DNA from: Escherichia coli
GTDB lineage: Bacteria > Pseudomonadota > Gammaproteobacteria > Enterobacterales > Enterobacteriaceae
Length of the DNA: 64,000 nt
Direction: 5' to 3' (one strand)
Assembly (NCBI RefSeq): GCF_013315695.1
Contig: NZ_CP054353.1
Shown here: positions 1 through 64,000 of the stretch, piece after piece
How the letters are laid out: every line of letters starts with the position of its first letter
Position numbering within the stretch: position 1 is the stretch's first letter
Program-made: the position numbers and the translations under genes
The notes under the pieces: generated by a model
Told to the model about the DNA's origin: nothing
Seen by the model: the letters and a program-made list of their open reading frames with translations, nothing else
Database searches by the model: none

Positions 1-13430: not shown

Positions 13431-14201
13431 TTATTTTTTAAAGGTATCAGCCAGTTTCTGAGTGGCAGAGCGGAAGACGCCGAGATCGCTGCCGACAGCC
13501 ACAAACGTCGCACCCCATTCCAGATAACGACGCGCATCGGCTTCGACCGGTGCGAGGATACCGCTGGGTTTGCCGTGCGCACTGGCACGGTTAAAAATAT
13601 GCTGAATTGCTTTTTGTACATCCGGGTGCGAGGCATTGCCGAGATGGCCGAATGCCGCAGCCAGATCGCTGGGGCCGACGAAGATACCGTCTACGCCTTC
13701 GGTAGCGGCAATGGCATCGACGTTATCTACGCCCTGCTGACTTTCTATCTGGACCAGAATGGTGATGTTCTTGTTCGACTGAGCGAAATAATCCGCCACG
13801 GTGCCAAACATATTGGCGCGGTGAGAAACGGAGACGCCGCGAATGCCTTCCGGTGGGTAACGGGTTGATGCCACCGCCTGCTCTGCTTCCTCTTTTGTTT
13901 CTACAAAAGGAATCAAGAAGTTATAGAAACCGATATCCAGAAGACGCTTTATAATTACCGGCTCGTTGGTCGGCACTCGCACTACTGGCGCGCTGGCGCT
14001 GCCTTTCAGGGCCATTAACTGCGGAATAAACGTGGAGATATCGTTTGGCGCATGTTCGCCATCCAGCACCAGCCAGTCAAACCCAGCCAAACCAAGAACT
14101 TCAGTGCTAATCGGGTTAGAGAGTGCTGACCAGCAACCAATTTGTACCTGTTTCGCAGCCAGTGCGGCTTTGAATTTATTCGGGAAAACATCGTTATTCA
14201 T
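13431..14201 (-). CDS. garL: 5-keto-4-deoxy-D-glucarate aldolase GarL
   Basis: 256-aa [38 protein letters not shown]... Confidence 0.9.
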
Positions 14202-14216
14202 CGCTTATACCTTTGC

Positions 14217-15551
14217 TTATTTCTGCAATTCCATACGTTTAATGTCGCCAACTACGAAGAGGTAGCAGACCATCGCCATCAGCGCTGAACATCCCACGAA
14301 AACCAGTGCTGCATTGAAGGAGTGCAGTTCACTTACCAGGTAGCCAATCACCAGTGGAGTGACAATGGAGGCAACATTGCCAAAGACGTTAAAGACGCCG
14401 CCGCAGAGACCAACAATCTCTTTCGGCGCGGTGTCAGAAATCACTGGCCAGCCCAGCGCACCAAATCCTTTGCCAAAGAAAGCCAGCGCCATCAGCATGA
14501 CCACCAGCGTGGTGTTGTTGGTGTAGTTACATAAGATGATGGTGGAAGCCAGCAACATTCCCAGCACAATCGGTAGCTTACGTGCCAGGGTCAGGGATAA
14601 ACCGCGTTTGATCAGATAATCCGAGAAGACACCTCCCAGCACGCCGCCCGCAAAGCCACACAGTGCCGGAATCGAGGCGACCAGACCCACTTTCAGAATC
14701 GACATGCCTTTTTCCTGCACCAGATAAATTGGGAACCAGGTGAGGAAGAACCAGGTGATGGTGTTGATAAAATATTGTCCGAAAAATACGCCCAGCATCA
14801 TGCGGTTAGAGAGCAATTGCTTGATGTAATGCAGTTTGGGACCGCTTGCTGCCGCACTGCCCGGCTTTTTGTGGTCCATATCGACCACCGCGCCATTTTC
14901 TGAGATAAACTTCAGCTCTTCCGCAGACATACGTGGGTGATCTGTCGGGTTATGAATCAACTTGATCCACAGCGCCGTCAGCACAAAACCAATCACCCCC
15001 ATAACGGTGAAGACGTGCTCCCAGCCCCAGGCGAAAGTCAGCCAGCCAAGCAGCGGCGAAAAGAGCGCCAGCGAGAAATATTGCGCCGAGTTAAAGATGG
15101 CGGAGGCAGTACCACGTTCTTTTGTCGGAAACCAGGCGGCGACAATACGGGCGTTCGCCGGGAATGATGGCGCTTCCGAGAAGCCGAGCATAAAGCGCAT
15201 AAAGAACATGGAGATCCCTGCCCAGGCCAGCGGGAACATATCAACAAAGCCTTGCAGGAAGGTGAACAGCGACCAGAAAAAGAGGCTGTAGGTGTAAACT
15301 TTTTTCGAGCCAAACTTATCAAGCAGCCAGCCGCCGGGAATTTGCATCAGCAGGTAGGCCCAGCCAAAAGCGGAGAAGATGTAACCCATCGAAACCGCAC
15401 TTAACTGCAACTCTTTTGCCACTTCGGTACCAGCAATAGACAGCGTTGCACGATCGGCGTAGTTAACGGCGGTAACAATAAAAATAATCAGTAATATTAA
15501 ATAGCGGGTATGCACGCCTTTCTTTTTTACGTCAACGGTGTCCAGAATCAT
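14217..15551 (-). CDS. garP: galactarate/glucarate MFS transporter GarP
   Basis: 444-aa multi-pass membrane ORF MILDTVDVKKKGVHTRYLILLIIF... Confidence 0.9.
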   Translation of the reverse strand: MILDTVDVKKKGVHTRYLILLIIFIVTAVNYADRATLSIAGTEVAKELQLSAVSMGYIFSAFGWAYLLMQIPGGWLLDKFGSKKVYTYSLFFWSLFTFLQGFVDMFPLAWAGISMFFMRFMLGFSEAPSFPANARIVAAWFPTKERGTASAIFNSAQYFSLALFSPLLGWLTFAWGWEHVFTVMGVIGFVLTALWIKLIHNPTDHPRMSAEELKFISENGAVVDMDHKKPGSAAASGPKLHYIKQLLSNRMMLGVFFGQYFINTITWFFLTWFPIYLVQEKGMSILKVGLVASIPALCGFAGGVLGGVFSDYLIKRGLSLTLARKLPIVLGMLLASTIILCNYTNNTTLVVMLMALAFFGKGFGALGWPVISDTAPKEIVGLCGGVFNVFGNVASIVTPLVIGYLVSELHSFNAALVFVGCSALMAMVCYLFVVGDIKRMELQK

Positions 15552-15993
15552 TTTATTTACCTCGGGTACTTATGCTGATTTTTATTATTATGGGGAAGGT
15601 GTTATTTATGAGTTTTATTTATGCCGTTACGGCAATGAACTCGGGAATTAGTATAATCAGCGCGAGAATAATAATCATTGTGCAAATGCTAATTTAATTA
15701 ATACTATTTAAATATTATTTTGAGCATATGCACATAAGGTTGCGCGCTAAAGCACAGATTTGCGCTTTACCTTGCCGGGCGGCACTGCAATCCCTGAAAT
15801 GATTGACATTGATCACATTTCTGCGTTTAAACTCCTGACATTCTTATTTCACCCAATGAAGTAATTTATTTTTAAATGAGACCAGGTCCTCATTTTAATA
15901 ACCCCTGGCTGGAGAATATTGCACAATGGCCAACATCGAAATCAGACAAGAAACGCCAACTGCGTTTTATATAAAAGTTCACGACACAGATAA

Positions 15994-16002
15994 TGTGGCA
16001 AT
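15994..16002. repeat. left copy of 9-bp IS1 target-site duplication TGTGGCAAT
   Basis: Identical 9-mer directly flanks both IS1 ends (15994..16002 and 16771..16779). Confidence 0.9.
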
Positions 16003-16017
16003 GGTAATGACTCCAAC

Positions 16018-16521
16018 TTATTGATAGTGTTTTATGTTCAGATAATGCCCGATGACTTTGTCATGCAGCTCCACCGATTTTGAGAACGACAGCGACTTCC
16101 GTCCCAGCCGTGCCAGGTGCTGCCTCAGATTCAGGTTATGCCGCTCAATTCGCTGCGTATATCGCTTGCTGATTACGTGCAGCTTTCCCTTCAGGCGGGA
16201 TTCATACAGCGGCCAGCCATCCGTCATCCATATCACCACGTCAAAGGGTGACAGCAGGCTCATAAGACGCCCCAGCGTCGCCATAGTGCGTTCACCGAAT
16301 ACGTGCGCAACAACCGTCTTCCGGAGCCTGTCATACGCGTAAAACAGCCAGCGCTGGCGCGATTTAGCCCCGACATAGCCCCACTGTTCGTCCATTTCCG
16401 CGCAGACGATGACGTCACTGCCCGGCTGTATGCGCGAGGTTACCGACTGCGGCCTGAGTTTTTTAAGTGACGTAAAATCGTGTTGAGGCCAACGCCCATA
16501 ATGCGGGCTGTTGCCCGGCAT
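16018..16521 (-). CDS. insB: IS1 InsB (transposase C-terminal part; expressed as InsAB' by -1 frameshift)
   Basis: 167-aa [56 protein letters not shown]... Confidence 0.93.
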
Positions 16522-16715
16522 CCAACGCCATTCATGGCCATATCAATGATTTTCTGGTGCGTACCGGGTTGAGAAGCGGTGTAAGTGAACTGCAGTTGCC
16601 ATGTTTTACGGCAGTGAGAGCAGAGATAGCGCTGATGTCCGGCGGTGCTTTTGCCGTTACGCACCACCCCGTCAGTAGCTGAACAGGAGGGACAGCTGAT
16701 AGAAACAGAAGCCAC
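16440..16715 (-). CDS. insA: IS1 InsA (transposition repressor / transposase N-terminal part)
   Basis: 91-aa [45 protein letters not shown]... with zinc-finger-like Cys pairs. Confidence 0.93.
16458..16466 (-). promoter_or_regulatory. IS1 programmed -1 ribosomal frameshift site (A6C motif)
   Basis: Plus strand GTTTTTTAA is the reverse complement of TTAAAAAAC in the insA/insB overlap. Confidence 0.7.
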
Positions 16716-16770
16716 TGGAGCACCTCAAAAACACAATCATACACTAAATCAGTAAGTTGGCAGCATCACC

Positions 16771-16779
16771 TGTGGCAAT
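16771..16779. repeat. right copy of 9-bp IS1 target-site duplication TGTGGCAAT
   Basis: See left copy. Confidence 0.9.
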
Positions 16780-18422
16780 TATTGTTAATGATAATGGCCT
16801 GAAAGCAGGAACGCGTTTTCCGGATGAGCTGGAATTAATTGAACATATTCCCCAGGGGCATAAAGTCGCATTGCTGGACATTCCAGCTAATGGTGAAATT
16901 ATTCGTTATGGCGAAGTGATTGGTTACGCCGTGCGCGCAATCCCACGCGGAAGCTGGATCGACGAATCAATGGTTGTACTACCGGAAGCGCCGCCGTTAC
17001 ACACGCTGCCACTGGCAACCAAAGTCCCGGAACCCTTACCGCCGCTGGAAGGATACACCTTTGAGGGCTATCGCAATGCCGATGGCAGCGTGGGCACTAA
17101 AAACCTGCTCGGCATCACCACCAGCGTCCACTGTGTAGCAGGCGTGGTGGACTATGTAGTAAAAATCATTGAACGCGATCTGCTACCGAAATACCCGAAC
17201 GTCGATGGCGTGGTGGGGCTGAATCATTTGTACGGCTGTGGCGTGGCGATTAACGCACCGGCGGCAGTTGTGCCTATTCGTACCATCCACAATATTTCGC
17301 TGAACCCTAACTTTGGCGGCGAAGTAATGGTGATTGGTCTGGGTTGTGAAAAGTTGCAGCCTGAGCGCCTGCTGACTGGAACGGATGATGTGCAAGCTAT
17401 TCCAGTAGAAAGCGCCAGCATTGTCAGTTTGCAGGATGAAAAGCATGTCGGCTTTCAGTCCATGGTCGAGGATATTTTGCAGGTCGCCGAACGCCATTTG
17501 CACAAACTGAATCGACGGCAGCGAGAAACCTGTCCGGCTTCAGAACTGGTTGTTGGCATGCAGTGCGGTGGCAGCGATGCGTTTTCTGGCGTAACGGCAA
17601 ACCCGGCGGTTGGGTATGCGTCTGATCTACTGGTGCGCTGCGGCGCAACGGTGATGTTTTCAGAAGTCACGGAAGTGCGTGACGCGATCCATCTGCTGAC
17701 ACCACGCGCAGTGAACGAAGAGGTCGGCAAACGGCTGCTGGAGGAGATGGAGTGGTACGATAACTATCTCAATATGGGAAAAACCGACCGCAGCGCCAAC
17801 CCTTCGCCGGGCAACAAGAAAGGCGGTCTGGCAAATGTGGTGGAGAAAGCGCTCGGCTCCATTGCTAAATCGGGTAAAAGTGCAATTGTTGAAGTGCTGT
17901 CGCCCGGCCAACGCCCGACTAAACGCGGATTAATTTACGCCGCGACGCCAGCCAGCGATTTTGTCTGTGGCACGCAACAGGTGGCTTCGGGTATCACCGT
18001 GCAAGTGTTTACGACCGGTCGCGGTACGCCGTACGGCCTGATGGCGGTACCCGTCATTAAAATGGCAACCCGCACCGAGCTGGCGAACCGCTGGTTTGAT
18101 TTAATGGATATTAATGCGGGCACCATCGCTACCGGCGAAGAAACTATTGAAGAGGTGGGCTGGAAGTTGTTCCACTTTATTCTCGACGTCGCCAGCGGGA
18201 AGAAGAAAACCTTCTCAGATCAATGGGGACTGCATAACCAGCTGGCGGTGTTTAACCCAGCACCGGTGACCTGATTTCTTTTGGAACGTCCCTCGCAAAA
18301 CATGGCCTTAGTGCCATGTTTTTATTGTTTAAAGTCCCCACGTCCATTAATAATGCATTTGCATTACCTTAGTTCAAGCTTATAATTTGAGCAGAAAACA
18401 GGCTGTAAAAGGACAGTGAATC

Positions 18423-18758
18423 ATGCCCGCTAATGCTCGCTCTCACGCTGTACTGACCACTGAATCAAAGGTCACGATACGCGGACAAACAACTATCCCC
18501 GCGCCAGTGCGTGAGGCCTTAAAACTGAAGCCAGGCCTGGACAGCATTCATTACGAAATTCTGCCTGGTGGGCAAGTATTTATGTGCCGACTGGGAGATG
18601 AACAGGAGGATCATACTATGAATGCATTTTTGCGTTTTCTGGATGCAGATATCCAGAACAACCCGCAAATAACTCGTCCATTCAACATTCAACAAGGAAA
18701 GAAACTTGTCGCAGGCATGGACGTCAACATTGATGATGAGATTGGCGACGACGAATAA
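18423..18758 (+). CDS. prlF: type II antitoxin PrlF (SohA)
   Basis: 111-aa ORF MPANARSHAVLTTESKVTIRGQTTIPAPVREALKL... (AbrB/SpoVT-like swapped-hairpin N-terminus), immediately upstream of yhaV. Confidence 0.88.
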   Translation: MPANARSHAVLTTESKVTIRGQTTIPAPVREALKLKPGLDSIHYEILPGGQVFMCRLGDEQEDHTMNAFLRFLDADIQNNPQITRPFNIQQGKKLVAGMDVNIDDEIGDDE

Positions 18759-19222
18759 TGGATTTTCCACAAAGGGTTAATGGTTGGGCGCTATATGCTC
18801 ATCCCTGTTTTCAGGAAACCTACGACGCTTTAGTTGCCGAAGTTGAGACATTAAAGGGAAAAGATCCTGAAAATTATCAGAGAAAAGCCGCCACAAAGTT
18901 ATTGGCGGTAGTCCATAAAGTGATTGAGGAGCATATCACGGTCAATCCATCATCACCGGCATTCCGTCATGGCAAGTCGTTAGGCTCTGGGAAAAATAAA
19001 GACTGGTCACGGGTAAAATTTGGTGCTGGTCGTTATCGTCTCTTCTTTCGTTATAGTGAAAAAGAGAAAGTCATCATTCTGGGATGGATGAACGATGAAA
19101 ACACTCTGCGCACCTACGGTAAAAAAACAGATGCCTATACCGTATTCAGCAAAATGTTAAAAAGAGGACATCCTCCTGCCGACTGGGAAACCCTCACCCG
19201 AGAGACAGAAGAAACCCATTGA
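18758..19222 (+). CDS. yhaV: type II toxin YhaV (ribonuclease)
   Basis: 154-aa ORF MDFPQRVNGWALYAHPCFQETYDAL...; start overlaps prlF stop by 1 nt (ATGA). Confidence 0.88.
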   Translation: MDFPQRVNGWALYAHPCFQETYDALVAEVETLKGKDPENYQRKAATKLLAVVHKVIEEHITVNPSSPAFRHGKSLGSGKNKDWSRVKFGAGRYRLFFRYSEKEKVIILGWMNDENTLRTYGKKTDAYTVFSKMLKRGHPPADWETLTRETEETH

Positions 19223-19276
19223 TGGTGTTCACAATGCCCGCCGAACGCATTCGTGTTGACCAGCGGGCACCCTTTC

Positions 19277-20086
19277 TCACTCCCCGACCAGAATCACTTC
19301 AACCCCAGCCTTTCGCAGTCCTTCCAGACTATCCGCAGGAATGCCTTCATCAACAATGATCATGTCGATACGTTGAGTATCAATGATCTTATGTAAACTG
19401 GAACGGTTGAACTTACTGGAATCGGTGACCACGATGATCCGTTCCGCAACTTCGCACATCCGACGGTTTAAACGGGCTTCATCTTCATTATGCGTGCTGA
19501 CGCCGCGCTCCAGATCGATCGCATCTACGCCAAGAAACAGCATATCGAAGTGGTAATTTTGCAGCGATTGTTCAGCCTGATCGCCGTAAAAAGATTGCGA
19601 CTGACGGCGCAAATGCCCGCCGGTCATCAGCAGCTCAACGCCTTCCGCTTCCAGCAACGCATTAGCCACGTTCATACCGTTGGTCATCGCAATTACGTCA
19701 GTGTGCTTGCGCATCAGACGAGCAATCTCAAAAGTGGTGGTCCCGGAATCGAGGATTACCCGATGACCTGGCTGAATCAACTCAACGGCAGCTTTCGCAA
19801 CGCTGCGTTTCATTGCGGTGTTCAGCGCGCTTTTATCTTCCACTGATGGCTCGACTGACGGCGTCGTGCTATCGCAGATCAACGCGCCGCCATAGGCACG
19901 CACAGCGATCCCCTGCTTTTCCAGAAACGCCAGATCGTTGCGGATCGTCACAGTAGATACACCATACAACGCCGATAGATCATTAACTTGCACACTTCCT
20001 TGCTGGCGCAGGCGTTGAATAATCTGCTCTCGTCGCTCACTGGTGCCTGTCACTCGCTTCTCGCCTGAAGCGTCGGTATTACTCAT
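19277..20086 (-). CDS. agaR: DeoR-family repressor AgaR of the aga regulon
   Basis: 269-aa ORF with N-terminal HTH ([39 protein letters not shown]) and DeoR C-terminal domain. Confidence 0.9.
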
Positions 20087-20099
20087 AGTAAGTCCTTTC

Positions 20100-20305
20100 G
20101 TAAAACTTTCGTTTCATTTCGTTTTGCCTATTAACGCCTTTCTATTAAGCAAATGCAAGCCCACCTTACCCATTGGCGCAAGCTACTCTCGTTTCAGTGG
20201 CTTTCATTATGTTTCTTTTGTGAATCAGATCAGAAAACCATTATCTTTCGTTTTATTTTTATCTCACCATGGCGCAGTATCAACTGAAACAAAACGAAAG
20301 ATTAA
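20100..20305. promoter_or_regulatory. agaR/kbaZ divergent control region with repeated AgaR operator-like motifs
   Basis: CTTTCGTTTCATTTCGTTTTG (20106..20126), TTATCTTTCGTTTTATTTT (20241..20259) and inverted GAAACAAAACGAAAG (20286..20300). Confidence 0.6.
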
Positions 20306-20334
20306 TATCGCAGTAATCTGAACTGGAGAGGAAA

Positions 20335-21615
20335 GTGAAACATCTGACAGAAATGGTGAGACAGCACAAAGAGGGCAAAACAAATGGGATTTATGCCGTT
20401 TGTTCCGCACATCCGCTGGTGCTGGAAGCTGCAATCCGCTACGCCAGTGCAAACCAAACGCCGTTACTGATTGAAGCAACCTCCAATCAGGTGGACCAGT
20501 TCGGCGGTTATACCGGAATGACGCCCGCCGATTTTCGCGGCTTTGTTTGTCAGCTCGCCGACTCGTTGAATTTCCCACAGGATGCGTTGATTCTGGGTGG
20601 CGACCATCTGGGGCCAAACCGCTGGCAAAACCTGCCTGCCGCTCAGGCAATGGCCAATGCCGATGATTTGATTAAAAGCTACGTGGCGGCAGGATTCAAA
20701 AAAATTCACCTTGATTGCAGCATGTCCTGTCAGGACGATCCGATTCCCTTAACTGATGACATCGTGGCCGAACGCGCCGCTCGTCTGGCGAAAGTGGCGG
20801 AAGAAACCTGCCGTGAACATTTTGGCGCGGCCGATCTGGAGTATGTCATTGGTACCGAAGTACCGGTACCTGGCGGCGCGCATGAAACCTTAAGCGAGCT
20901 GGCGGTCACCACGCCGGATGCCGCCCGCGCCACGCTGGAAGCCCATCGTCACGCCTTTGAAAAGCAAGGTCTGAGTGCCATCTGGCCACGCATCATTGCT
21001 CTGGTGGTACAACCCGGCGTCGAATTCGATCACACCAACGTTATTGATTATCAGCCCGTCAAAGCGACCGCCTTAAGCCAGATGGTCGAAAACTACGAAA
21101 CGCTGATTTTCGAAGCGCACTCTACCGATTACCAAACGCCGCAATCGCTGCGCCAGCTGGTGATTGACCACTTTGCCATTCTGAAAGTTGGCCCGGCGCT
21201 GACCTTCGCCCTGCGTGAAGCTCTGTTCTCTCTGGCGGCGATTGAAGAAGAACTGGTACCAGCAAAAGCCTGTTCTGGTCTGCGTCAGGTGCTGGAAAAC
21301 GTGATGCTCGACCGCCCGGAATACTGGCAAAGCCACTACCACGGTGACGGCAACGCGCGTCGTCTGGCGCGTGGTTATAGCTACTCGGATCGCGTGCGCT
21401 ATTACTGGCCGGACAGCCAGATTGATGACGCTTTCGCTCATCTGGTTCGTAATCTGGCGGATTCACCAATTCCGCTACCGCTGATCAGCCAGTATTTGCC
21501 GCTGCAGTACGTGAAAGTTCGCTCCGGCGAGCTGCAGCCAACGCCACGGGAACTCATTATCAACCATATTCAGGACATCCTGGCGCAGTACCACACAGCC
21601 TGTGAAGGCCAATAA
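20335..21615 (+). CDS. kbaZ: tagatose-1,6-bisphosphate aldolase non-catalytic subunit KbaZ (AgaZ)
   Basis: 426-aa ORF from [39 protein letters not shown]... Confidence 0.9.
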
Positions 21616-21637
21616 GCAAAACAAAGAGGAACACGCT

Positions 21638-22111
21638 ATGCCAAATATTGTTTTAAGTCGGATTGATGAACGCTTGATTCACGGTCAGGTCGGCGTTCAG
21701 TGGGTCGGATTTGCGGGGGCAAATCTGGTGCTGGTAGCCAACGACGAGGTTGCCGAAGATCCGGTACAACAAAACCTGATGGAAATGGTACTGGCAGAAG
21801 GGATCGCCGTACGTTTCTGGACGCTGCAAAAAGTCATCGACAACATTCATCGCGCCGCCGATCGACAGAAAATCCTGCTGGTTTGTAAAACACCTGCCGA
21901 TTTCCTGACGCTGGTGAAAGGTGGCGTTCCGGTGAATCGCATTAACGTTGGCAATATGCACTACGCCAATGGCAAGCAACAAATCGCCAAAACGGTTTCT
22001 GTGGATGCGGGTGATATCGCAGCATTTAACGACCTGAAAGCCGCTGGGGTGGAATGCTTCGTTCAGGGCGTCCCGACAGAGCCTGCTGTGGACCTCTTTA
22101 AATTACTTTGA
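21638..22111 (+). CDS. agaV: N-acetylgalactosamine PTS EIIB component AgaV
   Basis: ORF 21602..22111; start taken at MPNIVLSRIDERLIHGQVGVQWVG (157 aa), mannose-family IIB. Confidence 0.9.
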   Translation: MPNIVLSRIDERLIHGQVGVQWVGFAGANLVLVANDEVAEDPVQQNLMEMVLAEGIAVRFWTLQKVIDNIHRAADRQKILLVCKTPADFLTLVKGGVPVNRINVGNMHYANGKQQIAKTVSVDAGDIAAFNDLKAAGVECFVQGVPTEPAVDLFKLL

Positions 22112-22121
22112 GGGATTCATC

Positions 22122-22901
22122 ATGGAAATCAGTCTGTTGCAGGCATTCGCGTTGGGCATTATCGCCTTTATCGCTGGCCTGGATATGTTTAACGGCCTAA
22201 CCCATATGCACCGCCCGGTGGTCCTCGGCCCGTTGGTCGGACTGGTACTTGGCGATCTGCATACCGGTATTTTAACCGGCGGTACGCTGGAACTGGTGTG
22301 GATGGGGCTGGCCCCGCTGGCGGGCGCACAGCCGCCTAACGTGATTATCGGTACTATCGTCGGCACGGCGTTTGCCATTACTACTGGCGTGAAACCCGAT
22401 GTCGCGGTCGGTGTCGCCGTACCTTTCGCTGTCGCAGTACAGATGGGGATTACCTTCCTGTTCTCGGTGATGTCCGGCGTGATGTCCCGCTGCGACCGGA
22501 TGGCGGAGAACGCCGATACACGCGGCATTGAACGCGTGAACTATCTGGCACTGCTGGCACTCGGCACGTTCTATTTTCTCTGCGCTTTCCTGCCTATCTA
22601 CTTCGGCGCAGAACATGCAAAAACCATCATTGATGTCCTGCCGCAACGATTAATCGACGGCCTCGGCGTCGCGGGCGGCATCATGCCAGCAATCGGTTTT
22701 GCCGTGTTGCTGAAAATCATGATGAAAAACGTCTACATCCCCTACTTCATCCTGGGCTTTGTTGCCGCAGCCTGGCTCAAGTTACCGGTGTTGGCTATTG
22801 CTGCCGCTGCGCTGGCGATGGCGCTGATCGACTTGCTGCGTAAATCTCCTGAACCGACTCAACCTGCGGCACAGAAAGAGGAATTTGAAGATGGCATCTA
22901 A
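22122..22901 (+). CDS. agaW: N-acetylgalactosamine PTS EIIC component AgaW, full length
   Basis: 259-aa membrane ORF MEISLLQAFALGIIAFIAGLDMFNG...; K-12 has only a truncated remnant. Confidence 0.88.
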   Translation: MEISLLQAFALGIIAFIAGLDMFNGLTHMHRPVVLGPLVGLVLGDLHTGILTGGTLELVWMGLAPLAGAQPPNVIIGTIVGTAFAITTGVKPDVAVGVAVPFAVAVQMGITFLFSVMSGVMSRCDRMAENADTRGIERVNYLALLALGTFYFLCAFLPIYFGAEHAKTIIDVLPQRLIDGLGVAGGIMPAIGFAVLLKIMMKNVYIPYFILGFVAAAWLKLPVLAIAAAALAMALIDLLRKSPEPTQPAAQKEEFEDGI

Positions 22902-23769
22902 TCAAACTACCCTGCCGAACGTCAGTGAAAACGAAGAAACACTGCTGACTGGCGTCAATGAAAACGTGTATGAAGATCAGAGTATTGGCGCGGAGCTGAC
23001 GAAAAAAGATATCAACCGCGTCGCCTGGCGTTCCATGCTGTTACAAGCGTCTTTTAACTACGAACGTATGCAGGCTTCCGGCTGGTTGTACGGTCTGCTG
23101 CCTGCTCTGAAAAAGATCCACACTAATAAACGCGACCTGGCGCGCGCCATGAAGGGGCATATGGGTTTCTTCAATACCCATCCGTTTCTGGTGACGTTTG
23201 TTATCGGCATTATCCTTGCGATGGAGCGTTCTAAGCAGGACGTTAACAGTATTCAGAGCACCAAAATTGCCGTCGGTGCGCCGCTCGGCGGGATTGGCGA
23301 TGCGATGTTCTGGCTAACGCTACTGCCGATTTGTGGCGGGATAGGCGCAAGCCTCGCGCTACAAAGCTCTATTCTTGGCGCAGTCGTCTTTATTGTGCTG
23401 TTCAACGTGGCGCATCTCGGTTTGCGTTTTGGTCTTGCACATTATGCTTACCGCATGGGCGTGGCGGCGATTCCACTCATTAAAGCAAATACCAAAAAAG
23501 TCGGCCATGCGGCATCTATCGTTGGGATGACGGTAATCGGCGCGCTGGTGGCAACCTATGTTCGTTTAAGCACCACGCTGGAAATCACAGCGGGCGACGC
23601 AGTGGTTAAGTTACAGGCTGATGTTATCGACAAACTGATGCCTGCCTTCTTACCACTGGTCTACACCCTGACCATGTTCTGGCTGGTACGCCGCGGCTGG
23701 AGTCCGCTGCGCCTGATTGCGATTACCGTGGTTCTCGGCATCGTCGGTAAATTCTGCCATTTCCTTTAA
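22885..23769 (+). CDS. agaE: N-acetylgalactosamine PTS EIID component AgaE
   Basis: 294-aa membrane ORF, mannose-family IID; overlaps agaW stop; absent from K-12. Confidence 0.85.
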   Translation: MKMASNQTTLPNVSENEETLLTGVNENVYEDQSIGAELTKKDINRVAWRSMLLQASFNYERMQASGWLYGLLPALKKIHTNKRDLARAMKGHMGFFNTHPFLVTFVIGIILAMERSKQDVNSIQSTKIAVGAPLGGIGDAMFWLTLLPICGGIGASLALQSSILGAVVFIVLFNVAHLGLRFGLAHYAYRMGVAAIPLIKANTKKVGHAASIVGMTVIGALVATYVRLSTTLEITAGDAVVKLQADVIDKLMPAFLPLVYTLTMFWLVRRGWSPLRLIAITVVLGIVGKFCHFL

Positions 23770-23786
23770 ATACAATGAGGTATTAG

Positions 23787-24221
23787 ATGTTAAGTATTAT
23801 TTTGACAGGGCATGGCGGATTTGCCAGCGGCATGGAAAAAGCAATGAAGCAAATTCTCGGTGAGCAATCGCAGTTTATCGCCATCGATTTTCCGGAAACC
23901 TCAAGCACCGCGCTGCTTACATCGCAGCTTGAAGAGGCCATCGTCCAACTGGATTGTGAAGACGGCATTGTTTTTCTGACGGATTTGCTGGGCGGCACGC
24001 CGTTTCGCGTAGCTTCAACGCTGGCGATGCAAAAACCGGGCTGTGAAGTGATCACCGGCACCAATTTGCAACTGCTACTGGAGATGGTGCTGGAGCGCGA
24101 AGGGTTAAGCGGTGAAGAGTTCCGTGTGCAGGCGCTGGAGTGTGGACACCGTGGGCTGACCAGTCTGGTGGACGAGTTAGGCCGCTGCCATGAAGAATGT
24201 CCGGTCGAGGAAGGAATATGA
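23787..24221 (+). CDS. agaF: PTS EIIA component AgaF
   Basis: 144-aa ORF MLSIILTGHGGFASGMEKAMKQILGEQ..., mannose-family IIA with His in TGHGGFA context. Confidence 0.85.
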   Translation: MLSIILTGHGGFASGMEKAMKQILGEQSQFIAIDFPETSSTALLTSQLEEAIVQLDCEDGIVFLTDLLGGTPFRVASTLAMQKPGCEVITGTNLQLLLEMVLEREGLSGEEFRVQALECGHRGLTSLVDELGRCHEECPVEEGI

Positions 24222-25351
24222 CACACGTTCTGCGCGCCAGAAGGCTGCTGACTGAAGAGGGATGGCTCGATGACCATCAGTTGCGTATTGCTGACGGTGT
24301 AATCGCAGCAATCGAACCGATTCCAGTGGGCGTGACTGAACGCGATGCGGAACTGCTCTGCCCCGCTTACATCGACACCCATGTACACGGTGGTGCGGGC
24401 GTTGATGTAATGGATGACGCGCCGGATGCGCTCGACAAGCTGGCAATGCACAAGGCACGCGAAGGTGTCGGCAGTTGGTTACCGACCACCGTAACCGCGC
24501 CGCTTAATACCATTCATGCGGCGCTGAAACGTATTGCTCTACGCTGCCAGCGTGGCGGACCTGGTGCGCAAGTGCTGGGGAGTTATCTCGAAGGACCGTA
24601 CTTCACGCCGCAGAATAAAGGCGCGCATCCGCCGGAGCTGTTTCGCGAGCTGGAAATTGCCGAGCTGGATCAATTGATTGCCGTTTCTCAGCACACCTTG
24701 CGCGTGGTAGCGCTGGCACCAGAAAAAGAAGGGGCATTGCAGGCCATCCGCCATCTTAAACAGCAAAACGTACGGGTGATGCTGGGGCATAGCGCGGCGA
24801 CCTGGCAACAAACCCGTGCCGCGTTTGACGCTGGTGCCGACGGCCTGGTGCATTGCTATAACGGGATGACAGGTTTACATCACCGCGAACCGGGAATGGT
24901 TGGCGCGGGATTAACGGACAAGCGCGCCTGGCTGGAACTGATAGCCGATGGTCATCATGTACATCCGGCGGCGATGTCGCTGTGTTGTTGCTGTGCGAAA
25001 GAGAGAATCGTGCTGATCACCGACGCGATGCAGGCAGCCGGGATGCCGGATGGTCGCTATACGTTATGTGGTGAAGAAGTGCAGATGCACGATGGCGTTG
25101 TCCGTACCGCGTCCGGTGGGCTGGCGGGCAGTACGCTGTCTGTCGATGCGGCAGTGCGCAACATGGTCGAGTTGACGGGCGTAACGCCTGCGGAAGCCAT
25201 CCATATGGCATCGCTGCATCCGGCGCGTATGCTGGGTGTTGATGGTGTTCTGGGATCGCTTAAACCGGGCAAACGCGCCAGCGTCGTTGCGCTGGATAGC
25301 GGGCTGCATGTGCAACAAATCTGGATTCAGGGTCAATTAGCTTCGTTTTGA
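24218..25351 (+). CDS. agaA: N-acetylgalactosamine-6-phosphate deacetylase AgaA, full length
   Basis: ORF 24197..25351; start taken at MTHVLRARRLLTEEGW; NagA-like amidohydrolase with HxH motif (DTHVHGGAG). Confidence 0.88.
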   Translation: MTHVLRARRLLTEEGWLDDHQLRIADGVIAAIEPIPVGVTERDAELLCPAYIDTHVHGGAGVDVMDDAPDALDKLAMHKAREGVGSWLPTTVTAPLNTIHAALKRIALRCQRGGPGAQVLGSYLEGPYFTPQNKGAHPPELFRELEIAELDQLIAVSQHTLRVVALAPEKEGALQAIRHLKQQNVRVMLGHSAATWQQTRAAFDAGADGLVHCYNGMTGLHHREPGMVGAGLTDKRAWLELIADGHHVHPAAMSLCCCCAKERIVLITDAMQAAGMPDGRYTLCGEEVQMHDGVVRTASGGLAGSTLSVDAAVRNMVELTGVTPAEAIHMASLHPARMLGVDGVLGSLKPGKRASVVALDSGLHVQQIWIQGQLASF

Positions 25352-25369
25352 TGGTTTGCTCCTTTATTG

Positions 25370-25402
25370 GGCCTTCACTTCCCCCGTAAGGCCTTTTTTT
25401 TT
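25370..25402 (+). terminator. possible rho-independent terminator after agaA
   Basis: GGCCTT ... AAGGCC inverted repeat followed by T9 run. Confidence 0.45.
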
Positions 25403-25577
25403 CTTTCTTTTTGATCTGTGCAGCGGTGTCGGATGCGACGCTGACGCGTCTTCTTCGACCTACGGTACGCCGCATCCGGCAATCGGTGAACATAGCGACG
25501 TTATCACGCAATCCTTTAATCTTCCCTTGTCTTTTCTTTCAATGATCACAAATTTCGTTTTATTTCTTTTTTCTCCA

Positions 25578-25660
25578 TTGAACTTTCAGTTTCTTTTCTA
25601 TAGATTTTAATCAACGAAAGACATCACCAAGTGAAATGAAACGAAAGGTAAGCGAAAGCG
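25578..25660. promoter_or_regulatory. agaS promoter region with AgaR operator-like motifs
   Basis: AACTTTCAGTTTCTTTTC and GAAATGAAACGAAAGG resemble the motifs upstream of kbaZ/agaR. Confidence 0.5.
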
Positions 25661-25701
25661 ACAACGCCCGACGCCAAGTTCATCAGACTAAGGATTGAGT
25701 T

Positions 25702-26856
25702 ATGCCAGAAAATTACACCCCTGCTGCCGCTGCAACCGGTACATGGACTGAAGAAGAGATCCGCCATCAGCCTCGCGCATGGATCCGTTCACTCACCAAC
25801 ATCGACGCGCTACGTTCCGCGCTCAATAACTTCCTTGAACCGTTACTGCGCAAAGAGAATCTGCGGGTAATCCTGACCGGAGCCGGAACCTCGGCATTTA
25901 TCGGTGATATCATCGCGCCGTGGCTCGCCAGCCATACCGGTAAAAACTTCAGCGCCGTACCGACCACCGATCTGGTCACTAATCCGATGGACTACCTGAA
26001 TCCAGCTCATCCGCTACTGTTGATCTCCTTCGGTCGATCCGGCAACAGCCCGGAAAGCGTCGCCGCCGTGGAACTGGCGAATCAGTTTGTACCGGAATGC
26101 TATCACCTGCCGATCACCTGCAACGAAGCGGGCGCTCTTTACCAAAACGCGATCAACAGCGACAACGCGTTTGCCCTGCTGATGCCCGCAGAAACGCACG
26201 ATCGCGGCTTTGCGATGACCAGCAGCATTACCACCATGATGGCCAGCTGCCTCGCGGTTTTCGCACCTGAGACGATCAACAGCCAAACCTTCCGCGATGT
26301 GGCAGATCGTTGCCAGGAAATCCTGACCTCACTGGGCGATTTCAGTGAAGGTGTGTTTGGTTACGCACCGTGGAAACGGATCGTTTATCTCGGCAGCGGT
26401 GGCTTACAGGGCGCAGCACGCGAGTCGGCGCTGAAAGTACTGGAACTGACAGCGGGTAAACTGGCGGCCTTTTATGATTCCCCGACCGGATTCCGTCATG
26501 GACCAAAATCGCTGGTCGATAACGAAACGCTGGTGGTGGTATTTGTCTCCAGCCACCCTTACACCCGTCAGTATGATCTTGATCTGCTGGCAGAACTCCG
26601 CCGCGATAACCAGGCATTGCGCGTAATCGCCATCGCCGCAGAAAGCAACGACGTTATTACCGCCGGTCCACATATCATCCTGCCGCCGTCCCGTCACTTT
26701 ATCGACGTTGAGCAGGCATTTTGCTTCCTGATGTACGCCCAGACGTTTGCACTGATGCAGTCGCTGCACATGGGCAATACGCCGGATACCCCATCAGCCA
26801 GTGGCACCGTTAACCGCGTGGTGCAAGGCGTAATCATTCATCCGTGGCAGGCATAA
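25702..26856 (+). CDS. agaS: SIS-domain galactosamine-6-phosphate deaminase/isomerase AgaS
   Basis: 384-aa ORF MPENYTPAAAATGTWTEEEIRHQPRAW... Confidence 0.9.
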   Translation: MPENYTPAAAATGTWTEEEIRHQPRAWIRSLTNIDALRSALNNFLEPLLRKENLRVILTGAGTSAFIGDIIAPWLASHTGKNFSAVPTTDLVTNPMDYLNPAHPLLLISFGRSGNSPESVAAVELANQFVPECYHLPITCNEAGALYQNAINSDNAFALLMPAETHDRGFAMTSSITTMMASCLAVFAPETINSQTFRDVADRCQEILTSLGDFSEGVFGYAPWKRIVYLGSGGLQGAARESALKVLELTAGKLAAFYDSPTGFRHGPKSLVDNETLVVVFVSSHPYTRQYDLDLLAELRRDNQALRVIAIAAESNDVITAGPHIILPPSRHFIDVEQAFCFLMYAQTFALMQSLHMGNTPDTPSASGTVNRVVQGVIIHPWQA

Positions 26857-27729
<873 letters not shown>

Positions 27730-27880
27730 TCATTAGTTTTTTATGATTTATCCCAATGTACTTCCCGATTAATATCGGGGAGTGCCTTAATGGAAAAGGA
27801 GATAACTAAACCTTAATAAATACATCAGTAAAATATCGCAACAATAATATATTTTAAAAAATTATGGTAATGACTCCAAC

Positions 27881-28384
27881 TTATTGATAGTGTTTTATGT
27901 TCAGATAATGCCCGATGACTTTGTCATGCAGCTCCACCGATTTTGAGAACGACAGCGACTTCCGTCCCAGCCGTGCCAGGTGCTGCCTCAGATTCAGGTT
28001 ATGCCGCTCAATTCGCTGCGTATATCGCTTGCTGATTACGTGCAGCTTTCCCTTCAGGCGGGATTCATACAGCGGCCAGCCATCCGTCATCCATATCACC
28101 ACGTCAAAGGGTGACAGCAGGCTCATAAGACGCCCCAGCGTCGCCATAGTGCGTTCACCGAATACGTGCGCAACAACCGTCTTCCGGAGCCTGTCATACG
28201 CGTAAAACAGCCAGCGCTGGCGCGATTTAGCCCCGACATAGCCCCACTGTTCGTCCATTTCCGCGCAGACGATGACGTCACTGCCCGGCTGTATGCGCGA
28301 GGTTACCGACTGCGGCCTGAGTTTTTTAAGTGACGTAAAATCGTGTTGAGGCCAACGCCCATAATGCGGGCTGTTGCCCGGCAT
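27881..28384 (-). CDS. insB: IS1 InsB
   Basis: 167-aa ORF identical to copy 1 InsB. Confidence 0.93.
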
Positions 28385-28578
28385 CCAACGCCATTCATGG
28401 CCATATCAATGATTTTCTGGTGCGTACCGGGTTGAGAAGCGGTGTAAGTGAACTGCAGTTGCCATGTTTTACGGCAGTGAGAGCAGAGATAGCGCTGATG
28501 TCCGGCGGTGCTTTTGCCGTTACGCACCACCCCGTCAGTAACTGAACAGGAGGGACAGCTGATAGAAACAGAAGCCAC
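28303..28578 (-). CDS. insA: IS1 InsA
   Basis: 91-aa ORF; differs from copy 1 at one residue (CSVTDG vs CSATDG). Confidence 0.93.
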
Positions 28579-28633
28579 TGGAGCACCTCAAAAACACCAT
28601 CATACACTAAATCAGTAAGTTGGCAGCATCACC

Positions 28634-28844
28634 ACAAACGGTACGTAAATTGGTAGAAGGTGGTATTGACCTGAAAGATGTCAACGTCGGCAATATGCAT
28701 TTCTCGGAAGGGAAAAAGCAAATCAGCAGTAAAGTTTATGTCGATGACCAGGATCTCGCGGACTTACGTTTTATTAAACAACGTGGCGTGAATGTTTTCA
28801 TTCAGGACGTCCCTGGCGATCAAAAAGAACAAATCCCTGACTAA
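28634..28844 (+). pseudogene. agaB: agaB (galactosamine PTS EIIB), 5-prime truncated; only about the C-terminal 69 codons remain
   Basis: Frame ...QTVRKLVEGGIDLKDVNVGNMHFSEGKKQISSKVYVDDQDLADLRFIKQRGVNVFIQDVPGDQKEQIPD matches the AgaB C-terminus and begins directly at the IS1 end. Confidence 0.85.
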
Positions 28845-28882
28845 ATCTAAAATCGCCTTAATATTGGTTTGAGGTAATAAAA

Positions 28883-29686
28883 ATGCATGAAATAACCCTA
28901 CTTCAGGGATTATCCCTGGCGGCGTTAGTTTTCGTTCTGGGGATTGATTTTTGGCTGGAAGCCTTATTTTTATTCCGCCCGATAATCGTTTGTACCCTAA
29001 CTGGCGCTATTCTCGGTGATATTCAGACTGGCTTAATTACCGGTGGTCTGACAGAGTTGGCTTTCGCCGGATTAACCCCTGCAGGTGGTGTTCAACCGCC
29101 CAACCCGATTATGGCGGGTCTGATGACCACCGTCATTGCATGGTCTACGGGCGTTGATGCCAAAACGGCAATTGGTCTTGGCCTGCCGTTTAGTTTGTTA
29201 ATGCAGTACGTCATTCTGTTCTTCTATTCCGCTTTCTCATTATTTATGACCAAAGCCGATAAATGCGCAAAAGAGGCGGATACGGCAGCATTTTCCCGAC
29301 TTAACTGGACAACGATGCTCATCGTCGCTTCAGCGTATGCGGTGATTGCTTTCCTCTGTACTTACCTGGCACAAGGGGCGATGCAGGCGCTGGTGAAAGC
29401 GATGCCCGCCTGGCTGACCCACGGCTTTGAAGTGGCTGGCGGTATTCTGCCTGCCGTTGGTTTTGGCTTGCTGCTGCGCGTGATGTTCAAAGCGCAATAT
29501 ATCCCTTACCTGATCGCCGGTTTCCTGTTCGTTTGCTACATCCAGGTCAGCAACCTGTTGCCGGTTGCCGTGCTGGGCGCAGGCTTTGCGGTGTATGAGT
29601 TTTTCAATGCGAAATCCCGGCAGCAAGCGCAACCGCAGCCCGTTGTCAGTAAAAATGAAGAAGAGGACTACAGCAATGGGATCTGA
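28883..29686 (+). CDS. agaC: galactosamine PTS EIIC component AgaC
   Basis: 267-aa membrane ORF MHEITLLQGLSLAALVFVLGIDFW... Confidence 0.9.
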   Translation: MHEITLLQGLSLAALVFVLGIDFWLEALFLFRPIIVCTLTGAILGDIQTGLITGGLTELAFAGLTPAGGVQPPNPIMAGLMTTVIAWSTGVDAKTAIGLGLPFSLLMQYVILFFYSAFSLFMTKADKCAKEADTAAFSRLNWTTMLIVASAYAVIAFLCTYLAQGAMQALVKAMPAWLTHGFEVAGGILPAVGFGLLLRVMFKAQYIPYLIAGFLFVCYIQVSNLLPVAVLGAGFAVYEFFNAKSRQQAQPQPVVSKNEEEDYSNGI

Positions 29687-30467
29687 AATCAGTAAAAAAG
29701 ATATCACCCGTCTGGGCTTTCGTTCGTCACTGCTACAAGCAAGCTTTAACTACGAAAGGATGCAGGCGGGCGGTTTTACCTGGGCGATGTTGCCGATCCT
29801 GAAAAAGATTTATAAGGACGACAAACCGGGCCTAAGCGCGGCGATGAAAGATAACCTCGAATTTATTAATACCCACCCTAATCTGGTCGGATTTCTGATG
29901 GGGTTATTAATTTCGATGGAAGAAAAAGGAGAAAACCGCGACACCATTAAAGGCCTCAAAGTGGCACTGTTTGGCCCAATCGCCGGGATTGGCGATGCGA
30001 TTTTCTGGTTTACCTTATTGCCGATTATGGCGGGAATTTGCTCATCATTTGCCAGCCAGGGAAACCTGTTGGGGCCGATTTTGTTTTTCGCCGTTTACCT
30101 GCTTATCTTCTTCCTGCGCGTCGGCTGGACCCACGTCGGTTATTCAGTCGGCGTGAAGGCGATCGATAAAGTGCGAAAGAACTCGCAGATGATTGCTCGT
30201 TCGGCAACCATCCTCGGGATCACGGTAATCGGCGGGCTGATCGCTTCGTATGTGCATATTAACGTGGTGACATCGTTTGCCATCGACAGTACCCACAGCG
30301 TCGCACTGCAGCAGGATTTCTTCGATAAAGTCTTCCCGAACATTTTACCGATGGCCTACACCCTGCTGATGTATTACTTCCTGCGGGTGAAAAAAGCGCA
30401 TCCGGTGCTGTTAATCGGCGTGACTTTTGTGCTCTCTATTGTTTGTTCCGCATTCGGCATTTTGTAA
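29676..30467 (+). CDS. agaD: galactosamine PTS EIID component AgaD
   Basis: ORF 29565..30467; start taken at MGSEISKKDITRLGFRSSLLQASFNYERMQ (263 aa). Confidence 0.9.
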   Translation: MGSEISKKDITRLGFRSSLLQASFNYERMQAGGFTWAMLPILKKIYKDDKPGLSAAMKDNLEFINTHPNLVGFLMGLLISMEEKGENRDTIKGLKVALFGPIAGIGDAIFWFTLLPIMAGICSSFASQGNLLGPILFFAVYLLIFFLRVGWTHVGYSVGVKAIDKVRKNSQMIARSATILGITVIGGLIASYVHINVVTSFAIDSTHSVALQQDFFDKVFPNILPMAYTLLMYYFLRVKKAHPVLLIGVTFVLSIVCSAFGIL

Positions 30468-31235
30468 ATGGAACGAGGCACTGCGTCTGGCGGTGCCTCT
30501 TTACTTAAGGAATTTCATCCTGTGCAAACCCTTCAACAAGTTGAAAACTATACGGCGTTAAGTGAACGTGCCAGCGAATATTTATTGGCCGTGATCCGTA
30601 GCAAACCGGATGCCGTGATTTGCCTGGCGACCGGAGCCACGCCATTACTGACGTATCATTATTTGGTAGAAAAAATCCACCAGCAGCAGGTTGATGTCAG
30701 CCAGCTTACCTTCGTGAAGCTCGACGAATGGGTGGATCTGCCATTAACGATGCCTGGTACCTGCGAAACTTTCCTACAACAGCATATCGTGCAGCCGCTG
30801 GGGCTGCGTGAAGACCAGCTCATCAGCTTTCGCTCTGAAGAGATAAATGAGACAGAGTGCGAACGGGTAACGAACCTGATTGCGCGCAAAGGCGGTCTGG
30901 ATTTATGCGTTCTCGGATTGGGGAAAAACGGTCATCTTGGGCTGAACGAACCGGGAGAAAACCTGCAACCGGCCTGCCATATCAGTCAACTTGATGCCAG
31001 AACACAGCAACATGAGATGTTAAAAACCGCGGGCCGTCCTGTGACTCGTGGGATCACCTTAGGCCTGAAGGATATTCTCAATGCCCGCGAAGTTTTGTTA
31101 CTGGTGACTGGCGAAGGAAAGCAGGATGCGACAGAACGTTTTCTCACGGCTAAAGTCTCTACCGCTATCCCGGCTTCGTTTTTATGGCTGCATAACTATT
31201 TCACATGCATGATTGATGAGATGTGTCGTCGTTAA
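30468..31235 (+). CDS. agaI: putative galactosamine-6-phosphate deaminase/isomerase AgaI (NagB-like)
   Basis: 255-aa ORF MERGTASGGASLLKEFHPVQTLQQVENY... Confidence 0.88.
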   Translation: MERGTASGGASLLKEFHPVQTLQQVENYTALSERASEYLLAVIRSKPDAVICLATGATPLLTYHYLVEKIHQQQVDVSQLTFVKLDEWVDLPLTMPGTCETFLQQHIVQPLGLREDQLISFRSEEINETECERVTNLIARKGGLDLCVLGLGKNGHLGLNEPGENLQPACHISQLDARTQQHEMLKTAGRPVTRGITLGLKDILNAREVLLLVTGEGKQDATERFLTAKVSTAIPASFLWLHNYFTCMIDEMCRR

Positions 31236-31284
31236 CTCGCCTGCTACAGGCGTTGTAGCGCTATTCCTGCTGCAACGCCTGTAA

Positions 31285-32148
31285 TCACTCCCCCTGCTGC
31301 TCCAGCGCATACTTATACAGCGCGTTTTTTTTCACGCCGTGAATCTCTGCCGCCAGCGCCGCCGCTTTCTTCAGCGGAAGCTCAGCCTGTAACAACGCCA
31401 GCGTGCGCAGGGCATCGGCGGGTAAGTCTTCTTCCTGTGCTTTATGGCCTCCGACAATCAGTACCATTTCGCCTTTGCGACGGTTTTCATCTTCTTTGAC
31501 CCACGCCAGCAGCTCGCCAACGGGCGCGCCGTGAATGGTTTCCCAGGTTTTGGTCAGCTCACGCGCCAGAACGACGTAGCGGGATTCGCCTAATACCGCA
31601 ACGATATCTTCCAGGCTATCTAACAGACGGTGGGTAGATTCATAAAAAATCAGCGTGCGCGGCTCCGCTTCAATGGCTTTTAGCGCATCACGGCGGCCTT
31701 TTGATTTGGCAGGTAAAAAGCCTTCATAACAAAAACGATCGGATGGTAAACCCGCGGCGCTTAACGCAGTGATAGCAGCACACGGCCCGGGTAGCGGCAC
31801 CACGCGAATCCCCGCTTCACGGCAGGTACGCACCAGATGGTAGCCAGGATCGTTAATTAGCGGCGTTCCGGCATCGGAAACCAGCGCAATGTTTTGCCCC
31901 TCTTGCAGCTTCGCCAGCAGCGTTTCGGCTTTTTGTTGTTCGTTATGGTCGTGCAGCGCAAACAACCGAGCATTAATCCCAAAATGTTGCAGCAATAAAC
32001 CGGTGTGACGCGTATCCTCGGCGGCAATCAGATCAACGGCCTGTAATACCTCCAACGCACGCTGGGTGATATCCGCCAGATTGCCGATTGGCGTCGGTAC
32101 AATGTAAAGCTGGCCCTGAGAATTATCCGCCGATTGGTGTTGTTTCAT
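31285..32148 (-). CDS. rsmI: 16S rRNA C1402 2'-O-methyltransferase RsmI (YraL)
   Basis: 287-aa [38 protein letters not shown]... Confidence 0.92.
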
Positions 32149-32212
32149 TGTGTCGTCCGTATTGCCGATTTAATATTGAGCATTGCGTAAAAAAAATATC
32201 ACTGGATACATT

Positions 32213-34249
32213 ATGGTACCCTCAACATTTTCTCGTTTGAAAGCCGCGCGTTGTCTGCCTGTTGTTCTGGCAGCCCTGATTTTCGCCGGTTGTGGCACCC
32301 ATACTCCCGATCAGTCCACTGCTTATATGCAGGGCACGGCGCAGGCTGATTCTGCCTTTTACCTGCAACAGATGCAGCAAAGTTCTGATGATACCAGGAT
32401 CAACTGGCAATTACTCGCCATTCGTGCACTGGTGAAAGAAGGTAAAACCGGACAGGCGGTGGAGTTGTTTAACCAACTACCGCAAGAACTGAACGATTCT
32501 CAGCGTCGCGAGAAAACACTGCTGGCGGCAGAGATTAAACTGGCGCAGAAAGATTTTGCTGGCGCGCAAAACTTGCTGGCGAAAATCACACCTGCAGATT
32601 TAGAACAAAACCAGCAAGCGCGTTACTGGCAGGCAAAAATCGATGCCAGCCAGGGGCGTCCTTCCATTGATTTACTGCGCGCGTTAATTGCTCAGGAACC
32701 GCTGCTCGGCGCGAAAGAAAAGCAGCAGAATATTGACGCCACCTGGCAGGCGCTCTCCTCCATGACTCAGGAACAGGCGAATACGCTCGTGATCAATGCC
32801 GACGAAAATATTCTGCAAGGCTGGTTGGATCTGCAGCGCATCTGGTTTGATAACCGTAACGATCCCGACATGATGAAAGCCGGGATCGCCGACTGGCAGA
32901 AACGTTATCCGAACAACCCGGGCGCGAAAATGCTGCCAACGCAGTTGGTTAACGTAAAAGCGTTTAAACCCGCATCGACCAACAAAATCGCCCTGCTTTT
33001 GCCACTGAATGGCCAGGCAGCGGTATTTGGTCGCACTATTCAGCAAGGCTTTGAAGCGGCGAAAAATATCGGCACTCAGCCAGTGGCGGCCCAGGTAGCT
33101 GCCGCACCTGCCGCAGACGTAGCAGAACAACCTCAGCAGCAAACCGTGGATGGCGTTGCCAGCCCGGCACAAGCCTCGGTTAGCGATCTGACCGGTGAAC
33201 AACCTGCGGCCCAGCCGGTGCCTGTAAGCGCCCCGGCGGCAACCACCGCAGCGGTAAGCGCACCCGCGAATCCATCCGCAGAGCTGAAAATCTACGATAC
33301 ATCATCACAACCACTTAGCCAGATCCTCAACCAGGTTCAACAGGATGGCGCGAGTATTGTGGTCGGTCCGTTGCTGAAAAATAACGTTGAAGAGTTGCTG
33401 AAGAGCAACACCCCGCTGAACGTGCTGGCACTGAACCAGCCGGAGAACATCGAAAACCGCGTCAATATTTGTTACTTCGCGCTTTCACCGGAAGACGAAG
33501 CGCGCGATGCAGCGCGTCATATTCGTGACCAGGGTAAACAAGCGCCGCTGGTGCTGATCCCACGCAGTTCATTGGGCGATCGCGTAGCCAATGCGTTTGC
33601 GCAAGAGTGGCAGAAACTGGGTGGCGGCACCGTTCTGCAACAAAAATTTGGTTCCACCAGCGAATTACGCGCGGGTGTTAACGGCGGTTCGGGTATTGCT
33701 TTAACGGGTAGCCCGATTACTCCCAGAGCGACAACCGACTCCGGCATGACGACCAACAATCCAACGCTGCAAACCACGCCAACCGATGACCAGTTCACCA
33801 ATAATGGCGGCCGTGTCGATGCGGTGTACATTGTGGCAACGCCGGGCGAAATCGCTTTTATCAAACCGATGATCGCCATGCGTAACGGTAGCCAGAGCGG
33901 TGCAACGCTGTACGCAAGCTCCCGCAGTGCGCAAGGCACCGCGGGTCCGGATTTCCGTCTGGAAATGGAAGGTTTGCAATATAGCGAAATCCCGATGCTG
34001 GCGGGCGGTAATCTGCCATTAATGCAGCAGGCGCTCAGTGCGGTGAATAACGATTATTCGCTGGCTCGCATGTATGCGATGGGCGTTGATGCCTGGTCGT
34101 TGGCAAATCATTTCTCACAAATGCGCCAGGTTCAGGGTTTCGAAATCAACGGTAATACCGGAAGTCTGACGGCTAACCCGGATTGCGTAATTAACAGGAA
34201 GTTATCATGGCTACAGTACCAACAAGGTCAGGTAGTCCCCGCCAGTTAA
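32213..34249 (+). CDS. lpoA: outer-membrane lipoprotein LpoA (YraM), activator of PBP1A
   Basis: ORF 32183..34249; start taken at [27 protein letters not shown] (lipobox). Confidence 0.92.
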
Positions 34250-34602
34250 CCACCAAACAGACCGGCGATGCGTGGGAAGCACAAGCGCGTCGCTGGCTGG
34301 AAGGCAAAGGACTGCGGTTTATCGCCGCTAACGTGAACGAGCGTGGCGGCGAGATCGATCTGATAATGCGTGAAGGCCGGACCACCGTTTTTGTCGAGGT
34401 GCGTTACCGCCGCTCTGCGCTTTATGGCGGCGCGGCAGCCAGTGTGACCCGCAGCAAACAACACAAATTATTACAGACTGCCCGCTTGTGGCTCGCGCGT
34501 CATAATGGGAGTTTTGATACTGTGGATTGCCGGTTCGATGTGGTAGCCTTCACCGGGAATGAGGTTGAGTGGATTAAGGATGCCTTTAATGACCACTCAT
34601 AA
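34207..34602 (+). CDS. yraN: UPF0102 family protein YraN
   Basis: 131-aa ORF overlapping lpoA 3-prime end. Confidence 0.85.
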
Positions 34603-34621
34603 TTAAGGTTTAAGGATTAGC

Positions 34622-35212
34622 GTGCAAGAAAGAATTAAAGCTTGCTTCACTGAAAGCATTCAAACTCAAATTGCGGCGGCAGAGGCGCTTCCGGATGCCA
34701 TCTCGCGTGCAGCTATGACGCTGGTTCAGTCTCTGCTCAATGGCAACAAAATCCTCTGTTGTGGTAATGGAACTTCCGCTGCCAATGCACAGCATTTTGC
34801 TGCCAGCATGATCAACCGTTTCGAAACGGAGCGGCCCAGCTTACCTGCCATTGCACTAAATACTGATAATGTTGTCTTAACGGCGATTGCCAACGATCGC
34901 TTACATGATGAAGTGTATGCAAAACAGGTGCGGGCGCTGGGTCATGCGGGAGATGTATTGTTAGCCATTTCCACCCGTGGCAACAGCCGCGATATTGTAA
35001 AAGCGGTAGAAGCTGCCGTTACGCGTGATATGACCATTGTGGCATTAACCGGCTATGACGGCGGTGAACTTGCAGGTTTGTTAGGGCCACAGGATGTGGA
35101 GATCCGCATTCCTTCGCATCGTAGTGCTCGCATTCAGGAGATGCATATGCTGACGGTAAATTGCCTGTGCGATCTGATCGATAACACGCTTTTCCCTCAC
35201 CAGGATGTTTAA
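34622..35212 (+). CDS. diaA: DnaA initiator-associating protein DiaA (SIS domain)
   Basis: 196-aa [39 protein letters not shown]... Confidence 0.92.
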
Positions 35213-35221
35213 GGAGAATAC

Positions 35222-35797
35222 ATGAAGGCATTATCGCCAATCGCAGCCCTTCTTTCCGCGCTGCTGTTGCAAGGTTGTGTTGCCGCTGCCGTAGTGGGTA
35301 CCGCTGCTGTGGGTACCAAAGCCGCAACGGACCCACGCAGTGTCGGCACCCAGGTAGACGATGGTACCCTGGAAGTGCGCGTGAACAGCGCATTGTCGAA
35401 AGACGAACAAATTAAGAAAGAAGCGCGCATTAATGTAACGGCCTATCAGGGCAAAGTGCTGTTGGTTGGGCAGTCACCAAACTCTGAACTTTCGGCTCGC
35501 GCTAAACAAATTGCGATGGGCGTAGACGGTGCCAACGAAGTGTATAACGAGATTCGTCAGGGCCAGCCGATTGGTCTGGGCGAAGCGTCTAACGATACGT
35601 GGATCACCACCAAAGTGCGTTCGCAGCTCTTAACCAGCGACCTGGTGAAATCGTCCAACGTGAAAGTGACCACCGAAAACGGTGAAGTGTTCCTGATGGG
35701 GCTGGTGACTGAACGTGAAGCGAAAGCGGCGGCAGATATTGCCAGCCGGGTGAGCGGCGTAAAGCGTGTAACTACGGCGTTTACGTTTATTAAATAG
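35222..35797 (+). CDS. dolP: dual-BON-domain outer-membrane lipoprotein DolP (YraP)
   Basis: 191-aa ORF MKALSPIAALLSALLLQGCVAAAVVG... (lipobox). Confidence 0.9.
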   Translation: MKALSPIAALLSALLLQGCVAAAVVGTAAVGTKAATDPRSVGTQVDDGTLEVRVNSALSKDEQIKKEARINVTAYQGKVLLVGQSPNSELSARAKQIAMGVDGANEVYNEIRQGQPIGLGEASNDTWITTKVRSQLLTSDLVKSSNVKVTTENGEVFLMGLVTEREAKAAADIASRVSGVKRVTTAFTFIK

Positions 35798-35905
35798 CAG
35801 CCCTTGTAATGCCTGATGCGACGCTTGCAGCGTCTTATCAGGCCTACAACGATGCAAACCGTAGGTCGGATAAGGCGTTTACGCCGCATCCGACATGTTT
35901 TCCCT
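35798..35905. repeat. REP/BIME palindromic unit cluster
   Basis: GCCTGATGCGACGCTTGCAGCGTCTTATCAGGCCTAC and GTAGGTCGGATAAGGCGTTTACGCCGCATCCGACA motifs. Confidence 0.75.
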
Positions 35906-35909
35906 CAAA

Positions 35910-36950
35910 TCAAGCCAACAGCGCCAACCCGCCGACAATCACACCAGACACTGCCACCATCGCCCCTGTCAGCCATAAGGCTTTCGCCGGGAACGCTTTG
36001 CGCAGCATAATCAGTGACGGCAAACTCACCGCCGGGAGCGTCATCAACAATGCCAGCGCCGGAGCAGTTCCCATACCTGCCAGCATCATCGTTTGTACAA
36101 TCGGAATTTCTGCTGCCGTGGGAATGACAAACAAGCATCCTGCCACCGCCATCGCCACCACCCACATCAGGCTGTTATCGACAGCACCATCGGCATGGGG
36201 GAATAGCCAGACGCGAGCGGCACCCAACACCAGTACTGCAAGGATGTAAACCGGGATCGTACTCCAGAAAAGCGTCCATAGCGCCCTGCCCCAGCGGCTA
36301 AAAAATCCTCCCTGTGCTTCCGGTATGTCAATTTCGACCGGTGCCTGCGTTTGCGGTGTTTCACGCACCCATTTTTGCACCAGCGTCGCAATCAGCAACA
36401 CCATCACCAGCCCCGCCACCAGACGAATCGCCGCAAAACCCCAGCCGAGGACGAACCCCATAAACACCAGCGTCGCCGGGTTTAACAACGGATTCCCCAT
36501 CCAGAATGCCAGCGCACCGCCCATCGACACCTGTTGGCGACGCATTCCCGCCGCGACCGGAGCCGCACAGCAGGTACACATCATGCCCGGCAGCGAAAAC
36601 AGCGTTCCCAGCAGCGTGCCGCGAAAGCGCGATTGCCCAAGCGTACGCAATAACCAGTCACGCGGGATCAGCACCTGAATCAACGACCCGAGCAGTACGC
36701 CCAGCACCGCCGCTTTCCATACCGCGAGGAAATAGATCATCGCGTAATCCAACGCCGCCTGCCACGGATTAGCATCCGCCTGCGCAAGGATAGATTTACC
36801 GATACTGTGGGTTTCGGCAGCAGTAAACGCTTTGCCGTAGTAAGGTTGCCATTTCACATACCAGAGACCGGCAATGACAACGAGAAAGAAAAGCGCGGGT
36901 TTCCACCACTGAATGGGCGTTGCCGCCTGAGATGAAGACTGACCAGTCAT
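35910..36950 (-). CDS. yraQ: putative permease YraQ
   Basis: 346-aa multi-pass membrane ORF. Confidence 0.85.
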   Translation of the reverse strand: MTGQSSSQAATPIQWWKPALFFLVVIAGLWYVKWQPYYGKAFTAAETHSIGKSILAQADANPWQAALDYAMIYFLAVWKAAVLGVLLGSLIQVLIPRDWLLRTLGQSRFRGTLLGTLFSLPGMMCTCCAAPVAAGMRRQQVSMGGALAFWMGNPLLNPATLVFMGFVLGWGFAAIRLVAGLVMVLLIATLVQKWVRETPQTQAPVEIDIPEAQGGFFSRWGRALWTLFWSTIPVYILAVLVLGAARVWLFPHADGAVDNSLMWVVAMAVAGCLFVIPTAAEIPIVQTMMLAGMGTAPALALLMTLPAVSLPSLIMLRKAFPAKALWLTGAMVAVSGVIVGGLALLA

Positions 36951-37022
36951 AGCATTCCCCAGGAATAAGTTATGATAATTGAGCGCGTGAATATTACGCT
37001 CACTATCAATTCTTGGGAATAA

Positions 37023-37668
<646 letters not shown>

Positions 37669-37695
37669 TTACAGAATTGTCTGCCTTGCGCTCCC

Positions 37696-37747
<52 letters not shown>

Positions 37748-37748
37748 A

Positions 37749-38283
<535 letters not shown>

Positions 38284-38304
<21 letters not shown>

Positions 38305-38727
38305 GCCGCGTAGCCATACCAGTTTTTTACCAAAGCCCAGCGTGTTGTCGGTGAATTTGATTTCATCGAGCCGGATTTCCCACACCGGTGCCGACAGCAT
38401 TCTGGCAACCGGAAAGCGACGATTGTACGCCTGGCGCGCACGCTCGCTTTCCTCACCTTCAAGCCTGCGGATCTCGCCTTTAAATTGCACGCCGCGAATT
38501 AACGCTACCGTTTTCGGCTGACCGTTTACCGTTCCGGCAACTGCCGCCTGCGGCCCACTCATCTGCGCGTGGCGCGTTTTTTCTTCCGTCAAAATGTAGA
38601 AGGCGACTTTCTGCGCATCAAAAAGATAAAAGGCATTAGCGCACCACAGTTCCCCTTCCTGCTGCACACACCAGGTGACAACATGTTGTTTTGCCAGCCA
38701 ACGGCTGATGGCGGTGAGTGTTTCCAT
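38284..38727 (-). CDS. yhbP: UPF0306 protein YhbP
   Basis: 147-aa [37 protein letters not shown]... Confidence 0.85.
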
Positions 38728-38777
38728 TGCTGTTCTCTTTTATACTGTGGGCCTGACCTTAACATGCGACGCAGACG

Positions 38778-39080
38778 ATGACACCCTGGTTTCTTTACTT
38801 GATCCGTACCGCCGACAATAAGCTTTATACCGGGATCACCACAGATGTCGAACGCCGCTATCAGCAGCACCAAAGCGGCAAAGGGGCGAAAGCACTGCGC
38901 GGGAAAGGAGAACTAACGCTGGCGTTTTCCGCGCCAGTGGGCGATCGTTCGCTGGCACTACGGGCGGAATATCGCGTTAAGCAACTGACCAAACGGCAAA
39001 AAGAGCGTCTGGTAGCGGAAGGCGCAGGGTTTGCAGAACTGTTGAGCAGCCTGCAAACCCCAAAGATTAAAAGCGATTGA
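38778..39080 (+). CDS. yhbQ: GIY-YIG domain protein YhbQ
   Basis: 100-aa [37 protein letters not shown]... Confidence 0.88.
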
Positions 39081-39570
39081 AGTGCTCGTGATACTCAACC
39101 AGACCAGTTACACCGTTCAGCGCGTCATCCGCTAAACGATGTACCTGGAAGGCACTTTCAGTGCCCGGCCAGCGGCAACGCAGATCGTGATGTGCCGCCA
39201 GTTCAAAGCCGAAACGGCTGTACAGCGCCGGATCGCCCAGCGTCACCACTGCGGCATAGCCGAACTCATTAAGCGAATCGAGTCCTTCATAGACCAGTTG
39301 GCGTGCCAGCCCCTGTCCACGGTATTTTTCATCTACCGCCAGCGGTGCCATGCCGACCCATTGCAGGTCTTCGCCCTGCACATCAACCGGACTGAATGCC
39401 ACATAGCCAATGACCTGACCTTCGTCATCTGTCGCCACCAGCCCCAACGTCAGAAAGCCATCTTCACGCAGATCGTGAACCAGCTTCGCTTCCGCATCAC
39501 TTTCGAATGAACGACGCAGCAGGGCATCAATACCCGGCGCATCAATGGGAATTTCTACTCGAATTAGCAT
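39067..39570 (-). CDS. yhbS: GNAT-family N-acetyltransferase YhbS
   Basis: 167-aa [26 protein letters not shown]... Confidence 0.88.
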
Positions 39571-40088
39571 GGTTCACCTACCGATGTCTGTTTGGTTTCA
39601 GGCGCGGTTTTCATTCCCGCCTCAACAAAATCCGCCAGTTGCAGCAGCATCATGCGTAAGGCATTCGGCATTTGCTCCAGTTCAATGGCGTCCATCAGGT
39701 TTTTCACATACAGCCCCAGCTCCGTATCGCCTTCAATCACCAGCCGACGCTGGAAGAAGAGCGTATCCGGATCTTGTTTACGCGCCGCAATCATCAGCAG
39801 ATCGCTGGCGTCGGCACTAAAACTCACATCAGCTTGCGCGTTCTGGCTAACGACCAGTTTGCCATTCACCACCGAGGTAAACCATTGCAGGTCAATATCA
39901 CGCACATGAATACTTAACCAGCGGCCTTCAAGAAACTCCAGCTCGCCATCATCCAGCGCCTGACGGAATTGCCAGCTTAAGACCTGCTCAAGAACCTGGC
40001 GTTTTAGCGCAAATGGCGTCAGTTTTACCGGTACACTCAACAGAGATGGCCCCAAATGCACAATACGGGAACGCAGTTTATCCAACAC
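39564..40088 (-). CDS. ubiT: SCP2-domain protein UbiT (YhbT), anaerobic ubiquinone biosynthesis accessory factor; start uncertain
   Basis: ORF 39564..40112; likely GTG start giving about 174 aa (…LDKLRSRIVHLGPSLLSVPVKLTPF…). Confidence 0.75.
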   Translation of the reverse strand: MLDKLRSRIVHLGPSLLSVPVKLTPFALKRQVLEQVLSWQFRQALDDGELEFLEGRWLSIHVRDIDLQWFTSVVNGKLVVSQNAQADVSFSADASDLLMIAARKQDPDTLFFQRRLVIEGDTELGLYVKNLMDAIELEQMPNALRMMLLQLADFVEAGMKTAPETKQTSVGEPC

Positions 40089-40296
40089 GAGTTTTACTCC
40101 CTGTTTCAACAATCATCCTATTTTGCCATATCAGAAAAATAACATAGCGGTATAAATCAACAATTCCATATGAAATTGCTGCTACCACCAATACAACTTT
40201 AACTGCCTTAAATCAAAAATTGTCGCAGCAAGGTTAACTAAAATCCCAGTTCGTTAACATTTTTGCGCTTTGATAGCGCAACCTTCAGGAAAAATT

Positions 40297-41292
40297 ATGG
40301 AGCTGCTCTGCCCTGCCGGAAATCTCCCGGCGCTTAAGGCGGCCATCGAAAACGGCGCAGATGCTGTTTATATCGGGCTAAAAGATGATACCAATGCCCG
40401 TCACTTCGCCGGCCTTAACTTTACCGAGAAAAAATTGCAGGAAGCGGTGAGTTTTGTCCATCAACATCGCCGCAAACTTCACATCGCGATTAACACTTTT
40501 GCGCATCCGGACGGTTACGCCCGTTGGCAGCGCGCCGTGGATATGGCGGCGCAGCTGGGTGCCGACGCGCTGATCCTCGCCGACCTCGCCATGCTGGAGT
40601 ACGCCGCCGAGCGTTACCCGCATATTGAGCGTCATGTGTCAGTGCAGGCTTCGGCGACCAATGAAGAGGCGATTAACTTTTATCATCGCCATTTTGACGT
40701 TGCCCGCGTGGTGCTGCCGCGCGTGTTGTCGATTCATCAGGTGAAACAACTGGCACGGGTCACACCTGTCCCGCTGGAAGTGTTTGCTTTCGGCAGCCTG
40801 TGCATTATGTCGGAAGGCCGTTGCTATCTGTCGTCGTATTTGACGGGTGAGTCGCCCAACACTGTGGGTGCGTGTTCTCCGGCCCGTTTCGTGCGCTGGC
40901 AACAAACGCCGCAGGGGCTGGAATCCCGCCTGAACGAAGTGCTGATCGACCGTTATCAGGACGGCGAAAACGCAGGTTATCCGACGCTGTGTAAAGGGCG
41001 TTATCTGGTGGACGGCGAACGCTATCACGCGCTGGAAGAACCCACCAGTCTCAATACCCTGGAACTGCTGCCGGAGTTAATGGCAGCGAATATTGCTTCG
41101 GTGAAAATTGAAGGCCGCCAGCGTAGCCCGGCGTATGTCAGCCAGGTGGCGAAAGTCTGGCGTCAGGCTATCGACCGTTGTAAGGCCGATCCGCAAAACT
41201 TCATACCGCAAAGCGCGTGGATGGAGACGCTCGGGTCGATGTCCGAAGGCACGCAGACCACCCTTGGCGCGTATCACCGTAAATGGCAGTGA
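40297..41292 (+). CDS. ubiU: U32-peptidase-family protein UbiU (YhbU), O2-independent ubiquinone hydroxylation
   Basis: ORF 40270..41292; start taken at MELLCPAGNLPALKAAIENGADAVYIGLKD. Confidence 0.88.
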   Translation: MELLCPAGNLPALKAAIENGADAVYIGLKDDTNARHFAGLNFTEKKLQEAVSFVHQHRRKLHIAINTFAHPDGYARWQRAVDMAAQLGADALILADLAMLEYAAERYPHIERHVSVQASATNEEAINFYHRHFDVARVVLPRVLSIHQVKQLARVTPVPLEVFAFGSLCIMSEGRCYLSSYLTGESPNTVGACSPARFVRWQQTPQGLESRLNEVLIDRYQDGENAGYPTLCKGRYLVDGERYHALEEPTSLNTLELLPELMAANIASVKIEGRQRSPAYVSQVAKVWRQAIDRCKADPQNFIPQSAWMETLGSMSEGTQTTLGAYHRKWQ

Positions 41293-41300
41293 GAAAAGCA

Positions 41301-42179
41301 ATGAAATATTCCTTAGGGCCAGTGCTGTGGTACTGGCCAAAAGAGACGCTGGAAGATTTTTATCAGCAGGCCGCCGCCAGCAACGCAGACGTGATTTATC
41401 TCGGTGAAGCGGTCTGTAGCAAACGCCGGGCAACCAAAGTTGGCGACTGGCTGGAGATGGCAAAATCGCTCGCCGGAAGTGGCAAGCAGATTGTGCTCTC
41501 CACGCTGGCGCTGGTGCAGGCATCCTCCGAACTGGGCGAACTGAAACGCTATGTTGAGAACGGTGAGTTTCTGATTGAAGCCAGCGATCTCGGCGTGGTG
41601 AATATGTGCGCTGAACGCAAACTGCCGTTCGTCGCCGGGCACGCGCTGAACTGCTACAACGCGGTGACGCTGAAAATATTGCTTAAACAGGGCATGATGC
41701 GCTGGTGTATGCCGGTGGAGCTTTCCCGCGACTGGCTGGTGAATCTACTTAATCAGTGCGATGAACTGGGTATTCGCAACCAGTTTGAAGTGGAAGTCCT
41801 GAGCTACGGTCATCTGCCGCTGGCCTACTCCGCCCGCTGCTTTACCGCGCGTTCGGAAGACCGCCCGAAAGATGAGTGCGAAACCTGCTGCATTAAGTAT
41901 CCGAACGGGCGCAACGTGCTGTCGCAGGAAAACCAACAAGTGTTTGTACTCAACGGCATTCAGACCATGAGCGGCTACGTTTACAACCTCGGTAACGAGC
42001 TGGCATCCATGCAGGGGCTGGTCGATGTGGTCCGCCTGTCACCGCAGGGTACTGACACTTTCGCGATGCTCGACGCCTTCCGCGCCAATGAAAATGGCGC
42101 TGCGCCACTGCCGTTGACGGCAAACAGCGATTGTAACGGCTACTGGAGACGGTTGGCGGGGCTGGAGCTGCAAGCCTAA
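41301..42179 (+). CDS. ubiV: U32-peptidase-family protein UbiV (YhbV)
   Basis: ORF 41283..42179; start taken at MKYSLGPVLWYWPKETLEDFY. Confidence 0.88.
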   Translation: MKYSLGPVLWYWPKETLEDFYQQAAASNADVIYLGEAVCSKRRATKVGDWLEMAKSLAGSGKQIVLSTLALVQASSELGELKRYVENGEFLIEASDLGVVNMCAERKLPFVAGHALNCYNAVTLKILLKQGMMRWCMPVELSRDWLVNLLNQCDELGIRNQFEVEVLSYGHLPLAYSARCFTARSEDRPKDECETCCIKYPNGRNVLSQENQQVFVLNGIQTMSGYVYNLGNELASMQGLVDVVRLSPQGTDTFAMLDAFRANENGAAPLPLTANSDCNGYWRRLAGLELQA

Positions 42180-42259
42180 GCAAATAGCTCACTTTGTTAA
42201 CAACTTTAACTACTCTTTAATGCAGTATTAAAGATTAATCGGTAACAAAGTGAGCTGTT

Positions 42260-43267
42260 ATGACTGATAAAACCATTGCGTTTTCGCTACTCGATCTGGC
42301 CCCCATCCCCGAAGGCTCTTCAGCGCGAGAAGCGTTCTCCCACTCTCTCGATCTCGCCCGTCTGGCTGAAAAGCACGGCTATCATCGCTACTGGCTGGCA
42401 GAACACCACAATATGACCGGTATTGCCAGTGCTGCAACATCAGTTTTGATTGGCTATCTGGCAGCGAATACCACCACACTGCATCTGGGGTCTGGCGGCG
42501 TGATGTTGCCTAACCACTCACCGTTGGTGATCGCCGAACAATTCGGCACGCTCAATACGCTCTATCCGGGGCGAATCGATTTGGGGCTGGGTCGTGCACC
42601 GGGTAGCGATCAGCGAACCATGATGGCGCTGCGTCGTCATATGAGCGGCGATATTGATAATTTCCCCCGCGATGTCGCGGAACTGGTGGACTGGTTTGAC
42701 GCCCGCGATCCCAATCCGCATGTGCGCCCGGTACCAGGCTATGGCGAGAAAATCCCCGTGTGGTTGTTAGGCTCCAGCCTTTACAGCGCGCAACTGGCGG
42801 CGCAGCTTGGTCTGCCGTTTGCGTTTGCCTCACACTTCGCGCCGGATATGTTGTTCCAGGCGCTGCATCTTTATCGCAGCAACTTCAAACCGTCGGCACG
42901 GTTGGAGAAACCGTATGCGATGGTGTGCATCAATATTATCGCCGCCGACAGCAACCGCGACGCTGAATTTCTGTTTACCTCGATGCAGCAAGCCTTTGTG
43001 AAGCTGCGCCGTGGCGAAACCGGGCAACTGCCGCCGCCGATTCAAAATATGGATCAGTTCTGGTCACCGTCCGAGCAGTATGGCGTGCAGCAGGCGCTGA
43101 GTATGTCGCTGGTGGGTGATAAAGCGAAAGTGCGTCATGGTTTGCAGTCGATCCTGCGCGAAACCGACGCCGATGAGATTATGGTTAACGGGCAGATTTT
43201 CGACCACCAGGCGCGCCTGCATTCGTTTGAGCTGGTGATGGATGTGAAGGAAGAATTATTGGGGTAG
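42260..43267 (+). CDS. yhbW: luciferase-like monooxygenase family protein YhbW
   Basis: 335-aa [53 protein letters not shown]... Confidence 0.88.
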
Positions 43268-43269
43268 TG

Positions 43270-43385
43270 TGTTTTAACGTAGGAAGCCTTATCCGAGATG
43301 GCAACGCTGTCCTACACAATGCCTGATAAGCGAAGCGCATCAGGCATTGTGTAGGCAGCAGAAATGTCGGATAAGGCACCGCTGA
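43270..43385. repeat. REP/BIME palindromic element
   Basis: CCTTATCCGAGATGGCAAC...CAATGCCTGATAAGCGAAGCGCATCAGGCATTG...GTCGGATAAGGC inverted repeats. Confidence 0.7.
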
Positions 43386-44630
43386 TTACTGATACACCGG
43401 CAGCAAATTAAAGCTCGATAAAATATGCACCAGTGCGTTGCCAACGCCAAACACCAGAATCAGCGCAATCATCGGCTTGCCGCCCCAGACGCGGAATTTC
43501 GGGCTGCCAAAGCGTTTACGCGATGCGCGGGCCAACAGCGCCGGTACAATTGCCGCCCAGATAGTAGCTGCTAAGCCAGCATAACCAATGGCGTACAGGA
43601 ATCCATTCGGGAACAGCAGACCACCCACGACAGGCGGGGCAAAGGTCAACAATGCTGTTTTCAAGCGGCCCATAGCCGAGTCATCGAAACCAAACAGATC
43701 TGCCAGATAGTCAAACAAACCCAGCGTTACGCCAAGGAACGAACTCGCTACCGCAAAGTTTGAGAACACGACCAGCAGAAGATCCAGGCTACGGCTGTTC
43801 AGCACGCCGCTTAACGCCTGTACCAGCACATCAATATTACCGCCCTTCTCGGCGATGCCGATAAACTCCGGACGAGGGATGTTGCCCATCGTCGCCAGCA
43901 ACCAGATGGTATACAGCGCCAGCGCCATCAGCGTACCGTACACCAGGCATTTCACGATGGTTTTCGGATCTTTGCCGTAATACTTCATCAGGCTCGGCAC
44001 GTTACCGTGATAACCAAACGATGCCAGACAGAATGGCAGTGTCATCAGCAGATACGGCGCATAAGACGCATTGCTTTCGGCGACGTTGAACAATGTCGCA
44101 GGCTGTACATGCCCCAGTAGGCTACCGAAGGTGAGGAAGAAGGTAATGACTTTCGCACCCAGCACAATCGCCGTCATGCGGCTGACCGCTTTGGTGCTCA
44201 ACCACACCACAAACGCCACCAGCAGTGCAAAACCAAAACCCGCTGCCCGTGCCGGGACGTTCAATGACATCTCTGCGAAGGTATGATGCAGAATCGAACC
44301 GCTGGCAGAAATATAGGCATAGGTCAGGATATAGAGCACAAAGGCAATGGAAATGCCGTTGACCACGTTCCAGCCTTTGCCCAGCAAATCTTTGGTGATG
44401 GTGTCAAAGCTCGAACCGATTCGGTAATTCAGGTTAGCTTCCAGAATCATCAAGCCGGAATGCAGCATACAGAACCAGGTAAAGATCAGCGCCGCCATTG
44501 ACCAGAAGAACCACGCCCCGGACATGACCACTGGCAGAGAAAACATCCCTGCGCCAATAATGGTGCCGCCGATAATCACCACGCCGCCAAGCAGCGACGG
44601 TGACGTTTGGGTGGTGGTTAGTGTTGCCAT
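43386..44630 (-). CDS. mtr: tryptophan-specific permease Mtr
   Basis: 414-aa membrane [38 protein letters not shown]... Confidence 0.92.
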
Positions 44631-44704
44631 GAGGGCTTCTCTCCAGTGAAAAATAGTGCGACTGCGTTGTTATGCATTGCACTGTACCAGTACATGAGTA
44701 CAAA

Positions 44705-44740
44705 AGACAGAAAAAAAGCCCCGATTGTTAAAATCGGGGC
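44705..44740 (-). terminator. rho-independent terminator downstream of deaD
   Basis: GCCCCGATT-TTAACAA-TCGGGGC hairpin followed on the minus strand by TTTTTTTCTGTCTTTT. Confidence 0.7.
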
Positions 44741-44783
44741 TGTATATATTATTTTACAGACTGTATTCGCTGTTCAGCGATGA

Positions 44784-46673
44784 TTACGCATCGCCACCGA
44801 AACGACGACGACCGGTAGAGTCATCACGACGCGGTGCGCGGCCTTCACGACGTTCGCCGCTAAAACGACGACCATCACTACGGCCACCTTCACGGCGTTC
44901 ACCGCTGAAGTTACGACCGCCTTCACGACGTTCGCCACCGAAACCACGACCACCGCCACGACGCTCACCGCCAGTATGCGGCTGTGCATCGCCCAGTAAC
45001 TGCATATTCATCGGCTTGTTGAGAATGCGAGTACGCGTAAAGTGTTGCAGCACTTCACCCGGCATACCTTTCGGCAGTTCGATGGTGGAGTGAGAAGCAA
45101 ACAGCTTGATGTTACCGATGTAACGGCTGCTGATGTCGCCTTCGTTAGCAATCGCACCAACGATATGACGAACTTCAACACCATCATCGCGGCCCACTTC
45201 AATGCGGTACAGCTGCATATCGCCAACATCACGACGTTCGCGACGCGGACGATCTTCACGGTCGCCACGCGGGCCACGGTCGTTACGATCGCGCGGACCA
45301 CGGTCATCACGGTCACGGAATTCACGTTTCGGACGCATCGGCGCATCTGGCGGAACAATCAGAGTACGTTCACCCTGTGCCATTTTCAGCAGTGCGGCGG
45401 CCAGAGTTTCGAGATCCAGCTCTTCACCTTCTGCCGTCGGCTGAATTTTGCTCAGCAGTGCACGGTATTGATCCAGATCGCTGCTTTCCAGCTGCTGCTG
45501 TACTTTAGCGGCGAATTTTTCCAGACGACGTTTGCCCAGCAGTTCTGCGTTCGGCAGTTCAACTTCCGGAATGGTCAGCTTCATGGTGCGTTCAATGTTA
45601 CGCAGCAGACGACGCTCACGGTTCTCAACGAACAGCAGCGCACGGCCAGCACGGCCCGCACGACCAGTACGACCGATACGGTGAACGTAAGACTCAGAAT
45701 CCATCGGGATATCGTAGTTAACTACCAGGCTGATACGCTCAACGTCCAGGCCACGGGCCGCAACGTCGGTCGCAATCAGGATGTCCAGACGACCATCTTT
45801 CAGTCGTTCCAGTGTCTGCTCACGCAGCGCCTGGTTCATGTCACCGTTCAGCGCGGCGCTGTTGTAGCCGTTACGCTCAAGAGCTTCTGCCACTTCCAGA
45901 GTCGCGTTTTTGGTACGAACGAAGATAATCGCCGCATCAAAATCTTCCGCTTCCAGGAAACGTACCAGTGCTTCGTTTTTACGCATACCCCAGACAGTCC
46001 AGTAGCTCTGGCTGATGTCAGGACGGGTAGTCACGCTGGACTGAATGCGCACTTCCTGCGGCTCTTTCATAAAGCGGCGGGTAATGCGACGAATCGCTTC
46101 CGGCATGGTTGCAGAGAACAGAGCGGTCTGATGACCTTCCGGGATCTGCGCCATAATAGTTTCAACGTCTTCGATGAAGCCCATGCGCAGCATTTCGTCA
46201 GCTTCATCCAGAACCAGACCGCTCAATTTAGAGAGGTCCAGAGTGCCACGTTTCAGGTGGTCCAGCAGACGGCCCGGAGTACCGACAACGATCTGCGGCC
46301 CCTGACGCAGGGCGCGTAATTGCACGTCATAACGTTGGCCGCCGTACAGGGCAACCACGTTTACGCCGCGCATGTGTTTAGAGAAATCCGTCATTGCTTC
46401 AGCAACCTGTACCGCCAGTTCGCGGGTCGGTGCCAGCACCAGAATCTGTGGTGCTTTCAGCTCAGGATCAAGATTCTGCAGCAGAGGTAAAGAGAATGCT
46501 GCAGTTTTTCCGCTCCCCGTCTGGGCCATACCCAGAACGTCGCGGCCATTCAGCAGATGTGGAATACACTCTGCCTGAATTGGAGATGGTTTTTCGTAAC
46601 CCAGATCGTTAAGGGCTTCAAGGATAGGAGCCTTCAGGCCCAGATCTGCAAAAGTGGTTTCGAATTCAGCCAT
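44784..46673 (-). CDS. deaD: cold-shock DEAD-box RNA helicase DeaD (CsdA)
   Basis: ORF 44784..46739; start taken at [21 protein letters not shown] (629 aa); DEAD and SAT motifs; RGG/ERR-rich C-terminal tail. Confidence 0.93.
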
Positions 46674-46746
46674 GTAGTACGTGTGCCTCAAAATTAATGG
46701 CGGCCAGTCTACATAACTCATCATGAAATTGATCAGCAATTTTCAT
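46666..46746 (-). CDS. yrbN: small protein YrbN (26 aa), overlapping the deaD start
   Basis: ATG-initiated 26-codon [29 protein letters not shown]; stop overlaps deaD start codon region by 8 nt; identity from recall of a 26-aa yrbN at this position. Confidence 0.5.
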
Positions 46747-46852
46747 TGAAAAGTGTGAACCGGCTCAAAGTAGGTGTATTAACGAACAACAACGCCCTCA
46801 CCCGTTAAGGTGATGGCAATCAAAAAAGATTACGGGCTGATGTGTACGTCAG

Positions 46853-47737
46853 CTATTGCTGGTCCGATTCTGCCAGGTCATCTTGGTCCTGGCCCAGGAG
46901 CGATAATTCCAACAATGCGTATCGGTGCTCAACAAAGTTATGAACGTTGTTGGCAACCGCCAGTTTGAACAGTGCCGTGGCGCTGTCCAAATCCCCCAGA
47001 CTTAGGTAGTACTTACCTAAATAGAAGTTGGTTTCACTGAGATGCTCAGCGAGCGAGGTGTTATCCGTTGCGTCCGCCTTGAGCCTTTCCATTAACGTTT
47101 GTTCGCTAATGTTGCCCAGGTAGAACTCGACAATGTTCCATCCCCACTGTTCCTTATCCGATTTTTCGAAGTGCTGTTTCAACACTTCTTTAGCCTGCTT
47201 CTCATCGAGCTTCTGCTCGGCGAGATAAAGCCACAGACTACGGAAAGGATCATTGGGATCGTCTTGATAAAACGCCAGCAGATCATCTTGCGCTAACTTG
47301 TCACGACCGCCGTAATATAATGCGATCCCGCGATTCAAGTGCGCGTAGTTGTAAGTTGGATCAAGCTCAAGTACAGAATCAAACGCTTCATAGGCAGCAT
47401 CAAAATTGCCTGCCTGCGTTAAATATATGCCTAAGTAATTGAATACTTCAGGCATATCCGGTCGGATTGCCAGCGCTTGCGAAAAATCGTTACGCGCTAA
47501 TGCCCTCAGACCGAGACTATCATACAACACTCCGCGCTCATATAAAAGCTGTGCGCGTTCGTCATCGGTTAAAGCCCGACTGGCAAGGATCTGTTCCATA
47601 CGTGCCAGAATCACTTCCTGCTGTAAAGTCGGTTGCAATGGTACCGCGAGGACTTCACTTTTACGCCAGGAAGTATTACTGCATCCTGCAAGCGTAAGTG
47701 CTGTCGCAACGAAACACCAGCGCAAAAAAGGCTTCAT
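46853..47737 (-). CDS. nlpI: TPR-repeat outer-membrane lipoprotein NlpI
   Basis: 294-aa [32 protein letters not shown]... (lipobox). Confidence 0.93.
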
Positions 47738-47845
47738 TTCCCACTCCCGAAGACCACGGTTGAATGAACGTCCTGTTCCCGGTTGCTAACAAGGCGTCCT
47801 GCCCGGTTAAAAGCCCCCCGCCGCAGCGGAGGGCAAATGGCAACC

Positions 47846-49981
47846 TTACTCGCCCTGTTCAGCAGCCGGAGCTTCCGGTGCTGCAGCAGGTTGAGACTGC
47901 TCAGTCGCTTCTTTAATGCTCAGACGGATACGGCCCTGGCGATCAACTTCCAGCACTTTCACCGGTACTTCCTGACCCATCTGCAGGTAATCGGTCACTT
48001 TCTCAACGCGTTTATCAGCGATTTGAGAGATGTGTACCAGACCTTCTTTACCGCCGCCGATGGCAACAAATGCGCCGAAGTCAACGATACGGGTCACTTT
48101 ACCAGTGTAGACGCGGCCCACTTCAATTTCTGCAGTGATCTCTTCGATACGACGAATAGCGTGTTTCGCTTTCTCGCCGTCGGTCGCTGCGATCTTCACA
48201 GTACCGTCATCTTCGATTTCGATGGTGGTGCCGGTTTCTTCGGTCAGGGCACGGATAACAGAGCCGCCTTTACCGATAACGTCTTTGATCTTGTCCGGGT
48301 TGATCTTGATGGTATGGATACGCGGAGCGAACTCAGAGATATCGCCGCGCGGCGCGTTGATCGCCTGTTCCATTACGCCCAGGATATGCAGACGAGCACC
48401 TTTAGCCTGGTTCAGCGCAACCTGCATGATCTCTTTGGTGATACCTTCAATTTTGATATCCATCTGCAATGCAGAGATACCGTCGCGGGAACCCGCAACT
48501 TTGAAGTCCATATCGCCCAGGTGATCTTCGTCGCCCAAAATGTCAGACAGTACAACGTAGTTGTCGCCTTCTTTCACCAGACCCATTGCGATACCCGCAA
48601 CAGCAGCTTTGATCGGCACACCTGCGTCCATCAGCGCCAGAGACGCGCCGCACACGGAAGCCATAGAAGAAGAACCGTTGGATTCGGTGATTTCAGACAC
48701 CACACGTACGGTGTACGGGAATTTGTCCATATCCGGCATGACTGCCAGCACGCCGCGCTTCGCCAGACGACCGTGACCAATTTCACGACGCTTCGGAGAA
48801 CCGACCATGCCGGTTTCGCCTACGGAGTACGGAGGGAAGTTGTAGTGGAACAGGAAGGTGTCAGTACGTTCGCCCATCAGTTCATCAAGAACCTGCGCGT
48901 CACGTGCAGTACCCAGCGTTGCGGTAACCAGCGCCTGAGTTTCACCACGGGTGAACAGCGCAGAACCGTGAGTACGCGGCAGCACGCCAGTACGCACATC
49001 CAGACCACGAATCATATCTTTTTCACGACCGTCGATACGCGGTTCGCCTGCCAGTACGCGGCTACGAACAACGTTTTTCTCGATAGCGTGCAGAATTTCA
49101 CCCAGTTCGTTTTCGTCCAGGGTTTCATCTTCAGCAAGCAGCGTCGCGATGGTTTCAGATTTGATGACATCAACCTGCGCATAACGCTCTTGTTTGTCGG
49201 TGATGCGGTAAGCATCGCTCAGACGAGCTTCAGCCAGTGCAGCAACGCGCGCGTTCAGCGCTTCGTTTACCGGCTCCGGCTGCCAGTCCCAACGCGGTTT
49301 ACCGGCTTCTTTCACCAGTTCATTGATGTTCTGAATGACAACCTGCTGTTGTTCATGACCAAACACTACTGCGCCCAACATCTGGTCTTCGCTCAGCAGT
49401 TCAGCTTCAGATTCAACCATCAGTACAGCGGCTTCAGTACCCGCAACAACCAGATCCAGTTTGCTCTCTTTCAGCTCGTCCTGAGTCGGGTTCAGTACGT
49501 ACTGGTCATTGATGTAACCTACGCGGGCAGCACCAATCGGACCATTGAACGGAATACCAGACAGAGACAGTGCTGCGGAAGCACCAATCATCGCGACGAT
49601 ATCCGGGTTAACTTGCGGGTTAACAGAAACCACGGTGGCGATAACCTGAACTTCGTTGACGAAGCCTTCCGGGAACAGCGGGCGAATCGGGCGGTCAATC
49701 AGACGCGCGATCAGGGTTTCGCCTTCGCTTGGGCGGCCTTCACGACGGAAGAAGCTACCCGGGATACGACCAGCAGCGTAGGTACGCTCCTGATAGTTAA
49801 CGGTCAGTGGGAAGAAGTCCTGACCTGGTTTGGCTTTTTTCTGGCCAACAACGGTAACGAATACCGCGGTGTCATCCATGCTAACCATAACAGCGGCAGT
49901 AGCCTGACGAGCCATCATGCCGGTTTCCAGAGTCACGGTGTGTTGGCCGTACTGGAATTTACGAACGATCGGATTAAGCAA
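47846..49981 (-). CDS. pnp: polynucleotide phosphorylase (PNPase), UUG start
   Basis: ORF 47846..50068; N-terminus [21 protein letters not shown] with TTG at complement of 49979..49981; KH and S1 domains at C-terminus. Confidence 0.93.
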
Positions 49982-50037
49982 TGTAATATCCTTTCTCTTT
50001 CTTAGACAGTACCTTACGGCACTGGTGTTAATACCCG

Positions 50038-50211
50038 ATCTTCTGCGCATCCTCGCGACTAATGACAACCCTAACCCAGCCCAATGTGGGTAAAGCCTCT
50101 CATTAGCCGCGCGAACCTCTGCAACGGAAGATCATTCATAGCAACAATACATTAGTTTCCAGTGAATTGCTGCCGTCAGCTTGAAAAAAGGGGCCACTCA
50201 GGCCCCCTTTT
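50038..50211 (+). ncRNA. sraG: small RNA SraG (PsrO), antisense to the pnp leader; boundaries approximate
   Basis: Placed from remembered K-12 spacing (about 57 nt from pnp start, ending about 17 nt before rpsO stop); ends at the bidirectional hairpin. Confidence 0.4.
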
Positions 50212-50213
50212 CT
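50184..50213 (-). terminator. rpsO rho-independent terminator (bidirectional hairpin)
   Basis: GGGGCC-ACTCA-GGCCCC stem flanked by A6 on one side and CTTTTCT on the other. Confidence 0.75.
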
Positions 50214-50227
50214 GAAACTCGCAAGAA

Positions 50228-50593
<366 letters not shown>

Positions 50594-50645
50594 TTAAGCG
50601 GCAGTATTCTACTCGTAGCGACCTGTTATCGCAAGACGGTTAACA

Positions 50646-51590
50646 TTACGCCGGGTATTCAACCACCAGGCGACGAGGCGCGACGCGGCCTTCATCGTCA
50701 ATTTCGCCCATACCGATAAACTTGCCGTTCTCACCTTCTGTAACGCGAACCAGTCCTTCCAGCGGCGCACCGGATGTACGAACCGGGTTACCATTTTTGA
50801 AGTAAACAGAAGACGTTAACGGAAGATTCACCACCGGGTAGTCCGAAGCTGGACTGTCCATTGGCATCAGTAATGGATCAAGTAACTCCGCGGCTGGAAT
50901 ATCCTGCTGTTCGGCTTGTTCAACCAGTTCACGCAGATGTTCCAGGGTCACCATCCGTTCAACCGGATATTTACTTACCGCCAGACGACGCAGGTAAATA
51001 ACATGCGCGCCACAACCGAGTTTTTCGCCGAGATCGTCAATGATAGTGCGGATATAGGTGCCTTTTGAGCAGTGAATTTCCAGCTCCAGCTCATTGCCTT
51101 CATGGCGAATAAACAGCAATTCATAAACGGTAATCGGGCGCGCTTCACGCGGAACTTCAATGCCCTGACGCGCGTATTCGTACAGTTTTTTGCCCTGATA
51201 TTTCAGTGCTGAATACATCGAAGGGATCTGTTCGATATCGCCACGGAAGGTATCCAGCGCCGCCGCCAGTTGCTCTGCACTAAAGGTTACCGGACGTTCT
51301 TCAACGATTTGTCCGTCGGCATCAGAAGTATCGGTACGCTGTCCAAGACGCGCAATGACCCGATAGCGTTTGTCGGAGTCCAGCAGATACTGGGAAAACT
51401 TCGTCGCTTCCCCGAGGCAAATTGGCAACATGCCGGTCGCCAGCGGGTCCAGCGCACCGGTATGCCCGGCACGGTTGGCGTTATAAATCCGTTTCACTTT
51501 TTGCAGTGCATCGTTGCTGGACATCCCCTGCGGTTTATCCAGCAACAAAACGCCGTTAATGTCGCGACCGCGACGACGAGGACGACTCAT
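50646..51590 (-). CDS. truB: tRNA pseudouridine-55 synthase TruB
   Basis: 314-aa [37 protein letters not shown]... Confidence 0.95.
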
Positions 51591-51991
51591 TAGTCCTCCT
51601 TGCTGTCGTCCGGGTTAACACGACGTTCTTCGTCATGTTTGACCACGCTGGTCACCAGGTTTGACATGCGCATCCCTTCAACCAGAGAGTTGTCGTAGAA
51701 GAAGGTCAGTTCCGGCACGATACGCAGGCGCATCGCTTTCCCCAGCAGGCTGCGGATGAAACCAGAAGCTTCCTGCAACGCTTTGATGCCCGCTTTAACC
51801 GCGTCTTCATCTTTGTCGTTGAGGAACGTCACATATACTTTGGCATACGCCAGGTCGCGAGACATTTCGACACCGGAAACGGTGGTCATCATGCCCAGAC
51901 GAGGATCTTTAATTTCACGCTGCAGGATGAGAGCGATCTCTTTTTGCATTTCCTGCGCTACGCGCTGCGGGCGACCAAATTCTTTCGCCAT
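51590..51991 (-). CDS. rbfA: ribosome-binding factor A
   Basis: ORF 51590..52009; start taken at [20 protein letters not shown] (133 aa). Confidence 0.93.
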
Positions 51992-52059
51992 AATAAATTC
52001 TCCTGACAAAAAAGGGGCTGTTAGCCCCTTTTTAAAATTAATTTCAGGTGGAAGGGCTG

Positions 52060-52140
52060 TTCACGTTGGCCTGATAAGACGCGCCAGCGTCGCATCAGGC
52101 AATCCATGCCGGATGCGGCGTAAACGCCTTATCCCGCATG
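52060..52140. repeat. REP palindromic element between infB and rbfA
   Basis: GCCTGATAAGACGCGCCAGCGTCGCATCAGGC and GCCGGATGCGGCGTAAACGCCTTATCC motifs. Confidence 0.7.
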
Positions 52141-52154
52141 GAACCCTAAAAACC

Positions 52155-54827
52155 TTAAGCGATGGTACGTTGGATTTCGATGATTTCGAATACTTCGATC
52201 ACATCGCCAGTGCGGACATCGTTGTAGTTCTTAACGCCGATACCACATTCCATACCGTTACGGACTTCGTTAACGTCATCTTTGAAGCGGCGCAGGGACT
52301 CCAGCTCGCCTTCGTAGATAACCACGTTGTCGCGCAGAACGCGGATCGGGTTGTGACGTTTAACCACACCTTCGGTAACCATACAGCCTGCGATGGCACC
52401 AAATTTCGGCGATTTGAACACGTCACGAACTTCCGCCAGACCGATAATCTGCTGTTTCAGTTCCGGAGACAGCATACCGCTCATTGCCGCTTTCACTTCG
52501 TCGATCAGGTTATAGATGACGGAGTAGTAACGCAGATCCAGGCTTTCCGCTTCAATTACTTTACGTGCAGAGGCATCAGCACGTACGTTGAAGCCAACCA
52601 GGATGGCGTTGGACGCCGCAGCCAGGGTAGCGTCGGTTTCGGTGATACCACCTACGCCAGAACCGATGATCTTCACTTTAACTTCGTCAGTAGACAGTTT
52701 CAGCAAGGAGTCGGAGATAGCTTCCACAGAACCCTGTACGTCTGCCTTCAGGACGATATTCACTTCGTGAACTTCGCCTTCGGTCATGTTGGCGAACATG
52801 TTCTCGAGTTTAGATTTCTGCTGACGCGCCAGTTTAACTTCGCGGAATTTACCCTGACGATAGAGTGCAACTTCACGCGCTTTCTTCTCGTCACGTACAA
52901 CGGTAACTTCATCACCCGCAGCCGGAACGCCGGACAGGCCGAGGATTTCCACCGGAATGGACGGACCCGCTTCCAGCACTTCCTGACCCAGTTCGTTACG
53001 CATCGCACGAACACGACCGTATTCGAAGCCACACAGAACGATATCGCCCTTGTGCAGAGTACCTTCACGTACCAGAACGGTAGCAACCGGACCACGACCT
53101 TTATCGAGGAAGGATTCGATAACCGCACCGCTCGCCATGCCTTTACGTACCGCTTTCAGTTCCAGAACTTCCGCCTGCAGCAGGATAGCGTCCAGCAGCT
53201 CATCGATACCAGTACCCGCTTTCGCAGACACATGTACGAACTGGCTTTCACCGCCCCACTCTTCCGGCAGGATGCCGTACTGGGAGAGTTCGTTCTTAAC
53301 GCGATCCGGATCGGCTTCTGGTTTATCGATCTTGTTCACTGCAACGACCACCGGAACCTGCGCCGCTTTCGCGTGCTGGATTGCTTCGATGGTCTGCGGC
53401 ATTACGCCGTCGTCGGCAGCAACAACCAGGACTACGATGTCCGTTGCCTGCGCACCACGAGCACGCATTGAAGTAAACGCGGCGTGCCCCGGGGTGTCCA
53501 GGAAGGTGATCATGCCGTTTTCAGTTTCAACGTGGTATGCACCAATGTGCTGAGTAATGCCGCCCGCTTCGCCAGAGGCCACTTTCGTTGAACGAATGTA
53601 GTCCAGCAGAGAGGTTTTACCGTGGTCAACGTGTCCCATGATGGTCACAACCGGCGCGCGCGGTTCAGCCGCTGCACCCGTGTCACGGTCGCTCATTACC
53701 GCCTCTTCCAGCTCGTTTTCACGACGCAGGATAACTTTGTGGCCCATCTCTTCAGCAACCAGCTGTGCGGTTTCCTGATCGATAACCTGGTTGATGGTTG
53801 CCATTGCGCCCAGTTTCATCATCGCTTTGATGACCTGAGAGCCTTTAACCGCCATCTTGTTCGCCAGTTCGCCAACGGTGATGGTTTCACCGATCACAAC
53901 GTCACGGTTAACGGCCTGAGCAGGCTTCTGGAAGCCTTGCTGCAGCGAAGAACCTTTACGTTTTCCGCCTTTACCGCCACGTACTGCTGCGCGTGCTTCT
54001 TCACGATCAGCTTTTGATTCAGCGTGTTTGTTGCCTTTCTTCGGACGCGCAGCTTTCGCGTTACGACCACGGCCACGGCCGCCCTCGACTTCACGATCGC
54101 TTTCGTCTTCTGCCTGGCGAGCATGTTGAGAAGTAGTGACGTGATAATCGCTGGAATCTTCAGTCGGTTCCGCGTTATCAGTCCATTTGTTTTCTTCCGC
54201 CATACGACGTGCTTCTTCAGCAACGCGACGTGCTTCTTCTTCGAGTTTACGACGCGCTTCTTCTTCGGCTTTACGCTTGAGCTCTGCAGCTTCCTGCTCA
54301 CGGCGGGCTTTTTCAGCCTGGGCGTTTTTAGTCATATCGTCTTGTTGATTGCTCACTTTGTCTTTTTCCGCAGCTTCACGTTTCGCTTGTTCAGCAGCTT
54401 CACGCTTAGCTTGTTCTGCGGCCTCACGTTCAGCTTTTTGTTGCGCCTCGCGTTTAGCCGATTCTTCTGCCTCACGACGGGCTTGCTCTTCCGCTTCACG
54501 CTGCGCTTGCTCTTCCGCTGCAAGGCGTTCAGCCTCTTGCGGATCGCGTTTCACAAAGGTGCGTTTCTTGCGGACTTCGATTTGTACCGATTTGCTTTTT
54601 CCACCGGTACCAGGAATGTTAAGGGTGCTGCGTGTTTTACGTTGCAGCGTCAATTTGTCCGGGCCTGAATTTTTCTGATTCAGGTGGTCAATCAAAGTCT
54701 GTTTCTCTTGCGCAGACACAGAGTCGTCAGCAGACTTCCGGATACCTGCATCAGCAAATTGCTGTACCAGGCGTTCCACGGAGGTCTGTCGCTCTGCGGC
54801 CAGCGTTTTAATCGTTACATCTGTCAT
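52155..54827 (-). CDS. infB: translation initiation factor IF-2
   Basis: 890-aa [35 protein letters not shown]...; GTPase G-domain ([12 protein letters not shown]). Confidence 0.96.
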
Positions 54828-54851
54828 GCTGTTCCTTCCTGCTACAGTTTA

Positions 54852-56339
<1,488 letters not shown>

Positions 56340-56366
56340 CGCGGGCTTTTCACCTCATCCAGACTA

Positions 56367-56819
56367 TTAAAAGTGGGGAACCAGGTTCGCCTTCTGGATA
56401 TTACTCAGCGCGAACACTTCATCTTTACCTTCGACGGTAACTGTGATCATTTCACCGTCTACCGCTTTGATAACGCCCTGCCATTTACGACGGTTTTGTA
56501 CCGCCATGCGAAGAACCAGAGTCACCTCTTCTCCGACGAAACGGGCGTAGTGTTCAGCCGTGAACAGTGGGCGATCGAGACCCGGTGAGGAGACTTCCAG
56601 GTTATAAGCAACGGTGATGGGATCTTCAACATCCAGCACAGCACTTACCTGGTGGCTCACATCAGCACAATCATCAACATTGATGCCATCTTCACTATCA
56701 ATATAGATGCGCAGTGTGGATGTGCGACCGCGAATAAATTCGATGCCAACCAGTTCAAAACCCAGGGCCTCAACTGGCGCAGTAATCATCTCTGTTAATT
56801 TTTGCTCTAATGTGGACAA
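56367..56819 (-). CDS. rimP: ribosome maturation factor RimP (YhbC)
   Basis: ORF 56367..56831; N-terminus (L)[27 protein letters not shown] with TTG start. Confidence 0.88.
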
Positions 56820-56877
56820 GCCCACCCCCAAGACATAAAAAAAGGGCCTAAAGCCCAGTTATTCTGTAGTCAGATAA

Positions 56878-56900
56878 CAAAAAACCCCGATAAATCGGGG
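56878..56900 (-). terminator. hairpin with U-tract between metY and rimP (partial terminator/attenuator)
   Basis: CCCCGA-TAAA-TCGGGG stem followed on the minus strand by TTTTTTG. Confidence 0.55.
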
Positions 56901-57025
56901 CTTTATATAACTGAACCCTATAACCGCAACTGCGGTCTGGAGCACTTTCCAGAAGGATTTTTTCAAATCCCACTACGAAGGCCGAAGTCTTCACAGTATA
57001 TTTGAAAAAGGACTCTAAGGGAAAG

Positions 57026-57102
<77 letters not shown>

Positions 57103-57363
57103 CCTGAAACGTGGCAAATTCTACTCGTTTTGGGTAAAAAATGCAAATACTGCTGGGATTTGGTGTACCGAGACGGGACGTAAAATCTGCGGGCATTATA
57201 GTGATCCATGCCACATTTTGTCAACGTTTATTGCTAATCACGTGAATGAATATCCAGTTCACTTTCATTTGTTGAATACTTTTGCCTTCTCCTGCTCTCC
57301 CTTAAGCGCATTATTTTACAAAAAACACACTAAACTCTTCCTGTCTCCGATAAAAGATGATTA

Positions 57364-57398
57364 AATGAAAACTCATTTATTTTGCATAAAAATTCAGT
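57364..57398. promoter_or_regulatory. ARG-box-like ArgR operator sequences upstream of argG
   Basis: AATGAAAACTCATTTATT and TTTGCATAAAAATTCAGT approximate the 18-bp ARG box consensus (TGAAT-4-ATTCA). Confidence 0.45.
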
Positions 57399-57434
57399 GA
57401 GAGCGGAAATCCAGGCTCATCATCAGTTAATTAA

Positions 57435-58793
<1,359 letters not shown>

Positions 58794-58800
58794 TTCGACA

Positions 58801-60426
58801 TCAACCCTGCCCTTCAGGGGTGGGGTTACCTTGCTTATCCTCAGTAAACTCCTTTCTTAGCATCACAAAATCGAAAACATCATGGTTTGCATCTACAACC
58901 CGTGAGTCTCCTTTATAGTGTGCAATCACTTCCTCAAGCGTTTGCGGCTGTTCCGGCTTTGTTACCCCCATCCACGCATTAATAAGGTAATTATTGTACG
59001 CAGTGGAAAAGATATCGTTTTCCGTTGTGCGATCCACGCCATCCCCAAGAACGGGGCTATACCAGATAAACATCGGGACATGATATGCCTGCTGGCTGGC
59101 CTCCCTGCCTCCATGAAAATAGACGTTCTTCTTCGTAGGGTCGCGTTCCAGGCCGTGGTCGGCAAAATACATGACCGAGGCGCGGCGATCTTTTAATAAT
59201 TCAAAAACCTGACCTAGCAAACTATCTGTGTAATGAATGGAGTTGTCATAGCAGGCATCCTGATCGTCCTGCGGTTGAAACACGGCGCTGGATTGCGGAT
59301 AGGCGCTACAAGCCGGTTCATGGCTTCCATTTAAATGAAGAACAATCAGTTTCTTTTGCTGCGTCTTTTGCTGTAACGCTTGCGATAAATGCGGCAACAA
59401 CAATTCATCAAATCCTCTGACATAGACTGTTTCCATGGCGCGCATGGCGATACTGGTAACTGCTGTACCATTCTGCCGAAAAGCGGATTGCGAGCTTAGC
59501 CAGAAAGTCTGAAATCCTGCTTGATTAGCCATATTAATAATGTTGTCCGGGTAATTATGAATGTCATGACTCAAAACAGAATCAGCAGTTAAAGAAAGGG
59601 GAACCGACAGCGCAGTGTAAGGTGCACCGCTTATTGCTTGATTAAACAGTTTGATCTGTTTTCTTTGTGCTTCGACTTGCGGTGTCGTAGAGCGTGTGTA
59701 TCCATACAAAGACATATTGTCGACACGTACAGACTCCCCCACAATCAACACGTAGGTATCAATACCTGTATCCCTGACTGATAATTGAAAATACGGCACC
59801 GTGTTTGCAATTGAGAGTAATCTTTGATGCTCTTTCGCTGCTAAAGCAAAATAATTGAGATTGAAAAACGGTGTATAGGTAGCAAATCGCGACGCTAGTA
59901 TATATGGACTGAACGCTTTTTTATTTTTTGCATCTTTATAAGCAAATTGACAAGCGGAAAATAAACTGCCCGAAATGACAATCAGCAATAATATTCCTGT
60001 CACTTTTTTTGTCGGCAAGGAAACATCATATTTTATTATTACTGCCAAAAAAAGAAGGGATAAAAAAGCAAAAGCACATAGATAAGGGATATACATCCCC
60101 AGCATTTTCACAACTTCATCCGGATCACTCTGCAGCACACTAATCGCAAATCCATCATTGAAAGTTGTACCAAAGGTACACCATGAATAGAGGCTAATAC
60201 TCATGTCTGCCGCAGTCAGTAACACAAATGGTGCGGCAACAAGCAGGCGAAGCGGAAGGGATGATATACGTTTAACAACCAGGATGGTCAGGACGAAGAA
60301 CAGCAATCGCTGAACCATATGCGCTCCGGAAGAGGCGACTAAGTTCGTAATACCAAAAACAATAACACAAAGATACAACAACCAATGAGATTTAAAACTT
60401 CTAGCAAATTTGTTGAATACTGTCAT
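58801..60426 (-). CDS. yhbX: putative phosphoethanolamine transferase/sulfatase-family inner-membrane protein YhbX
   Basis: ORF 58801..60459; start taken at MTVFNKFARSFKSHWLLYLCVIVFG (541 aa). Confidence 0.85.
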   Translation of the reverse strand: MTVFNKFARSFKSHWLLYLCVIVFGITNLVASSGAHMVQRLLFFVLTILVVKRISSLPLRLLVAAPFVLLTAADMSISLYSWCTFGTTFNDGFAISVLQSDPDEVVKMLGMYIPYLCAFAFLSLLFLAVIIKYDVSLPTKKVTGILLLIVISGSLFSACQFAYKDAKNKKAFSPYILASRFATYTPFFNLNYFALAAKEHQRLLSIANTVPYFQLSVRDTGIDTYVLIVGESVRVDNMSLYGYTRSTTPQVEAQRKQIKLFNQAISGAPYTALSVPLSLTADSVLSHDIHNYPDNIINMANQAGFQTFWLSSQSAFRQNGTAVTSIAMRAMETVYVRGFDELLLPHLSQALQQKTQQKKLIVLHLNGSHEPACSAYPQSSAVFQPQDDQDACYDNSIHYTDSLLGQVFELLKDRRASVMYFADHGLERDPTKKNVYFHGGREASQQAYHVPMFIWYSPVLGDGVDRTTENDIFSTAYNNYLINAWMGVTKPEQPQTLEEVIAHYKGDSRVVDANHDVFDFVMLRKEFTEDKQGNPTPEGQG

Positions 60427-60844
60427 CCAGAAATCCAAGTTCACAACCAATATAAACAATTATCAACAATGTTCAATTTTATATCAGACATGTTTTTCAA
60501 CTCTGATCCATATCAGACCGAAACACTGTTAGTTTTTTCTTTTTAAATGATGCGACCATTGCGTTCTCAGTGATTAAATAACATTATCAATGCGTCTCTA
60601 AACATTACGCAGAACGTAGCCATCAGTAGTTATACTGACAGGAGCAGGATGGTTTATCGAGAAGTAAACATATCCGTATTCGTACCGGAACTGGAGTTGA
60701 CACAATAAAGTGCCAATTATGTCAGCAGAAGGGAAAAGTTTATAACTAAGGCGTACCGGCACCATCGTTTCAAAGTACCAGCTACGAGTAAAGCAACTGG
60801 ACGAGATACAGATACCTGACAACCATTCCTCAGACCAGGACCAA

Positions 60845-60870
60845 AACGAAAAAAGACGCTTTTCAGCGTC
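60845..60870 (-). terminator. rho-independent terminator downstream of leuU
   Basis: GACGCT-TTTC-AGCGTC hairpin followed on the minus strand by a T-run. Confidence 0.7.
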
Positions 60871-60884
60871 TCTTTTCTGGAATT

Positions 60885-60971
60885 TGGTACCGAGGACGGG
60901 ACTTGAACCCGTAAGCCCTATTGGGCACTACCACCTCAAGGTAGCGTGTCTACCAATTCCACCACCTCGGC
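60885..60971 (-). tRNA. leuU: tRNA-Leu (87 nt, long variable arm), leuU locus
   Basis: Reverse complement GCCGAGGTGGTGGAATTGGTAGACACGCTACCTTGAGGTGGTAGTGCCCAATAGGGCTTACGGGTTCAAGTCCCGTCCTCGGTACCA. Confidence 0.93.
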
Positions 60972-60985
60972 ACGGATACTACTTT

Positions 60986-61318
60986 TTAGTTCGGGATATC
61001 GCTGGTCGGCTTAACCGGAGCAGCTGGCTGAGTTTGTTCGGTTTTCGCCGGCGCACTCAGGTTTTCCCATTCGCTACCTTTATTGGTTTTATTGCTATTG
61101 ATGTTACCCAGCACCAGACTGATGATGAAGAATAACGTTGCCAGCAGCGCCGTCATGCGGGTCATGAAGTTACCAGAACCACTTGAACCAAACAGCGTAG
61201 CGGAAGCGCCTGCTCCGAAGGAGGCTCCCATATCAGCGCCTTTACCTTGCTGCAGCATGATCAGACCAACAAGGCCAATTGCCACAATAAGGAAAACTAC
61301 CAAAAGAGCTTCGTACAT
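60986..61318 (-). CDS. secG: protein-export membrane protein SecG
   Basis: ORF 60986..61366; start taken at MYEALLVVFLIVAIGLVGLIMLQQGKGADMGASFGAG (110 aa). Confidence 0.93.
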   Translation of the reverse strand: MYEALLVVFLIVAIGLVGLIMLQQGKGADMGASFGAGASATLFGSSGSGNFMTRMTALLATLFFIISLVLGNINSNKTNKGSEWENLSAPAKTEQTQPAAPVKPTSDIPN

Positions 61319-61500
61319 AATCAACCTGTTCCTTGCGGAGTTGCCGCGTACCAATGCTTCAACCAATAAAGCGGGAGTTTTTAATCTTTCCCACTGAAGC
61401 GGGTGTGAATACTAACCAAAGCGAATGACCTTCGCAAGGGCAATTTTATTGCATTGTATCAACTGCGGAAAAAAACAGCAAAACTGATGTGTTCGCTGAG

Positions 61501-61522
61501 AAAAAAGGCGACAATCGCCGCC
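61501..61522 (-). terminator. rho-independent terminator downstream of glmM
   Basis: GGCGGCGATTGTCGCC hairpin followed on the minus strand by TTTTTT. Confidence 0.65.
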
Positions 61523-61545
61523 TTTTTAGCCTGTTATCTAACGCT

Positions 61546-62883
61546 TTAAACGGCTTTTACTGCATCGGCGATACGGTGTGCAAATTCAGTCACCTGCGCT
61601 TCGTCTTCGCCTTCCACCATCACGCGAATTAACGGTTCGGTGCCGGATTTACGCAACAGCACACGTCCACGGCTACCCAGCGCCGCTTCAACTTCTGCGG
61701 TCACAGCTTTGACTGATTCATGCTCCAGCGGATCGCCGCTACCTGCGGTGTAACGCACGTTAACCAGAATCTGCGGGAACATTTTCATGCCGCTGCAAAG
61801 GTCGTGCAGGCTCATATGGTTACGTGCCATCGCCGCCAGCACCTGCAAGCCAGCAACGATGCCGTCACCGGTAGTGGTTTTATCCAGCAGGATCACATGA
61901 CCGGAATTCTCTGCACCGATACGCCAGCCTTTCTCCTGCATTTTTTCCAGTACGTAGCGGTCACCCACTTTCGCGCGCGCAAATGGAATTCCTAACTGTT
62001 TCAGCGCCAGTTCAAGCCCCATGTTGCTCATCAATGTACCCACAGCGCCACCACGCAGCTGGCCCTGACGAAGACCTTCACGCGCGATGATATACATGAT
62101 CTGATCGCCATCGACTTTATTGCCTTCATGGTCAACCATAATCACGCGATCGCCGTCGCCGTCGAAGGCAATACCGAGATCCGCTTTTTCAGCCAGCACA
62201 CGGGCCTGGAGCGCGCGAACGTCGGTAGCCCCCACTTCGGCATTGATATTTACACCGTTCGGCTCACAACCGATAGCGATAACGTTCGCTCCCAGTTCAC
62301 GCAGCACGTTCGGCGCGATGTGATAAGTCGCACCATTTGCACAATCCACCACAATCTTCAGTTCACTGAGGCTAAGTTCGTTCGGGAACGTGGCTTTGCA
62401 AAACTCGATATAGCGACCCGCAGCATCAACGATACGGCTGGCTTTACCCAGTTCTGCCGAATCAACGCAGCTGATCTCTTTTTCCATTTCCGCTTCGATG
62501 GCCTCTTCAACTGCATCCGGTAGTTTGGTGCCGTCGATAGAGAAAAATTTAATGCCATTATCGTAGAACGGGTTATGCGATGCAGATATCACAATTCCGG
62601 CCTCTGCGCGGAAGGTACGCGTCAGATAAGCCACGGCCGGTGTTGGCATCGGGCCAGTGAAGAGTGCGGAAAGGCCCGCAGCCGCCAGACCCGCTTCAAG
62701 TGCTGACTCCAGCATATAGCCAGAAATACGCGTGTCTTTACCAATAATGATCTTACGGGAGCCGTGGCGCGCCAGCACTTTACCCGCGGCCCAACCCAGC
62801 TTAAGCACAAAATCAGGGGTGATCGGCGCATCCCCTACACGACCACGAATCCCATCGGTACCGAAATATTTACGATTACTCAT
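61546..62883 (-). CDS. glmM: phosphoglucosamine mutase GlmM
   Basis: 445-aa [40 protein letters not shown]...; active-site SASHNP. Confidence 0.96.
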
Positions 62884-63724
62884 AGCGTTTGTTTTCCTTT
62901 GCAGACAGAGTGGCTTCCACCACCCGCATCGCTTCTACGGTTTCTTTGACGTCATGAACACGAATGATATGCGCGCCTTGCATAGCGGCAATGACCGCAC
63001 AAGCCAGACTACCGCTCAGACGCTCGGACGGCCCCACGTTCAGCAGCTGCCCAATCATCGATTTTCGTGACATACCCACCAACAGCGGCAGGTTGAAATG
63101 GTGAAATTCAGCCAGGCGCGCCAGTAATGAATAGTTATGGGAGAGATTTTTACCGAAACCGAATCCGGGGTCGAGCAACAATTTCTCTTTTGCGATACCC
63201 GCCTGCTCGCAACGTGCTATTTGCTCAATAAAGTAGCGATTCACTTCCGCAAAGACATCGTCATACTTCGGGGCTTCCTGCATGGTTTTTGGATTTCCCT
63301 GCATATGCATCAGGCAAACCGGCAAACCGGTTTCTGCAGCAGCCTCCAGAGCGCCTGGTTCGGAAAGGGAGCGAATATCGTTAATAATGTGAGCGCCAAC
63401 TTTCGCTGACTCACGGATGACTTCTGGTTTGGATGTATCGACCGAGATCCAGACTTCGAAGCGTTGAGCAATTGCCTCAACCACAGGAATAACACGTTGC
63501 AACTCTTCTTCAACGCTAACTTCCGCCGCCCCCGGGCGCGTGGACTCACCACCAACGTCAATGATCGTCGCGCCAGCGTTGATCATCAGATTCGCATGTT
63601 TCACGGCATCTATCAGCGAGTTATGCGTGCCGCCATCCGAAAAGGAATCAGGCGTGACGTTGAGGATCCCCATTACGTGAGGATGGCTAAGGTCCAGTGA
63701 AGTGCCCTGGGCAAAGAGTTTCAT
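62876..63724 (-). CDS. folP: dihydropteroate synthase FolP
   Basis: ORF 62876..63790; start taken at [32 protein letters not shown] (282 aa); overlaps glmM start by 8 nt. Confidence 0.93.
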
Positions 63725-63752
63725 GGTGTTATCCCTGGTATAAATTGATAAG

Positions 63753-63782
63753 AAAAAACCCCGGAGCACGCCCCGGGGTTTT
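63753..63782 (-). terminator. hairpin with flanking A/T runs between ftsH and folP (possible ftsH terminator)
   Basis: CCCCGG-AGCACGCC-CCGGGG palindrome flanked by A6 and T4. Confidence 0.5.
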
Positions 63783-63813
63783 CGGTACAAATACAGTCAT
63801 CTGATGCGGGAAC

Positions 63814-64000: not shown

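Follow-up and report, generated by a model that had tools for sequence, protein, structure and literature searches.

An IS1 insertion with a 9-bp target-site duplication interrupts garD in an Escherichia coli lineage predicted to be galactarate-negative

The galactarate-specific dehydratase GarD, whose gene has its own CdaR-controlled promoter, converts galactarate to 5-keto-4-deoxy-glucarate, GudD does likewise from glucarate, and GarL, GarR and GarK act next on the common product (PMC11775122; bioRxiv 10.1101/2024.02.14.580360). In Salmonella, GarD defects abolish growth on galactarate (PMC11775122; bioRxiv 10.1101/2024.02.14.580360), and the ability to use galactarate reportedly helps enterobacteria to colonise the inflamed gut (PMC11775122). 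Natural loss of the enzyme has been documented in host-restricted serovars: garD is a pseudogene in S. Paratyphi A, while S. Typhi has a defective GarD, with a galactarate growth defect shown experimentally (bioRxiv 10.1101/2024.02.14.580360). In E. coli, independent garD::IS1 alleles are already present in RefSeq (Table 1).

Here we describe a further garD::IS1 allele, of which we found no report in the literature. It lies within a stretch of 64,000 nucleotides of E. coli DNA (contig NZ_CP054353.1), referred to below as the window. The allele is a textbook case of a known gene knocked out by IS1, and both of its components are known, annotated elements; its value is practical, as a lineage marker and for predicting a biotype, and it raises no new question on IS1 or GarD. 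We consider it highly probable that this locus results from a simple IS1 insertion with a 9-bp duplication, giving a garD null allele and a strain predicted to be galactarate-negative. The element, its duplication, the empty site, the collinearity of the flanks and the inheritance of the allele can all be read directly from the sequences compared.

Table 1. Coordinates of the features of the interrupted garD region, and positions of IS1 in or beside garD in other complete E. coli genomes
Feature	Position	Strand	Remarks
garD 5' fragment	15926..16002	+	codons 1-25 plus two bases of codon 26; 100% identical to MSB1_4I garD
Target-site duplication, left copy	15994..16002		TGTGGCAAT
IS1, complete, 768 bp	16003..16770	-	opposite to garD transcription; from end patterns, ORFs and profile matches
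IRR of the IS1 in garD	16003..16025		
insB' frame	16018..16521	-	open; encodes the catalytic portion of InsAB', the transposase produced through a frameshift
insA	16440..16715	-	91 codons, GTG start; NF033558 and NF050000 matches
A6C -1 frameshift motif	16458..16464	-	AAAAAAC; element position 307
IRL of the IS1 in garD	16748..16770		
Promoter-like hybrid site	16757..16785	+	TTGGCA (in IRL), 17 nt, TATTGT (in garD); consensus match only, 9/12
Target-site duplication, right copy	16771..16779		TGTGGCAAT
garD 3' fragment	16780..18274	+	third base of codon 26 to the stop; most of SAF, plus GD_AH_second and GD_AH_C
Second IS1	27866..28633	-	same orientation as the garD copy; between kbaY and a 5'-truncated agaB
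IS1 in 74-2	garD nt 107		deletion into aga/yra, no duplication
IS1 in EA7 and LR-64-1	garD nt 178		IS1 deletions without duplication; left junction shared, right ends differ
IS1 in HUM3355	garD nt 216		simple IS1 insertion, duplication GGCGAAGTG
IS1 in MIN9	garD nt 262		deletion into aga/yra, no duplication
IS1 in Ecol_AZ147 and EC5931	garP-garD spacer		insertions with duplications; garD intact

A preliminary description of this DNA, made from its letters, had placed a complete 768-bp IS1 at 16003..16770, and both direct reading and a script check returned exactly these coordinates. The two ends, GGTAATGACTCCAACTTATTGAT at 16003..16025 and the reverse complement of GGTGATGCTGCCAACTTACTGAT at 16748..16770, match the IS1-end pattern with 0 mismatches, and form terminal inverted repeats of about 23 bp that are imperfect (18/23 positions match). 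A degenerate version of the IS1-end pattern was found at 4 sites in the 64-kb window, compared with 0 in 100 shuffles. Within the element, the NCBIfam profile NF033558 (IS1 family transposase) aligns its positions 1-81 to InsA residues 8-89 and its positions 75-199 to InsB residues 18-142, the latter with a score of 145.6 bits (cut-off 100). Near-identical IS1 copies carry the RefSeq annotation 'programmed frameshift', and the copy in garD shares 99.74% identity with an IS1A-annotated copy of E. coli MSB1_4I. The element is an intact, ordinary IS1 whose coding capacity is whole.

The flanks of the element bear the perfect 9-bp direct repeat that had been claimed for them, with TGTGGCAAT recovered on either side both by reading and by script. 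The repeat is exactly 9 bp long because the adjoining bases differ (A versus C before it, G versus T after it). On the + strand of the 64-kb window this 9-mer occurs at these two places only, and the chance identity of two fixed 9-mers is 4^-9, or ~4e-6. As the garD ATG is at 15926, 77 nt of the gene precede IS1; the earlier placement of the element after garD codon 25 was therefore nearly right, in that 25 codons are indeed kept, together with 2 further bases, so that the break falls after the second base of codon 26. The target is in the most AT-rich stretch of garD, where a 60-nt window has 31.7% GC (0.9th percentile within the gene) against a garD mean of 53%. The preference of IS1 for AT-rich DNA regions is well established, and the target fits this regional preference.

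Deletion in silico of IS1 and one copy of the 9-mer rebuilds an open reading frame of 1,572 nt (523 codons), whose product bears out the assignment of the interrupted gene to garD. The rebuilt protein scores 936.8 bits on TIGR03248 (galactarate dehydratase, UxaA/GarD family) against a cut-off of 730.85, is identical to WP_001571955.1, the annotated GarD of MSB1_4I, and is matched over residues 1-523 by PDB entry 6u7l (E = 0); its Pfam domains are SAF (22-92), GD_AH_second (122-270) and GD_AH_C (279-520). The gene also has the conserved neighbourhood of garD, with garPLRK divergent from it and prlF-yhaV-agaR downstream, the window being collinear with the annotated MSB1_4I region. In this genome there is no uninterrupted garD frame, since IS1 breaks it after 77 nt, at a point inside both conserved models (TIGR03248 aligns from residue 15, and SAF spans the residues given above). 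The 5' stub continues into IS1 as far as a TGA at 16022..16024, which would yield a 32-aa peptide with 7 codons inside the element, and the frame of the 3' fragment is open back to a GTG at 16772 (500 aa) and a TTG at 16757 (505 aa).

A check put forward in the preliminary description was for an empty site with a single copy of the 9-mer, and this was found in MSB1_4I, a commensal E. coli to which the window is essentially identical. In MSB1_4I the flanks of ~16 kb and ~47 kb align to a single uninterrupted segment, where they overlap by exactly 9 bases, at one TGTGGCAAT. Across the 64-kb window there are 0 mismatches to MSB1_4I in 1..16002 and 6 substitutions in 16771..64000, the rebuilt window 12900..19300 is identical to MSB1_4I at 100.000% over 5,624 bp without gaps, and the only structural difference is the garD IS1 with its 9-bp duplication. 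Since both flanks are collinear with MSB1_4I, no rearrangement followed the insertion, and the earlier reading of a simple transposition holds. More broadly, a 338-bp empty-site probe was covered to at least 80% in 5,380 of 5,426 complete E. coli genomes and was 100% identical in two of them, MSB1_4I and NZ_OZ547117.1. Related genomes hence mostly have the empty site, rather than naturally containing the 768-bp segment, and the 9-mers flanking the element are identical, as had been anticipated. Neither occupied junction was present as a single piece among the 5,426 complete genomes; the 'full-cover' junction matches that did appear there were all two-piece matches to IS1 at other positions.

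We suggest that, in an ancestor of this strain, garD would have received IS1 by transposition at its AT-rich 5' end, with staggered cuts 9 bp apart at TGTGGCAAT being filled in to leave the flanking direct repeat, and that the locus would have undergone no rearrangement since. The gene would have been split in this way into a 25-codon stub and a promoterless 3' fragment, amounting to a null allele. Such a cell would keep the transporter GarP as well as GarL, GarR and GarK, while galactarate dehydration would be lost. Judged from the sequence, GarD activity is almost certainly gone and the strain should be galactarate (mucate)-negative. Growth on glucarate through GudD should not be affected; this part of the prediction follows from the general organisation of the pathway, the gud genes and cdaR being located beyond the window. 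It is the organisation of the pathway, together with garP, garL, garR and garK sequences in the window that are identical to those of the intact reference MSB1_4I, that leads us to predict a galactarate-negative, glucarate-positive strain, and a mucate/galactarate-negative biotype for the lineage. Shigella is likewise IS1-rich and mucate-negative, but a Shigella origin of this DNA was rejected, the window being essentially identical to the commensal E. coli MSB1_4I.

The allele is not confined to this strain. The 500-aa product starting at GTG 16772 exists only because of this junction, and an exact-protein look-up found it on record on 11 contigs of ENA and Logan assemblies (public short-read and metagenome data). 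Three of the 11 contigs were examined; these contigs begin inside the IRL end of IS1, and their junction is identical. An ENA contig of 11,313 bp corresponds to 16662..27974 of the window, running from the garD IS1 to another IS1 on the aga side (considered below), and carries, at three positions where the window differs from MSB1_4I, the base of MSB1_4I. Look-ups by exact sequence returned no record of the 505-aa product starting at TTG or of the chimeric stub of 32 aa. The occurrence of the same right junction on 11 public contigs makes the allele a lineage marker rather than a single-strain event, and it need not have arisen here; it is inherited in a lineage that has slightly diverged since. 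The junction offers a clean marker of that lineage, which PCR, or a k-mer spanning GATAATGTGGCAATGGTAATGAC, can score.

Why such an allele should be kept is a separate matter. Across unrelated genomes, at least eight distinct IS1 junction positions are found in garD, the one described here included; besides those in Table 1, three more garD positions, at about nt 120, 144 and 161, are taken from match spans only. The tabulated IS1 copies of the other complete genomes have the same orientation as the garD copy of the window. It could be proposed that the AT-rich initial ~260 nt of garD are a recurrent landing zone for IS1, and that insertions there are kept as loss is advantageous in some gut-adapted, IS1-rich lineages. 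These eight or more junction positions, and the presence of our allele in at least 11 assemblies, support a reading of selected loss, but the data may fit target preference as well as selection, and we regard selected loss as improbable. If true, the allele would represent the earliest stage of a convergent pathway-loss trajectory and not a neutral accident, and the advantage would lie either in losing galactarate catabolism or in losing the garD-prlF-yhaV-aga segment that is later deleted.

Whatever the cause of its retention, a simple insertion need not abolish function if the 3' fragment is active. The allele would be leaky if a truncated GarD, translated from the in-frame GTG 16772 or TTG 16757, supported growth on galactarate, its transcript coming either from read-through of the garD promoter or from a hybrid promoter formed by the IS1 end. 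The open frame of 500 or 505 codons does keep GD_AH_second and GD_AH_C intact, the 500-aa product is called by gene callers in public assemblies, and a promoter-like TTGGCA-17-TATTGT site spans the IS1/garD junction. However, the number of promoter-like sites in the region (4) is not above that expected from shuffles (2.6 +/- 1.7), and a transcript from the hybrid site would begin downstream of 16785, past both start codons, so that the next in-frame starts (TTG 16871 and GTG 16916) would cost at least 56 residues. Read-through from the garD promoter would need to cross ~750 nt of untranslated antisense IS1, and IS1 insertions are polar in both orientations. Nor is there a Shine-Dalgarno-like sequence ahead of 16757 or 16772. 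The product itself would be without residues 15-23, which are within the region aligned to TIGR03248 (from residue 15) and beside the start of SAF (22-92), the importance of GarD residues 1-25 being judged here from profile boundaries. It is unlikely, on these grounds, that an active downstream fragment would be expressed, and growth on galactarate by way of a leaky allele has in our view a slim chance.

The window holds a second IS1, unmentioned in the preliminary description, in the aga cluster (Table 1). This aga-side IS1 is without a target duplication, and two base differences from the garD IS1 (at 16678 and 16735) ruled it out as an identical donor copy. Its exact junction is common only to MSB1_4I and NZ_OZ547117.1, from both of which the garD copy is absent; being shared with MSB1_4I, the aga-side IS1 must be older than the copy in garD. 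Together, the two directly oriented elements bracket 11,095 bp comprising garD', prlF-yhaV and agaR through kbaY.

Such a same-orientation pair around 11,095 bp could be taken for a Tn9-like composite, carrying garD', prlF-yhaV and most of the aga cluster, which is either mobile or an intermediate preceding deletion. In other E. coli genomes, garD'-IS1 does run directly into aga or yra DNA, the genes between them having been deleted and no duplication being present, and EA7 and LR-64-1 share their left junction at garD nt 178 while their right ends differ, which is the pattern of successive IS1-adjacent deletions. Yet the segment in the window is at its native chromosomal position, collinear with MSB1_4I, and nothing points to movement of the unit. 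The two IS1 copies arrived separately, since only the aga copy is found in MSB1_4I and NZ_OZ547117.1, and the outer flanks of the pair differ, with TGTGGCAAT at 15994..16002 against ACAAACGGT after 28633. We therefore consider a composite transposon very improbable; in any case, it concerns a possible future of the locus and is compatible with simple insertion, in that recombination between the IS1 copies could remove the 11-kb segment, a fate that similar segments have met in other strains. Finally, that the garD IS1 is an assembly artefact, a misplaced copy of a repeat, is scarcely conceivable: IS1 is multi-copy in the lineage (at least 40 matching pieces in MSB1_4I) and repeats are a classic source of misassembly, but a misplaced copy would not yield a perfect 9-bp target duplication, separate assemblies of different runs, in ENA and in Logan, recovered the same junction, and the element differs from the neighbouring IS1 at 2 positions and so is not a collapsed duplicate.

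A simple IS1 insertion that inactivates garD is thus the reading that we retain, and it places the locus close to several known systems. The element itself shows no structural differences from the IS1A/IS1B-type copies of E. coli (IS1 family), with which it shares its 768 bp, 23-bp imperfect inverted repeats, insA/A6C/insB' organisation, 9-bp duplication and AT-rich target. As in Tn9, a direct IS1 pair brackets a DNA segment, but the 11.1 kb bracketed here are native chromosomal DNA at their original location, and no duplication accompanies the aga-side IS1. A close parallel is HUM3355 (NZ_CP093317.1), where an identically oriented IS1 likewise interrupts the 5' part of garD by simple insertion, is flanked by a 9-bp duplication of its own (GGCGAAGTG) and leaves both halves of the gene in place, which RefSeq annotates as two garD pseudogene fragments; this is nevertheless an independent event, at nt 216 and not nt 77, in an unrelated strain background. 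In 74-2, MIN9, EA7 and LR-64-1, a same-orientation IS1 also abuts a short garD 5' stub (at nt 107, 262, 178 and 178, respectively), but without a duplication, and the garD 3' part, prlF-yhaV and part or all of aga are deleted, whereas the window keeps all of these. Host-restricted Salmonella provide a further case in which the galactarate dehydratase step has been lost in an enteric bacterium. There, the loss came about through point mutations or gene decay and is accompanied by gudT and gudD defects, whereas here it would be due to IS1, with garP, garL, garR and garK left identical to the intact reference.

The two directly oriented IS1 copies of the window, 11,095 bp apart, bracket the distal part of garD together with much of the aga cluster (see table). 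This arrangement is Tn9-like, and the pair is a ready substrate for recombinational deletion between the two elements. Both ends of the bracketed segment recur in L014, an independent ENA metagenome contig of 11,313 bp that carries the same garD::IS1 junction.

The second IS1, which differs from the garD copy at two positions, has no target-site duplication in its flanks and directly adjoins a 5'-truncated agaB; together, the missing duplication and the truncation suggest an IS1-adjacent deletion. Its exact junction was found only in MSB1_4I, a near-identical genome with an empty garD site, and in the close relative NZ_OZ547117.1, in a search of 5,426 complete genomes. In 291 of these genomes an IS1 sits no more than about 700 bp from the 3' end of kbaY, annotated chiefly in or near agaC, making the aga cluster a frequent IS1 site species-wide. 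At least 40 IS1 matches were present in each of MSB1_4I and NZ_OZ547117.1, the median per genome being 10 places. The lineage therefore appears to be IS1-rich, which would raise the likelihood of new insertions like that in garD.

Features of the window discussed in the text
Feature	Position	Remarks
Second IS1	27866..28633	orientation as garD copy
Flanks of second IS1	27846..27865 and 28634..28653	
Bracketed segment with both IS1 copies	16003..28633	garD', prlF-yhaV, agaR, kbaZ, agaVWEF, nagA/agaA, agaS, kbaY
Substitutions against MSB1_4I (n=6)	23411, 26346, 26640, 31451, 35980, 42015	first three in agaE and agaS
T/G difference in garD IS1	16735	top-strand position 36 of the element, in the stretch separating IRL from insA
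agaI-rsmI (yraL) junction	~30468..32148	

The three agaE and agaS substitutions are missing from the ENA contig carrying the same garD::IS1 allele, so that they are either private to the window strain or the trace of a small recombination patch. Within the garD element itself, top-strand position 36 is T. The base there is G in the aga copy as well as in the ENA contig, a difference that reflects either a mutation after insertion or an effect of repeat collapse in the short-read contig.

The 5' end of garD has been interrupted by IS1 elsewhere. Repeated junctions fall within its first ~260 nt in unrelated strains (L002, L003, L004, L007 and L010), with verified positions at nt 107, 178, 216 and 262 and further ones inferred at about nt 120, 144 and 161. 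The majority of these junctions are fused to aga or yra DNA, the genes between having been deleted. EA7 and LR-64-1 have the left garD junction in common and unlike right ends, a pattern that looks like successive IS1-adjacent deletions. IS1 has also entered the garP-garD intergenic region, which holds the divergent promoters: in Ecol_AZ147 and EC5931, insertions each with a 9-bp duplication sit 271 and 153 nt, respectively, upstream of an intact garD, and may have changed the regulation of one or both operons.

Beyond the aga cluster, agaI directly adjoins rsmI (yraL) in the window lineage, whereas the L004 and L010 strains have the yraH-yraK fimbrial genes past the cluster.

Follow-up and report, generated by a model that had tools for sequence, protein, structure and literature searches.

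Two IS1 lesions in garD and agaB of Escherichia coli and the probably incidental nature of the in-frame TTG at the IS1 end

The stretch of Escherichia coli DNA that was analyzed here (64,000 nucleotides, referred to below as the window) contains two copies of IS1, each of which is followed by a truncated gene, garD in one case and agaB in the other. At both junctions the outward end of the element supplies a TTG codon that is in frame with the remainder of the gene. This raises the question whether the element that disrupted garD also provides a start that rescues it, so that garD would be attenuated rather than null, as an earlier note on this DNA had put forward. We found no support for such a rescue: the TTG lacks a Shine-Dalgarno (SD) sequence, it is part of a -35-like hexamer, and the hybrid protein has lost Asp22 together with a conserved strand. 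Very probably both genes suffered ordinary IS1 lesions, in which the TTG-started ORFs are incidental, the hybrid proteins are not made to a meaningful extent and garD is null or nearly so.

IS1 copy A occupies positions 16003..16770 (- strand, 768 bp), with its IRR end at 16003 and its IRL (insA-proximal) end at 16770. According to the ORF listing insA is found at 16440..16715 (-), and the insB' frame, which overlaps insA on the same strand, at 16018..16521 (-). For copy B (27866..28633, -, 768 bp) the listing gives insA at 28303..28578 (-) and the insB' frame at 27881..28384 (-). The terminal inverted repeats GGTGATGCTGCCAACTTACTGAT and GGTAATGACTCCAACTTATTGAT are matched exactly at each end of both 768-bp copies, and both contain the insA frame (91 aa) and the overlapping insB' frame that are characteristic of the IS1 family. 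In both, the transposase is encoded on the - strand and the IRL (GGTGATGCTGCCAACTTACTGAT) points rightward into the downstream gene. The two copies have the same orientation and differ at 2 nt (16732 and 16678 in copy A versus 28595 and 28541 in copy B). One of these differences makes residue 13 of InsA an Ala in copy A and a Val in copy B, and the other is located in the untranslated stretch between IRL and insA. On an ENA contig (L113), the copy-B base is present at the latter position beside the garD junction, which probably resulted from a collapse of the IS1 repeat during assembly.

Copy A is flanked on both sides by a perfect 9-bp target duplication, TGTGGCAAT (15994..16002 and 16771..16779, strandless), as is expected of a simple insertion, and has thus entered codons 24-26 of garD by simple transposition. 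On the left-hand side, garD runs from its native ATG at 15926 through codons 1-26 into IS1, where a TGA stop (to 16024) is encountered after 22 nt, leaving a 5' remnant that encodes a peptide of 32 aa (15926..16024, +). To the right, a hybrid ORF of 505 aa, MAASP-GarD(24-523), extends over 16757..18274 (+) and consists of TTG GCA GCA TCA CC from IS1, garD codons 24-523 and the stop. The hybrid had been described as missing the first 25 residues of GarD; the correct figure is residues 1-23, as the right-hand copy of the duplication restores codons V24-A25-I26.

The agaB junction has a different origin. A target duplication is absent around copy B (flanks AAAAATTAT and ACAAACGGT), and comparison with an intact agaB locus (L004) revealed that 296 bp are missing, namely 30 bp upstream of agaB including the ribosome-binding site, codons 1-88 and 2 nt of codon 89. 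Given the lack of a duplication and the missing 296 bp, the agaB junction represents the endpoint of an IS1-associated deletion and not a simple insertion. Adjacent deletions made by IS1/Tn9 are known to leave the remaining element without direct repeats (PMC9330008, section 5.2.1). At the endpoint, the native sequence …ACG CC/A CAA (L004 2160..2164; the slash marks the junction) corresponds to …TCA CC/A CAA at the IS1 end (window 28632..28636), so that the terminal CC of IS1 stands in for the CC of AgaB Pro89 and this residue is regenerated; the match may be coincidental or reflect microhomology of 2 nt. What remains of agaB itself, at the 3' side (28634..28844, +), is contained within the second hybrid ORF, MAASP-AgaB(90-158) (28620..28844, +, 74 aa), which starts at a TTG and begins with MAASPQTVRKLVEGG. 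Of the 148 positions of the PTSIIB_sorb model (Pfam), this AgaB fragment matches no more than 81-148, and 1-80 are missing. EIIB proteins of the mannose/sorbose family of the PTS possess a phosphorylatable histidine near the N-terminus. In AgaB this is His17 (motif RIDNRLVHGQV), which falls in the deleted part; a complete EIIB is therefore not encoded and the fragment is certainly non-functional as such.

Within the agaS-kbaY-agaBCDI operon, copy B is situated between kbaY (26869..27729, +), which is intact and lies upstream, and agaCDI, the first gene of which (agaC, 28883..29686, +) is an intact ORF with its own SD. IS1 probably exerts polarity on agaC, agaD and agaI. The agaVWEF-nagA genes, located upstream, are intact according to the annotation of the nearest genome, E. 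coli MSB1_4I (NZ_LR898874.1), and the layout around copy B predicts that N-acetylgalactosamine can be used and galactosamine cannot.

The comparison with MSB1_4I also bears on the age of the two lesions. The window is 100% identical to this genome across 3.3 kb left of the garD insertion and shows 6 mismatches over 26.3 kb to the right of it, and the sole structural difference is the presence of IS1 and the 9-bp duplication in garD. In MSB1_4I garD is intact and the IS1-agaB junction is shared at 100% identity; its RefSeq annotation lists a pseudogene 'missing N-terminus' at coordinates that match the 74-aa ORF and describes the element as an IS1A family transposase with programmed frameshift. 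Since MSB1_4I shares the agaB junction but has an intact garD, the garD insertion is a recent, strain-level event, and to judge by this shared junction the agaB lesion is the older of the two. When IS1 and one copy of the duplication were removed in silico, the resulting GarD matched the protein of MSB1_4I at 100% identity, and 0 mismatches to MSB1_4I were present in the garD remainder itself. Considering the recent date of the insertion, the intact appearance of the remainder reflects its youth and not selection. None of 5,426 complete E. coli genomes carried the garD::IS1 allele; its junction was recovered on 11 contigs in other assemblies, and given these contigs the garD::IS1 clone persists.

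Insertions of IS1 near garD were encountered in other genomes as well. Two apparently full-length matches (H5 and H7) were considered as carriers of the same garD allele and were dismissed, as the element occupies different sites, upstream of garD and around codon 72. Independent IS1 insertions are present upstream of an intact garD in EC5931 and around codon 72 in HUM3355 (compared for the garP-garD region: L001, 3199..3896; L002, 3558..4255; window, 15600..17200), and around 10 further genomes carry IS1 at varying positions within the 1.6-kb garP-garD query. The garP-garD region and the 5' end of garD could be a target hot spot of IS1, or there could be recurrent selection for altered or lost use of galactarate. 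With respect to agaB, the query was covered for at least 80% in 273 complete genomes besides MSB1_4I (274 when it is included). The idea that these 273 genomes carry an ancestral IS1 upstream of an intact agaB was rejected, because in EC25 (H32), which was inspected, the element resides in agaC and is unrelated. In this strain agaC (L004 2412..3992) is split by IS1 into pseudogene parts of 99 nt and 711 nt, and the other listed matches of the agaB query have the same feature annotation as EC25. If the site is shared by the 273 genomes, agaC::IS1 is a widespread lineage marker that is distinct from the agaB lesion.

The in-frame TTG hybrid ORFs that had been reported for both IS1 ends were recovered at exactly the same coordinates, 16757..18274 and 28620..28844, and their existence follows from the sequence of the element. 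The outward end at the IRL reads …CAG TAA G TTG GCA GCA TCA CC/N, where the slash marks the edge of IS1. Past the in-frame TAA, the first start codon is the TTG (16757 in copy A, 28620 in copy B), and the frame is open as far as the edge of IS1. The Pro in MAASP is encoded by the CC of IS1 together with the first base of the flank, and is a Pro with any flank. The IRR, in reverse complement, reads …AAG TTG GAG TCA TTA CC and would yield MESLP-. The TTG is part of the AAGTTGG core that is common to both inverted repeats, and the repeat itself accounts for it. The MAASP- ORFs are due to the final 14 nt of the inverted repeat (TTGGCAGCATCACC), with one TTG and no stop in that frame, and a co-oriented gene that is struck in that phase (one in three) gains a TTG-started ORF. 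As both ends of IS1 combine an outward TTG with an open frame, a spurious long ORF is to be expected in one third of co-oriented insertions.

The earlier note had allowed that two in-frame fusions could be due to chance (about 1 in 9), and this holds, with a probability of 1/3 for each co-oriented junction. Additional data came from a survey in which the terminal 30 nt of the IS1 IRL were scanned for, using one genome per species, and the open length of the three frames was determined past 105 unique other IS1 IRL junctions. Counts were made for junctions at which one frame alone stayed open for 100 codons or more. In total, the open frame was the TTG frame in 8 cases, the +1 frame in 9 and the +2 frame in 7; after exclusion of this window, L002 and L004, the ratio was 7:8:6 (n = 21 independent junctions). 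Among these 21 independent junctions with at least 100 open codons there was no excess of in-frame cases over 1/3 that could be taken as a sign of selection. Exact IS1 ends were also found on short contigs labelled Streptomyces, Sporosarcina and Bacillus (loci L012, L043, L067 and L072), which most likely represent enterobacterial or cloning-host contamination.

A protein look-up returned no record of the exact 505-aa protein that starts at the TTG. A version of 500 aa that starts at GTG16772 is recorded on 11 contigs of other assemblies, for instance ENA ERZ27238783, a contig that starts inside the IS1 end; on independent assemblies of the garD::IS1 allele the gene caller thus picked GTG16772 and not the TTG.

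The signals around the TTG argue against its use. The best anti-SD pairing in the 20 nt upstream of TTG16757 amounts to -0.2 kcal/mol (GUAAG, at a spacing of 0), while the native start of garD reaches -6.4 kcal/mol, agaC -6.9 and kbaY -5.8, and no ribosome-binding site was identified by anti-SD pairing 5-10 nt upstream of TTG16757. The 30 nt upstream are A-rich and, according to the RNA fold, essentially unstructured, and such a leader may permit weak SD-independent initiation at the TTG; the fold of the IS1-garD junction showed no special structure (z = 0.7). Antisense to insA there is a putative ORF of 36 aa (16645..16755, +), whose TAA stop (16753-16755) ends one base before TTG16757 (TAAgTTG). 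This arrangement could in principle allow termination-reinitiation.

Transcription of the TTG is equally problematic. A consensus scan of 15700..17100 yielded no + strand promoter-like sites within IS1 upstream of TTG16757, and an mRNA that contains the TTG would therefore need read-through from the native garD promoter across the entire element. Past the stop at 16024, such an mRNA would be untranslated for ~730 nt, and polar effects of IS1 are strong in either orientation. The scan did bring up an outward sigma70 promoter-like site at 16757..16785 (+), composed of the -35 hexamer TTGGCA (16757-16762) in the inverted repeat, a 17-nt spacer and the -10 hexamer TATTGT (16780-16785) in garD. As a pattern match only, it scores 9/12, with 4/6 matches in the -10 hexamer and no TG extension. 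TTG16757 forms the first half of TTGGCA, which is the only outward -35-like hexamer. Because the TTG sits in the -35 hexamer, a transcript from this site would exclude it: the predicted start, at ~16791-16794, lies ~35 nt past the TTG and downstream of both TTG16757 and GTG16772. The transcript would thus begin inside garD, without the ribosome-binding site and start of a complete gene, and the next in-frame starts are found at residue 57 or later, with SDs that are weak or badly spaced. Leaderless translation from ATG 16788 or ATG 16794 was considered and rejected, as both are out of frame and run into stops after 4 and 2 codons, respectively. A comparable -10 hexamer was found at only 10 of 110 IS1 IRL junctions, and at the agaB junction a -10-like hexamer was not found. 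On the opposite strand, an inward promoter-like site (CTGCCA-16-TATGAT, 16736..16763, -), which is presumably the insA promoter (PIRL), is located at the IRL, with a -35 that overlaps the outward TTGGCA. The IS1 inverted repeat has been described to carry an outward -35 that creates a hybrid promoter when a -10 is suitably spaced in the flank (PMC8764528; PMC9330008, the latter with reference to Prentki et al. 1986). Literature searches yielded no usable statement on the exact hexamer or on IS1 polarity; the promoter scan suggests that the outward -35 is TTGGCA.

The description of the hybrid as a largely complete GarD is a fair one, since all three Pfam domains are still matched (SAF, positions 3-63 of 63; GD_AH_second, 1-136 of 136; GD_AH_C, 1-240 of 242). 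To assess what was lost, we searched 1.84 billion representatives for homologues and aligned GarD with 38 full-length ones (29-63% identity). Homology starts around residue 15-16, and residues 16-24, which include the strand I16-K17-V18-H19, are conserved over the 39 sequences. D22 is invariant (39/39), which is true of only 27 columns, and N23 occurs in 32 of the 39 sequences. In the hybrid, D22-N23 is replaced by Ser-Pro and the I16-H19 strand is gone, so that a residue that is invariant in the family is lacking. In the alignment with the N-domain structure of UxaA (3K3S), the match starts at GarD Y15 (YIKVHDTDNVA versus YIKIHALDNVA), and the AlphaFold model of GarD (mean pLDDT 92.7) shows disorder in residues 1-8 only, the blocks that cover residues 11-30 having mean pLDDT values of 91 and 96. 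Given that they include the invariant D22 and the conserved I16-H19 strand, the 23 missing residues do not constitute a dispensable tail. The catalytic metal site and the dimer interface reportedly reside in the second and third GarD domains (6U7L), and an N-terminally altered GarD, if made, might retain activity.

Several ways in which garD could have remained partly active have to be weighed against this background. The rescue as originally envisaged supposes that read-through, or an IS1 promoter that went unrecognised, generates a transcript with TTG16757, from which a partly active MAASP-GarD(24-523) is made. The in-frame 505-aa ORF, the retention of the three Pfam domains, the A-rich unstructured leader and the fact that the other gar genes are intact and identical to those of MSB1_4I are consistent with it, but a TTG, the weakest canonical start codon, would have to act without an SD, on a message for which no + strand promoter-like site exists in IS1 upstream and which would suffer from IS1 polarity and the ~730 untranslated nt past 16024. 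As the product would also miss the invariant D22 and a conserved strand, and in-frame IS1 fusions were not in excess across the survey, we consider this very unlikely. It is likewise improbable that the hybrid promoter TTGGCA-17-TATTGT transcribes garD from ~16792 and that an internal start, for which TTG16871 (residue 57), GTG16916, GTG16931 and ATG16970 (residue 90) are candidates, yields a GarD that misses most or all of SAF. Its 9/12 score with the optimal 17-nt spacing, the scarcity of comparable -10 hexamers at IRL junctions (10/110) and the documented IS1 cases (PMC8764528, PMC9330008) speak for such a promoter; against it stand the 4/6 match of the -10 without TG extension, the weak or badly spaced SDs of the internal starts and the loss of a domain that is present in all 38 full-length aligned homologues. 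Furthermore, its -35 would overlap the InsA-binding inverted repeat and the divergent insA promoter, in a genome with more than 40 IS1 matches.

A role of the IS1 ends as portable start modules, each with an outward TTG and four open codons (MAASP- at IRL, MESLP- at IRR), from which weakly translated, retagged proteins would arise and garD would be a leaky knock-out that yields a partly active GarD(24-523) from read-through transcripts, seems highly improbable; if it were true, one third of the co-oriented insertions could yield an N-terminally retagged protein. Extremely unlikely, finally, is a reversible switch in which precise excision of IS1 between the 9-bp repeats restores garD at low frequency: the two 9-bp copies match perfectly and reconstruction returns the intact allele without any change, but precise excision of IS1 is rare, there is no sign of regulation or selection here, and the TTG would play no part.

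The preferred reading, that of two ordinary IS1 lesions, can be summarized as follows. In an IS1-rich E. coli lineage, an older IS1-associated deletion of 296 bp would have taken the ribosome-binding site and codons 1-88 of agaB, and garD would have been disrupted more recently, when IS1 inserted at codons 24-26 in a simple event that duplicated 9 bp. The bases of the inverted repeat that carry the TTG would double as the outward -35 box of IS1. On the basis of the observed structure, reading frames, missing signals and conservation, neither hybrid is likely to be made in meaningful amounts and the strain is most likely galactarate-negative, although there may be a trace of read-through expression across IS1 from the native, inducible garD promoter. 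For annotation purposes this means that the strain is to be called garD-negative (galactarate-negative) and agaB-negative (galactosamine-PTS-negative), and that the 505-aa and 500-aa garD ORFs produced by gene callers are to be treated as products of a truncated pseudogene and not as an isoform of GarD. Were the hybrid expressed and active after all, the N-terminal SAF strand would be dispensable, which would be a modest finding.

Both junctions can be related to known systems. The garD remainder resembles the GarD/UxaA dehydratases (PDB 6U7L, 3LAZ, 3K3S) in that it encodes SAF, GD_AH_second and GD_AH_C over residues 24-523, and differs from these in having lost Asp22, which is invariant, and the first of the conserved strands. 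Like the IS1 hybrid (fusion) promoters that activate bla, acrEF and afaA, the garD junction combines an outward -35-like hexamer in the inverted repeat with a -10-like hexamer at 17 nt in the flank. In those cases, however, the element precedes an intact gene that has its own ribosome-binding site, whereas at garD the start would fall inside the coding sequence, past all start codons that could give a near-full-length protein. Copy B is similar to the IS1-mediated adjacent deletions that result from intramolecular transposition, given the absence of direct repeats and the loss of 296 bp alongside the element (PMC9330008), with the difference that the original flank is ambiguous and that recombination between two IS1 copies may have been the cause instead. 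Copy A, finally, shares with the classical IS1 mutations in gal and lac the length of 768 bp, the canonical inverted repeats, the insA and insB' frames and the 9-bp target duplication within a coding sequence, and as in those mutations the gene is divided, which leaves a short peptide at the 5' side and a 3' part that has no promoter. The garD::IS1 allele is an ordinary case of insertional inactivation by IS1, an event of an already-known kind, and shows no essential difference from the classical inactivations with polarity.

Follow-up and report, generated by a model that had tools for sequence, protein, structure and literature searches.

The window, by which we mean the whole 64,000-nucleotide stretch of Escherichia coli DNA analyzed here, carries the toxin–antitoxin (TA) genes prlF and yhaV between two directly oriented copies of IS1. 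The pair had been predicted from the sequence alone. It is real and intact, and both open reading frames (ORFs) begin and end exactly as predicted. The module and its upstream region comprise the following features.

18297–18322, plus strand: terminator-like hairpin after garD, with a 10-bp stem followed by a T run.
18351–18366, plus strand: palindrome TAATGCA-tt-TGCATTA (TAATGCAttTGCATTA), an inverted repeat that overlaps the −35 hexamer; candidate PrlF operator.
18358–18386, plus strand: putative prlF-yhaV promoter, TTTGCA, 17-nt spacer, TATAAT (consensus scan, 10/12 matches).
18423–18758, plus strand: prlF, antitoxin, 111 amino acids (ORF; Pfam PF15937; NCBIfam NF007429; 109/111 identical to K-12 PrlF).
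18758–19222, plus strand: yhaV, toxin, 154 amino acids, an mRNA endoribonuclease of the RelE clade (ORF; Pfam PF11663; identity to the K-12 protein).

PrlF matches the Pfam family PrlF_antitoxin (PF15937; E = 4.4e-40, 136.3 bits against a cutoff of 32) and the NCBIfam PrlF equivalog model NF007429 (164.8 bits against a cutoff of 125), with a weak AbrB-domain match as well. YhaV matches Pfam Toxin_YhaV (PF11663; E = 7.8e-54, 181.9 bits, cutoff 35). These scores are far beyond chance. No NCBIfam model matched the toxin, and a PDB sequence search with both proteins returned no genuine relative, its sole match, ThreeFoil (E = 0.002), arising by chance. YhaV is identical to the K-12 protein at 154 of 154 residues. 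PrlF, which has an N-terminal DNA-binding region of AbrB type and an acidic C-terminus, differs from its K-12 counterpart by two substitutions, Q39L and K83I. The 156 bp upstream of prlF differ from K-12 at a single base (155/156), and the promoter-like site and the palindrome are both present, in agreement with K-12. The predicted names prlF and yhaV are thus correct, because the family matches, the identity to K-12 (100% for YhaV, 98% for PrlF), and the near-identical promoter region all point to the same genes.

The stop codon of prlF (TAA, 18756–18758) shares one nucleotide with the start codon of yhaV (ATG, 18758–18760). The original prediction had the length of this overlap right and its motif wrong; read directly, the sequence is TAATG and not ATGA. 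The compact type II layout it described is borne out, with the antitoxin gene immediately preceding the toxin gene on one strand and a 1-nt overlap. Gene order, strand, and overlap, the family models for PrlF, and the model and characterized protein for YhaV together mark the pair as a type II PrlF-YhaV system, and all defining features of such a system that are open to testing here are present. The TAATG overlap probably couples translation of the toxin to that of the antitoxin. The palindrome is a plausible PrlF operator, and the hairpin at the end of garD would insulate the TA operon against read-through from garD and IS1 A.

How the module would work can be drawn from published studies of K-12, whose toxin is identical, with the reservation that PrlF here is the Q39L/K83I variant. 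PrlF is an antitoxin of the AbrB superfamily that binds DNA and controls its own operon by autoregulation (PMC5408214). K-12 YhaV, a member of the RelE clade, has been reported to give a ribosome-dependent cleavage pattern (PMC8546651); an earlier report described its RNase activity as ribosome-independent in vitro (PMC5408214). YhaV-induced growth arrest has been described as reversible and is neutralized by PrlF (PMC11838884). In the window, prlF and yhaV would be transcribed from their own promoter. PrlF would neutralize YhaV by forming a complex with it and would repress the operon, as in the published K-12 work. Free YhaV would cut mRNA on the ribosome, leading to reversible growth arrest.

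Of 5426 complete E. coli genomes, 5164 have the module, nearly always as a single chromosomal copy. In every examined genome that keeps both garD and agaR, including K-12, AF3, and MSB1_4I, it lies between the two. Four matches labeled as plasmids were considered and rejected as plasmid carriage: three are records of 4.8–4.9 Mb, and one is a 353-kb record with the chromosomal tdc-gar-aga-yra order. These PLSDB records (NZ_CP134663.1, NZ_CP141089.1, NZ_OL790696.1, and NZ_MG591698.1) are probably mislabeled chromosomes or chromosome fragments. Among the 262 genomes without prlF-yhaV, EC42405 (L002 1–6100) has different genes upstream of agaR, namely chb-like PTS genes, a 6-phospho-beta-glucosidase, and a second agaR-like repressor. 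Absence of prlF-yhaV is not in all cases the result of an IS1 deletion. As part of an overall explanation that we consider very probable, the locus is the ordinary, already known prlF-yhaV operon of E. coli at its native site between garD and agaR.

The two IS1 copies, the genes that they interrupt or adjoin, and the interval between them are as follows.

15926–16002, plus strand: 5′ stub of garD, 77 nt, severed by IS1 A; it translates to MANIEIRQETPTAFYIKVHDTDNVA (coordinates from the AF3 annotation).
15994–16002 (left) and 16771–16779 (right): 9-bp target-site duplication of IS1 A, TGTGGCAAT (alignment; single-copy in AF3).
16003–16770, minus strand: IS1 copy A, 768 bp, interrupting garD after nt 77 (alignment; Pfam PF03811, PF12759, and PF03400).
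16018–16521, minus strand: InsB′ of IS1 A (ORF).
16440–16715, minus strand: InsA of IS1 A (ORF).
16458–16464: A6C frameshift site of IS1 A.
16771–18274, plus strand: remainder of garD, nt 69–1572, inside the bracketed interval.
16771–27865: bracketed interval, holding the 3′ part of garD, prlF, yhaV, agaR, kbaZ, agaV, agaW, agaE, agaF, agaA (annotated nagA), agaS, and kbaY.
27866–28633, minus strand: IS1 copy B, 768 bp, oriented as A, with 2 differences from A and no target-site duplication.
28634–28844, plus strand: 3′ remnant of agaB, 211 of 477 nt, what remains after a 305-bp deletion beginning at the right end of IS1 B.

Both copies belong to IS1. Each is 768 bp long, carries insA and insB′, and matches PF03811, PF12759, and PF03400; imperfect terminal inverted repeats and the A6C site were checked on copy A. 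They differ from each other at 2 positions, and their longest uninterrupted identical run is 675 bp. The perfect 9-bp duplication TGTGGCAAT shows IS1 A to be a simple insertion. Copy A is absent from AF3 and MSB1_4I, both of which have an intact garD, and the exact junction between garD and IS1 A has no match among the 5426 complete E. coli genomes. A TTG-initiated ORF of 505 amino acids (16757–18274) begins within the IS1 end and runs into garD. It could yield a truncated GarD if the IS1 end supplies transcription.

Copy B has a different history. Its flanks, AAAAATTAT on the left and ACAAACGGT on the right, form no 9-bp duplication. AF3 carries an IS1 at the identical site with the duplication AAAAATTAT intact and with agaB intact. 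Relative to AF3 the window lacks 305 bp (AF3 L003 34727–35031), and the 5′ 266 nt of agaB are gone. The missing duplication at IS1 B is explained by this IS1-adjacent deletion. MSB1_4I has the same 305-bp-deletion junction as the window, with a partial IIB gene annotated there. By this comparison, an IS1-adjacent deletion at IS1 B has already occurred in the lineage shared by the window and MSB1_4I.

AF3 (NZ_OZ547117.1) and MSB1_4I (NZ_LR898874.1) are close relatives in the collection, and their chromosomes are nearly identical to the window. MSB1_4I is collinear with it across all 64 kb, the only differences being IS1 A and six single-base changes. The gene order of the interval is native to E. 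coli and is collinear with AF3 and MSB1_4I at >99.9% identity. These states give an order of events. IS1 B inserted between kbaY and agaB (step 1, the state seen in AF3). A 305-bp IS1-adjacent deletion then truncated agaB (step 2, the state seen in MSB1_4I). Finally, garD received IS1 A in its AT-rich 5′ end (step 3, seen in this window only). The comparison indicates that the IS1 bracket is recent and strain-specific, that the two IS1s arrived separately, and that the module did not come with them.

Several further differences were seen in and around the bracket. Of the seven single-nucleotide polymorphisms (SNPs) against AF3 in unique DNA, five lie within the 11-kb bracket (18844, 20239, 23411, 26346, and 26640), with a binomial estimate of p ~0.016; the change at 18844, in yhaV, is synonymous. 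SNP clustering inside the bracket was dropped as a candidate signal, given that against the closer MSB1_4I only three of five SNPs (16771–39230) lie inside. Chance, or a short recombination tract in AF3, probably accounts for the excess against AF3. Farther along the window (20335–31235 and 31285–32148), the lineage has a complete aga cluster, with agaE, agaF, and agaA present, unlike in the K-12 deletion, and is without the yraHIJK fimbrial operon; agaI is followed directly by rsmI.

The original prediction had pointed out that recombination between the two IS1 copies would remove toxin and antitoxin genes together. The coordinates agree, and a crossover between A and B would take out 11,863 bp. 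The predicted product is garD′-IS1-′agaB, with the junction ...gataatgtggcaat-IS1-acaaacggtacg... The sugar-catabolism genes of the interval are dispensable, and the 11.9 kb, both TA genes included, would be lost by recombination or by IS1-adjacent deletion.

Natural deletions of the region were collected with a chimeric query that joins the K-12 left flank, the TA module, and the yraJ-lpoA right flank, such that only genomes with a deletion of the region bring the flanks together. The flanks are joined by deletion in 77 of 5426 genomes. Among the 60 genomes listed of these 77, about 35 are without the TA segment and about 25 keep at least prlF, as classified by coverage and annotated gene names and verified by inspecting 17 genomes. 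IS1 is present at every inspected junction (17/17), in variants 96–99.9% identical to copy A. A second query, the garD 5′ end joined to an IS1 end, found 16 genomes in which an IS1 lies within the start of garD or close to it. Most of the inspected deletion genomes have GarP, GarL, and GarR proteins as in K-12 and carry 15–40 IS1 copies. Mapped to K-12 coordinates, 12 distinct junction pairs remove the whole prlF-yhaV module.

74-2: left end at garD nt 107, right end in agaD.
LR-31 and 300490: left end at garD nt 121, right end at yraJ nt 677.
MIN9: left end at garD nt 262, right end in yraI.
EA7 and SL124: left end at garD nt 178, right end in the agaI-yraH spacer.
LR-64-1 and APEC_AN-25: left end at garD nt 178, right end in agaI.
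EC812A1: left end at garD nt 216, right end in yraI.
LH13-b: left end at garD nt 161, right end in the kbaY-agaB spacer.
2018-11-3CC: left end in the garD-prlF spacer, right end in yraH.
GD33: left end at garD nt 379, right end in yraI.
F3_13_1_3: left end at garD nt 211, right end in yraI.
63-2: left end in the garP-garD spacer, right end in agaB.
PEC41: left end in garP, right end at yraJ nt 677.

Since two of these junction pairs share one endpoint each, the set represents at least 10 independent losses. LH13-b has the predicted garD′-IS1-agaB architecture and is the closest natural analog of the product expected from A and B; its right junction is the kbaY-agaB site at which PT62 has a resident IS1. 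The deletion strains are rich in IS1 and differ from the window in background; this exact bracket gave rise to none of them. In LH13-b, 300490, and HCM-25C-3 the chimeric query has a single place, so these genomes hold no second copy of prlF-yhaV. Repeats that align near rnpB explain the four query places in 74-2; such tandem repeats are a feature of K-12-type genomes, and none were found near rnpB in the window. In the other deletion genomes with more than one query place, a second TA copy is presumably absent.

Not all of the changes found take the module whole. PT62 (L014 1073–1537) keeps the antitoxin and has a yhaV with an internal stop. In NRZ99027-2 and three sister isolates (L020 7338–7559), an IS1 deletion cuts yhaV at nt 222 and prlF is kept. 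In PSJ-07 the deletion starts 59 nt into agaR, about 110 bp past yhaV, and the module is intact. The reverse state, toxin kept and antitoxin lost, was not met among the genomes looked at, an incidental observation rather than the result of a systematic search.

IS1 junctions in the first ~380 nt of garD lie at nt 77, 107, 121, 161, 178, 211, 216, 262, and 379. This 5′ stretch has a GC content of 40–45%, against 50–60% in the remaining gene. IS1 prefers AT-rich targets, and the apparent clustering of junctions at the 5′ end of garD fits this preference.

These deletions bear directly on whether the module guards the interval. A stabilizing, or addiction, effect was raised as speculation in the original prediction, and as a strong effect it finds no support: 12 IS1 junction pairs delete the module whole. 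Local addiction would mean that after an IS1–IS1 deletion stable YhaV persists once the labile PrlF is gone, with growth arrest or death of the deletant as the result, so that garD-aga is measurably protected. There is a precedent for a TA module lowering the recovery of neighboring IS–IS deletions (Pilla et al. 2017, PMC5629016). In the window the toxin gene is intact and encodes the same protein as the toxic YhaV of K-12, and some IS1 deletions end just to the right of yhaV (PSJ-07) or take only the 3′ half of the toxin gene (NRZ99027-2). Against such protection, the natural deletions take toxin and antitoxin together in 12 distinct junction pairs, which represent no fewer than 10 independent events, and at least three of the lineages hold no second copy of the module. 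Whole-module loss is also not visibly depleted, at about 35 genomes without against about 25 with part of the module among the 60 listed; being a comparison of fixed deletions, these counts establish that loss is possible and do not give its rate. The module is moreover chromosomal and single-copy, and prlF-yhaV was reportedly among the ten TA loci deleted by Maisonneuve et al. in 2011. Strains with ten TA loci deleted are viable (PMC5296605), and the arrest caused by YhaV is reported to be reversible (PMC11838884). Our literature search turned up no study of post-segregational killing by PrlF-YhaV. We regard local addiction as improbable. The roughly 25 of 60 genomes that keep prlF, together with the PSJ-07 endpoint, could hint at some endpoint bias, and a modest quantitative effect on the recovery of deletants, for example a growth penalty from residual YhaV, is possible.

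Addiction would be moot if the module had decayed, that is, if the PrlF substitutions or a regulatory change had made it inert. PrlF does carry Q39L and K83I relative to K-12, and natural yhaV pseudogenes exist elsewhere (PT62 and NRZ99027-2). This reading is very unlikely, however: neither frame is shortened, YhaV agrees 100% with the K-12 protein, and only 1 base has changed in the promoter and operator region. MSB1_4I and AF3 have the same prlF and yhaV sequences or proteins, and an intact toxin beside a dead antitoxin would be counter-selected.

IS1 composite transposons such as Tn9 share the architecture seen here, direct IS1 copies flanking a segment. That the window holds a Tn9-like transposon that brought or mobilizes prlF-yhaV and the aga genes is hardly credible: although two intact direct IS1 copies with intact outer ends surround the 11.1-kb segment, the outer flanks share no common duplication (TGTGGCAAT left, ACAAACGGT right), IS1 A owns a private 9-bp duplication, the cargo is in native order as in relatives without IS1 A, prlF-yhaV is not found on true plasmids, and a composite transposon would show one duplication common to its outer ends and a cargo foreign to the locus, neither of which is seen.

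We return, then, to a native prlF-yhaV operon around which IS1 copies have recently and separately settled. The module is in all probability not a strong barrier to loss of the interval, to judge from the natural deletions, and this statement forms part of the same very probable explanation. On the best reading, the window shows a region of recurring IS1 deletions at an intermediate, pre-deletion stage. Either the region is mutationally prone to such events, as a hot spot, or loss of gar, aga, or yra genes may be favored by selection. A bolder proposal, which we put forward tentatively and think somewhat doubtful, is that in IS1-rich E. coli the garD-aga-yra stretch is a hot spot at which IS1 deletions recur, with the window as a rare pre-deletion intermediate, about two dozen structures without the TA module, and endpoints that perhaps bear a weak TA footprint. 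If true, the locus would be a natural system in which to measure whether a chromosomal TA module makes its own deletion costly at all.

The useful outcome is a negative one. That a chromosomal TA module guards an interval bracketed by IS copies is a plausible idea, but no strong effect of this kind is evident here, because IS1 has deleted the module many times in nature. This agrees with the notion that, as addiction elements, RelE-type modules on chromosomes are weak or ineffective. The IS1 deletions that recur across garD-aga-yra may also interest those working on how IS elements drive genome reduction in E. coli of commensal and livestock origin.

The nearest known system is PrlF-YhaV of K-12 (SohA-YhaV; b3129-b3130; Schmidt et al. 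2007), which has the same genes, the same garD-agaR locus, and the same 1-base overlap. The window differs from it by the two PrlF substitutions and in the neighborhood: here garD is disrupted by IS1, the aga cluster that has suffered a deletion in K-12 is complete, and yraHIJK is absent.

A second comparison is with MvpAT, a VapBC system of the Shigella flexneri plasmid pINV. When MvpAT was moved beside the pathogenicity island, IS–IS deletions of the island were sharply reduced (Pilla, McVicker and Tang 2017, PMC5629016). As with MvpAT, a type II TA module here sits inside a segment that can be deleted via direct IS copies. MvpAT, however, is plasmid-borne, and both its post-segregational killing and its local effect have been shown experimentally, whereas PrlF-YhaV is chromosomal, bacteriostatic, of RelE type, and repeatedly deleted in natural genomes. 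MvpAT-like retention would make loss of module and neighbors strongly counter-selected and deletants rare; in our genome comparison this is not the pattern seen.

The deletions themselves resemble those around nfsB in clinical E. coli, where IS1-adjacent deletions of 11–66 kb arise in 2–99 per million cells (Wan et al. 2023, PMC10569738). Deletions of that type start right at an IS1 end and take out tens of kilobases of dispensable chromosome, and the 305-bp deletion and the garD-yraJ deletions of other genomes share this anatomy. The window differs in being still undeleted, with its two IS1 copies. With Tn9-type transposons the window shares a direct IS1 pair flanking a segment; it differs from them in having no common outer target duplication, a native chromosomal cargo, and IS1s that arrived separately.

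Follow-up and report, generated by a model that had tools for sequence, protein, structure and literature searches.

GlpR and DeoR of E. coli are DeoR-family repressors that act through several operators per control region, with autoregulation, interplay with CRP and sites lying over the -35 region or the transcription start. Their operators are usually described as palindromic, and bridging between sites is documented for DeoR. For AgaR, sites upstream of the aga genes of Proteobacteria were reportedly derived by comparative genomics (Leyn, Gao, Yang & Rodionov, 2012; J Biol Chem 287:28047).

As summarized in PMC3668189 and PMC4694137, Ray and Larson (2004; Mol Microbiol 51:813) found that AgaR of E. 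coli K-12 binds the promoter regions of agaR, kbaZ (agaZ) and agaS. These promoters, which AgaR represses, also carry curated AgaR sites. Three promoters (PR, PZ and PS) are under AgaR control, and PZ and PS are induced by GalNAc (PMC3668189). The aga genes are derepressed when agaR is lost (PMC3668189; PMC9628945), and in E. coli C its loss of function raises expression of the Aga PTS (PMC9628945). The AgaR binding sequence from PkbaZ is listed as CTTTCGTTTCATTTTCGTTT in Table S3 of PMC8667592. The 20-mer at positions 20106-20125 of the DNA analyzed here (CTTTCGTTTCATTTCGTTTT) equals this sequence except for the placement of one T, and AgaR-dependent repression was obtained when that 20-mer, which forms the core of our site O1, was placed at +1 of a synthetic promoter (PMC8667592). 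In addition, genomic SELEX has identified kbaZ as a target of CRP (PMC3105977), and CRP and AgaR sites have been noted in the aga intergenic region (PMC12226905).

The stretch examined here, referred to as the window, is 64,000 nucleotides of E. coli chromosome that carries agaR together with the operons kbaZ-agaVWEFA and agaS-kbaY-agaBCDI. An initial annotation made from the sequence pointed to repeated TTTCGTTT-type motifs in the agaR/kbaZ and agaS control regions. These repeats are present, exceed chance expectation and are conserved in enteric bacteria. We assign a probability of about 0.93 to the reading that the motif blocks are operator sites of AgaR, which is encoded alongside them. 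The multi-site operator architecture that had been proposed for this DeoR-family repressor is supported by an intact cognate agaR gene, by identity with K-12 and by the published binding to three promoters.

The aga locus and its repressor

Gene coordinates were taken from the RefSeq annotation of E. coli strain MSB1_4I, whose chromosome corresponds to window positions 19200-31300 at 100% identity. The agaR gene (19277..20086, minus strand) encodes an intact DeoR-family repressor of 269 aa, as indicated by the annotation, NCBIfam, Pfam and alignment with K-12. Its product scores 577 and 465 bits against two NCBIfam equivalog models, one of which is the AgaR model, and both scores are above the cut-offs. 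Pfam identifies an HTH_DeoR and a DeoRC domain, and the protein is 100% identical to AgaR of K-12. According to the annotation, kbaZ (20335..21615, plus strand) heads the regulated operon kbaZ-agaVWEF-agaA and is followed by agaV, agaW, agaE, agaF and agaA, the last labelled 'nagA'. The second regulated operon, agaS-kbaY-agaBCDI, is headed by agaS (25702..26856, plus strand), downstream of which the annotation places kbaY, IS1A, a partial PTS IIB pseudogene corresponding to the agaB remnant, agaC, agaD and agaI. Directly downstream of agaR is the prlF-yhaV toxin-antitoxin pair (18423-19222), as in K-12.

All operator sites described below fall within two intergenic regions, agaR-kbaZ (20087-20334) and agaA-agaS (25352-25701). 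Compared with K-12 MG1655, the agaR-kbaZ region contains 4 SNPs in 268 bp (99% identity), none of them within the sites, and the site-bearing stretch upstream of agaS (25545-25647) is identical to K-12. Elsewhere in the agaA-agaS region, positions 25450-25520 cannot be aligned with K-12; this segment is upstream of all conserved agaS control elements and has the appearance of a REP/BIME-type palindromic unit of another kind, GCCGCATCCGGCAATCGGTG. A likely intrinsic terminator is located just after agaA at 25369-25402 (GGCCTT stem, 12-nt loop, AAGGCC and nine T residues); it was missed by the terminator scanner because the loop limit of the program is 8. Around this terminator K-12 reads CTTTCGTTTT and the window CTTTCTTTTT. 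Searching complete E. coli genomes with the agaR-kbaZ region returned 5,828 matches. Three of these come from plasmid records, among them NZ_OZ547091.1 (262 kb), which has 94.3% identity to the agaR-kbaZ control region; an aga-like cluster can therefore be plasmid-borne.

Motif copies are concentrated in the two aga control regions

The 64 kb contain eight exact copies of TTTCGTTT, six of them in the two aga control regions and two in the other ∼63 kb. The six copies are at 20107, 20117, 20246 and 25553 on the plus strand and at 20292-20299 and 25639-25646 on the minus strand. Segment 20100-20305 thus contains four exact copies, three direct and one inverted, and not the three (two direct and one inverted) that were originally counted. 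Dinucleotide-preserving shuffles were performed on each intergenic region by itself, 5000 for each. In the agaR-kbaZ region, the four observed copies compare with 0.05 expected and none of the 5000 shuffles reached four, and in the agaA-agaS region two copies were observed against 0.13 expected, a number reached by 38 of 5000 shuffles. The initial annotation had itself raised the prospect that the repeats might be no more alike than AT-rich intergenic DNA in general; examined by these shuffles and by the conservation described below, this did not hold.

The primary AgaR paper reportedly gives a degenerate 24-nt AgaR consensus, WRMMTTTCRTTTYRTTTYNYTTKK. No paper containing this 24-nt string was found in a literature search for it, and searching the literature with the operator sequences themselves brought up nothing beyond unrelated primers and terminators. 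When this consensus was used for a motif search of the window allowing up to three mismatches, five matches were obtained relative to 0.19 expected, all of them in the aga regions. The matches are 20103-20126 (no mismatches), 20198-20221 (two), 20280-20303 on the minus strand (three), 25549-25572 (one) and 25627-25650 on the minus strand (none); a further site at 20242-20265, O3 below, has four mismatches when counted by hand.

A semi-independent test employed a weight matrix constructed only from the O1 orthologues of 69 non-Escherichia species, with which 128,000 window positions were scored. O6, O5, O4 and O3 were the top four non-self matches among the 128,000 positions, and O2 ranked only 10. 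A match of the AgaR matrix at 25390-25413 is spurious because it derives from the T-tail of the agaA terminator. Repeat finding linked the same sites: the 13-mer TTTCGTTTTATTT is common to both regions, being present in O3 and O5; an exact 15-mer is common to O1 and O6; the 26 nt at 20095-20120 are 85% complementary to 25633-25658; and 20243-20258 forms a 16-nt inverted repeat with 20287-20302 (O3/O4, 94%). A segmental duplication between the two promoter regions was considered and rejected, as only motif stretches of 13-26 nt are in common.

Eight conserved sites with fixed spacing

A scan for AgaR in a species-level genome collection yielded 80 Enterobacterales loci with 81-99% protein identity, representing Escherichia, Citrobacter, Klebsiella, Raoultella, Enterobacter, Kluyvera, Salmonella arizonae and diarizonae, Yersinia, Serratia, Buttiauxella, Cedecea, Ewingella, Mixta and Pantoea. 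In all 80 loci kbaZ is divergent from agaR. Alignments of the agaR-kbaZ intergenic region (73 distinct sequences) and of the region upstream of agaS (59 sequences) contain eight conserved islands, designated O1, O1b, O2, O3, O4, O5, O5b and O6. Mean identity to the window is 0.88-0.95 over the sites compared with 0.31 for the spacer at 20160-20200, and information content per matrix position peaks at the C and G of CTTTCG, beyond the T runs. The full operator is approximately 20-24 bp of tandem TTTY-R pentamers with the core CTTTCGTTTYRTTTC and is not palindromic. Four full sites (O1-O4) and the single unit O1b are present in the agaR-kbaZ region, and two full sites (O5 and O6) together with O5b are present upstream of agaS.

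On the agaR side, O1 (20103..20126, plus strand) has its core CTTTCGTTTCATTTCGTTTT and its aligned island at 20106-20125 and averages 93% identity across 72 other species. O1b (20138..20147, plus strand; island coextensive) is a single CTTTCTATTA unit whose CTTTC is almost invariant in the 73 sequences. O2 (20198..20221, plus strand; island 20201-20220) is the AgaR operator-like sequence CTTTCATTATGTTTCTTTTG, the same 20-mer being found in 52 of 73 sequences, and it abuts a candidate CRP site. O3 (20242..20265, plus strand; island 20245-20264), CTTTCGTTTTATTTT, includes an exact TTTCGTTT, is the fifth-ranked matrix match and has 95% mean identity across species. O4 (20280..20303, minus strand; island 20281-20300), the inverted CTTTCGTTTTGTTTCAG, matches the consensus and forms an inverted repeat with O3.

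On the agaS side, O5 (25549..25572, plus strand; island 25552-25571), ATTTCGTTTTATTTCTTTTT, is conserved across the 59 sequences and is the third-ranked matrix match. O5b, CTTTCAGTTTCTTTT (25583..25597, plus strand; island coextensive), reads CTTTCGTTTTC or CTTTCGATTTC in most species. O6 (25627..25650, minus strand; island 25628-25647), the inverted CTTTCGTTTCATTTCACTTG, is conserved and ranks second with the matrix. Two copies had been placed ahead of agaS between 25578 and 25660: the conserved O6 island at 25628-25647 bears this out, but the best upstream site, at 25552-25571, is outside that range, and the copies at 25612-25620 and 25649-25658 within it are Escherichia-specific and not conserved across species. 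The copy at 20186-20194 is likewise not conserved outside Escherichia.

The copy at 25649..25658 (minus strand) is O6b, an extra CTTTCGCTTA unit 11 bp from O6 that is found in the window and in close Escherichia relatives and is absent from other genera. A corresponding extra CTTTCG unit, O1a (20095..20105, plus strand), precedes O1 by 11 bp and belongs to the 26-nt match to the inverted agaS site. Escherichia has an additional CTTTCG unit 10-11 bp before both O1 and O6, which gives the 26-nt match between the regions. O1a is only partially conserved, and this conservation is ambiguous: the unit coincides in part with the agaR Shine-Dalgarno sequence (GAAAGGA) in reverse complement, and that overlap could by itself account for it.

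The distances between sites are also conserved. O2 and O3 are 44 bp apart and O2 and the CRP site 18 bp apart in 73 of 73 sequences; O1 and O1b are separated by 32 bp in 71 of 73, and O3 and O4 by 55 bp in 66 of 73. The O1-O2 distance is 95-98 bp in nearly all sequences despite the unconserved DNA between them. Upstream of agaS, O5 and O6 are 93-95 bp apart in 55 of 59 sequences, and O5b and O6 are 64 bp apart in 44 of 59. The agaR-kbaZ intergenic region measures 248-251 bp in 66 of 74 loci. The outer sites of both regions (O1-O2 and O5-O6) are therefore ∼95 bp apart, or about nine helical turns, with the DNA between O1b and O2 only 31% identical.

It is possible, though we hold it only tentatively and consider it on balance doubtful, that the operators constitute one fixed-geometry AgaR-DNA assembly instead of independent sites. 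The fixed spacing together with O1b and O5b would agree with an oligomer of AgaR spanning several sites, tying autoregulation to the repression of kbaZ and keeping CRP out. Such a fixed-geometry architecture may be undescribed in this detail.

Promoters, CRP and a proposed mechanism

For none of kbaZ, agaR and agaS did a sigma-70 consensus scanner, applied to both control regions, return a plausible promoter on the correct strand; the hexamers are weak. Promoter elements were inferred from conserved hexamers instead, and the positions of sites relative to promoters share this basis. The agaR promoter, on the minus strand, is predicted to consist of -35 TTGCAT (20158-20153) and -10 GTTAAT (20135-20130) with a start near 20123. 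O1 would then extend from about -2 to +18, over the agaR transcription start, and O1b would be located in the promoter spacer.

For kbaZ, the putative -10 is CAGTAT at 20275-20280 and the start would be near 20288. The candidate CRP site for this promoter, TGTGAatcagaTCAGA at 20219..20234, has one mismatch to TGTGA-N6-TCACA. A scan of the window for TGTGA-N6-TCACA, in which 20219-20234 matches 9 of 10 positions, gave four matches relative to 1.96 expected, which is insignificant by itself. In the conserved island a TGTGA-N6-TCAGA sequence directly follows O2 at these positions, and the left half-site and the position of the CRP site are conserved. Relative to the putative kbaZ start, the CRP site would be at -61.5, a value that depends on the predicted -10, with O2 against its upstream edge; O3 would cover the -35 region, and O4, at about -7 to +13, the transcription start.

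The agaS promoter probably comprises -35 TTGAAC (25578-25583) and -10 TAGATT (25601-25606), with a start near 25613. This would place O5 upstream of the -35 at about -62 to -43, O5b in the promoter spacer, and O6 in the agaS leader at about +15 to +34. Directly upstream of O5, GATCACA at 25544-25550 is almost invariant across the 59 species. Like the GATCAGA/GATCGGA at the candidate kbaZ CRP site, this sequence is similar to a right-hand CRP half-site, and it has no conserved left half. The agaS promoter may have half-site CRP input, which would be centered near -71 of the predicted start.

A mechanism consistent with this arrangement is that oligomeric AgaR bound to the sites would obstruct either RNA polymerase or activation by CRP at each of the three promoters, that of agaR itself among them, and that its occupancy would also block early elongation. 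The near-invariant spacing would be compatible with bridging by AgaR between sites. Binding of a GalNAc- or GalN-derived metabolite, a sugar-phosphate, to the C-terminal DeoRC sensor domain would then release AgaR.

Alternative explanations for the repeats

A first alternative, improbable as we judge it to be, is recognition of the sites by a different regulator, either a paralogous DeoR-family repressor (TagR or GatR) or NagC. Predicted TagR operators of E. coli Nissle have CTTTC/GAAAG cores (PMC12226905), making cross-recognition conceivable, and amino-sugar regulons overlap physiologically (PMC3668189). However, the motif and agaR occur together in all 80 loci, beside AgaR-controlled genes, and the 28 nt between the arms of the inverted copies is unlike a single palindromic site. 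In published work the promoters are attributed to AgaR and the O1 20-mer proved responsive when AgaR was titrated (PMC3668189; PMC8667592); GlcNAc does not induce the aga promoters (PMC3668189). Binding by AgaR and derepression upon agaR deletion are moreover reported for K-12 and E. coli C. Slightly less probable still is a mainly structural role in which the T-tracts stimulate the promoters as curved or UP-element-like DNA and are not repressor sites. There are T-rich tracts upstream of and within the promoters, and AgaR at -61 was inferred to stabilize RNA polymerase (PMC8667592), which points to complex promoter-proximal effects. Against this, the C and G of CTTTCG are the most conserved positions, and not the T runs alone; sites are also found downstream of the predicted start points; and the published repression is AgaR-dependent.

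Two further explanations have hardly any probability in our estimate. The similarity could reflect chance in AT-rich intergenic DNA: the GC contents of the agaR-kbaZ and agaA-agaS regions are 0.37 and 0.43, T-rich words also occur in terminator tails such as the matrix match at 25390-25413, and the excess of exact 8-mers in the agaS region is moderate (38/5000). Chance does not account for the agaR-kbaZ count, which none of 5000 local shuffles reached, for five matches to the 24-nt consensus where 0.19 were expected, all in the aga regions, for exact matches of 13 and 15 nt between the two regions, or for site-specific conservation beside a neighboring spacer with 31% identity. Alternatively, O4 and O6 could act in RNA as leader elements, forming a hairpin or a protein-binding purine-rich leader, instead of as DNA operators. 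Both are in the predicted 5' leaders of kbaZ and agaS, and O3 and O4 form the 16-nt inverted repeat. O3, the partner arm of O4, is however upstream of the putative start and would be untranscribed; the motif is present in both orientations upstream of promoters; the predicted leaders fold no better than shuffled sequences (z = -0.16, 0.00 and -0.94); and an Rfam search of 19000-32000 gave no match at E<=1. Within the window, the assignment of the repeats to AgaR is based on identity with K-12, on the statistical excess of the motif and on conservation of the sites and their spacing.

IS1A in agaB and the state of the regulated cluster

IS1A (27866..28633, minus strand; 768 bp) was identified by annotation and alignment with K-12. 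It replaces 296 bp of K-12-type sequence, made up of the first 266 nt of agaB and the 30 bp that precede the gene, and leaves an agaB remnant at 28634-28844. The event is therefore an insertion with an adjacent deletion and not a simple insertion. Its left junction is present in 2 of 5,426 complete E. coli genomes, and the agaR-kbaZ control region in 5,318 of the same 5,426. Because the junction is found in only two genomes, we regard the event as very recent. Lying between kbaY and agaC, IS1A may exert a polar effect on the galactosamine branch (agaCDI).

The genes agaW, agaE, agaF and agaA (22122-25351) are full length in the window strain, which should for this reason be GalNAc-positive, unlike K-12. 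The GalNAc branch (agaVWEF, agaA, agaS, kbaY and kbaZ) is intact, in a better state of preservation than its K-12 counterpart. It had been remarked that the operators are intact even though agaB is damaged. Both halves of this statement were borne out, the first by the comparison with K-12 and the second by IS1A; the oddity that it implies has a trivial explanation, as intact operators are expected given a recent IS1 event and an intact GalNAc branch. We take the IS1 in agaB to mean that the galactosamine transporter branch was lost recently and at the level of the strain, with no mark of regulon decay. The sites, in turn, indicate that this strain retains normal control of GalNAc catabolism by AgaR and, probably, CRP.

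Comparison with known systems

The motifs are the already characterized AgaR operator set, to which the present analysis makes modest additions: eight conserved blocks are mapped across species, three copies confined to E. coli are demoted, and the spacing proves nearly invariant. The K-12 aga regulon has the same locus, the same repressor and the same DNA at every site as the window strain. It is the controlled cluster that differs, and not the operators: agaW and agaA are pseudogenes in K-12 owing to its 2.3-kb deletion, whereas agaW, agaE, agaF and agaA are intact in the window strain, where IS1A has removed the 5' half of agaB. The 80-locus footprint presented here is the same kind of analysis as that of Leyn et al. 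(2012), restricted to Enterobacterales.

AgaR resembles GlpR and DeoR in its HTH_DeoR and DeoRC domains, its several operators, autoregulation and probable interplay with CRP, and in the predicted overlap of its sites with -35 regions and starts. Its sites are tandem direct TTTY-R units in either orientation, unlike the operators of GlpR and DeoR as usually described, and bridging by AgaR is only suggested by the fixed spacing, whereas it is documented for DeoR. The map of eight blocks with fixed spacing could help in studying the recognition of tandem, non-palindromic repeats by an oligomer of the DeoR family. In the tagatose cluster of E. coli Nissle 1917, the DeoR-family repressor TagR is, like AgaR, associated with a divergent regulator/operon intergenic region, with a CRP site just upstream of the -35 and operators with CTTTC/GAAAG cores, one of them over the start (PMC12226905). 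The authors of that study noted the resemblance of the TagR region to the aga region (PMC12226905). The two systems nevertheless differ in repressor, sugar and operator (CTTTCAAAATGAAAGTAAA for TagR), and TagR has only two predicted sites.

Follow-up and report, generated by a model that had tools for sequence, protein, structure and literature searches.

Deletions that start exactly at the terminus of an insertion element and leave no direct repeats are typical of IS1 and Tn9 (PMC9330008; PMC11708052), and the classical examples, at gal::IS1 and with IS1/Tn9, are products of intramolecular replicative transposition. A comparable pattern has been reported for IS150 in the Lenski lines, where the 'IS-del' events leave an IS copy without a target-site duplication (TSD) beside a deletion; such TSD-less copies have been attributed to adjacent deletion or to recombination between IS copies (PMC11708052). 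Natural lesions affecting galactosamine use in Escherichia coli have been described separately: K-12 carries a 2.3-kb deletion and O157:H7 strain EDL933 a truncated agaC, the latter strain being Gam- and rescued by plasmid-borne agaBCD (PMC3668189).

The locus described here lies in a 64,000-nucleotide stretch of E. coli DNA (the window) and combines these two themes, with an IS1-adjacent deletion that has removed the first part of agaB, the gene for the EIIB component of the galactosamine PTS. As in the classical gal::IS1 and IS1/Tn9 adjacent deletions, the missing segment starts at the IS1 terminus, the IS1 itself is complete and its other flank is unchanged; as in the IS1/Tn9 deletions (PMC9330008), one copy of the 9-bp duplication has been lost. 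Unlike the laboratory-selected IS1 deletions, this one is natural, belongs to a clinical or commensal clone, measures 305 bp and has a precursor that survives in a sister isolate. With the Lenski-line events (PMC11708052) it shares a TSD-less IS beside a deletion; those involve an element of the IS3 family and were seen by population sequencing, while here the element is IS1 and complete genomes are available for all three states of the site. As in K-12 and EDL933, galactosamine uptake is lost (here a prediction) with agaS and kbaY still usable, but in this case the gene hit is agaB, the agent is an IS1-adjacent deletion and the phenotype is predicted.

The order of genes in this part of the window is agaW, agaE, agaF, agaA, agaS, kbaY, IS1, agaB fragment, agaC, agaD, agaI and rsmI. 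The gap between agaI and rsmI is less than 50 bp long (31236..31284); in strain EC25 the fimbrial genes yraH and yraI are found downstream of agaI, and the window's lineage is apparently without them at this position. Outside the clone, the nearest aga sequences are those of IAI39 and CE10 (99.5%). The gene to the left of the element, kbaY (26869..27729, + strand), which encodes a tagatose-bisphosphate aldolase subunit, is intact as a 286-aa ORF, and the accession of its protein is identical in MSB1_4I, AF3 and MS 21-1. It is followed by 136 of the 166 bp of the original kbaY-agaB spacer (27730..27865), as determined by alignment to both the empty site and the precursor, and then by the second of the two IS1 copies discussed here (copy 2).

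Copy 2 is a complete 768-bp element of the IS1A type, at 27866..28633 on the - strand, with IRR at its left end and IRL at its right. Both of its ends were located as exact 54-nt matches, at 27866 and 28633, and the sequence was also read directly. Its coding capacity is intact: insA (28303..28578, - strand) specifies the 91-aa InsA, the insB frame lies at 27881..28384 on the same strand, and an A6C frameshift site at IS position 307 would join the two in a conceptual InsAB' of 232 aa, an anatomy (insA, insB, A6C -1 frameshift and 232-aa InsAB') that agrees with the published one (PMC12428005). The RefSeq label at this position is 'IS1-like element IS1A family transposase, programmed frameshift'. 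When the 9-mers next to the element were compared, AAAAATTAT on the left (27857..27865) and ACAAACGGT on the right (28634..28642), no 9-bp target-site duplication was found around copy 2, so that the non-matching flanks reported in a first-pass annotation, made from the sequence alone, are indeed present.

At the right end of copy 2 the terminal base of IRL is joined directly to nucleotide 267 of agaB (junction 28633..28634), and the right flank aligns to agaB from that nucleotide onward, which bears out the earlier claim that it begins in the middle of this gene. Alignment shows that agaB has lost its first 88 codons and two bases of the next; the remnant (28634..28844, + strand), a pseudogene, runs from the third base of codon 89 through codon 158 to the stop, and its RefSeq label is 'PTS sugar transporter subunit IIB, incomplete, missing N-terminus'. 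The terminal CC of IS1 happens to rebuild the Pro codon, the frame across the junction reading ...S-P-QTVRKLVEGG, and at this junction the IRL terminus coincides over 2 nt (CC) with the missing agaB bases. A TTG at 28620, within IRL and in frame, opens a 74-aa ORF (28620..28844) that runs into the remnant; this is a mechanical by-product of the junction, and no obvious ribosome-binding site was seen for it. The first-pass observation is correct in all details that can be checked, the loss of about 88 codons included; of the upstream region, which it had also counted as missing, only the proximal part is gone, namely the 30 bp of the spacer nearest agaB, with the other 136 bp kept to the left of IS1.

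To place this arrangement among related strains, 65-nt probes spanning each junction were searched for in 5,426 complete E. coli genomes. Two of these, MSB1_4I and AF3, have the left junction, and one, MSB1_4I, has the right junction; no exact copy of the latter turned up in metagenome contigs. The window matches the MSB1_4I chromosome (NZ_LR898874.1, reverse complement) except for six SNPs and one extra IS1, and differs from AF3 at about 10 places over ~63 kb. The genomes compared are members of a single clone. (The IS1 load of MSB1_4I seems high, with at least 40 pieces, the median for E. coli genomes being about 9-10 places.) AF3 (NZ_OZ547117.1) carries the same IS1, matching in position to the base and in orientation, framed by a perfect 9-bp duplication of AAAAATTAT and followed by a complete agaB, while MS 21-1 and AF14 have the identical spacer with the site empty. 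Another ~270 genomes with an IS1 and an intact agaB within a 2.3-kb span were considered as precursors and set aside; in these, as judged from the matches listed, an unrelated IS1 with its own duplication lies in agaC.

AF3, MSB1_4I and the window agree exactly at the left junction. Alignment to genomes with an intact kbaY-agaB region, which had been proposed at first pass as the way to map the deleted interval, gives a loss of 305 bp relative to the IS1-bearing AF3 and of 296 bp relative to the empty site of MS 21-1. In AF3 exactly 305 bp separate the end of IS1 from the start of the window's right flank, which equals the 9-bp right duplicate plus the 296 bp of the MS 21-1 empty site; the lost sequence is made up of that right-hand copy of AAAAATTAT (9 bp), the 30-bp leader and 266 nt of agaB. 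When AF14 is taken as outgroup, three derived chromosomal SNPs, one SNP within the IS1, and the deletion are found in both the window and MSB1_4I; the deletion can accordingly be assigned, on these alignments, to the branch common to the two. Because the AF14-polarised changes and the deletion are common to the window and MSB1_4I, the order of events runs from an empty site to an insertion with duplication, as kept in AF3, and from there to a deletion flush with IRL, as in MSB1_4I and the window. The AAAAATTAT at 27857..27865 is then what remains of the first target-site duplication, its left copy. Since AF3 has the duplication at the same site and the window's other IS1 has one of its own, its lack at copy 2 is a secondary loss and no argument against the identity of the element as IS1.

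Two steps are proposed to account for these states. In the first, which the alleles compared show directly, IS1 entered the AT-rich spacer between kbaY and agaB by ordinary transposition, at a point 30 bp ahead of the agaB start codon, and duplicated the 9-bp target AAAAATTAT; AF3 has kept that state. In the second, the resident IS1 would have produced an adjacent deletion in the ancestor that MSB1_4I shares with the window's strain, its transposase joining the IS ends to a target on the same molecule, within agaB (the 9-mer ACAAACGGT). Such an intramolecular replicative transposition would leave IS1 and its left flank untouched and remove the 305 bp from the IRL end to the target, taking with it the right duplicate, the 30-bp leader including the ribosome-binding site, and agaB codons 1-88 with two further bases. 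The outcome of this second step can be seen in the genomes compared, whereas its chemistry is inferred. The window differs from AF3 at the locus only by the loss of 305 bp that abut IRL, which is what an adjacent deletion is by definition (PMC9330008). Relative to AF3, the deletion starts at the base after the IRL terminus of a full-length resident IS1, the right copy of AAAAATTAT falls inside the deleted segment, and the opposite flank is the same as in the precursor. Simple insertion followed by an IS1-adjacent deletion, most likely through intramolecular transposition, is thus considered the probable history of the locus, the chemistry included. The earlier suggestion of either an IS1-promoted adjacent deletion or recombination between IS1 copies, in place of simple insertion alone, is supported by the AF3 precursor and the 305-bp loss.

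Recombination between IS1 copies could reach exactly the same final sequence if a second IS1 in the same orientation had inserted within agaB, at the target ACAAACGGT, and a RecA-dependent crossover between the two, 296 bp apart, had then removed one IS1 copy and the interval. The other IS1 in the window can be rejected as the partner. Copy 1 (16003..16770, - strand; 15994..16779 with its duplication, TGTGGCAAT on both sides) has the same orientation as copy 2 and is two SNPs apart from it, but it retains its duplication and is absent from MSB1_4I, which bears the deletion. It therefore arrived after the deletion and, its duplication being undamaged, was not a partner, which leaves only a hypothetical third copy inside agaB, since lost. 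The left junction of such a copy would read CGCCACAAACGGT/GGTAATGACTCC. Apart from the deletion allele, no IS1 junction at this position in agaB was found in the 5,426 complete genomes, the metagenome contigs likewise gave no such allele, and two extra events are needed in place of one. The high IS1 load and the continuing transposition in the clone would favor this route, as would a SNP at 28541, near the IRL side, that separates copy 2 from the AF3 copy, as might be expected of a hybrid element.

That SNP (G>A on the + strand, relative to the AF3 copy; also present in MSB1_4I) lies 93 nt from the IRL end and changes Ala to Val at residue 13 (A13V) in the zinc-finger region common to InsA and InsAB'. 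The change belongs to the branch that bears the deletion, for which about 0.04 SNPs are expected per 768 bp, and may mark a hybrid or converted element. The exact 61-mer with 28541-A is found in 3 of 8313 IS1-bearing E. coli records, those of MSB1_4I and of the unrelated pig isolates SEV1 and SEV4; the allele is thus very rare, was absent from AF3 in the 61-mer search and has no donor in evidence. On balance a crossover between two insertions is regarded as unlikely, though it is the best of the alternatives to intramolecular transposition.

A deletion independent of transposase, whether by slippage, by illegitimate recombination at the CC microhomology or through a host factor of the IEE type, is considerably less probable still. 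CC is indeed found both at the IRL terminus and in the part of agaB that was lost, and IEE has been reported to act on IS1 and to give adjacent deletions with the IS left intact (PMC9330008); a 2-nt match, however, is expected by chance at ~1/16 of junctions, and a random deletion is not expected to stop exactly at the terminal base of an element. It is very improbable that an independent IS1 arrived together with the deletion in one step and without any duplication, AF3 being an unrelated insertion at the same base: TSD-less IS insertions with rearrangements have been proposed (PMC11708052), but two independent insertions at an identical base and in identical orientation would be needed within one clone, and the two of 5,426 genomes with the left junction are near-identical across 63 kb. 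That a repeat was collapsed or mis-joined in the source assembly is scarcely credible; IS1 is multicopy and repeats are prone to mis-assembly, but both junctions recur in the separate complete assembly of MSB1_4I, which differs by six SNPs and one IS1, and the deletion endpoint falls in unique sequence.

Intramolecular transposition is further supported by the intact InsA and InsAB' of the element, by the IS1 load of MSB1_4I and by the activity of IS1 in this clone: copy 1 interrupts garD (galactarate dehydratase) after codon 25, within a perfect 9-bp duplication of TGTGGCAAT, and is found in the window and in none of MSB1_4I, AF3 and AF14. With no counterpart in those three genomes, it is the newest IS1 event in the strain, later than the deletion, and garD::IS1 should abolish the use of galactarate. 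The TTG inside its IRL, the same one as in copy 2, opens a 505-aa ORF into the rest of garD (16757..18274).

Four SNPs are private to the window, at 23411, 26346, 26640 and 31451, all of them transitions; the outer two give agaE V174A and rsmI E233G, and the middle two are synonymous in agaS. They lie between -4.5 and +2.8 kb of copy 2, with none in the other ~55 kb, a clustering for which a post hoc P of about 6e-4 to 7e-3 was obtained. An imported recombination tract gained no support as their source, the haplotype being found in no complete genome, and neither did a basecalling artefact, there being no Dam or Dcm motif context. Together with the SNP inside IS1, they could be the mark of error-prone DNA synthesis close to the element, tied to transposition of IS1 or to its repair.

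A further observation concerns the outward-facing end of the element in AF3. There (segment 5800..5827), the sequence TTGGCA, reading outward from IRL, is separated by 16 nt from TATTAT in the duplicated target, a sigma-70-like match at 10 of 12 positions that stands 26 nt upstream of agaB. No match of this type is present at the empty site, and none at the window's agaB junction, where the deletion has destroyed it. Against its significance, the unrelated garD::IS1 junction (16757..16785) also has TTGGCA-17-TATTGT leading into the rest of garD, a match at 9 of 12, and total counts of promoter matches were not above those in shuffled controls. Fusion promoters formed by IS1 have been described (Prentki et al. 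1986, as cited in PMC9330008), and it may be speculated that the AF3 insertion made a hybrid promoter in front of agaB, independent of AgaR, which has since been deleted. That IS1 activity left more behind than the deletion, in the form of local error-prone synthesis with, as a second layer, a hybrid promoter made as in AF3 and then lost, is thought improbable.

Intact AgaB consists of a single PF03830 domain (mannose/sorbose EIIB; residues 6-153, domain positions 1-148). The remnant, residues 90-158, is not a complete PF03830 domain, and the histidine of RLVHGQVG, the N-terminal phosphorylation site in this family, is gone. Because the half of its sole domain that carries the phosphorylated histidine has been lost, the remnant would be unable to act as an EIIB. 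The earlier statement that the galactosamine PTS would lack its own EIIB is in keeping with this, only residues 90-158 of the one-domain AgaB being left. A full-length agaB elsewhere in the genome would have told against that statement. With more than 60 perfect matches to the deleted 296 bp listed, a second agaB in MSB1_4I was judged by the 3' agaB segment instead, and this segment occurs there at one place, so that the strain has no second agaB. The paralogous EIIB, AgaV, is intact and 49% identical to AgaB.

Downstream of the remnant, agaC (28883..29686), agaD (29676..30467) and agaI (30468..31235) are all intact on the + strand, and the stretch that they occupy (28883..31235) is identical to that of AF3. 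IS1 insertions are strongly polar, and the element is predicted to cut agaCDI off from the agaS promoter. The operon agaS-kbaY-agaBCDI is driven by the PS promoter, galactosamine uptake needs agaBCD, and strains with polarity on these genes are Gam- (PMC3668189). A useless agaB remnant, with agaCDI behind IS1 and deprived of the agaS promoter, probably leaves the aga regulon with a dead galactosamine branch. The N-acetylgalactosamine branch (kbaZ-agaVWEF-agaA, agaS and kbaY) is intact, and the strain is predicted to be N-acetylgalactosamine-positive and galactosamine-negative.

Other lesions in the same cluster were met with in the genomes compared. The agaC::IS1 allele of EC25 (NZ_CM169476.1; IS1 at 4212..4979 of the segment) likewise has the agaBCD operon disrupted by IS1, but there by a simple insertion with a 9-bp duplication, TCCGCCCGA, and with agaB intact; it is independent of the present deletion and belongs to other lineages. 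The same 2304-bp geometry among the matches listed suggests that many of the ~270 genomes mentioned above share it. Among the strains with the empty site, AF14 has agaC annotated as frameshifted (20591..21402 of the segment) and MS 21-1 has agaA, labelled nagA, annotated as frameshifted (1409..2531 of the segment), which suggests repeated independent decay of aga genes in this lineage.

The event itself is an ordinary, textbook IS1-adjacent deletion that has made agaB a pseudogene, at a locus already annotated as such in RefSeq. Its sole unusual point is that the empty, inserted and deleted states all survive in near-identical natural isolates, so that a TSD-less IS is explained by direct comparison rather than by inference, which gives the case a modest didactic value. 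The AF3 allele offers a handy natural substrate for measurements of IS1-adjacent deletion and of polarity. For E. coli, with little import beyond the strain, the locus adds one more case of independent decay of the aga cluster.

Follow-up and report, generated by a model that had tools for sequence, protein, structure and literature searches.

A yra-less agaI–rsmI junction in Escherichia coli, probably an old empty allele of a variable fimbrial site

Chaperone-usher types of Escherichia coli that are fixed to one locus, such as Auf and Ycb or Yqi and Yqi-like, are mutually exclusive; it has been proposed that they were acquired through horizontal transfer or homologous recombination and then inherited vertically or lost (Wurpel et al. 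2013, PMC3559732). The yraHIJK operon, one of the 12 chaperone-usher operons of MG1655 (PMC8174762), is polymorphic between lineages, and its acquisition has been placed on the E/B1/A branch (González-Alba et al. 2019, PMC6896753). The yra genes are also among those exclusively expressed in A/B1 urinary isolates (PMC4128348).

A Yra-type operon consists of yraH, yraI, yraJ and yraK, whose products of about 190, 230, 840 and 360 amino acids are the major subunit, the chaperone, the usher and a tip/adhesin-like subunit, and it adjoins rsmI. It is reportedly one of the cryptic fimbrial operons of K-12 that prove functional under artificial expression.

We analysed a stretch of 64,000 nt from an E. 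coli chromosome (contig NZ_CP054353.1 of assembly GCF_013315695.1), hereafter the window, in which agaI and rsmI are direct neighbors. The site is the one at which the published polymorphism separates E/B1/A from F/G/B2 (PMC6896753), running from agaI to rsmI (formerly yraL), and the window represents its yra-negative state. That the site is polymorphic, how yra is distributed over the lineages and which polarity is proposed have all been published (PMC6896753), and what is seen here is an ordinary lineage difference.

The junction in the window and its counterpart in K-12

In the window, agaI, annotated as galactosamine-6-phosphate isomerase, occupies positions 30468..31235 on the plus strand (255 codons), and rsmI, encoding the 16S rRNA C1402 2'-O-methyltransferase, positions 31285..32148 on the minus strand (287 codons). 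Both reading frames, taken from the ORF list, match their NCBIfam equivalog models well above the cutoffs (AgaI, NF007291, 472 bits against 271; RsmI, NF011570, 626 bits against 502). The TAA stop codon of agaI ends at 31235 and the stop codon of rsmI, read as TCA on the plus strand, starts at 31285. The two genes are thus convergent and adjacent, with no gene between them and a spacer of exactly 49 bp (31236..31284) that is specific to the yra-less haplotype and has no counterpart in K-12. The ORF list, the stop positions and the family matches therefore bear out the preliminary description of this DNA, which had agaI followed directly by rsmI with 49 bp between the convergent stops. Its statement that yraHIJK is missing likewise holds over all 64 kb of the window, since tblastn with 28 Yra-family proteins as queries returned no match at E ≤ 1e-5; no four-gene Yra-type chaperone-usher operon is present. 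The finished chromosome of E. coli MS 21-1, in which both genes are annotated, matches about 2 kb around the junction at 100% identity. A literature search found nothing on the phylogroup of MS 21-1. The strain from which the window comes belongs to a rare lineage, with about five complete genomes at approximately 100% identity and all others at or below 99.0%.

In K-12 MC4100 the annotated order is agaI - yraH - yraI - yraJ - yraK - rsmI, and the stop codons of agaI and rsmI are separated by 5449 bp; the products are a fimbrial protein (yraH), a chaperone (yraI), an usher (yraJ) and a second fimbrial protein (yraK). The preliminary description had named an error in its K-12 gene order as what would overturn it; the order it gave is correct, since K-12 carries yraHIJK at exactly that position. 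The alternative allele at this site is thus yraHIJK together with a 400-bp AT-rich upstream region. The GC content of the K-12 yra segment is 45.3% overall, 27.2% in the 400-bp upstream region and 46.7% in the four genes, with flanks at 49-53%. Only yraHIJK lies between agaI and rsmI there, and no integrase, IS element or tRNA is annotated in or next to the segment. A search of the K-12 yra segment for the flanking repeats that the preliminary description had suggested looking for gave 20 direct families and 19 inverted pairs, all of them short, internal and of chance quality, and no direct or inverted pair joins the two ends. We considered whether yra could be an integrase- or transposon-borne genomic island. 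The lack of integrase or transposase, of repeats and of a tRNA or att site in K-12 speaks against this, the lower GC being the only island-like feature.

The polymorphic segment does not begin and end at the stop codons. AgaI of K-12 has 251 amino acids and a tail reading ..HSNFICLINT, and the window stop comes four codons later. The AgaI tail in the window reads ..HNYFTCMIDEMCRR and ends in ..DEMCRR (255 aa); the longer C-terminal stretches, each running to the stop, are ..LWLHNYFTCMIDEMCRR in the window and ..LWLHSNFICLINT in K-12. The left edge of the segment lies inside agaI, in its last 43 nt or so (31193..31235, plus strand), where similarity to the K-12 allele collapses: window and K-12 disagree, by a count made by eye, at about 13 of the 27 nt that form the last nine agaI codons common to both, and in yra-bearing genomes the megablast match ends at query position 957, which is 31192 in the window. 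Divergence from K-12 on the agaI side is 17% in the last 100 alignment columns, versus about 0-5% per 100 nt upstream. On the rsmI side it is 10% in the 3'-terminal 100 nt and 0-6% further in, and the RsmI C-terminus is ..EQQGE in the window (287 aa) and ..EQQG in K-12 (286 aa). The edges are thus sharp, and just outside them divergence is of the ordinary intraspecies kind. A sharp edge about 100 nt from the junction is what allelic replacement via flanking homology would leave. The preliminary description had spoken of a clean difference without scar or mobile element. As to mobile elements this is right, as the window sequence has no IS element or IS remnant at the junction and its spacer holds nothing beyond a hairpin; clean is too strong a word, since agaI and rsmI each have different 3' ends in the two states and the difference is not exact to the base.

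The C-termini of AgaI and RsmI are consequently allele-specific and linked to the yra state. Deletion of agaI was without effect on the use of N-acetylgalactosamine and galactosamine in E. coli O157:H7 and C (PMC3668189). The allele-specific AgaI tail therefore need not have a phenotype.

Two IS1 copies lie elsewhere in the window. One, of 768 bp (27866..28633), is found at the start of agaB, where it takes the place of 296 nt present in MS 21-1 (NZ_CP146670), namely 30 nt upstream of agaB and the first 266 of its 477 nt. This copy has no target duplication and therefore looks like the product of an IS1-adjacent deletion; the loss truncates agaB, the gene for the galactosamine PTS IIB component, and the window differs from NZ_CP146670 at this point. 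The roughly 50% divergence at the left of the agaBCDI alignment reflects this insertion and is not true divergence. The other copy (16003..16770), in the same orientation and identical to the first at 766 of 768 positions, interrupts the galactarate dehydratase gene garD near its 5' end, after ..KVHDTDNVAI, and has a 9-bp target duplication, TGTGGCAAT, on both sides.

Distribution, age and anatomy of the empty allele

A junction query of 2049 bp spanning agaI–rsmI was searched against 5426 complete E. coli genomes. The junction is contiguous, that is empty, in 1835 of them; in the remaining genomes the alignment of the query is interrupted near 31192 and 31291 of the window. Of the same 5426 genomes, 3523 (about two thirds) contain the K-12 yra segment, 3264 of them at a coverage of at least 80%. 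The segment occupies 3549 places, all chromosomal and none on a plasmid, and is occasionally interrupted by an IS element. As 1835 and 3523 add up to 5358, about 68 of the 5426 genomes must have some other arrangement. Carriers of the empty allele include the ST131 strains EC958, JJ1886 and SE15 and many avian/APEC strains, O78:H4 isolates among them; K-12, C41(DE3) and O157:H7 carry yra. ST131 belongs to phylogroup B2 and the O78:H4 APEC are mostly ST117, phylogroup G; K-12 and the derivatives of strain B fall in phylogroup A, and O157:H7 in phylogroup E. The distribution of yra carriers agrees with the A/B1-exclusive expression of yra in urinary isolates (PMC4128348). For the strain analysed here, the consequence is that one cryptic K-12 fimbrial type is missing, as it is in about one third of complete E. 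coli genomes.

Two further E. coli genomes have unusual arrangements near the site. In FXCREC145 (NZ_CM135823.1), of the ST131 haplotype, ISApl1 (IS30 family) is annotated under the junction match together with two galactosamine-6-phosphate isomerase fragments, so that agaI is apparently broken by this element a short way upstream of the empty junction. SCPM-O-B-8794 (NZ_JAATUR010000001.1, 10861..12890) has garD some 460 bp from the rsmI stop and, in the 10 kb past rsmI, no match to AgaD, AgaI or Yra; both aga and yra are apparently missing there.

Empty junctions were aligned from the window, five other E. coli genomes spanning 96.0-98.4% identity (one of them of the ST131 haplotype), the divergent 'E. 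coli' strain E69 and E. albertii. The alignment has zero gaps across all sequences and a mean column identity of 96%. Every aligned empty locus has an agaI of 768 nt, a spacer of 49 bp and an rsmI of 864 nt. The signature of the empty haplotype, which the window has in full, comprises an AgaI ending in ..DEMCRR, the 49-bp spacer with a 16-bp hairpin and an RsmI ending in ..QQGE. Flank divergence from the window is about 7% for E69 and about 9% for E. albertii (rough means over alignment windows), so that the empty haplotype spans deep lineages. The empty junction is therefore a single orthologous haplotype with its own AgaI tail, hairpin spacer and RsmI stop.

The occupied state is old as well, being common to K-12 and E. 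whittamii, a species closer to E. coli in the genus phylogeny than E. albertii is. E. whittamii has the order agaI-yraHIJK-rsmI and a yraK-rsmI spacer of 42 bp, equal in length to that of K-12; nucleotide identity between the two is 80.5-85.4% in the yra genes and 89-91% in the flanks. Because both alleles are common to several species, both must either predate E. coli or have crossed species boundaries. As to whether one can be turned into the other by loss, we searched the yra-bearing loci of K-12, E. whittamii, Escherichia sp. MOD1-EC7003, Klebsiella, Citrobacter and Superficieibacter for the approximately 31 nt unique to the empty allele and for its hairpin, and found only chance-level matches (best E = 0.37). 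With no source there for the unique 31 nt or so, the junction cannot have been produced by deletion of yra from the sampled occupied haplotypes.

The spacer hairpin, at 31245..31283 between the convergent stop codons, was found by RNA folding and has a 16-bp stem and a 7-nt loop. Its folding energy is -27.1 kcal/mol on the plus strand (z -6.7) and -24.4 kcal/mol on the minus strand (z -3.3). Among seven distinct yra-less sequences the pairing is kept in 95.5% of cells, versus 17-51% with slid partners. Covariation amounts to one double-sided change (G-C to A-U in E69), a count that 68 of 500 shuffles reach and that is not significant; the hairpin is accordingly conserved, with its structure unproven by covariation. 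A canonical Rho-independent terminator was considered and rejected: stem and loop are present, but on neither strand is the stem followed by a T-run, and the hairpin falls outside the canonical class. This is also why the consensus terminator scan, which was blank for the spacer, did not report it. A promoter scan found none in the spacer, and Rfam gave no match at E ≤ 1 on either strand of 31000..31500. The hairpin is probably a 3'-end stem-loop shared by the convergent agaI and rsmI transcripts, and despite its non-canonical form it may act in transcript stabilisation or termination. The yraK–rsmI gap of K-12 has a different hairpin, of 9 bp, with a U-rich tail on the rsmI strand; the two have a CGTTGC/GCAACG core in common and are of uncertain homology. 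Three Citrobacter loci with a 141-bp agaI-rsmI spacer contain three tandem copies of a unit of about 13 nt (TTCTTCCGACATT) and a hairpin whose stem, GCGTTGCAG/CTGCAACGC, resembles that of the Escherichia empty site.

The rsmI 3' flank in Enterobacteriaceae

RsmI loci were collected from one genome per species, and 80 were listed (E. fergusonii, E. marmotae and E. ruysiae are not among them). The gene found just past the rsmI stop in these 80 loci is GatR-like in 13, GarD in 12, AgaI in 11, YraK-like in 6, KbaY in 5, AgaD in 3 and other or unassigned in 30. Direct adjacency of agaI and rsmI, seen in those 11, extends over Escherichia, Citrobacter, Enterobacter, Trabulsiella, Phytobacter and one unclassified MAG. 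The six yra-like operons belong to E. whittamii, Escherichia sp. MOD1-EC7003, K. oxytoca, K. spallanzanii, Citrobacter sp. MGH106 and Superficieibacter; they agree in gene order and protein sizes, and each adjoins rsmI. In the genera other than Escherichia the neighbor to the left of the operon is the galactitol (gat) cluster and not aga, and among the 80 loci listed aga and yra occur together in Escherichia only. The curated cutoffs are exceeded in K. oxytoca by GatD (682 bits) and by the galactitol PTS IIC component (666 bits); the best family for the DeoR-family regulator there is AgaR at 236 bits, below the 260-bit cutoff, so that "gatR-like" is a designation from context only. Citrobacter is itself polymorphic, C. 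youngae CCUG 30791 having gatR-like–rsmI and Citrobacter sp. MGH106 gatR-like–yra–rsmI.

The ushers of the Klebsiella, Citrobacter and Superficieibacter loci are 62-68% identical to that of K-12, and LpoA 67-81%; among the loci listed, Citrobacter has the usher most similar to the K-12 type (68%). MOD1-EC7003 has a four-gene yra-type operon between agaI and rsmI (1696..6711 of locus L015, NZ_PTRE01000040.1) with 52-64% protein identity to K-12 Yra. Its usher is 58% identical to that of K-12 versus 65-67% to the Klebsiella/Superficieibacter type, while LpoA is at 94% and the flanks are typical of Escherichia. These identities indicate that in MOD1-EC7003 one yra-type operon lineage has been replaced by another at the same site. 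In the same locus, agaD and agaI are set apart by about 0.9 kb of additional DNA.

Gaps of about 0.4-1.3 kb between rsmI and the next panel gene in the yra-less loci contain no yra remnants. Most gaps of about 1 kb past rsmI hold an unrelated ORF of about 250-340 codons on the rsmI strand, another cargo of this position. It is found within the first 0.8-1.1 kb or so past the rsmI stop in eight loci from several genera, next to a gatR-like gene, garD, agaD or agaI, and in most of them its product starts with MSRYQPPF(T/S)ITP..LN.V.EIGELLGHW. Altogether, the DNA flanking the 3' end of rsmI is a zone of plasticity in Enterobacteriaceae, a context to be kept in mind in synteny comparisons.

Origin of the empty state and relation to known systems

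As the preliminary description had said, the window by itself gives no polarity, and the outgroups add that neither state is recent. We favor, with reasonable though not full confidence, the reading that the window carries an old empty allele of a multi-allele site whose alleles are exchanged through flank homology, yra having been gained on the E/B1/A branch. Lineages would exchange alleles when the conserved flanks, agaI/agaD to the left and rsmI/lpoA to the right, undergo homologous recombination. This is the likely route because K-12 yra comes without repeats, IS element or integrase, and transposition or site-specific integration would not be the means of exchange. Within E. coli the empty allele would be the older one and the E/B1/A lineage the recipient of yra, as published. 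The presence of the K-12-type allele in E. whittamii is a point against this reading.

That the operon exists in the organism and was collapsed or lost during assembly or annotation deserves hardly any credence: MS 21-1, whose chromosome was finished independently, has the identical junction, five complete genomes agree at approximately 100% over the backbone on the rsmI side (32200..57000), 1835 complete genomes repeat the architecture of the junction, and the ORFs of both flanking genes are intact and match their families over the full length. A recent deletion, by which the strain or its immediate lineage lost yraHIJK from a K-12-like agaI-yraHIJK-rsmI chromosome, would be the simplest way of losing 5.4 kb, and IS1 is active in the window, with two copies, one of them beside the 296-bp agaB deletion. 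It is nevertheless very improbable, given that the same architecture is found in those 1835 genomes, in E69 and in E. albertii, that no IS element or remnant marks the junction, and that the spacer and the AgaI tail have no source in yra-bearing haplotypes. Attempts to build the junction by deletion from the yra-bearing loci sampled met only chance-level matches; together with the age of both alleles, this excludes a recent deletion in the strain. The main rival is an ancient deletion. In it, the K-12 state is ancestral, with yra beside rsmI already in the forebears of Escherichia and related Enterobacteriaceae, and the window state, though derived, is old, the empty allele having originated in a single early deletion and then diverged and persisted or spread by recombination. 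Yra-like operons of the same order and sizes abut rsmI in four genera, the K-12-type usher is nearest to that of Citrobacter (68%), as the species tree predicts, and in Citrobacter, too, yra is present in one genome and absent from another, here with a gatR-like DeoR-family gene at the left. Since usher identities in these other genera are about those of LpoA, yra beside rsmI could indeed predate Escherichia, in which case the empty allele would be derived at a deeper level. We nonetheless consider an ancient deletion rather unlikely. Direct agaI–rsmI adjacency was listed in 11 of the 80 loci versus 6 with a yra-like neighbor; among these loci aga and yra co-occur in Escherichia alone; the yra segment has a GC content below that of its flanks; and the yra-less loci examined hold no yra remnants. 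Moreover, MOD1-EC7003 shows replacement by foreign operon lineages at the site, so the occurrence of yra in several genera need not mean vertical descent. Whichever polarity applies at depth, the event is ancient and not specific to this strain.

A broader and more doubtful proposal would make the rsmI 3' side a docking site conserved across Enterobacteriaceae, at which divergent yra-type lineages (the K-12/E. whittamii/Citrobacter type, the Klebsiella/Superficieibacter type and the MOD1-EC7003 type) and the empty allele are swapped by flank-homology recombination whatever the left neighbor, be it aga, gat or gar. The trans-species polymorphism would then owe its persistence to selection on a surface antigen or an adhesin, exerted for instance by host immunity or by phages using it as a receptor, and not to neutral gain and loss. 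Returning to the favored reading of an old empty allele, the site bears no deletion scar, and the presence or absence of yra would best be scored as an allele swap in E. coli history.

Fimbrial presence/absence differences also arise from tRNA-associated pathogenicity islands, such as those for P, S, F1C and Pix fimbriae. The yra site is unlike these islands, as it has no annotated tRNA or integrase, no flanking direct repeats, a single fixed position and no plasmid copies. It is closer to the locus-fixed types of Wurpel et al. (PMC3559732): in both cases there is one fixed chromosomal position, presence follows the phylogroups, and divergent types interchange. The divergent operon of MOD1-EC7003 fits their replacement pattern, a likeness by pattern, Yra having no standalone mention in the text of that study. 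With respect to the published yra polymorphism (PMC6896753), the locus described here adds the base-level anatomy of the empty allele, its orthology with that of E. albertii, and the occurrence of yra-like operons beside rsmI in other genera.

Follow-up and report, generated by a model that had tools for sequence, protein, structure and literature searches.

Repetitive extragenic palindromes of types y, z1 and z2 at four intergenic sites of an Escherichia coli chromosomal window

The window analysed here is a stretch of 64,000 nt of an Escherichia coli chromosome (NCBI RefSeq assembly GCF_013315695.1, contig NZ_CP054353.1), which runs from tdcG to ftsH and is equivalent to about 3.27-3.32 Mb of the K-12 chromosome. 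Over the 2 kb around its dolP/yraQ site, several clinical isolates show 100% identity, and most of 5,426 complete genomes show 95-99%. Gene boundaries come from the near-identical isolate AF3, whose PGAP annotation was transferred by BLAST, with a direct check of the relevant start and stop codons. An initial annotation had placed GC-rich palindromes in four named intergenic spacers; all four palindromes are present at the coordinates given for them, and the transferred annotation together with the codon check confirms the names of the flanking genes. Site S1 takes up the entire 112-nt spacer between dolP (end at 35797) and yraQ (minus strand, end at 35910), and site S2 is the 118-nt spacer between yhbW (end at 43267) and mtr (minus strand, end at 43386), the genes being convergent in both cases. 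Site S3 lies within the 163-nt spacer between infB (minus strand, 52155-54827) and rbfA (minus strand, 51590-51991), which belong to a single operon, and site S4 within the 350-nt spacer between the end of agaA (25351) and the start of agaS (25702), both on the plus strand. Relative to the annotated coding sequences the units of S1-S4 are all extragenic. Two sites fall between convergent and two between tandem genes, which fits the reported distribution of repetitive extragenic palindromes (REPs), about 60% at convergent and about 40% at tandem gene pairs.

The K-12 RefSeq annotation table holds no named REP features across the corresponding region, so the units were classified from sequence, by alignment to the type sequences of y, z1 and z2 given by Durrant et al. 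2024 (PMC11208160). The units and the neighbouring signals are the following:

25370-25402, plus strand: terminator-like hairpin, GGCCTT..AAGGCC followed by T9, after agaA and upstream of S4 (direct reading)
25427-25463, minus strand: S4a, decayed z2/y-hybrid REP GTAGGTCGAAGAAGACGCGTCAGCGTCGCATCCGACA, 30/37 identical, core E = 8.8e-5, GTAG kept
25468-25481, plus strand: S4b, 3' half of a y REP, 14 nt, CGCCGCATCCGGCA, 100% identical to y positions 21-35, 4 nt past S4a
35810-35847, minus strand: S1a, z2-type REP, 36/37 identical to z2, blastn-short E = 3.8e-10, reading GTAGGCCTGATAAGACGCTGCAAGCGTCGCATCAGGCA on the minus strand
35837-35847, plus strand: IS621 bridge-RNA target ATCAGGCCTAC, exact (0 mismatches), inside S1a
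35848-35860, no strand: S1 linker, AACGATGCAAACC, 13 nt, separating the CTAC foot from the GTAG foot, which face each other (direct reading)
35861-35895, plus strand: S1b, y-type REP, GTAGGTCGGATAAGGCGTTTACGCCGCATCCGACA, 33/35 identical to y, E = 5.4e-9, hairpin in the fold
43286-43296, plus strand: S2 outer left arm GCCTTATCCGA, y-like 11-mer, pairing with 43367-43377 in the fold
43311-43355, no strand: S2 extended palindrome CCTACACAATGCCTGAT..ATCAGGCATTGTGTAGG, 45 nt, perfect except for an AA bulge, rare allele
43321-43346, plus strand: S2c, core z1-type body GCCTGATAAGCGAAGCGCATCAGGCA, 26/30 identical to z1, E = 6.8e-8, at least 40 places per genome
43367-43377, plus strand: S2 outer right arm TCGGATAAGGC, y-like 11-mer (consensus scan and fold)
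52008-52028, minus strand: terminator t3, GGGGCU-AAC-AGCCCC followed by U6, a strong structure cluster given for context and not a REP (direct reading)
52065-52101, plus strand: S3a, z2-type REP, 36/37 identical to z2, 100% over positions 4-37, E = 6e-15, foot GTTG instead of GTAG
52102-52106, no strand: S3 linker, 5 nt, ATCCA, joining the foot-distal ends of the units (direct reading)
52107-52141, minus strand (mRNA sense): S3b, y-type REP, 31/35 identical to y, foot decayed to CCAT, one stem mismatch

By definition, E. coli REPs are imperfect palindromes of 30-40 nt (y 35 nt, z1 29 nt, z2 37 nt) that carry GTAG on the 5' side, conserve an AA/GC mismatch and mostly occur in pairs, the BIMEs (Ton-Hoang et al. 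2012, PMC3333891; Corneloup et al.). In the consensus search the best units of S1-S3 were identical to their type sequences at between 26/30 and 36/37 positions, and blastn-short alignment of full-length units to the y, z1 and z2 consensus gave E values from 7e-8 to 6e-15. The characteristic irregularity of the stem, a GAT-AA-G arm opposite a C-GC-ATC arm, is found in S1a, S1b, S3a, S3b and S4a, and the stem of S2c has an AA bulge. The GTAG foot is kept in S1a, S1b and S4a; it reads GTTG in S3a, CCAT in S3b and ACAA in S2c, and the units without GTAG are best read as mutated members of the REP family. Each unit folds as its own hairpin. Against shuffled sequence the spacers of S1-S3 form significant hairpins (z from -4.5 to -9.5), whereas the fold of S4 is not significant (z of -1.3 and -1.1). 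The units are also repeated elsewhere: of the 5426 complete E. coli genomes compared, 5425 match the 112-bp S1 spacer and the 34-bp z1 core each at no fewer than 40 places per genome, and the S3 query has a median of 12 megablast places per genome.

Both motifs quoted by the initial annotation are literally present, GCCTGATGCGACG at 35811-35823 and, on the minus strand, at 52088-52100, and GCCGGATGCGGCG at 52108-52120 and, on the minus strand, at 25468-25480. The degenerate motif GCCKGATGCGRCG, with at most one mismatch allowed, matches the window seven times against 0.56 expected, a number reached by none of 100 shuffles, and six of these matches fall in the four sites. The seventh, GCCGGATGCAGCG at 25212-25224, lies inside the agaA coding sequence without a partner arm or palindrome and was put down to chance. 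Weak consensus matches at 5950, 25273 and elsewhere are short and intragenic, and a z2-like 20-mer in both IS1 copies (16262-16281 and 28125-28144) is without complementary outer arms; these were not accepted as REPs. Across the whole window the consensus scan finds no REP site beyond S1-S4, so that the sites first described as several are in fact all.

That the elements are REPs is practically certain, and the best overall explanation of the four sites is that y, z1 and z2 units of the ordinary E. coli REP family occupy them (probability about 0.9). Such elements, ordinary REPs and BIMEs, are already known. The matches to y, z1 and z2, the extragenic position, the high copy number, the AA/GC irregularity and, at S3, a match to Rfam family RF02564 agree with what the initial annotation had claimed. 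Its second label, BIME, holds in part. Taken strictly, as a REP plus an inverted REP, it fits only the pairs at dolP-yraQ and infB-rbfA, and does not fit the single unit at yhbW-mtr or the remnant at agaA-agaS. Two classes of BIME have been described, BIME-1 with z1 and y units and a long L linker that carries an IHF site, and BIME-2 with z2 and y units joined by short linkers in tandem arrays (Ton-Hoang et al., PMC3333891; Corneloup et al.).

At dolP-yraQ, S1a has its GTAG foot and AA/GC mismatch intact and forms a separate hairpin in the folds of both strands. S1b likewise retains GTAG and the AA/GC irregularity, and the two positions at which it differs from the y consensus, T6 and A33, are mutually complementary, so that the stem pair is preserved. 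The spacer folds into two independent hairpins (z = -5.3 on the plus strand and -4.5 on the minus strand), and the distances from the stop codons of the two genes to the REPs are 12 and 14 nt. S1 is present in essentially all genomes, 5412 of them with at least 80% coverage. The exact copy of ATCAGGCCTAC inside S1a is the only one in the whole window and corresponds to a natural target of IS621 (PMC11208160). No copy of IS621 itself occurs in the window. Judged by its motifs, S1 has all the cis features of a TnpA-REP substrate; the RAYT gene (yafM region) is located outside the window. In the account given in the literature, REPs would have been seeded as hairpins of single-stranded DNA that the REP-associated tyrosine transposase (TnpA-REP/RAYT) recognises and would afterwards have been retained or have decayed in place, and REP-seeking elements, TnpA-REP and IS621 among them, would still target intact units as DNA.

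At infB-rbfA the transcribed strand is the minus strand, on which S3a appears as an inverted copy. The feet of this pair point outward, whereas those of S1 face each other. The pair lies 13 nt past the infB stop codon and folds into two independent hairpins (z of -6.4 on the transcribed minus strand and -5.0 on the other), and it differs from the IS621 target at one position (ATCAGGCCAAC). On the minus strand, that of the mRNA, positions 52068-52138 match Rfam RF02564 (naRNA4) with 77.2 bits against a gathering threshold of 59.5; the S1 pair, with the opposite geometry, reaches 32-38 bits and stays below that threshold. The Rfam model is built on one y-z2 pair of REP325. Because the model is essentially a REP pair, the match at S3 reflects REP identity and not function. 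The same spacer holds a terminator of its own, t3, which in the mRNA follows the BIME at a distance of 28 nt as counted from the A/T-extended hairpin at 52008-52036; the A/T pairs that lengthen its stem kept a simple terminator scan from detecting it. This terminator has been reported before; transcripts end partly there, and the ratio of infB to rbfA mRNA is about 2:1 (PMC6511841).

The yhbW-mtr site is differently built. The foot of its z1 unit is replaced by ACAAT at 43316-43320, and the left flank at 43276-43316 was tested and is single-copy in each genome, so that only the central unit is a dispersed repeat. S2 is a single z1 unit within a locus-specific nested palindrome, its REP portion being only 43321-43346. 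The spacer forms one long compound hairpin (-62.8 and -60.7 kcal/mol on the two strands, z = -9.5 and -9.4). A BIME-1 assignment was considered for S2 and rejected: S2 has no L linker and no match to the IHF consensus WATCARNNNNTTR (an IHF consensus is missing from the other three spacers as well), its y parts are fragments of 11 nt, and the tested left flank is single-copy.

S2 is also a hotspot of change, the match being split or below 80% query coverage in 588 genomes. Strain 09-00049 carries IS621 exactly within the z1 REP at the CT core, ATCAGGT[CT]-IS621-[CT]ACGTAGG, and strain JNE151685 has two extra genes between yhbW and mtr. Among uninterrupted alleles, the z1 REP of strains 4/0 and Z0117 is perfect, with GTAGG (CGTAGGCCTGAT), K-12 has CATAGACC, and the window and HM670 share CACAATGCC. 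This last, ACAATG allele is found in at most 268 of 4813 genomes. It differs from CGTAG-GCC by three substitutions and one inserted base within five adjacent positions, and all the changes complement the opposite flank ATTGT, lengthening the stem to the 45-nt palindrome listed above; the IS621 target is gone (ATCAGGCATTG). This pattern suggests that the allele may have been derived from a canonical z1 REP by hairpin-templated (quasi-palindrome) mutation, with loss of the TnpA-REP foot and of the IS621 target, an origin to which we give nearly even odds. The E. coli TnpA-REP does not tolerate any mutation of GTAG, and GTAG is lost in both units of S3 and in the S2 allele of the window; therefore these two sites are probably immobile fossils.

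The agaA-agaS site, located 74 nt past agaA, is decayed. The outer stem of S4a has two mismatches, and S4b is only half a unit. The site is dimorphic: about half of the genomes (2806) are of the window type, and the others, including K-12 and CFT073, have a complete second unit. Comparison by inversion, permutation and alignment yielded no convincing derivation of the window-type right half from the K-12 type (7/24 by eye). Lying behind the terminator-like hairpin, the S4 remnant is probably inert and is probably seldom transcribed.

The weight of these sites among all intergenic structures was assessed by a survey of 5,570 nt of intergenic DNA, folded on both strands in 50-nt segments; structures at or below -18 kcal/mol were kept and were assigned to classes by reading. 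Twenty strong clusters were obtained. Eight are intrinsic terminators (rnpB, deaD/mtr, pnp, rpsO, t3, metY, leuU and ftsH), four are the REP sites, one is a known RNA (the pnp leader/sraG region), and six or seven are other hairpins (tdcG-tdcF, garK-garR, garP-garD, yhaV-agaR, the kbaY 3' end, agaI-rsmI and nlpI-deaD). With -33.1 and -29.8 kcal/mol, two of the sites S1-S3 provide the most stable segments of the survey; the remaining one of the three is fifth, at -25.7 kcal/mol. REPs had been credited with most of the non-coding structure not due to terminators. This is borne out by strength but not by count, as they make up 4 of the 12 strong non-terminator clusters, about a third.

If the REPs have a role, they would act mainly as RNA, being transcribed in a 3' UTR or intercistronic spacer and folding into one or two stable imperfect hairpins. 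Transcripts of dolP/yraQ and yhbW/mtr would probably traverse the REP and be ended by Rho a few hundred nucleotides beyond it; 3'-to-5' exonucleases would then trim them back to the REP hairpin, which would set and protect the mature 3' end and damp readthrough. The S3 pair would probably protect the infB mRNA and add to the partial drop in transcription into rbfA. Several published observations bear on this scheme. Resistance of REP hairpins to exonucleases has been described, and the hairpins mark where Rho-terminated transcripts have been trimmed (PMC6061677). REP325 brings about partial Rho-dependent termination and also stabilises the mRNA upstream of it, and for convergent genes a REP in between correlates with raised expression of the two. 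According to Liang et al. 2015, as summarised in PMC12306157, a REP no more than 15 nt from a stop codon stalls terminating ribosomes, and the stop-to-REP distances at S1 (both genes) and S3 are within this range. The Rho-termination regions that Adams et al. 2021 (supplementary file 2) list for K-12 include 3297309(+), which is antisense to yraQ and has a Rho score of 8.5 (p = 2e-17), and 3305003(+), which is antisense to mtr and has a score of 3.7. In K-12 coordinates the first lies 212 nt past the S1 spacer and the second 431 nt past the S2 spacer, positions mapped coarsely in 800-nt windows, and this is the pattern expected if the dolP and yhbW transcripts pass the REP and are then ended by Rho and trimmed. 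The supplements of the same study were searched for 3' ends by coordinate prefix and gene name, and no curated Term-seq 3' end was found within any of the four K-12 sites (Adams et al. 2021). Genome-wide, the half-life of REP-containing genes is not significantly different, and reporter insertions sometimes fail to stabilise. S2 and S4 also differ from strain to strain, as weakly constrained DNA would, and the fold of S4 is not significant. With no Term-seq ends, a coarse Rho map and no significant half-life effect, a role as 3'-UTR hairpins is, in our analysis, therefore only slightly favoured for S1-S3, and for S4 it is less likely still.

A competing view is that the sites are selfish or neutral relics, REPs left behind by the spread of TnpA-REP/RAYT and tolerated in the gaps at gene 3' ends without any use to the host. 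The loss of GTAG in S2, S3a and S3b, which TnpA-REP would not tolerate, speaks in its favour, as do the decay and dimorphism of S4 and the polymorphism of S2, where other strains have received an IS621 or a gene island. The lack of Term-seq ends inside the four K-12 sites and of a uniform genome-wide effect on half-life point the same way. However, S3 persists despite its immobility in 5422 of 5426 genomes, at an identity of 36/37; S1b shows a compensatory change of a stem pair; S1-S3 are far more stable than shuffled sequence; and REP325 has measured effects on its neighbours. On this balance the relic view is rather unlikely.

Clearly less probable is that the sites work as DNA, as BIME-2-type gyrase targets or BIME-1 IHF sites, and organise supercoiling where transcription units end. 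S1 and S3 do have the z2 plus y composition of BIME-2, cleavage of BIME-2 by gyrase is cited in the literature, and convergent transcription at S1 and S2 would be expected to produce positive supercoils. Against this, S1 and S3 are single pairs instead of the tandem arrays typical of BIME-2, an IHF consensus is missing from all four spacers, and S2 is without the L linker.

It is very improbable that the palindromes are intrinsic (Rho-independent) terminators of the flanking genes. Stable GC-rich hairpins directly past stop codons do invite such a reading, a few REPs are known to coincide with terminators of this kind, and 3 nt past S1b comes UGUUUUCCC, which offers a weak UGUUUU. Yet by consensus scan and direct reading, hairpin-plus-U-tract terminators are found neither in the S1 and S2 spacers nor in the S3 REP units; for S1-S3 the reading is rejected because no U-tract follows the hairpins of S1a, S2 and S3. 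The Rho-dependent readthrough regions downstream of S1 and S2, and the separate t3 of the infB-rbfA spacer, argue against it as well. Least probable of all is that S3 encodes an naRNA4-type nucleoid-associated RNA that with HU would link REP cruciforms and compact the chromosome, since the RF02564 match on the transcribed strand and the y-then-inverted-z2 order common to S3 and naRNA4 are offset by a model that is essentially a REP pair, by the low bit score of the S1 pair, and by a 2026 preprint in which REP325/naRNA4 had no measurable effect on nucleoid compaction and REP-REP contacts were not seen.

Beyond correct annotation the importance of these sites is small. The REP/BIME label keeps them from being taken as terminators, small-RNA genes or novel regulatory structures, the Rfam naRNA4 match in the infB-rbfA spacer being an example of its use. 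It also marks dolP-yraQ as a ready target of IS621 and TnpA-REP and explains the differences between strains in the yhbW-mtr and agaA-agaS spacers. S2 can serve as a naturally occurring case in which an allele that perfects the palindrome erases the signals for REP mobility and for insertion. If such 'perfecting' by template switching is general, it could render REPs immobile and immune to REP-seeking insertion sequences. The allele and its relation to IS621 are only a mildly novel by-product of the analysis.

Among known systems, the naRNA4/REP325 unit resembles S3 in that the mRNA strand of S3 reads as a y REP, a linker and an inverted z2, above the gathering threshold of the family. S3 differs in a linker 6 nt shorter in the model alignment and in being a single unit in the nusA-infB-rbfA operon, followed by an intrinsic terminator. 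BIME-1 (RIB/RIP) elements share with S2 a z1 unit with y-like stretches on both sides, here 11-mers; S2 departs from them in having only these y fragments, no L linker or IHF consensus, and a tested left flank that is locus-specific. The likeness to BIME-2 is closer, as in both S1 and S3 a z2 unit is combined with an inversely oriented y unit, across linkers of 13 and 5 nt. BIME-2 elements are typically tandem multiples, such as REP325 with 12 units, whereas only one pair was found at S1 and one at S3, without further tandem copies. IS621, a bridge-RNA recombinase element of the IS110 family, has its exact target in S1 and occupies the z1 REP of S2 in strain 09-00049. Unlike the intact y, z1 and z2 palindromic units (Stern, Gilson, Bachellier), three of the six full-length units have lost GTAG, one is decayed (30/37), and a further element is a 14-nt half. 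With those palindromic units S1-S3 nevertheless share near-identical sequence, an imperfect palindrome of 30-38 nt and the AA/GC irregularity, and likewise an extragenic location at gene 3' ends in tens of copies or more per genome.

The REP (repetitive extragenic palindrome) site between yhbW and mtr, which carries a z1 unit, varies in structure among other E. coli genomes. In strain 09-00049, an isolate from lettuce, IS621, a REP-targeting element of the IS110 family with a bridge-RNA recombinase, is located exactly within this z1 REP, at the CT core. In JNE151685 the short REP spacer is replaced by a gene of the L,D-transpeptidase family and a hypothetical gene, both lying between yhbW and mtr. 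The positions of these insertions, together with those of a z2-like stretch in the window, are as follows.

L004 (strain 09-00049) 2675-4070: IS621, corresponding to window 43311-43330
L005 (JNE151685) 4296-5704: extra genes between yhbW and mtr, corresponding to window ~43268-43385
Window 16262-16281 and 28125-28144: z2-like 20-nt stretch, one per IS1 copy

Across the 751 bp of window 42950-43700, which cover yhbW-mtr, 3900 of 5424 genomes are just 90-95% identical to the window, whereas the surroundings of dolP show 95-99% identity. The divergence at yhbW-mtr is unusually high and suggests that the locus has recombined or exists as distinct haplotypes.

Two copies of IS1 are found in the window. 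The first (16002-16770) is missing at the same place from AF3, an otherwise near-identical isolate, and is inserted about 76 bp inside garD (galactarate dehydratase), so that garD is disrupted in the window's strain. The second (27870-28638) lies between kbaY and agaB; AF3 and K-12 have about 298 bp beside this position that the window lacks, the 5' end of agaB among them, and agaB therefore appears to be truncated. Both copies contain the 20-nt stretch ATAAGACGCcCCAGCGTCGC, with 95% identity to the interior of the z2 REP, and about 27 of 33 positions (counted by eye) match over the whole z2 body. This likeness is probably due to chance, as the outer arms of the stretch are without complementarity.

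Hairpins are also encountered in two other spacers. The yraH-yraK fimbrial operon, 5.5 kb in K-12, is missing from the window, and in its place stand 98 bp between agaI and rsmI (31193-31290) with a 16-bp perfect hairpin, ACAGGCGTTGTAGCGC..GCTGCAACGCCTGT (-27 kcal/mol). It is no REP, and it lacks a U-tract. The garK-garR spacer (12445-12494) possesses the hairpin GGCCTGGATTCCAGGCC, with CTTATTCGGCC upstream, which bears a faint likeness to a REP tail and matches none of the REP consensus sequences.

At the agaA-agaS REP site the right half (25463-25520) is swapped relative to K-12 with equal length: the net loss of 29 nt, comprising the linker and the y left arm, is offset by an unrelated 29-nt sequence with GCAATC repeats on its flanks. 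Upstream, agaW, agaE, agaF and agaA (22122-25351) are all intact in the window, whereas in K-12 a deletion has left agaW and agaA as pseudogenes.

Follow-up and report, generated by a model that had tools for sequence, protein, structure and literature searches.

Among described systems, the closest to the junction studied here is yrbN of Escherichia coli K-12 itself (gene b4685; WP_010723222.1; UniProt C1P618; family NF033440). A 2021 preprint already describes the 8-nt overlap of yrbN and deaD inside the 838-nt deaD leader; it credits the discovery of YrbN to Hemm et al. 2008, leaves the role of yrbN open, and contains reporter data that do not separate yrbN translation from deaD output. In the 64,000-nt stretch of E. 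coli DNA analysed here (contig NZ_CP054353.1; hereafter the window), the gene encodes the identical 26 residues, lies between nlpI and deaD as in K-12, and overlaps deaD by the same 8 nt. It shows no difference from K-12 yrbN: it is the same gene.

Gene pairs with overlapping stop and start codons, translated by termination-reinitiation, are the subject of a survey by Huber et al. (2019, Nat Commun). Such pairs are defined by the dependence of the downstream gene on translation of the upstream one, whereas we liken yrbN-deaD to them by sequence geometry: both ORFs lie on the same strand, the upstream stop falls a few nucleotides past the downstream start, and indels in threes keep this arrangement in 61 of 79 other species. 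In the window the two same-strand ORFs share the 8 nt ATGGCTGA. Two differences stand out. The upstream gene of a termination-reinitiation pair is full-size, whereas yrbN is a 26-codon leader ORF that lacks a Shine-Dalgarno (SD) sequence; and overlaps of 1 or 4 nt are commoner among such pairs, whereas yrbN and deaD share 8-11 nt or, in 18 species, are arranged with the stop 12-16 nt before the start.

A second relative is uof, a short ORF upstream of fur in E. coli, whose coupling to fur translation and control by sRNA were reportedly shown by experiment (the work is said to be that of Vecerek, Moll and Blasi in 2007). yrbN is likewise a short ORF at the 3'-terminal side of a leader; it stops where a regulator gene begins and is proposed to set translation of the main gene; the coupling of uof to fur is experimental, whereas that of yrbN to deaD is proposed from sequence comparison. 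We know of no sRNA that targets yrbN.

Leaders of cspA-type cold-shock mRNAs are treated as RNA thermosensors by Giuliodori et al. (2010). The deaD leader resembles them in being long, in belonging to a cold-shock gene and in having alternative pairings that could expose or hide the ribosome-binding site. It differs in containing yrbN, since the cspA leader has no upstream ORF, and in its predicted response to temperature: at 37 and at 15 °C the deaD SD and AUG have the same computed pairing. The cspA leader and the deaD leader have one 9-mer and one 8-mer in common (TGACGTACA and AGGCACAC). We rejected this cold-box and upstream-box likeness as evidence, the motifs being short, near chance expectation and only partly conserved.

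Below we set out why we read yrbN as an upstream ORF that is translated and that acts in cis, by coupling, on the initiation of deaD, a reading to which we give a probability of roughly 0.55.

Identity and position of the small ORF

An earlier note on this DNA, made from the letters alone, had described an ATG-started ORF of 26 codons whose TGA overlaps codons 2 and 3 of deaD by 8 nt, and had matched it to K-12 yrbN. Each of these points holds. The ORF listing and direct translation give the same peptide followed by a stop, and the strand is minus (Table 1). The reverse complement of the shared segment contains the yrbN TGA (46668-46666); the deaD ATG occupies 46673-46671, and the TGA takes its T from the end of deaD codon 2 and its GA from the beginning of codon 3. 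The surrounding 6 kb is overlapped by 87 ORFs that are 20 aa or longer, and a 26-codon ORF is by itself not unusual.

The minus-strand gene order in the window is pnp, nlpI, yrbN, deaD, mtr, exactly as annotated in RefSeq, with nlpI at 46853-47737 on the minus strand and 106 nt between nlpI and yrbN. The RefSeq yrbN CDS is 81 nt long, overlaps deaD by 8 nt and yields the same 26 residues on translation. A 601-nt query around the ORF matched 5,425 of 5,426 complete E. coli genomes at no less than 99% identity, and 'yrbN: protein YrbN' is annotated between nlpI and deaD in all E. coli records among the matches listed. One E. coli record places yrbN at 3255-3335 and deaD at 3328-5217 in locus coordinates, with 3328-3335 shared.

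Against the curated NCBIfam equivalog model NF033440 ('small_YrbN'), the peptide scored 76.3 bits (cutoff 33, E = 9.4e-22), and the alignment is full-length, residues 1-26 falling on profile positions 1-26 of 26. The ORF also has the place that characterizes the family, directly upstream of deaD, 3' of nlpI and on the same strand, and this position recurs in all 79 species that could be evaluated. HMM score, synteny and identical sequence establish it as a member of the YrbN family: the ORF is yrbN, an already annotated E. coli small-protein gene. Given its annotation, its curated family model and its published 8-nt overlap, nothing about it is new as a find.

Table 1 Features of the yrbN-deaD junction and its leader, in coordinates of the window.
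Feature	Position	Strand	Basis
yrbN CDS, 26 codons + TGA	46666..46746	minus	ORF, translation, RefSeq, NF033440
yrbN stop/deaD start overlap ATGGCTGA, 8 nt	46666..46673	minus	sequence; RefSeq coordinates; 8 or 11 nt kept in 61/79 other species
deaD (csdA) CDS, 629 codons + stop, annotated ATG	44784..46673	minus	open frame; RefSeq start
GAGG, sole SD-like element for deaD, in yrbN codons 20-21	46686..46689	minus	within near-invariant GAGGCAC
Near-invariant block UUUCAUGAUGAGUUAUGUAGACUGGCCGCC, yrbN codons 7-16, candidate pairing partner in both RNA models	46699..46728	minus	third-position entropy 0.31 vs 1.18 bits in deaD
Near-invariant block ACUUUGAGCCGGUUCACACUUUUCAAUGAAAA: 25 nt of non-coding leader, yrbN ATG and AAA second codon	46740..46771	minus	alignment
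Variable segment (codons 3-6 of yrbN), loop in RNA model A	46729..46739	minus	dN/dS 0.91; entropy 0.4-1.4 bits; no in-frame stops
Conserved leader hairpin UCACC-loop-GGUGA between nlpI and yrbN	46798..46813	minus	RNAalifold, 42 sequences; 2 pairs with compensatory changes in 6 sequences each
deaD promoter inside nlpI (TTTATA, 16 nt, TATGAT) for the -838 transcript	47519..47546	minus	scan; TSS ~47511

Conservation across Enterobacterales

A one-genome-per-species collection was scanned with the DeaD N-terminus and the 80 closest loci were retained. All belong to Enterobacterales, with DeaD identity of at least 88%, and they include Escherichia, Salmonella, Klebsiella, Serratia, Yersinia, Hafnia, Edwardsiella, Pantoea, Erwinia, Dickeya, Pectobacterium and Photorhabdus. 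One locus, with too little upstream DNA, was left out; the 79 other species and the window together make 80 sequences.

The earlier note had named conservation of the ORF in relatives as a check, and the same-frame ORF proved to be present throughout. In all 79 other species, an ATG-initiated ORF begins 67-73 nt upstream of the deaD ATG in the frame that reads the motif C-R-L-A-A. The yrbN ATG is invariant in 80 of 80 sequences, window included. It is this conservation that sets the yrbN ORF above chance.

Overlap with the deaD start, by 8 or 11 nt, is found in 61 of the 79 other species; counting the window, 49 of the 80 sequences have 8 nt and 13 have 11 nt. In the remaining 18 sequences, from Pantoea, Erwinia, Mixta, Tatumella, Rosenbergiella and Dickeya, the ORF closes with a UAA or UGA that precedes the deaD ATG by 12-16 nt, and it encodes 18-19 residues. 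All 37 distinct haplotypes have 48 nt between the yrbN ATG and the end of GCCGCC, while the spacer to the deaD ATG measures 19, 22 or 25 nt: indels come in threes and the UGA stays in frame. The sole exception is a spacer of 24 nt in Dickeya, where yrbN ends early. Finally, every sequence with the UGA overlap has T as the third base of deaD codon 2; in Dickeya this codon is GCA.

Initiation signals and predicted RNA structure

yrbN is essentially devoid of an SD sequence: its best anti-SD duplex, at -3.3 kcal/mol, ranks 30th among 37 neighbouring genes, and its start lies in the A/U-rich context UUUUCAAUGAAAAUU. For deaD the only SD is GAGG, whose anti-SD duplex of -5.6 kcal/mol has a middle rank among the 37 neighbouring genes. 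The spacing from GAGG to the deaD ATG is 12 nt in 57 of the 80 sequences and 9-10 nt in the rest; the spacing is longer than usually held optimal. The initiation signals of deaD are thus mediocre.

Folding of the region gave two mutually exclusive structures. In the minimum-free-energy (MFE) fold of the window sequence from -110 to +30 (structure B), the invariant block inside yrbN, AGUUAUGUAGACUGGCC, has two partners: the deaD SD, and CUACAUGGCU, which surrounds the AUG. Shuffled sequence folds with an equally good MFE (z = -0.23). Structure A, preferred by RNAalifold on 65 distinct sequences, is built from GCCGGUU-GACUGGC, CACUU-GAGUU and GAAA-UUUC pairs; the yrbN start is enclosed by this structure, and the variable codons form a loop. 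Forcing A on the window costs 2.3 kcal/mol at 37 °C, and A is the MFE fold in other species.

Structure A leaves 99.5% and structure B 94.8% of alignment cells paired, against 8-58% in slid-partner controls. Because the paired columns hardly vary, covariation speaks neither for nor against either structure: double-sided changes number 0 and 1, and column shuffles equal the observed values. A search of Rfam at a permissive E-value returned only chance matches, all at least 35 bits under the gathering scores.

The deaD AUG has a predicted pairing probability of 0.94 in the window, and of at least 0.80 in 65 of 65 distinct sequences (mean 0.96). Start-codon pairing of deaD ranks third of 37 neighbouring genes, the others averaging 0.47, while pairing over the whole deaD initiation region is ordinary (0.60 versus 0.50). 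Masking of the deaD ribosome-binding site by the block inside yrbN is a reasonable hypothesis from these predicted folds, with weak thermodynamic support.

Selection on the peptide and on the nucleotides

Across 32 distinct variants of the variable segment, the yrbN frame has 0 stop triplets; the two alternative frames have 16 and 12. By the Nei-Gojobori method, dN/dS comes to 0.47 when the nucleotides are read as yrbN, and to 1.12 (deaD frame) and 0.96 when they are read in the alternative frames. Judged by this substitution pattern, the yrbN frame carries a coding signature, which supports synthesis of the peptide indirectly. It is spread unevenly along the peptide: dN/dS is 0.19 for the core codons 7-16, which suggests that the amino-acid sequence itself is selected there, and 0.91 for codons 3-6, a value that is neutral for amino acids; the C-terminal 7-8 residues are absent in 18 species.

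A selected peptide core is what one would expect if YrbN acted chiefly in trans, as a small protein with a function of its own, perhaps as a partner of DeaD or in cold-shock ribosome biogenesis; the overlap with deaD would then be ordinary operon compaction and regulate nothing. The contrast between the core and the other frames, where dN/dS is near 1, argues for this, as do the retention of the core motif from Escherichia to Photorhabdus and the existence of a curated NCBIfam equivalog family. Chromosomally tagged YrbN has also reportedly been detected, by Hemm et al. in 2008. The neutral codons 3-6 and the missing C-terminus argue against it, however, since they leave only about ten constrained residues; these come without a Pfam domain or a solved relative (the peptide matched no Pfam family in a Pfam search, and a PDB sequence search gave a best E of 1.7). 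Nor can a trans-acting protein explain the near-invariant synonymous sites described below, or the 25 invariant non-coding nucleotides upstream of the ORF. We consider a mainly trans-acting YrbN possible rather than probable. It keeps substantial weight because coupling in cis would by itself leave the selection on the peptide core unexplained, and the two readings can coexist.

Synonymous sites in yrbN evolve 4-5 times more slowly than in deaD of the same genomes, with dS of 0.27 versus 1.13. Third-position entropy is 0.65 bits over yrbN as a whole and 0.31 in its core, compared with 1.18 in deaD. The conservation profile is blocky and without period 3, with near-invariant blocks at -98 to -67 and at -55 to -26 relative to the deaD start; the former is mostly non-coding leader upstream of the yrbN ATG. 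From the slow synonymous sites and the invariant non-coding flank it follows that the RNA sequence is constrained too: on this comparative evidence, the nucleotides are constrained in their own right, over and above a modest constraint on some ten peptide residues.

Taken to its limit, such constraint would make the ORF a mere passenger, the region being conserved solely as an RNA element of the deaD leader whose invariant nucleotides happen to bar stops. The blocky profile, the low dS, the equally invariant upstream block, the lack of an SD for yrbN and the fit of both pairing schemes to nearly all alignment cells are consistent with this. We nevertheless rejected a pure RNA-passenger model and hold it improbable. 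The yrbN frame is free of stops exactly in the variable segment, where the other frames are not; dN/dS falls below 1 in this frame only; and the ATG never changes while indels come in threes. NCBI curators, too, treat YrbN as a protein family.

Transcription of the deaD leader

Ojha and Jain mapped the deaD transcription start site (TSS) to -838 and lost ~90% of expression on mutating the TATGAT -10 hexamer. In the window, TTTATA-16 nt-TATGAT (47546-47519) is the only promoter-like site on the minus strand between 46500 and 47700; it predicts a TSS at ~47511, 838 nt from the deaD ATG. The small ORF thus lies inside a long deaD leader, as the earlier note had assumed: the leader begins inside nlpI, and yrbN forms its last 73 nt. 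The same minus-strand scan of 46500-47700 found no internal promoter nearer yrbN or deaD. RNA-seq of Erwinia amylovora showed joint induction of yrbN and of the DEAD-box helicase gene next to it, with log2 values of 3.65 and 3.84. Because of the TSS at -838, the lack of an internal promoter in the scanned interval and this co-induction, we conclude that yrbN shares one mRNA with deaD.

DeaD autoregulation, which acts through Rho and mRNA stability, needs the leader from -820 to -101 (Ojha and Jain). In the same work, a deaD-lacZ fusion that retained only the last 100 nt of the leader, yrbN included, was well expressed and barely regulated. yrbN is therefore not the autoregulatory element.

A short ORF in the long leader of a gene subject to premature, Rho-dependent termination invites comparison with classical attenuation, in which yrbN would be a leader peptide of the trpL, thrL or hisL type controlling a terminator ahead of deaD. 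We rejected this and regard it as very improbable: the peptide has no regulatory codon run, 46500-47700 holds no terminator-like site, and Rho-dependent autoregulation maps upstream of yrbN. Moreover, yrbN runs into deaD, so no terminator can follow it. A ribosome-arrest peptide of the SecM, TnaC or MifM type was rejected as well. Those peptides end in a conserved arrest motif set at a fixed distance from the stall site. The C-terminal third of YrbN differs between species in both sequence and length, and 18 species have none; its conserved motif is found 2-10 codons ahead of the stop.

Least credible of all is an N-terminal extension of DeaD through this region, as in an older annotation of 646 residues whose first residues, at -51, are MMSYVDWPP. 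In the window the open deaD frame reaches back as far as 46739 and offers ATG ATG at -51 and -48, but we rejected the extended start because deaD-frame dN/dS over the region is 1.12 and the upstream ATGs are not conserved (they become CAC GAC or CTC GAC in many genera), while TGA triplets stand in the deaD frame at -72 and often at -66, and RefSeq deaD begins MAEFE.

Proposed coupling of yrbN and deaD translation

We now propose a course of events for yrbN as an upstream ORF that is coupled to deaD and has its main role in cis. Ribosomes would enter at the A/U-rich yrbN start, which lacks an SD, and would read across the conserved block and over the deaD SD. Termination would follow at a UGA whose distance beyond the A of the deaD AUG is 5 nt or, in some species, 8 nt; Pantoea, Erwinia, their allies and Dickeya would instead use a UAA or UGA just ahead of the SD. 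Translation of yrbN would melt local structure around the deaD ribosome-binding site, and the ribosomes would be passed to the deaD AUG by termination-reinitiation, so that deaD translation would be coupled to that of yrbN. We infer both the control of deaD initiation by translation of yrbN and the action of the invariant blocks via RNA pairing. The earlier note had named translational coupling or an upstream regulatory ORF as typical for such an arrangement, and the comparative data are compatible with either role.

Such coupling would explain why the ATG is invariant, why the frame is strictly kept, why the stop holds its position, why deaD codon 2 has its T and why the deaD signals are mediocre. 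The stop-start geometry, retained in 61 of the 79 species and with spacer indels in multiples of three outside Dickeya, argues for it. So do the predicted pairing of the deaD AUG, whose MFE partner in the window is the invariant block inside yrbN, and the good expression of the 100-nt-leader fusion that includes yrbN.

Other observations weigh against cis coupling. The overlap is lost in 18 of the 79 species; the window fold is no more stable than shuffled sequence, deaD start-codon pairing is third rather than first among the neighbouring genes, and structures A and B lack covariation support, their paired columns being nearly constant. Ojha and Jain do not mention yrbN. Pure delivery of ribosomes, furthermore, requires no selection on amino acids, yet core dN/dS is low. 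The conserved peptide core may also matter, as nascent chain or as free peptide, which is compatible with coupling in cis.

A further reading, which we put forward tentatively, is that yrbN serves chiefly as the translated arm of a bistable RNA element that gates the deaD start, and only secondarily as a gene for a protein. GAGUUAUGUAGACUGGCC would pair either with the upstream GCCGGUU...CACUU, enclosing the yrbN start, or with the deaD SD and AUG, and ribosome entry on yrbN would decide whether the deaD start is exposed.

Comparison across Enterobacterales thus shows an ORF that is always present and carries a coding signature, with slowed synonymous change, a non-coding flank that is nearly invariant and a stop-start geometry kept in most species. 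What keeps the gene of interest is its candidacy as the translated arm of an RNA switch gating deaD translation. DeaD (CsdA) is a major cold-shock helicase under unusually elaborate control, with a long leader, Rho-dependent termination and autoregulation. If true, the bistable element would be a translational layer on deaD, apart from the autoregulation by Rho and mRNA stability that acts farther upstream, and it could be a site of action of cold shock or of the DeaD helicase itself.

Elements of the deaD leader and promoter

Five elements of the leader and promoter of deaD (csdA), the cold-shock RNA helicase gene, are collected in the table below. The most distal is a promoter-like site, TTTATA and TATGAT separated by 16 nt, placed where the deaD -838 promoter has been published. 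With this promoter lying inside nlpI, some 660 nt of the deaD leader are therefore nlpI coding sequence that is not translated.

Elements of the deaD leader and promoter, with counterparts in L083, the NZ_CP025859.1 locus that carries the cspA leader
Element	Position in the window	Strand	Location	Counterpart in L083
TTTATA, 16 nt, TATGAT (promoter-like)	47519-47546	minus	inside nlpI	
GGACCAGCAAUAGCUGACG	about 46846-46864	minus	spans nlpI stop codon (46853-46855)	
UGACGUACA	46843-46851	minus	just past nlpI stop	146-160
UCACC-loop-GGUGA (small hairpin)	46798-46813	minus	between nlpI stop and yrbN	
AGGCACAC	46681-46689	minus	deaD ribosome-binding region	268-281

Where nlpI ends, GGACCAGCAAUAGCUGACG shows no differences among all 42 distinct aligned sequences. 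The invariance takes in the third positions of the final nlpI codons as well as 8 nt past the stop, so this segment is under constraint beyond coding.

Further downstream, the small hairpin is kept across Enterobacterales in the sequence alignment, and two of its pairs show compensatory changes: A-U becomes G-C in 6 sequences, and C-G becomes U-A in 6. After the hairpin comes a G/U-rich run; the scan for intrinsic terminators did not score hairpin and run as a terminator. Its role could be attenuation, processing or stabilisation.

Within the conserved yrbN block, the third reading frame of the invariant sequence contains AUGUAG, a start codon followed immediately by a stop (46708-46713, minus strand). 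It has no SD ahead of it and has probably arisen by chance from the conserved sequence. As for yrbN in the literature, the legend of Figure 2 in PMC6001520 gives a cold-shock-induced small ORF as 'yrbN_PAIR_0', whereas the text of the same paper assigns cold induction to YnfR.

Motifs common to the deaD and cspA leaders

A naming issue also concerns the comparison locus. Its gene at 301-513, between yiaG and hokA, is called 'cspE' in the RefSeq record. This is where cspA lies, and the gene matches the cspA probe at 100% identity; the label looks like a slip of annotation. The record also has a small gene, ysaE, immediately downstream.

A 'cold box' has been described for cspA, cspB and csdA. 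The UGACGUACA that follows the nlpI stop brings this element to mind. The 5' end of the cspA leader carries UUUGACGUACAGACC, which shares this 9-mer with the deaD leader. In most other genera of the alignment UGACGAACA stands in its place, and one common 9-mer is about what chance would give between the two leaders.

The second motif, AGGCACAC, occurs in the cspA leader too (GCCGAAAGGCACAC), a short way ahead of the cspA SD. In the deaD alignment, only its GAGGCAC portion is invariant. Its presence in both leaders offers a weak lead towards a common cold-shock translation element.

Follow-up and report, generated by a model that had tools for sequence, protein, structure and literature searches.

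The best-described counterpart of the region analysed here is the rpsO-pnp locus of Escherichia coli K-12. Transcripts from the rpsO promoter P1 either stop at the Rho-independent terminator T1 or continue into pnp (Fontaine et al. 2016, RNA 22:1560, PMC5029454), and a further promoter, P2, lies downstream of T1 (PMC5029454). RNase III cleaves the pnp leader at a long stem-loop, which triggers the autoregulation of polynucleotide phosphorylase (PNPase) (PMC5029454). The opposite strand specifies SraG, whose transcript in K-12 was defined by cRT-PCR, Northern blots and a mutant of the -10 region. Compared with the 5' end in the annotation of Argaman et al. 2001, its start is shifted 42 nt upstream, so that the primary transcript measures 216 nt (PMC5029454). 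It is only this longer form that represses pnp: full-length SraG abolishes the toe-print at the UUG of pnp, whereas the form that is 42 nt shorter does not, and mutation of the -10 region of the SraG promoter raises both pnp mRNA and PNPase 1.3-fold (PMC5029454). The terminators of rpsO (T1) and of SraG are one bidirectional terminator (Fontaine et al. 2016, PMC5029454); most SraG 3' ends recovered by cRT-PCR fall at it and a few fall downstream, with some read-through (PMC5029454). Whatever is said below of transcript ends, termination, the toe-print and repression is taken from the published studies (Fontaine et al. 2016; Argaman et al. 2001).

We compared with this system the corresponding region of a 64,000-nt stretch of E. 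coli DNA (contig NZ_CP054353.1 of assembly GCF_013315695.1), the whole of which is called the window. We hold with very high confidence that the window carries the canonical E. coli rpsO-pnp intergenic region, with a pnp gene starting at UUG, SraG and a shared two-way terminator; no observation speaks against this. Every element named in the initial annotation of this DNA is already published, and the locus is a textbook case with nothing new in it; being a classic model for mRNA decay and autoregulation, it carries little weight as a discovery. What follows sets out how each element is recognised, and which strand the conservation of the interval reflects. Sequence identity, folds, conservation and Rfam membership come from the present analysis.

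Identity and layout of the rpsO-pnp interval

Read on the minus strand, positions 49700-50700 of the window hold the end of truB, a P1-like promoter, rpsO, a spacer and pnp (Table 1). The spacer is 246 bp long, just as the initial annotation had it, occupying 49982-50227 and ending at the rpsO stop codon TAA (50228-50230). Many E. coli chromosomes match the window at 100% identity over the 701 bases of 49900-50600, and the region is found in 5424 of 5426 complete E. coli genomes. An ungapped alignment with K-12 MG1655 over 301 bases has no indels and just two substitutions, at 50081 (C for T) and 50083 (A for T), both in the apical loop of the hairpin shared by the RNase III substrate and SraG. 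The MG1655 annotation of this region comprises pnp (b3164), the ncRNA sraG (b4449, 216 nt, plus strand) and rpsO (b3165), which were transferred to the window at the positions given in Table 1, and the RefSeq PGAP annotation of one identical E. coli genome places pnp and rpsO at coordinates that match those of the window exactly.

Table 1. Features of the rpsO-pnp region, in window coordinates
Feature	Position	Strand	Basis
pnp CDS (polynucleotide phosphorylase, 711 aa)	47846-49981	minus	ORF/translation, RefSeq and MG1655 annotation, PDB chains
pnp TTG (UUG) start	49979-49981	minus	direct reading, 23/23 Enterobacterales, published toe-print
SraG promoter, predicted -10 region TGTAATAT, between pnp Shine-Dalgarno and TTG	49982-49989	plus	placed from the mapped +1 at 49996
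pnp Shine-Dalgarno AAGGA, 7 nt upstream of TTG	49989-49993	minus	sequence and conservation
SraG primary transcript, 216 nt (MG1655 b4449)	49996-50211	plus	MG1655 ncRNA feature 3311183-3311398, ungapped mapping, cRT-PCR/Northern in PMC5029454
Long stem-loop R of the pnp leader, RNase III substrate; its complement is the first hairpin of the Rfam SraG model	50038-50133	minus	fold, consensus pairs, PMC5029454
Probable pnp P2 promoter, CTGACG-17-ACTAAT	50179-50151	minus	hexamers read from sequence
Bidirectional intrinsic terminator T1/T	50184-50213	both	folds, z-scores, terminator scan, conservation, PMC5029454
rpsO CDS (ribosomal protein S15, 89 aa)	50228-50497	minus	ORF, RefSeq/MG1655 annotation
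Ribosomal S15 leader RF00114, autoregulatory structure at rpsO start (known element)	50441-50555	minus	Rfam, 117.6 bits
P1-like promoter TTGCGA-17-TAGAAT (known element)	50634-50606	minus	strict sigma-70 scan

For comparison across species, the final 18 bases of rpsO (CTGGGTCTGCGTCGCTAA) served as query against species-representative genomes, and at least 120 loci were obtained. Among the matches listed, 22 were from Enterobacterales with the whole spacer, which together with the window make the 23 loci compared throughout. Exact matches to CTGGGTCTGCGTCGCTAA were also seen, among the matches listed, in Pseudomonas, Marinobacter, Chromatiaceae, Calditrichia, Corynebacterium and MAGs of Actinomycetota; some of the distant ones are probably chance or non-rpsO matches, as several are not followed by a PNPase motif. 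A permissive Rfam scan was run over 45000-55000. Outside the interval, at 52068-52138, the naRNA4/CssrE family matches on both strands, more strongly on the minus (77 bits) than on the plus (41 bits); the match is a palindromic element of the REP type between infB and rbfA, and Escherichia albertii has one at the same place.

The UUG start codon of pnp

Downward from 49981 the minus strand reads TTG CTT AAT CCG ATC GTT, that is (M)LNPIV, and the translation matches the E. coli PNPase chains in the PDB over residues 1-711, which likewise begin MLNPIV. The TTG is preceded by the Shine-Dalgarno sequence AAGGA, so that the leader has both the UUG start and the ribosome-binding site of the pnp system. 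Both are invariant in the loci compared: the codon aligned to the E. coli start is TTG in all 23 loci, and an AAGG(A/G/T) Shine-Dalgarno sequence stands before it at constant spacing in every one of them. The reading frame upstream of the TTG meets an intergenic in-frame stop in 23/23 loci. In 17 of these there is no ATG, GTG or TTG at all between the nearest upstream stop and the start codon, and in Tatumella and two Serratia species the stop is just two codons away. A downstream start is ruled out by the conservation of PNPase residues 2-21, which at the protein level extends to Pseudomonas. These comparative data confirm, cleanly and independently, that pnp starts at a codon other than ATG, and they agree with the published 30S/tRNAfMet toe-print, which maps 15 nt away from that UUG (Fontaine et al. 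2016, PMC5029454). Hence the TTG at 49979-49981, which the initial annotation had proposed as the PNPase start, is borne out by the annotation of reference genomes, the published toe-print, conservation and upstream stops. A search of the literature for PNPase N-terminal sequencing yielded only Fontaine et al. 2016. That the UUG codon is tied to the autoregulation of PNPase is plausible.

The window genome taken by itself would allow a longer protein: before the annotated TTG, the pnp frame runs for 51 codons without a stop, with an in-frame ATG 23 codons (50048-50050) and a TTG 29 codons (50066-50068) upstream, and a mechanical ORF call accordingly extends the gene to 50068, giving 740 aa instead of 711. 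However, so long an open frame occurs only in E. coli and E. albertii, with a similar but shorter one in one Enterobacter, and in all 21 other relatives an in-frame stop closes it 2-35 codons before the TTG. The upstream ATG moreover lies inside the RNase III stem and lacks a properly spaced Shine-Dalgarno sequence, the toe-print is located at the UUG (PMC5029454), and all E. coli PNPase structures are of the 711-aa protein. Initiation at either upstream codon was therefore rejected, its probability being practically negligible given that the frame is closed by stops outside E. coli and E. albertii.

Some further observations concern the coding region of pnp and its relatives. Residue 194 of PNPase is E in the window and Q in the E. 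coli PDB chain 7ogk. In Pseudomonas (loci L004, L006 and many others), the codon aligned to the TTG translates as Val (..DT V NPVIKKF..) and a stop lies two codons upstream; as read from the translation, this suggests a GTG start for pnp in these bacteria, and non-ATG starts of pnp may be widespread in Gammaproteobacteria. The plus strand of the window also holds a stop-free ORF of 740 aa exactly antisense to pnp (47783-50005). 'Shadow' ORFs of this kind occur opposite strongly codon-biased genes, and the one at 47783-50005 is almost certainly such an ORF and not a gene.

SraG and the terminator shared with rpsO

In the Rfam scan, the SraG family RF00082 matches the plus strand at 50040-50211 with 162.2 bits (gathering score 50; E 2.3e-30), and the match covers the full model, positions 1-177 of 177. 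The covariance search that had been proposed as a check thus places SraG between pnp and rpsO and antisense to both. The strand and place assigned to SraG by the initial annotation stand, as the Rfam match and the MG1655 annotation agree with them; its limits, 50038-50211, do not, being those of a superseded 174-nt form. Subtracting the 42 nt by which the start was moved from 50038 gives 49996, a T on the plus strand, in agreement with both the paper and the MG1655 feature. For annotation, the point of value is that the window carries the current 216-nt SraG (49996-50211) and not the 174-nt form that is still embodied in the boundaries of the Rfam model. The only small ORF within SraG is an unsupported one of 23 aa starting at ATG (50084-50155, plus strand).

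For the exact hexamers of the SraG and P2 promoters, we infer the positions from the sequence. With the mapped SraG start as +1, TAATAT occupies -12 to -7, within the spacer between the pnp Shine-Dalgarno sequence and the TTG. This placement fits the published remark that the -10 mutation is close to the pnp Shine-Dalgarno sequence without overlapping it (PMC5029454). The promoter and +1 sequence in the window are identical to those of K-12, and from this identity we predict that the strain transcribes SraG from the start mapped in K-12. A strict sigma-70 scan returned P1 of rpsO as its sole match and detected neither the SraG promoter nor P2. Across all 23 species, a -10-like hexamer, often CAAAAT and overlapping the start codon, is found at this place, and the spacer between the Shine-Dalgarno sequence and the TTG is AU-rich everywhere. 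Enterobacter cloacae, Serratia and Pluralibacter have an altered version of the E. coli -10 sequence. For P2, the block TAATGTATTGTTG at the position proposed in Table 1 is conserved in relatives, and 50151-50179 is its probable site. Enterobacter sp. BIGb0383 and Kluyvera genomosp. 1 have inserts of about 91 and 103 nt, respectively, between the terminator and the TAATGTATTGTTG block, where the spacer between the -35 and -10 elements of E. coli P2 would lie. The Kluyvera insert forms a long imperfect hairpin (-25.9 kcal/mol), which suggests that it could be a small mobile repeat.

At the other end of SraG, direct reading agrees with the initial description of a hairpin at 50190-50206 having an A-run on one side and a T-run on the other. 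On the minus strand, 21 nt past the rpsO stop codon, it takes the form GGGGCC-TGAGT-GGCCCC (50206-50190), with AGAAAAG (50213-50207) before it and TTTTTT (50189-50184) after it; on the plus strand, GGGGCC-ACUCA-GGCCCC is followed by CTTTTCT (50207-50213). The 30-mer 50184-50213 folds stably on each strand and does better than its shuffled versions: the minus-strand RNA reaches -19.5 kcal/mol (z -3.9), a stability equalled by 0 of 200 shuffles, and the plus-strand RNA -14.1 kcal/mol (z -2.3), equalled by 2 of 200. In the sense of rpsO, there is a GC-rich stem followed by a U-run, and pairing between the A-run and the U-run lengthens the stem to 12 pairs, with G·U and A-U pairs beyond the six G-C pairs, before the U-run. 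The opposite strand also has its U-run but is the poorer terminator, with one extra C between the stem and a run of only four U and a fold weaker by about 5 kcal/mol; a scan for the terminator consensus nevertheless lists the plus-strand hairpin, with six G-C pairs, a loop of five and the tail CTTTTCTGAA containing 5 T in 8. That this one element ends both rpsO and SraG, as had been proposed for the window, is supported by the statement of Fontaine et al. 2016 (PMC5029454) that they share a single terminator.

Comparison of the terminator between species was made by measuring the core motif. The core GGGGCC-loop-GGCCCC is kept in 23/23 loci, as is the A-rich/T-rich symmetry around it. The tail in the rpsO sense has 6-7 T in 8 in every species and the antisense tail 3-6 T in 8, and the fold is predicted to be more stable in the sense orientation in 22 of the 23 loci and equally stable in both in the remaining one. 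The two-way shape of the terminator is thus conserved, yet it is consistently lopsided. In Erwinia and Tatumella, the core lies about 65 nt from the rpsO stop codon.

This lopsidedness bears on whether the hairpin might be a one-way element, terminating rpsO and stabilising its 3' end, with the SraG 3' ends at 50208-50211 left by exonucleolytic trimming of read-through RNA. The short, interrupted plus-strand tail (C-UUUU-C-U) and the weaker stem (-14.1 vs -19.5 kcal/mol) would be expected of such an element, as would the bias of tails and folding energies toward the sense strand among the 23 species, the count of G·U cells among the terminator pairs, 8 in sense and 0 in antisense, and the SraG clones that end downstream of the terminator (PMC5029454). 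Nonetheless, even the plus strand has the usual attributes of an intrinsic terminator in its six G-C pairs and 5 T in 8, the symmetry of A- and U-tracts is conserved in all 23 species, and most cRT-PCR clones stop at the terminator, which the authors treat as bidirectional (PMC5029454). As trimming and termination would yield identical 3' ends, these data cannot fully separate the two readings, but we consider a one-way element quite improbable and retain a bidirectional terminator of unequal strength on its two strands.

The strand reflected by the conservation and the place of the locus among known systems

The Rfam SraG model matches 22/22 relatives, always on the strand opposite the S15 leader. 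The same interval is, on the minus strand, the pnp leader, which has the long conserved 5' UTR stem-loop of an autoregulated leader, its cleavage being known from the literature; the fold of the whole leader region has a z-score of -5.2, and the hairpin at 50038-50133 alone reaches -43.6 kcal/mol on the minus strand vs -30.6 as plus-strand RNA. In Dickeya, the apical loop of this hairpin carries an insertion of 48 nt. An alignment of the 17 species that lack large insertions served to compare the two strands. Its consensus structure reaches -55.1 kcal/mol on the pnp strand vs -22.4 for the antisense alignment. The long hairpin has 28 consensus pairs on the pnp strand, of which 97.9% are canonical with 76 G·U cells, and the same 28 pairs on the SraG strand are 81.8% canonical with 0 G·U cells; choosing the pairs from the sense-strand prediction favours that strand, but the energy gap and the complete lack of antisense G·U pairs agree with the result anyway. 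The long hairpin is tuned to the pnp mRNA strand, and given this asymmetry (76 vs 0 G·U; -55 vs -22 kcal/mol) we attribute the conservation of the sequence to the pnp leader, acting in cis, and to the rpsO terminator rather than to SraG. As a caution, a covariance-model match to an antisense RNA over a structured leader marks a position and does not prove expression. It is a tentative possibility, and on balance a doubtful one, that the Rfam 'SraG' family is largely the mirror image of a cis-regulatory element of the sense strand, with a functional antisense RNA only where a working promoter has been retained between the Shine-Dalgarno sequence and the TTG, for instance in Escherichia, some Citrobacter, Pectobacterium and Brenneria. 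If this were true, many database 'SraG' matches would not be sRNA genes.

Pressed further, the asymmetry could be taken to mean that 'SraG' is conserved on the plus strand solely as the mirror of the cis signals of the pnp and rpsO mRNAs, the transcript being a low-level by-product of the AT-rich start-codon region with little physiological role. Besides the tuning of the hairpin to the pnp strand in both its pairs and its energies, one may adduce that a -10 region lying in an AU-rich spacer makes -10-like hexamers in all species expected without selection, and that SraG is poorly expressed and its promoter mutant shifts PNPase by the small factor given above (PMC5029454). Against so reduced a role stand the experiments in E. 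coli, in which full-length SraG, and not its 5'-truncated form, blocks the pnp toe-print in vitro, overexpressed SraG destabilises pnp mRNA, the -10 mutation raises pnp mRNA and PNPase, and an older autoregulation mutant maps to the SraG -10 region; a trans target has also been reported for SraG of Yersinia pseudotuberculosis (all PMC5029454). A mere by-product is for us an unlikely account, and we favour a genuine, if modest, antisense regulator superimposed on a leader whose conservation has another source.

On the reading we prefer, with a genuine SraG and a bidirectional T1, the elements of the interval would work as follows. On the minus strand, rpsO transcripts from P1 would mostly halt at T1, at the hairpin 50190-50206 and its six U, and the transcripts that read through, together with those from P2, would carry the pnp leader. 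RNase III would cut the leader stem-loop at 50038-50133, with which the autoregulation of PNPase would begin, and translation of pnp would then initiate at UUG 49979-49981 behind the AAGGA Shine-Dalgarno sequence. Plus-strand transcription would begin at 49996, from a promoter that overlaps the start codon of pnp, and give the 216-nt SraG, complementary to the whole pnp 5' UTR as far as the edge of the Shine-Dalgarno sequence and ending at the T1 hairpin in the other direction, where GGGGCC-loop-GGCCCC is followed by CUUUU. Pairing of full-length SraG with pnp mRNA would block 30S binding, create new RNase III cuts and modestly lower PNPase.

In Firmicutes, RliD of Listeria monocytogenes and ref41 of Enterococcus faecalis occupy the same neighbourhood as SraG, being antisense at or next to pnpA, but neither has high sequence similarity to it, and ref41 contains a 43-aa ORF (PMC5029454). 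The closest systems are those of E. coli itself. With T1 and the autoregulated pnp leader described by Portier, Régnier, Hajnsdorf and co-workers (via PMC5029454), the window shares the hairpin 21 nt past the rpsO stop codon with its six U, as well as the long stem-loop and the UUG start; the locus is the type example of this leader and has no differences from it. SraG of the window is likewise the same gene as RF00082 and K-12 b4449, at the same position and on the same strand between pnp and rpsO, and apart from two bases of the hairpin loop it is identical to the K-12 sraG feature, with no difference of substance.
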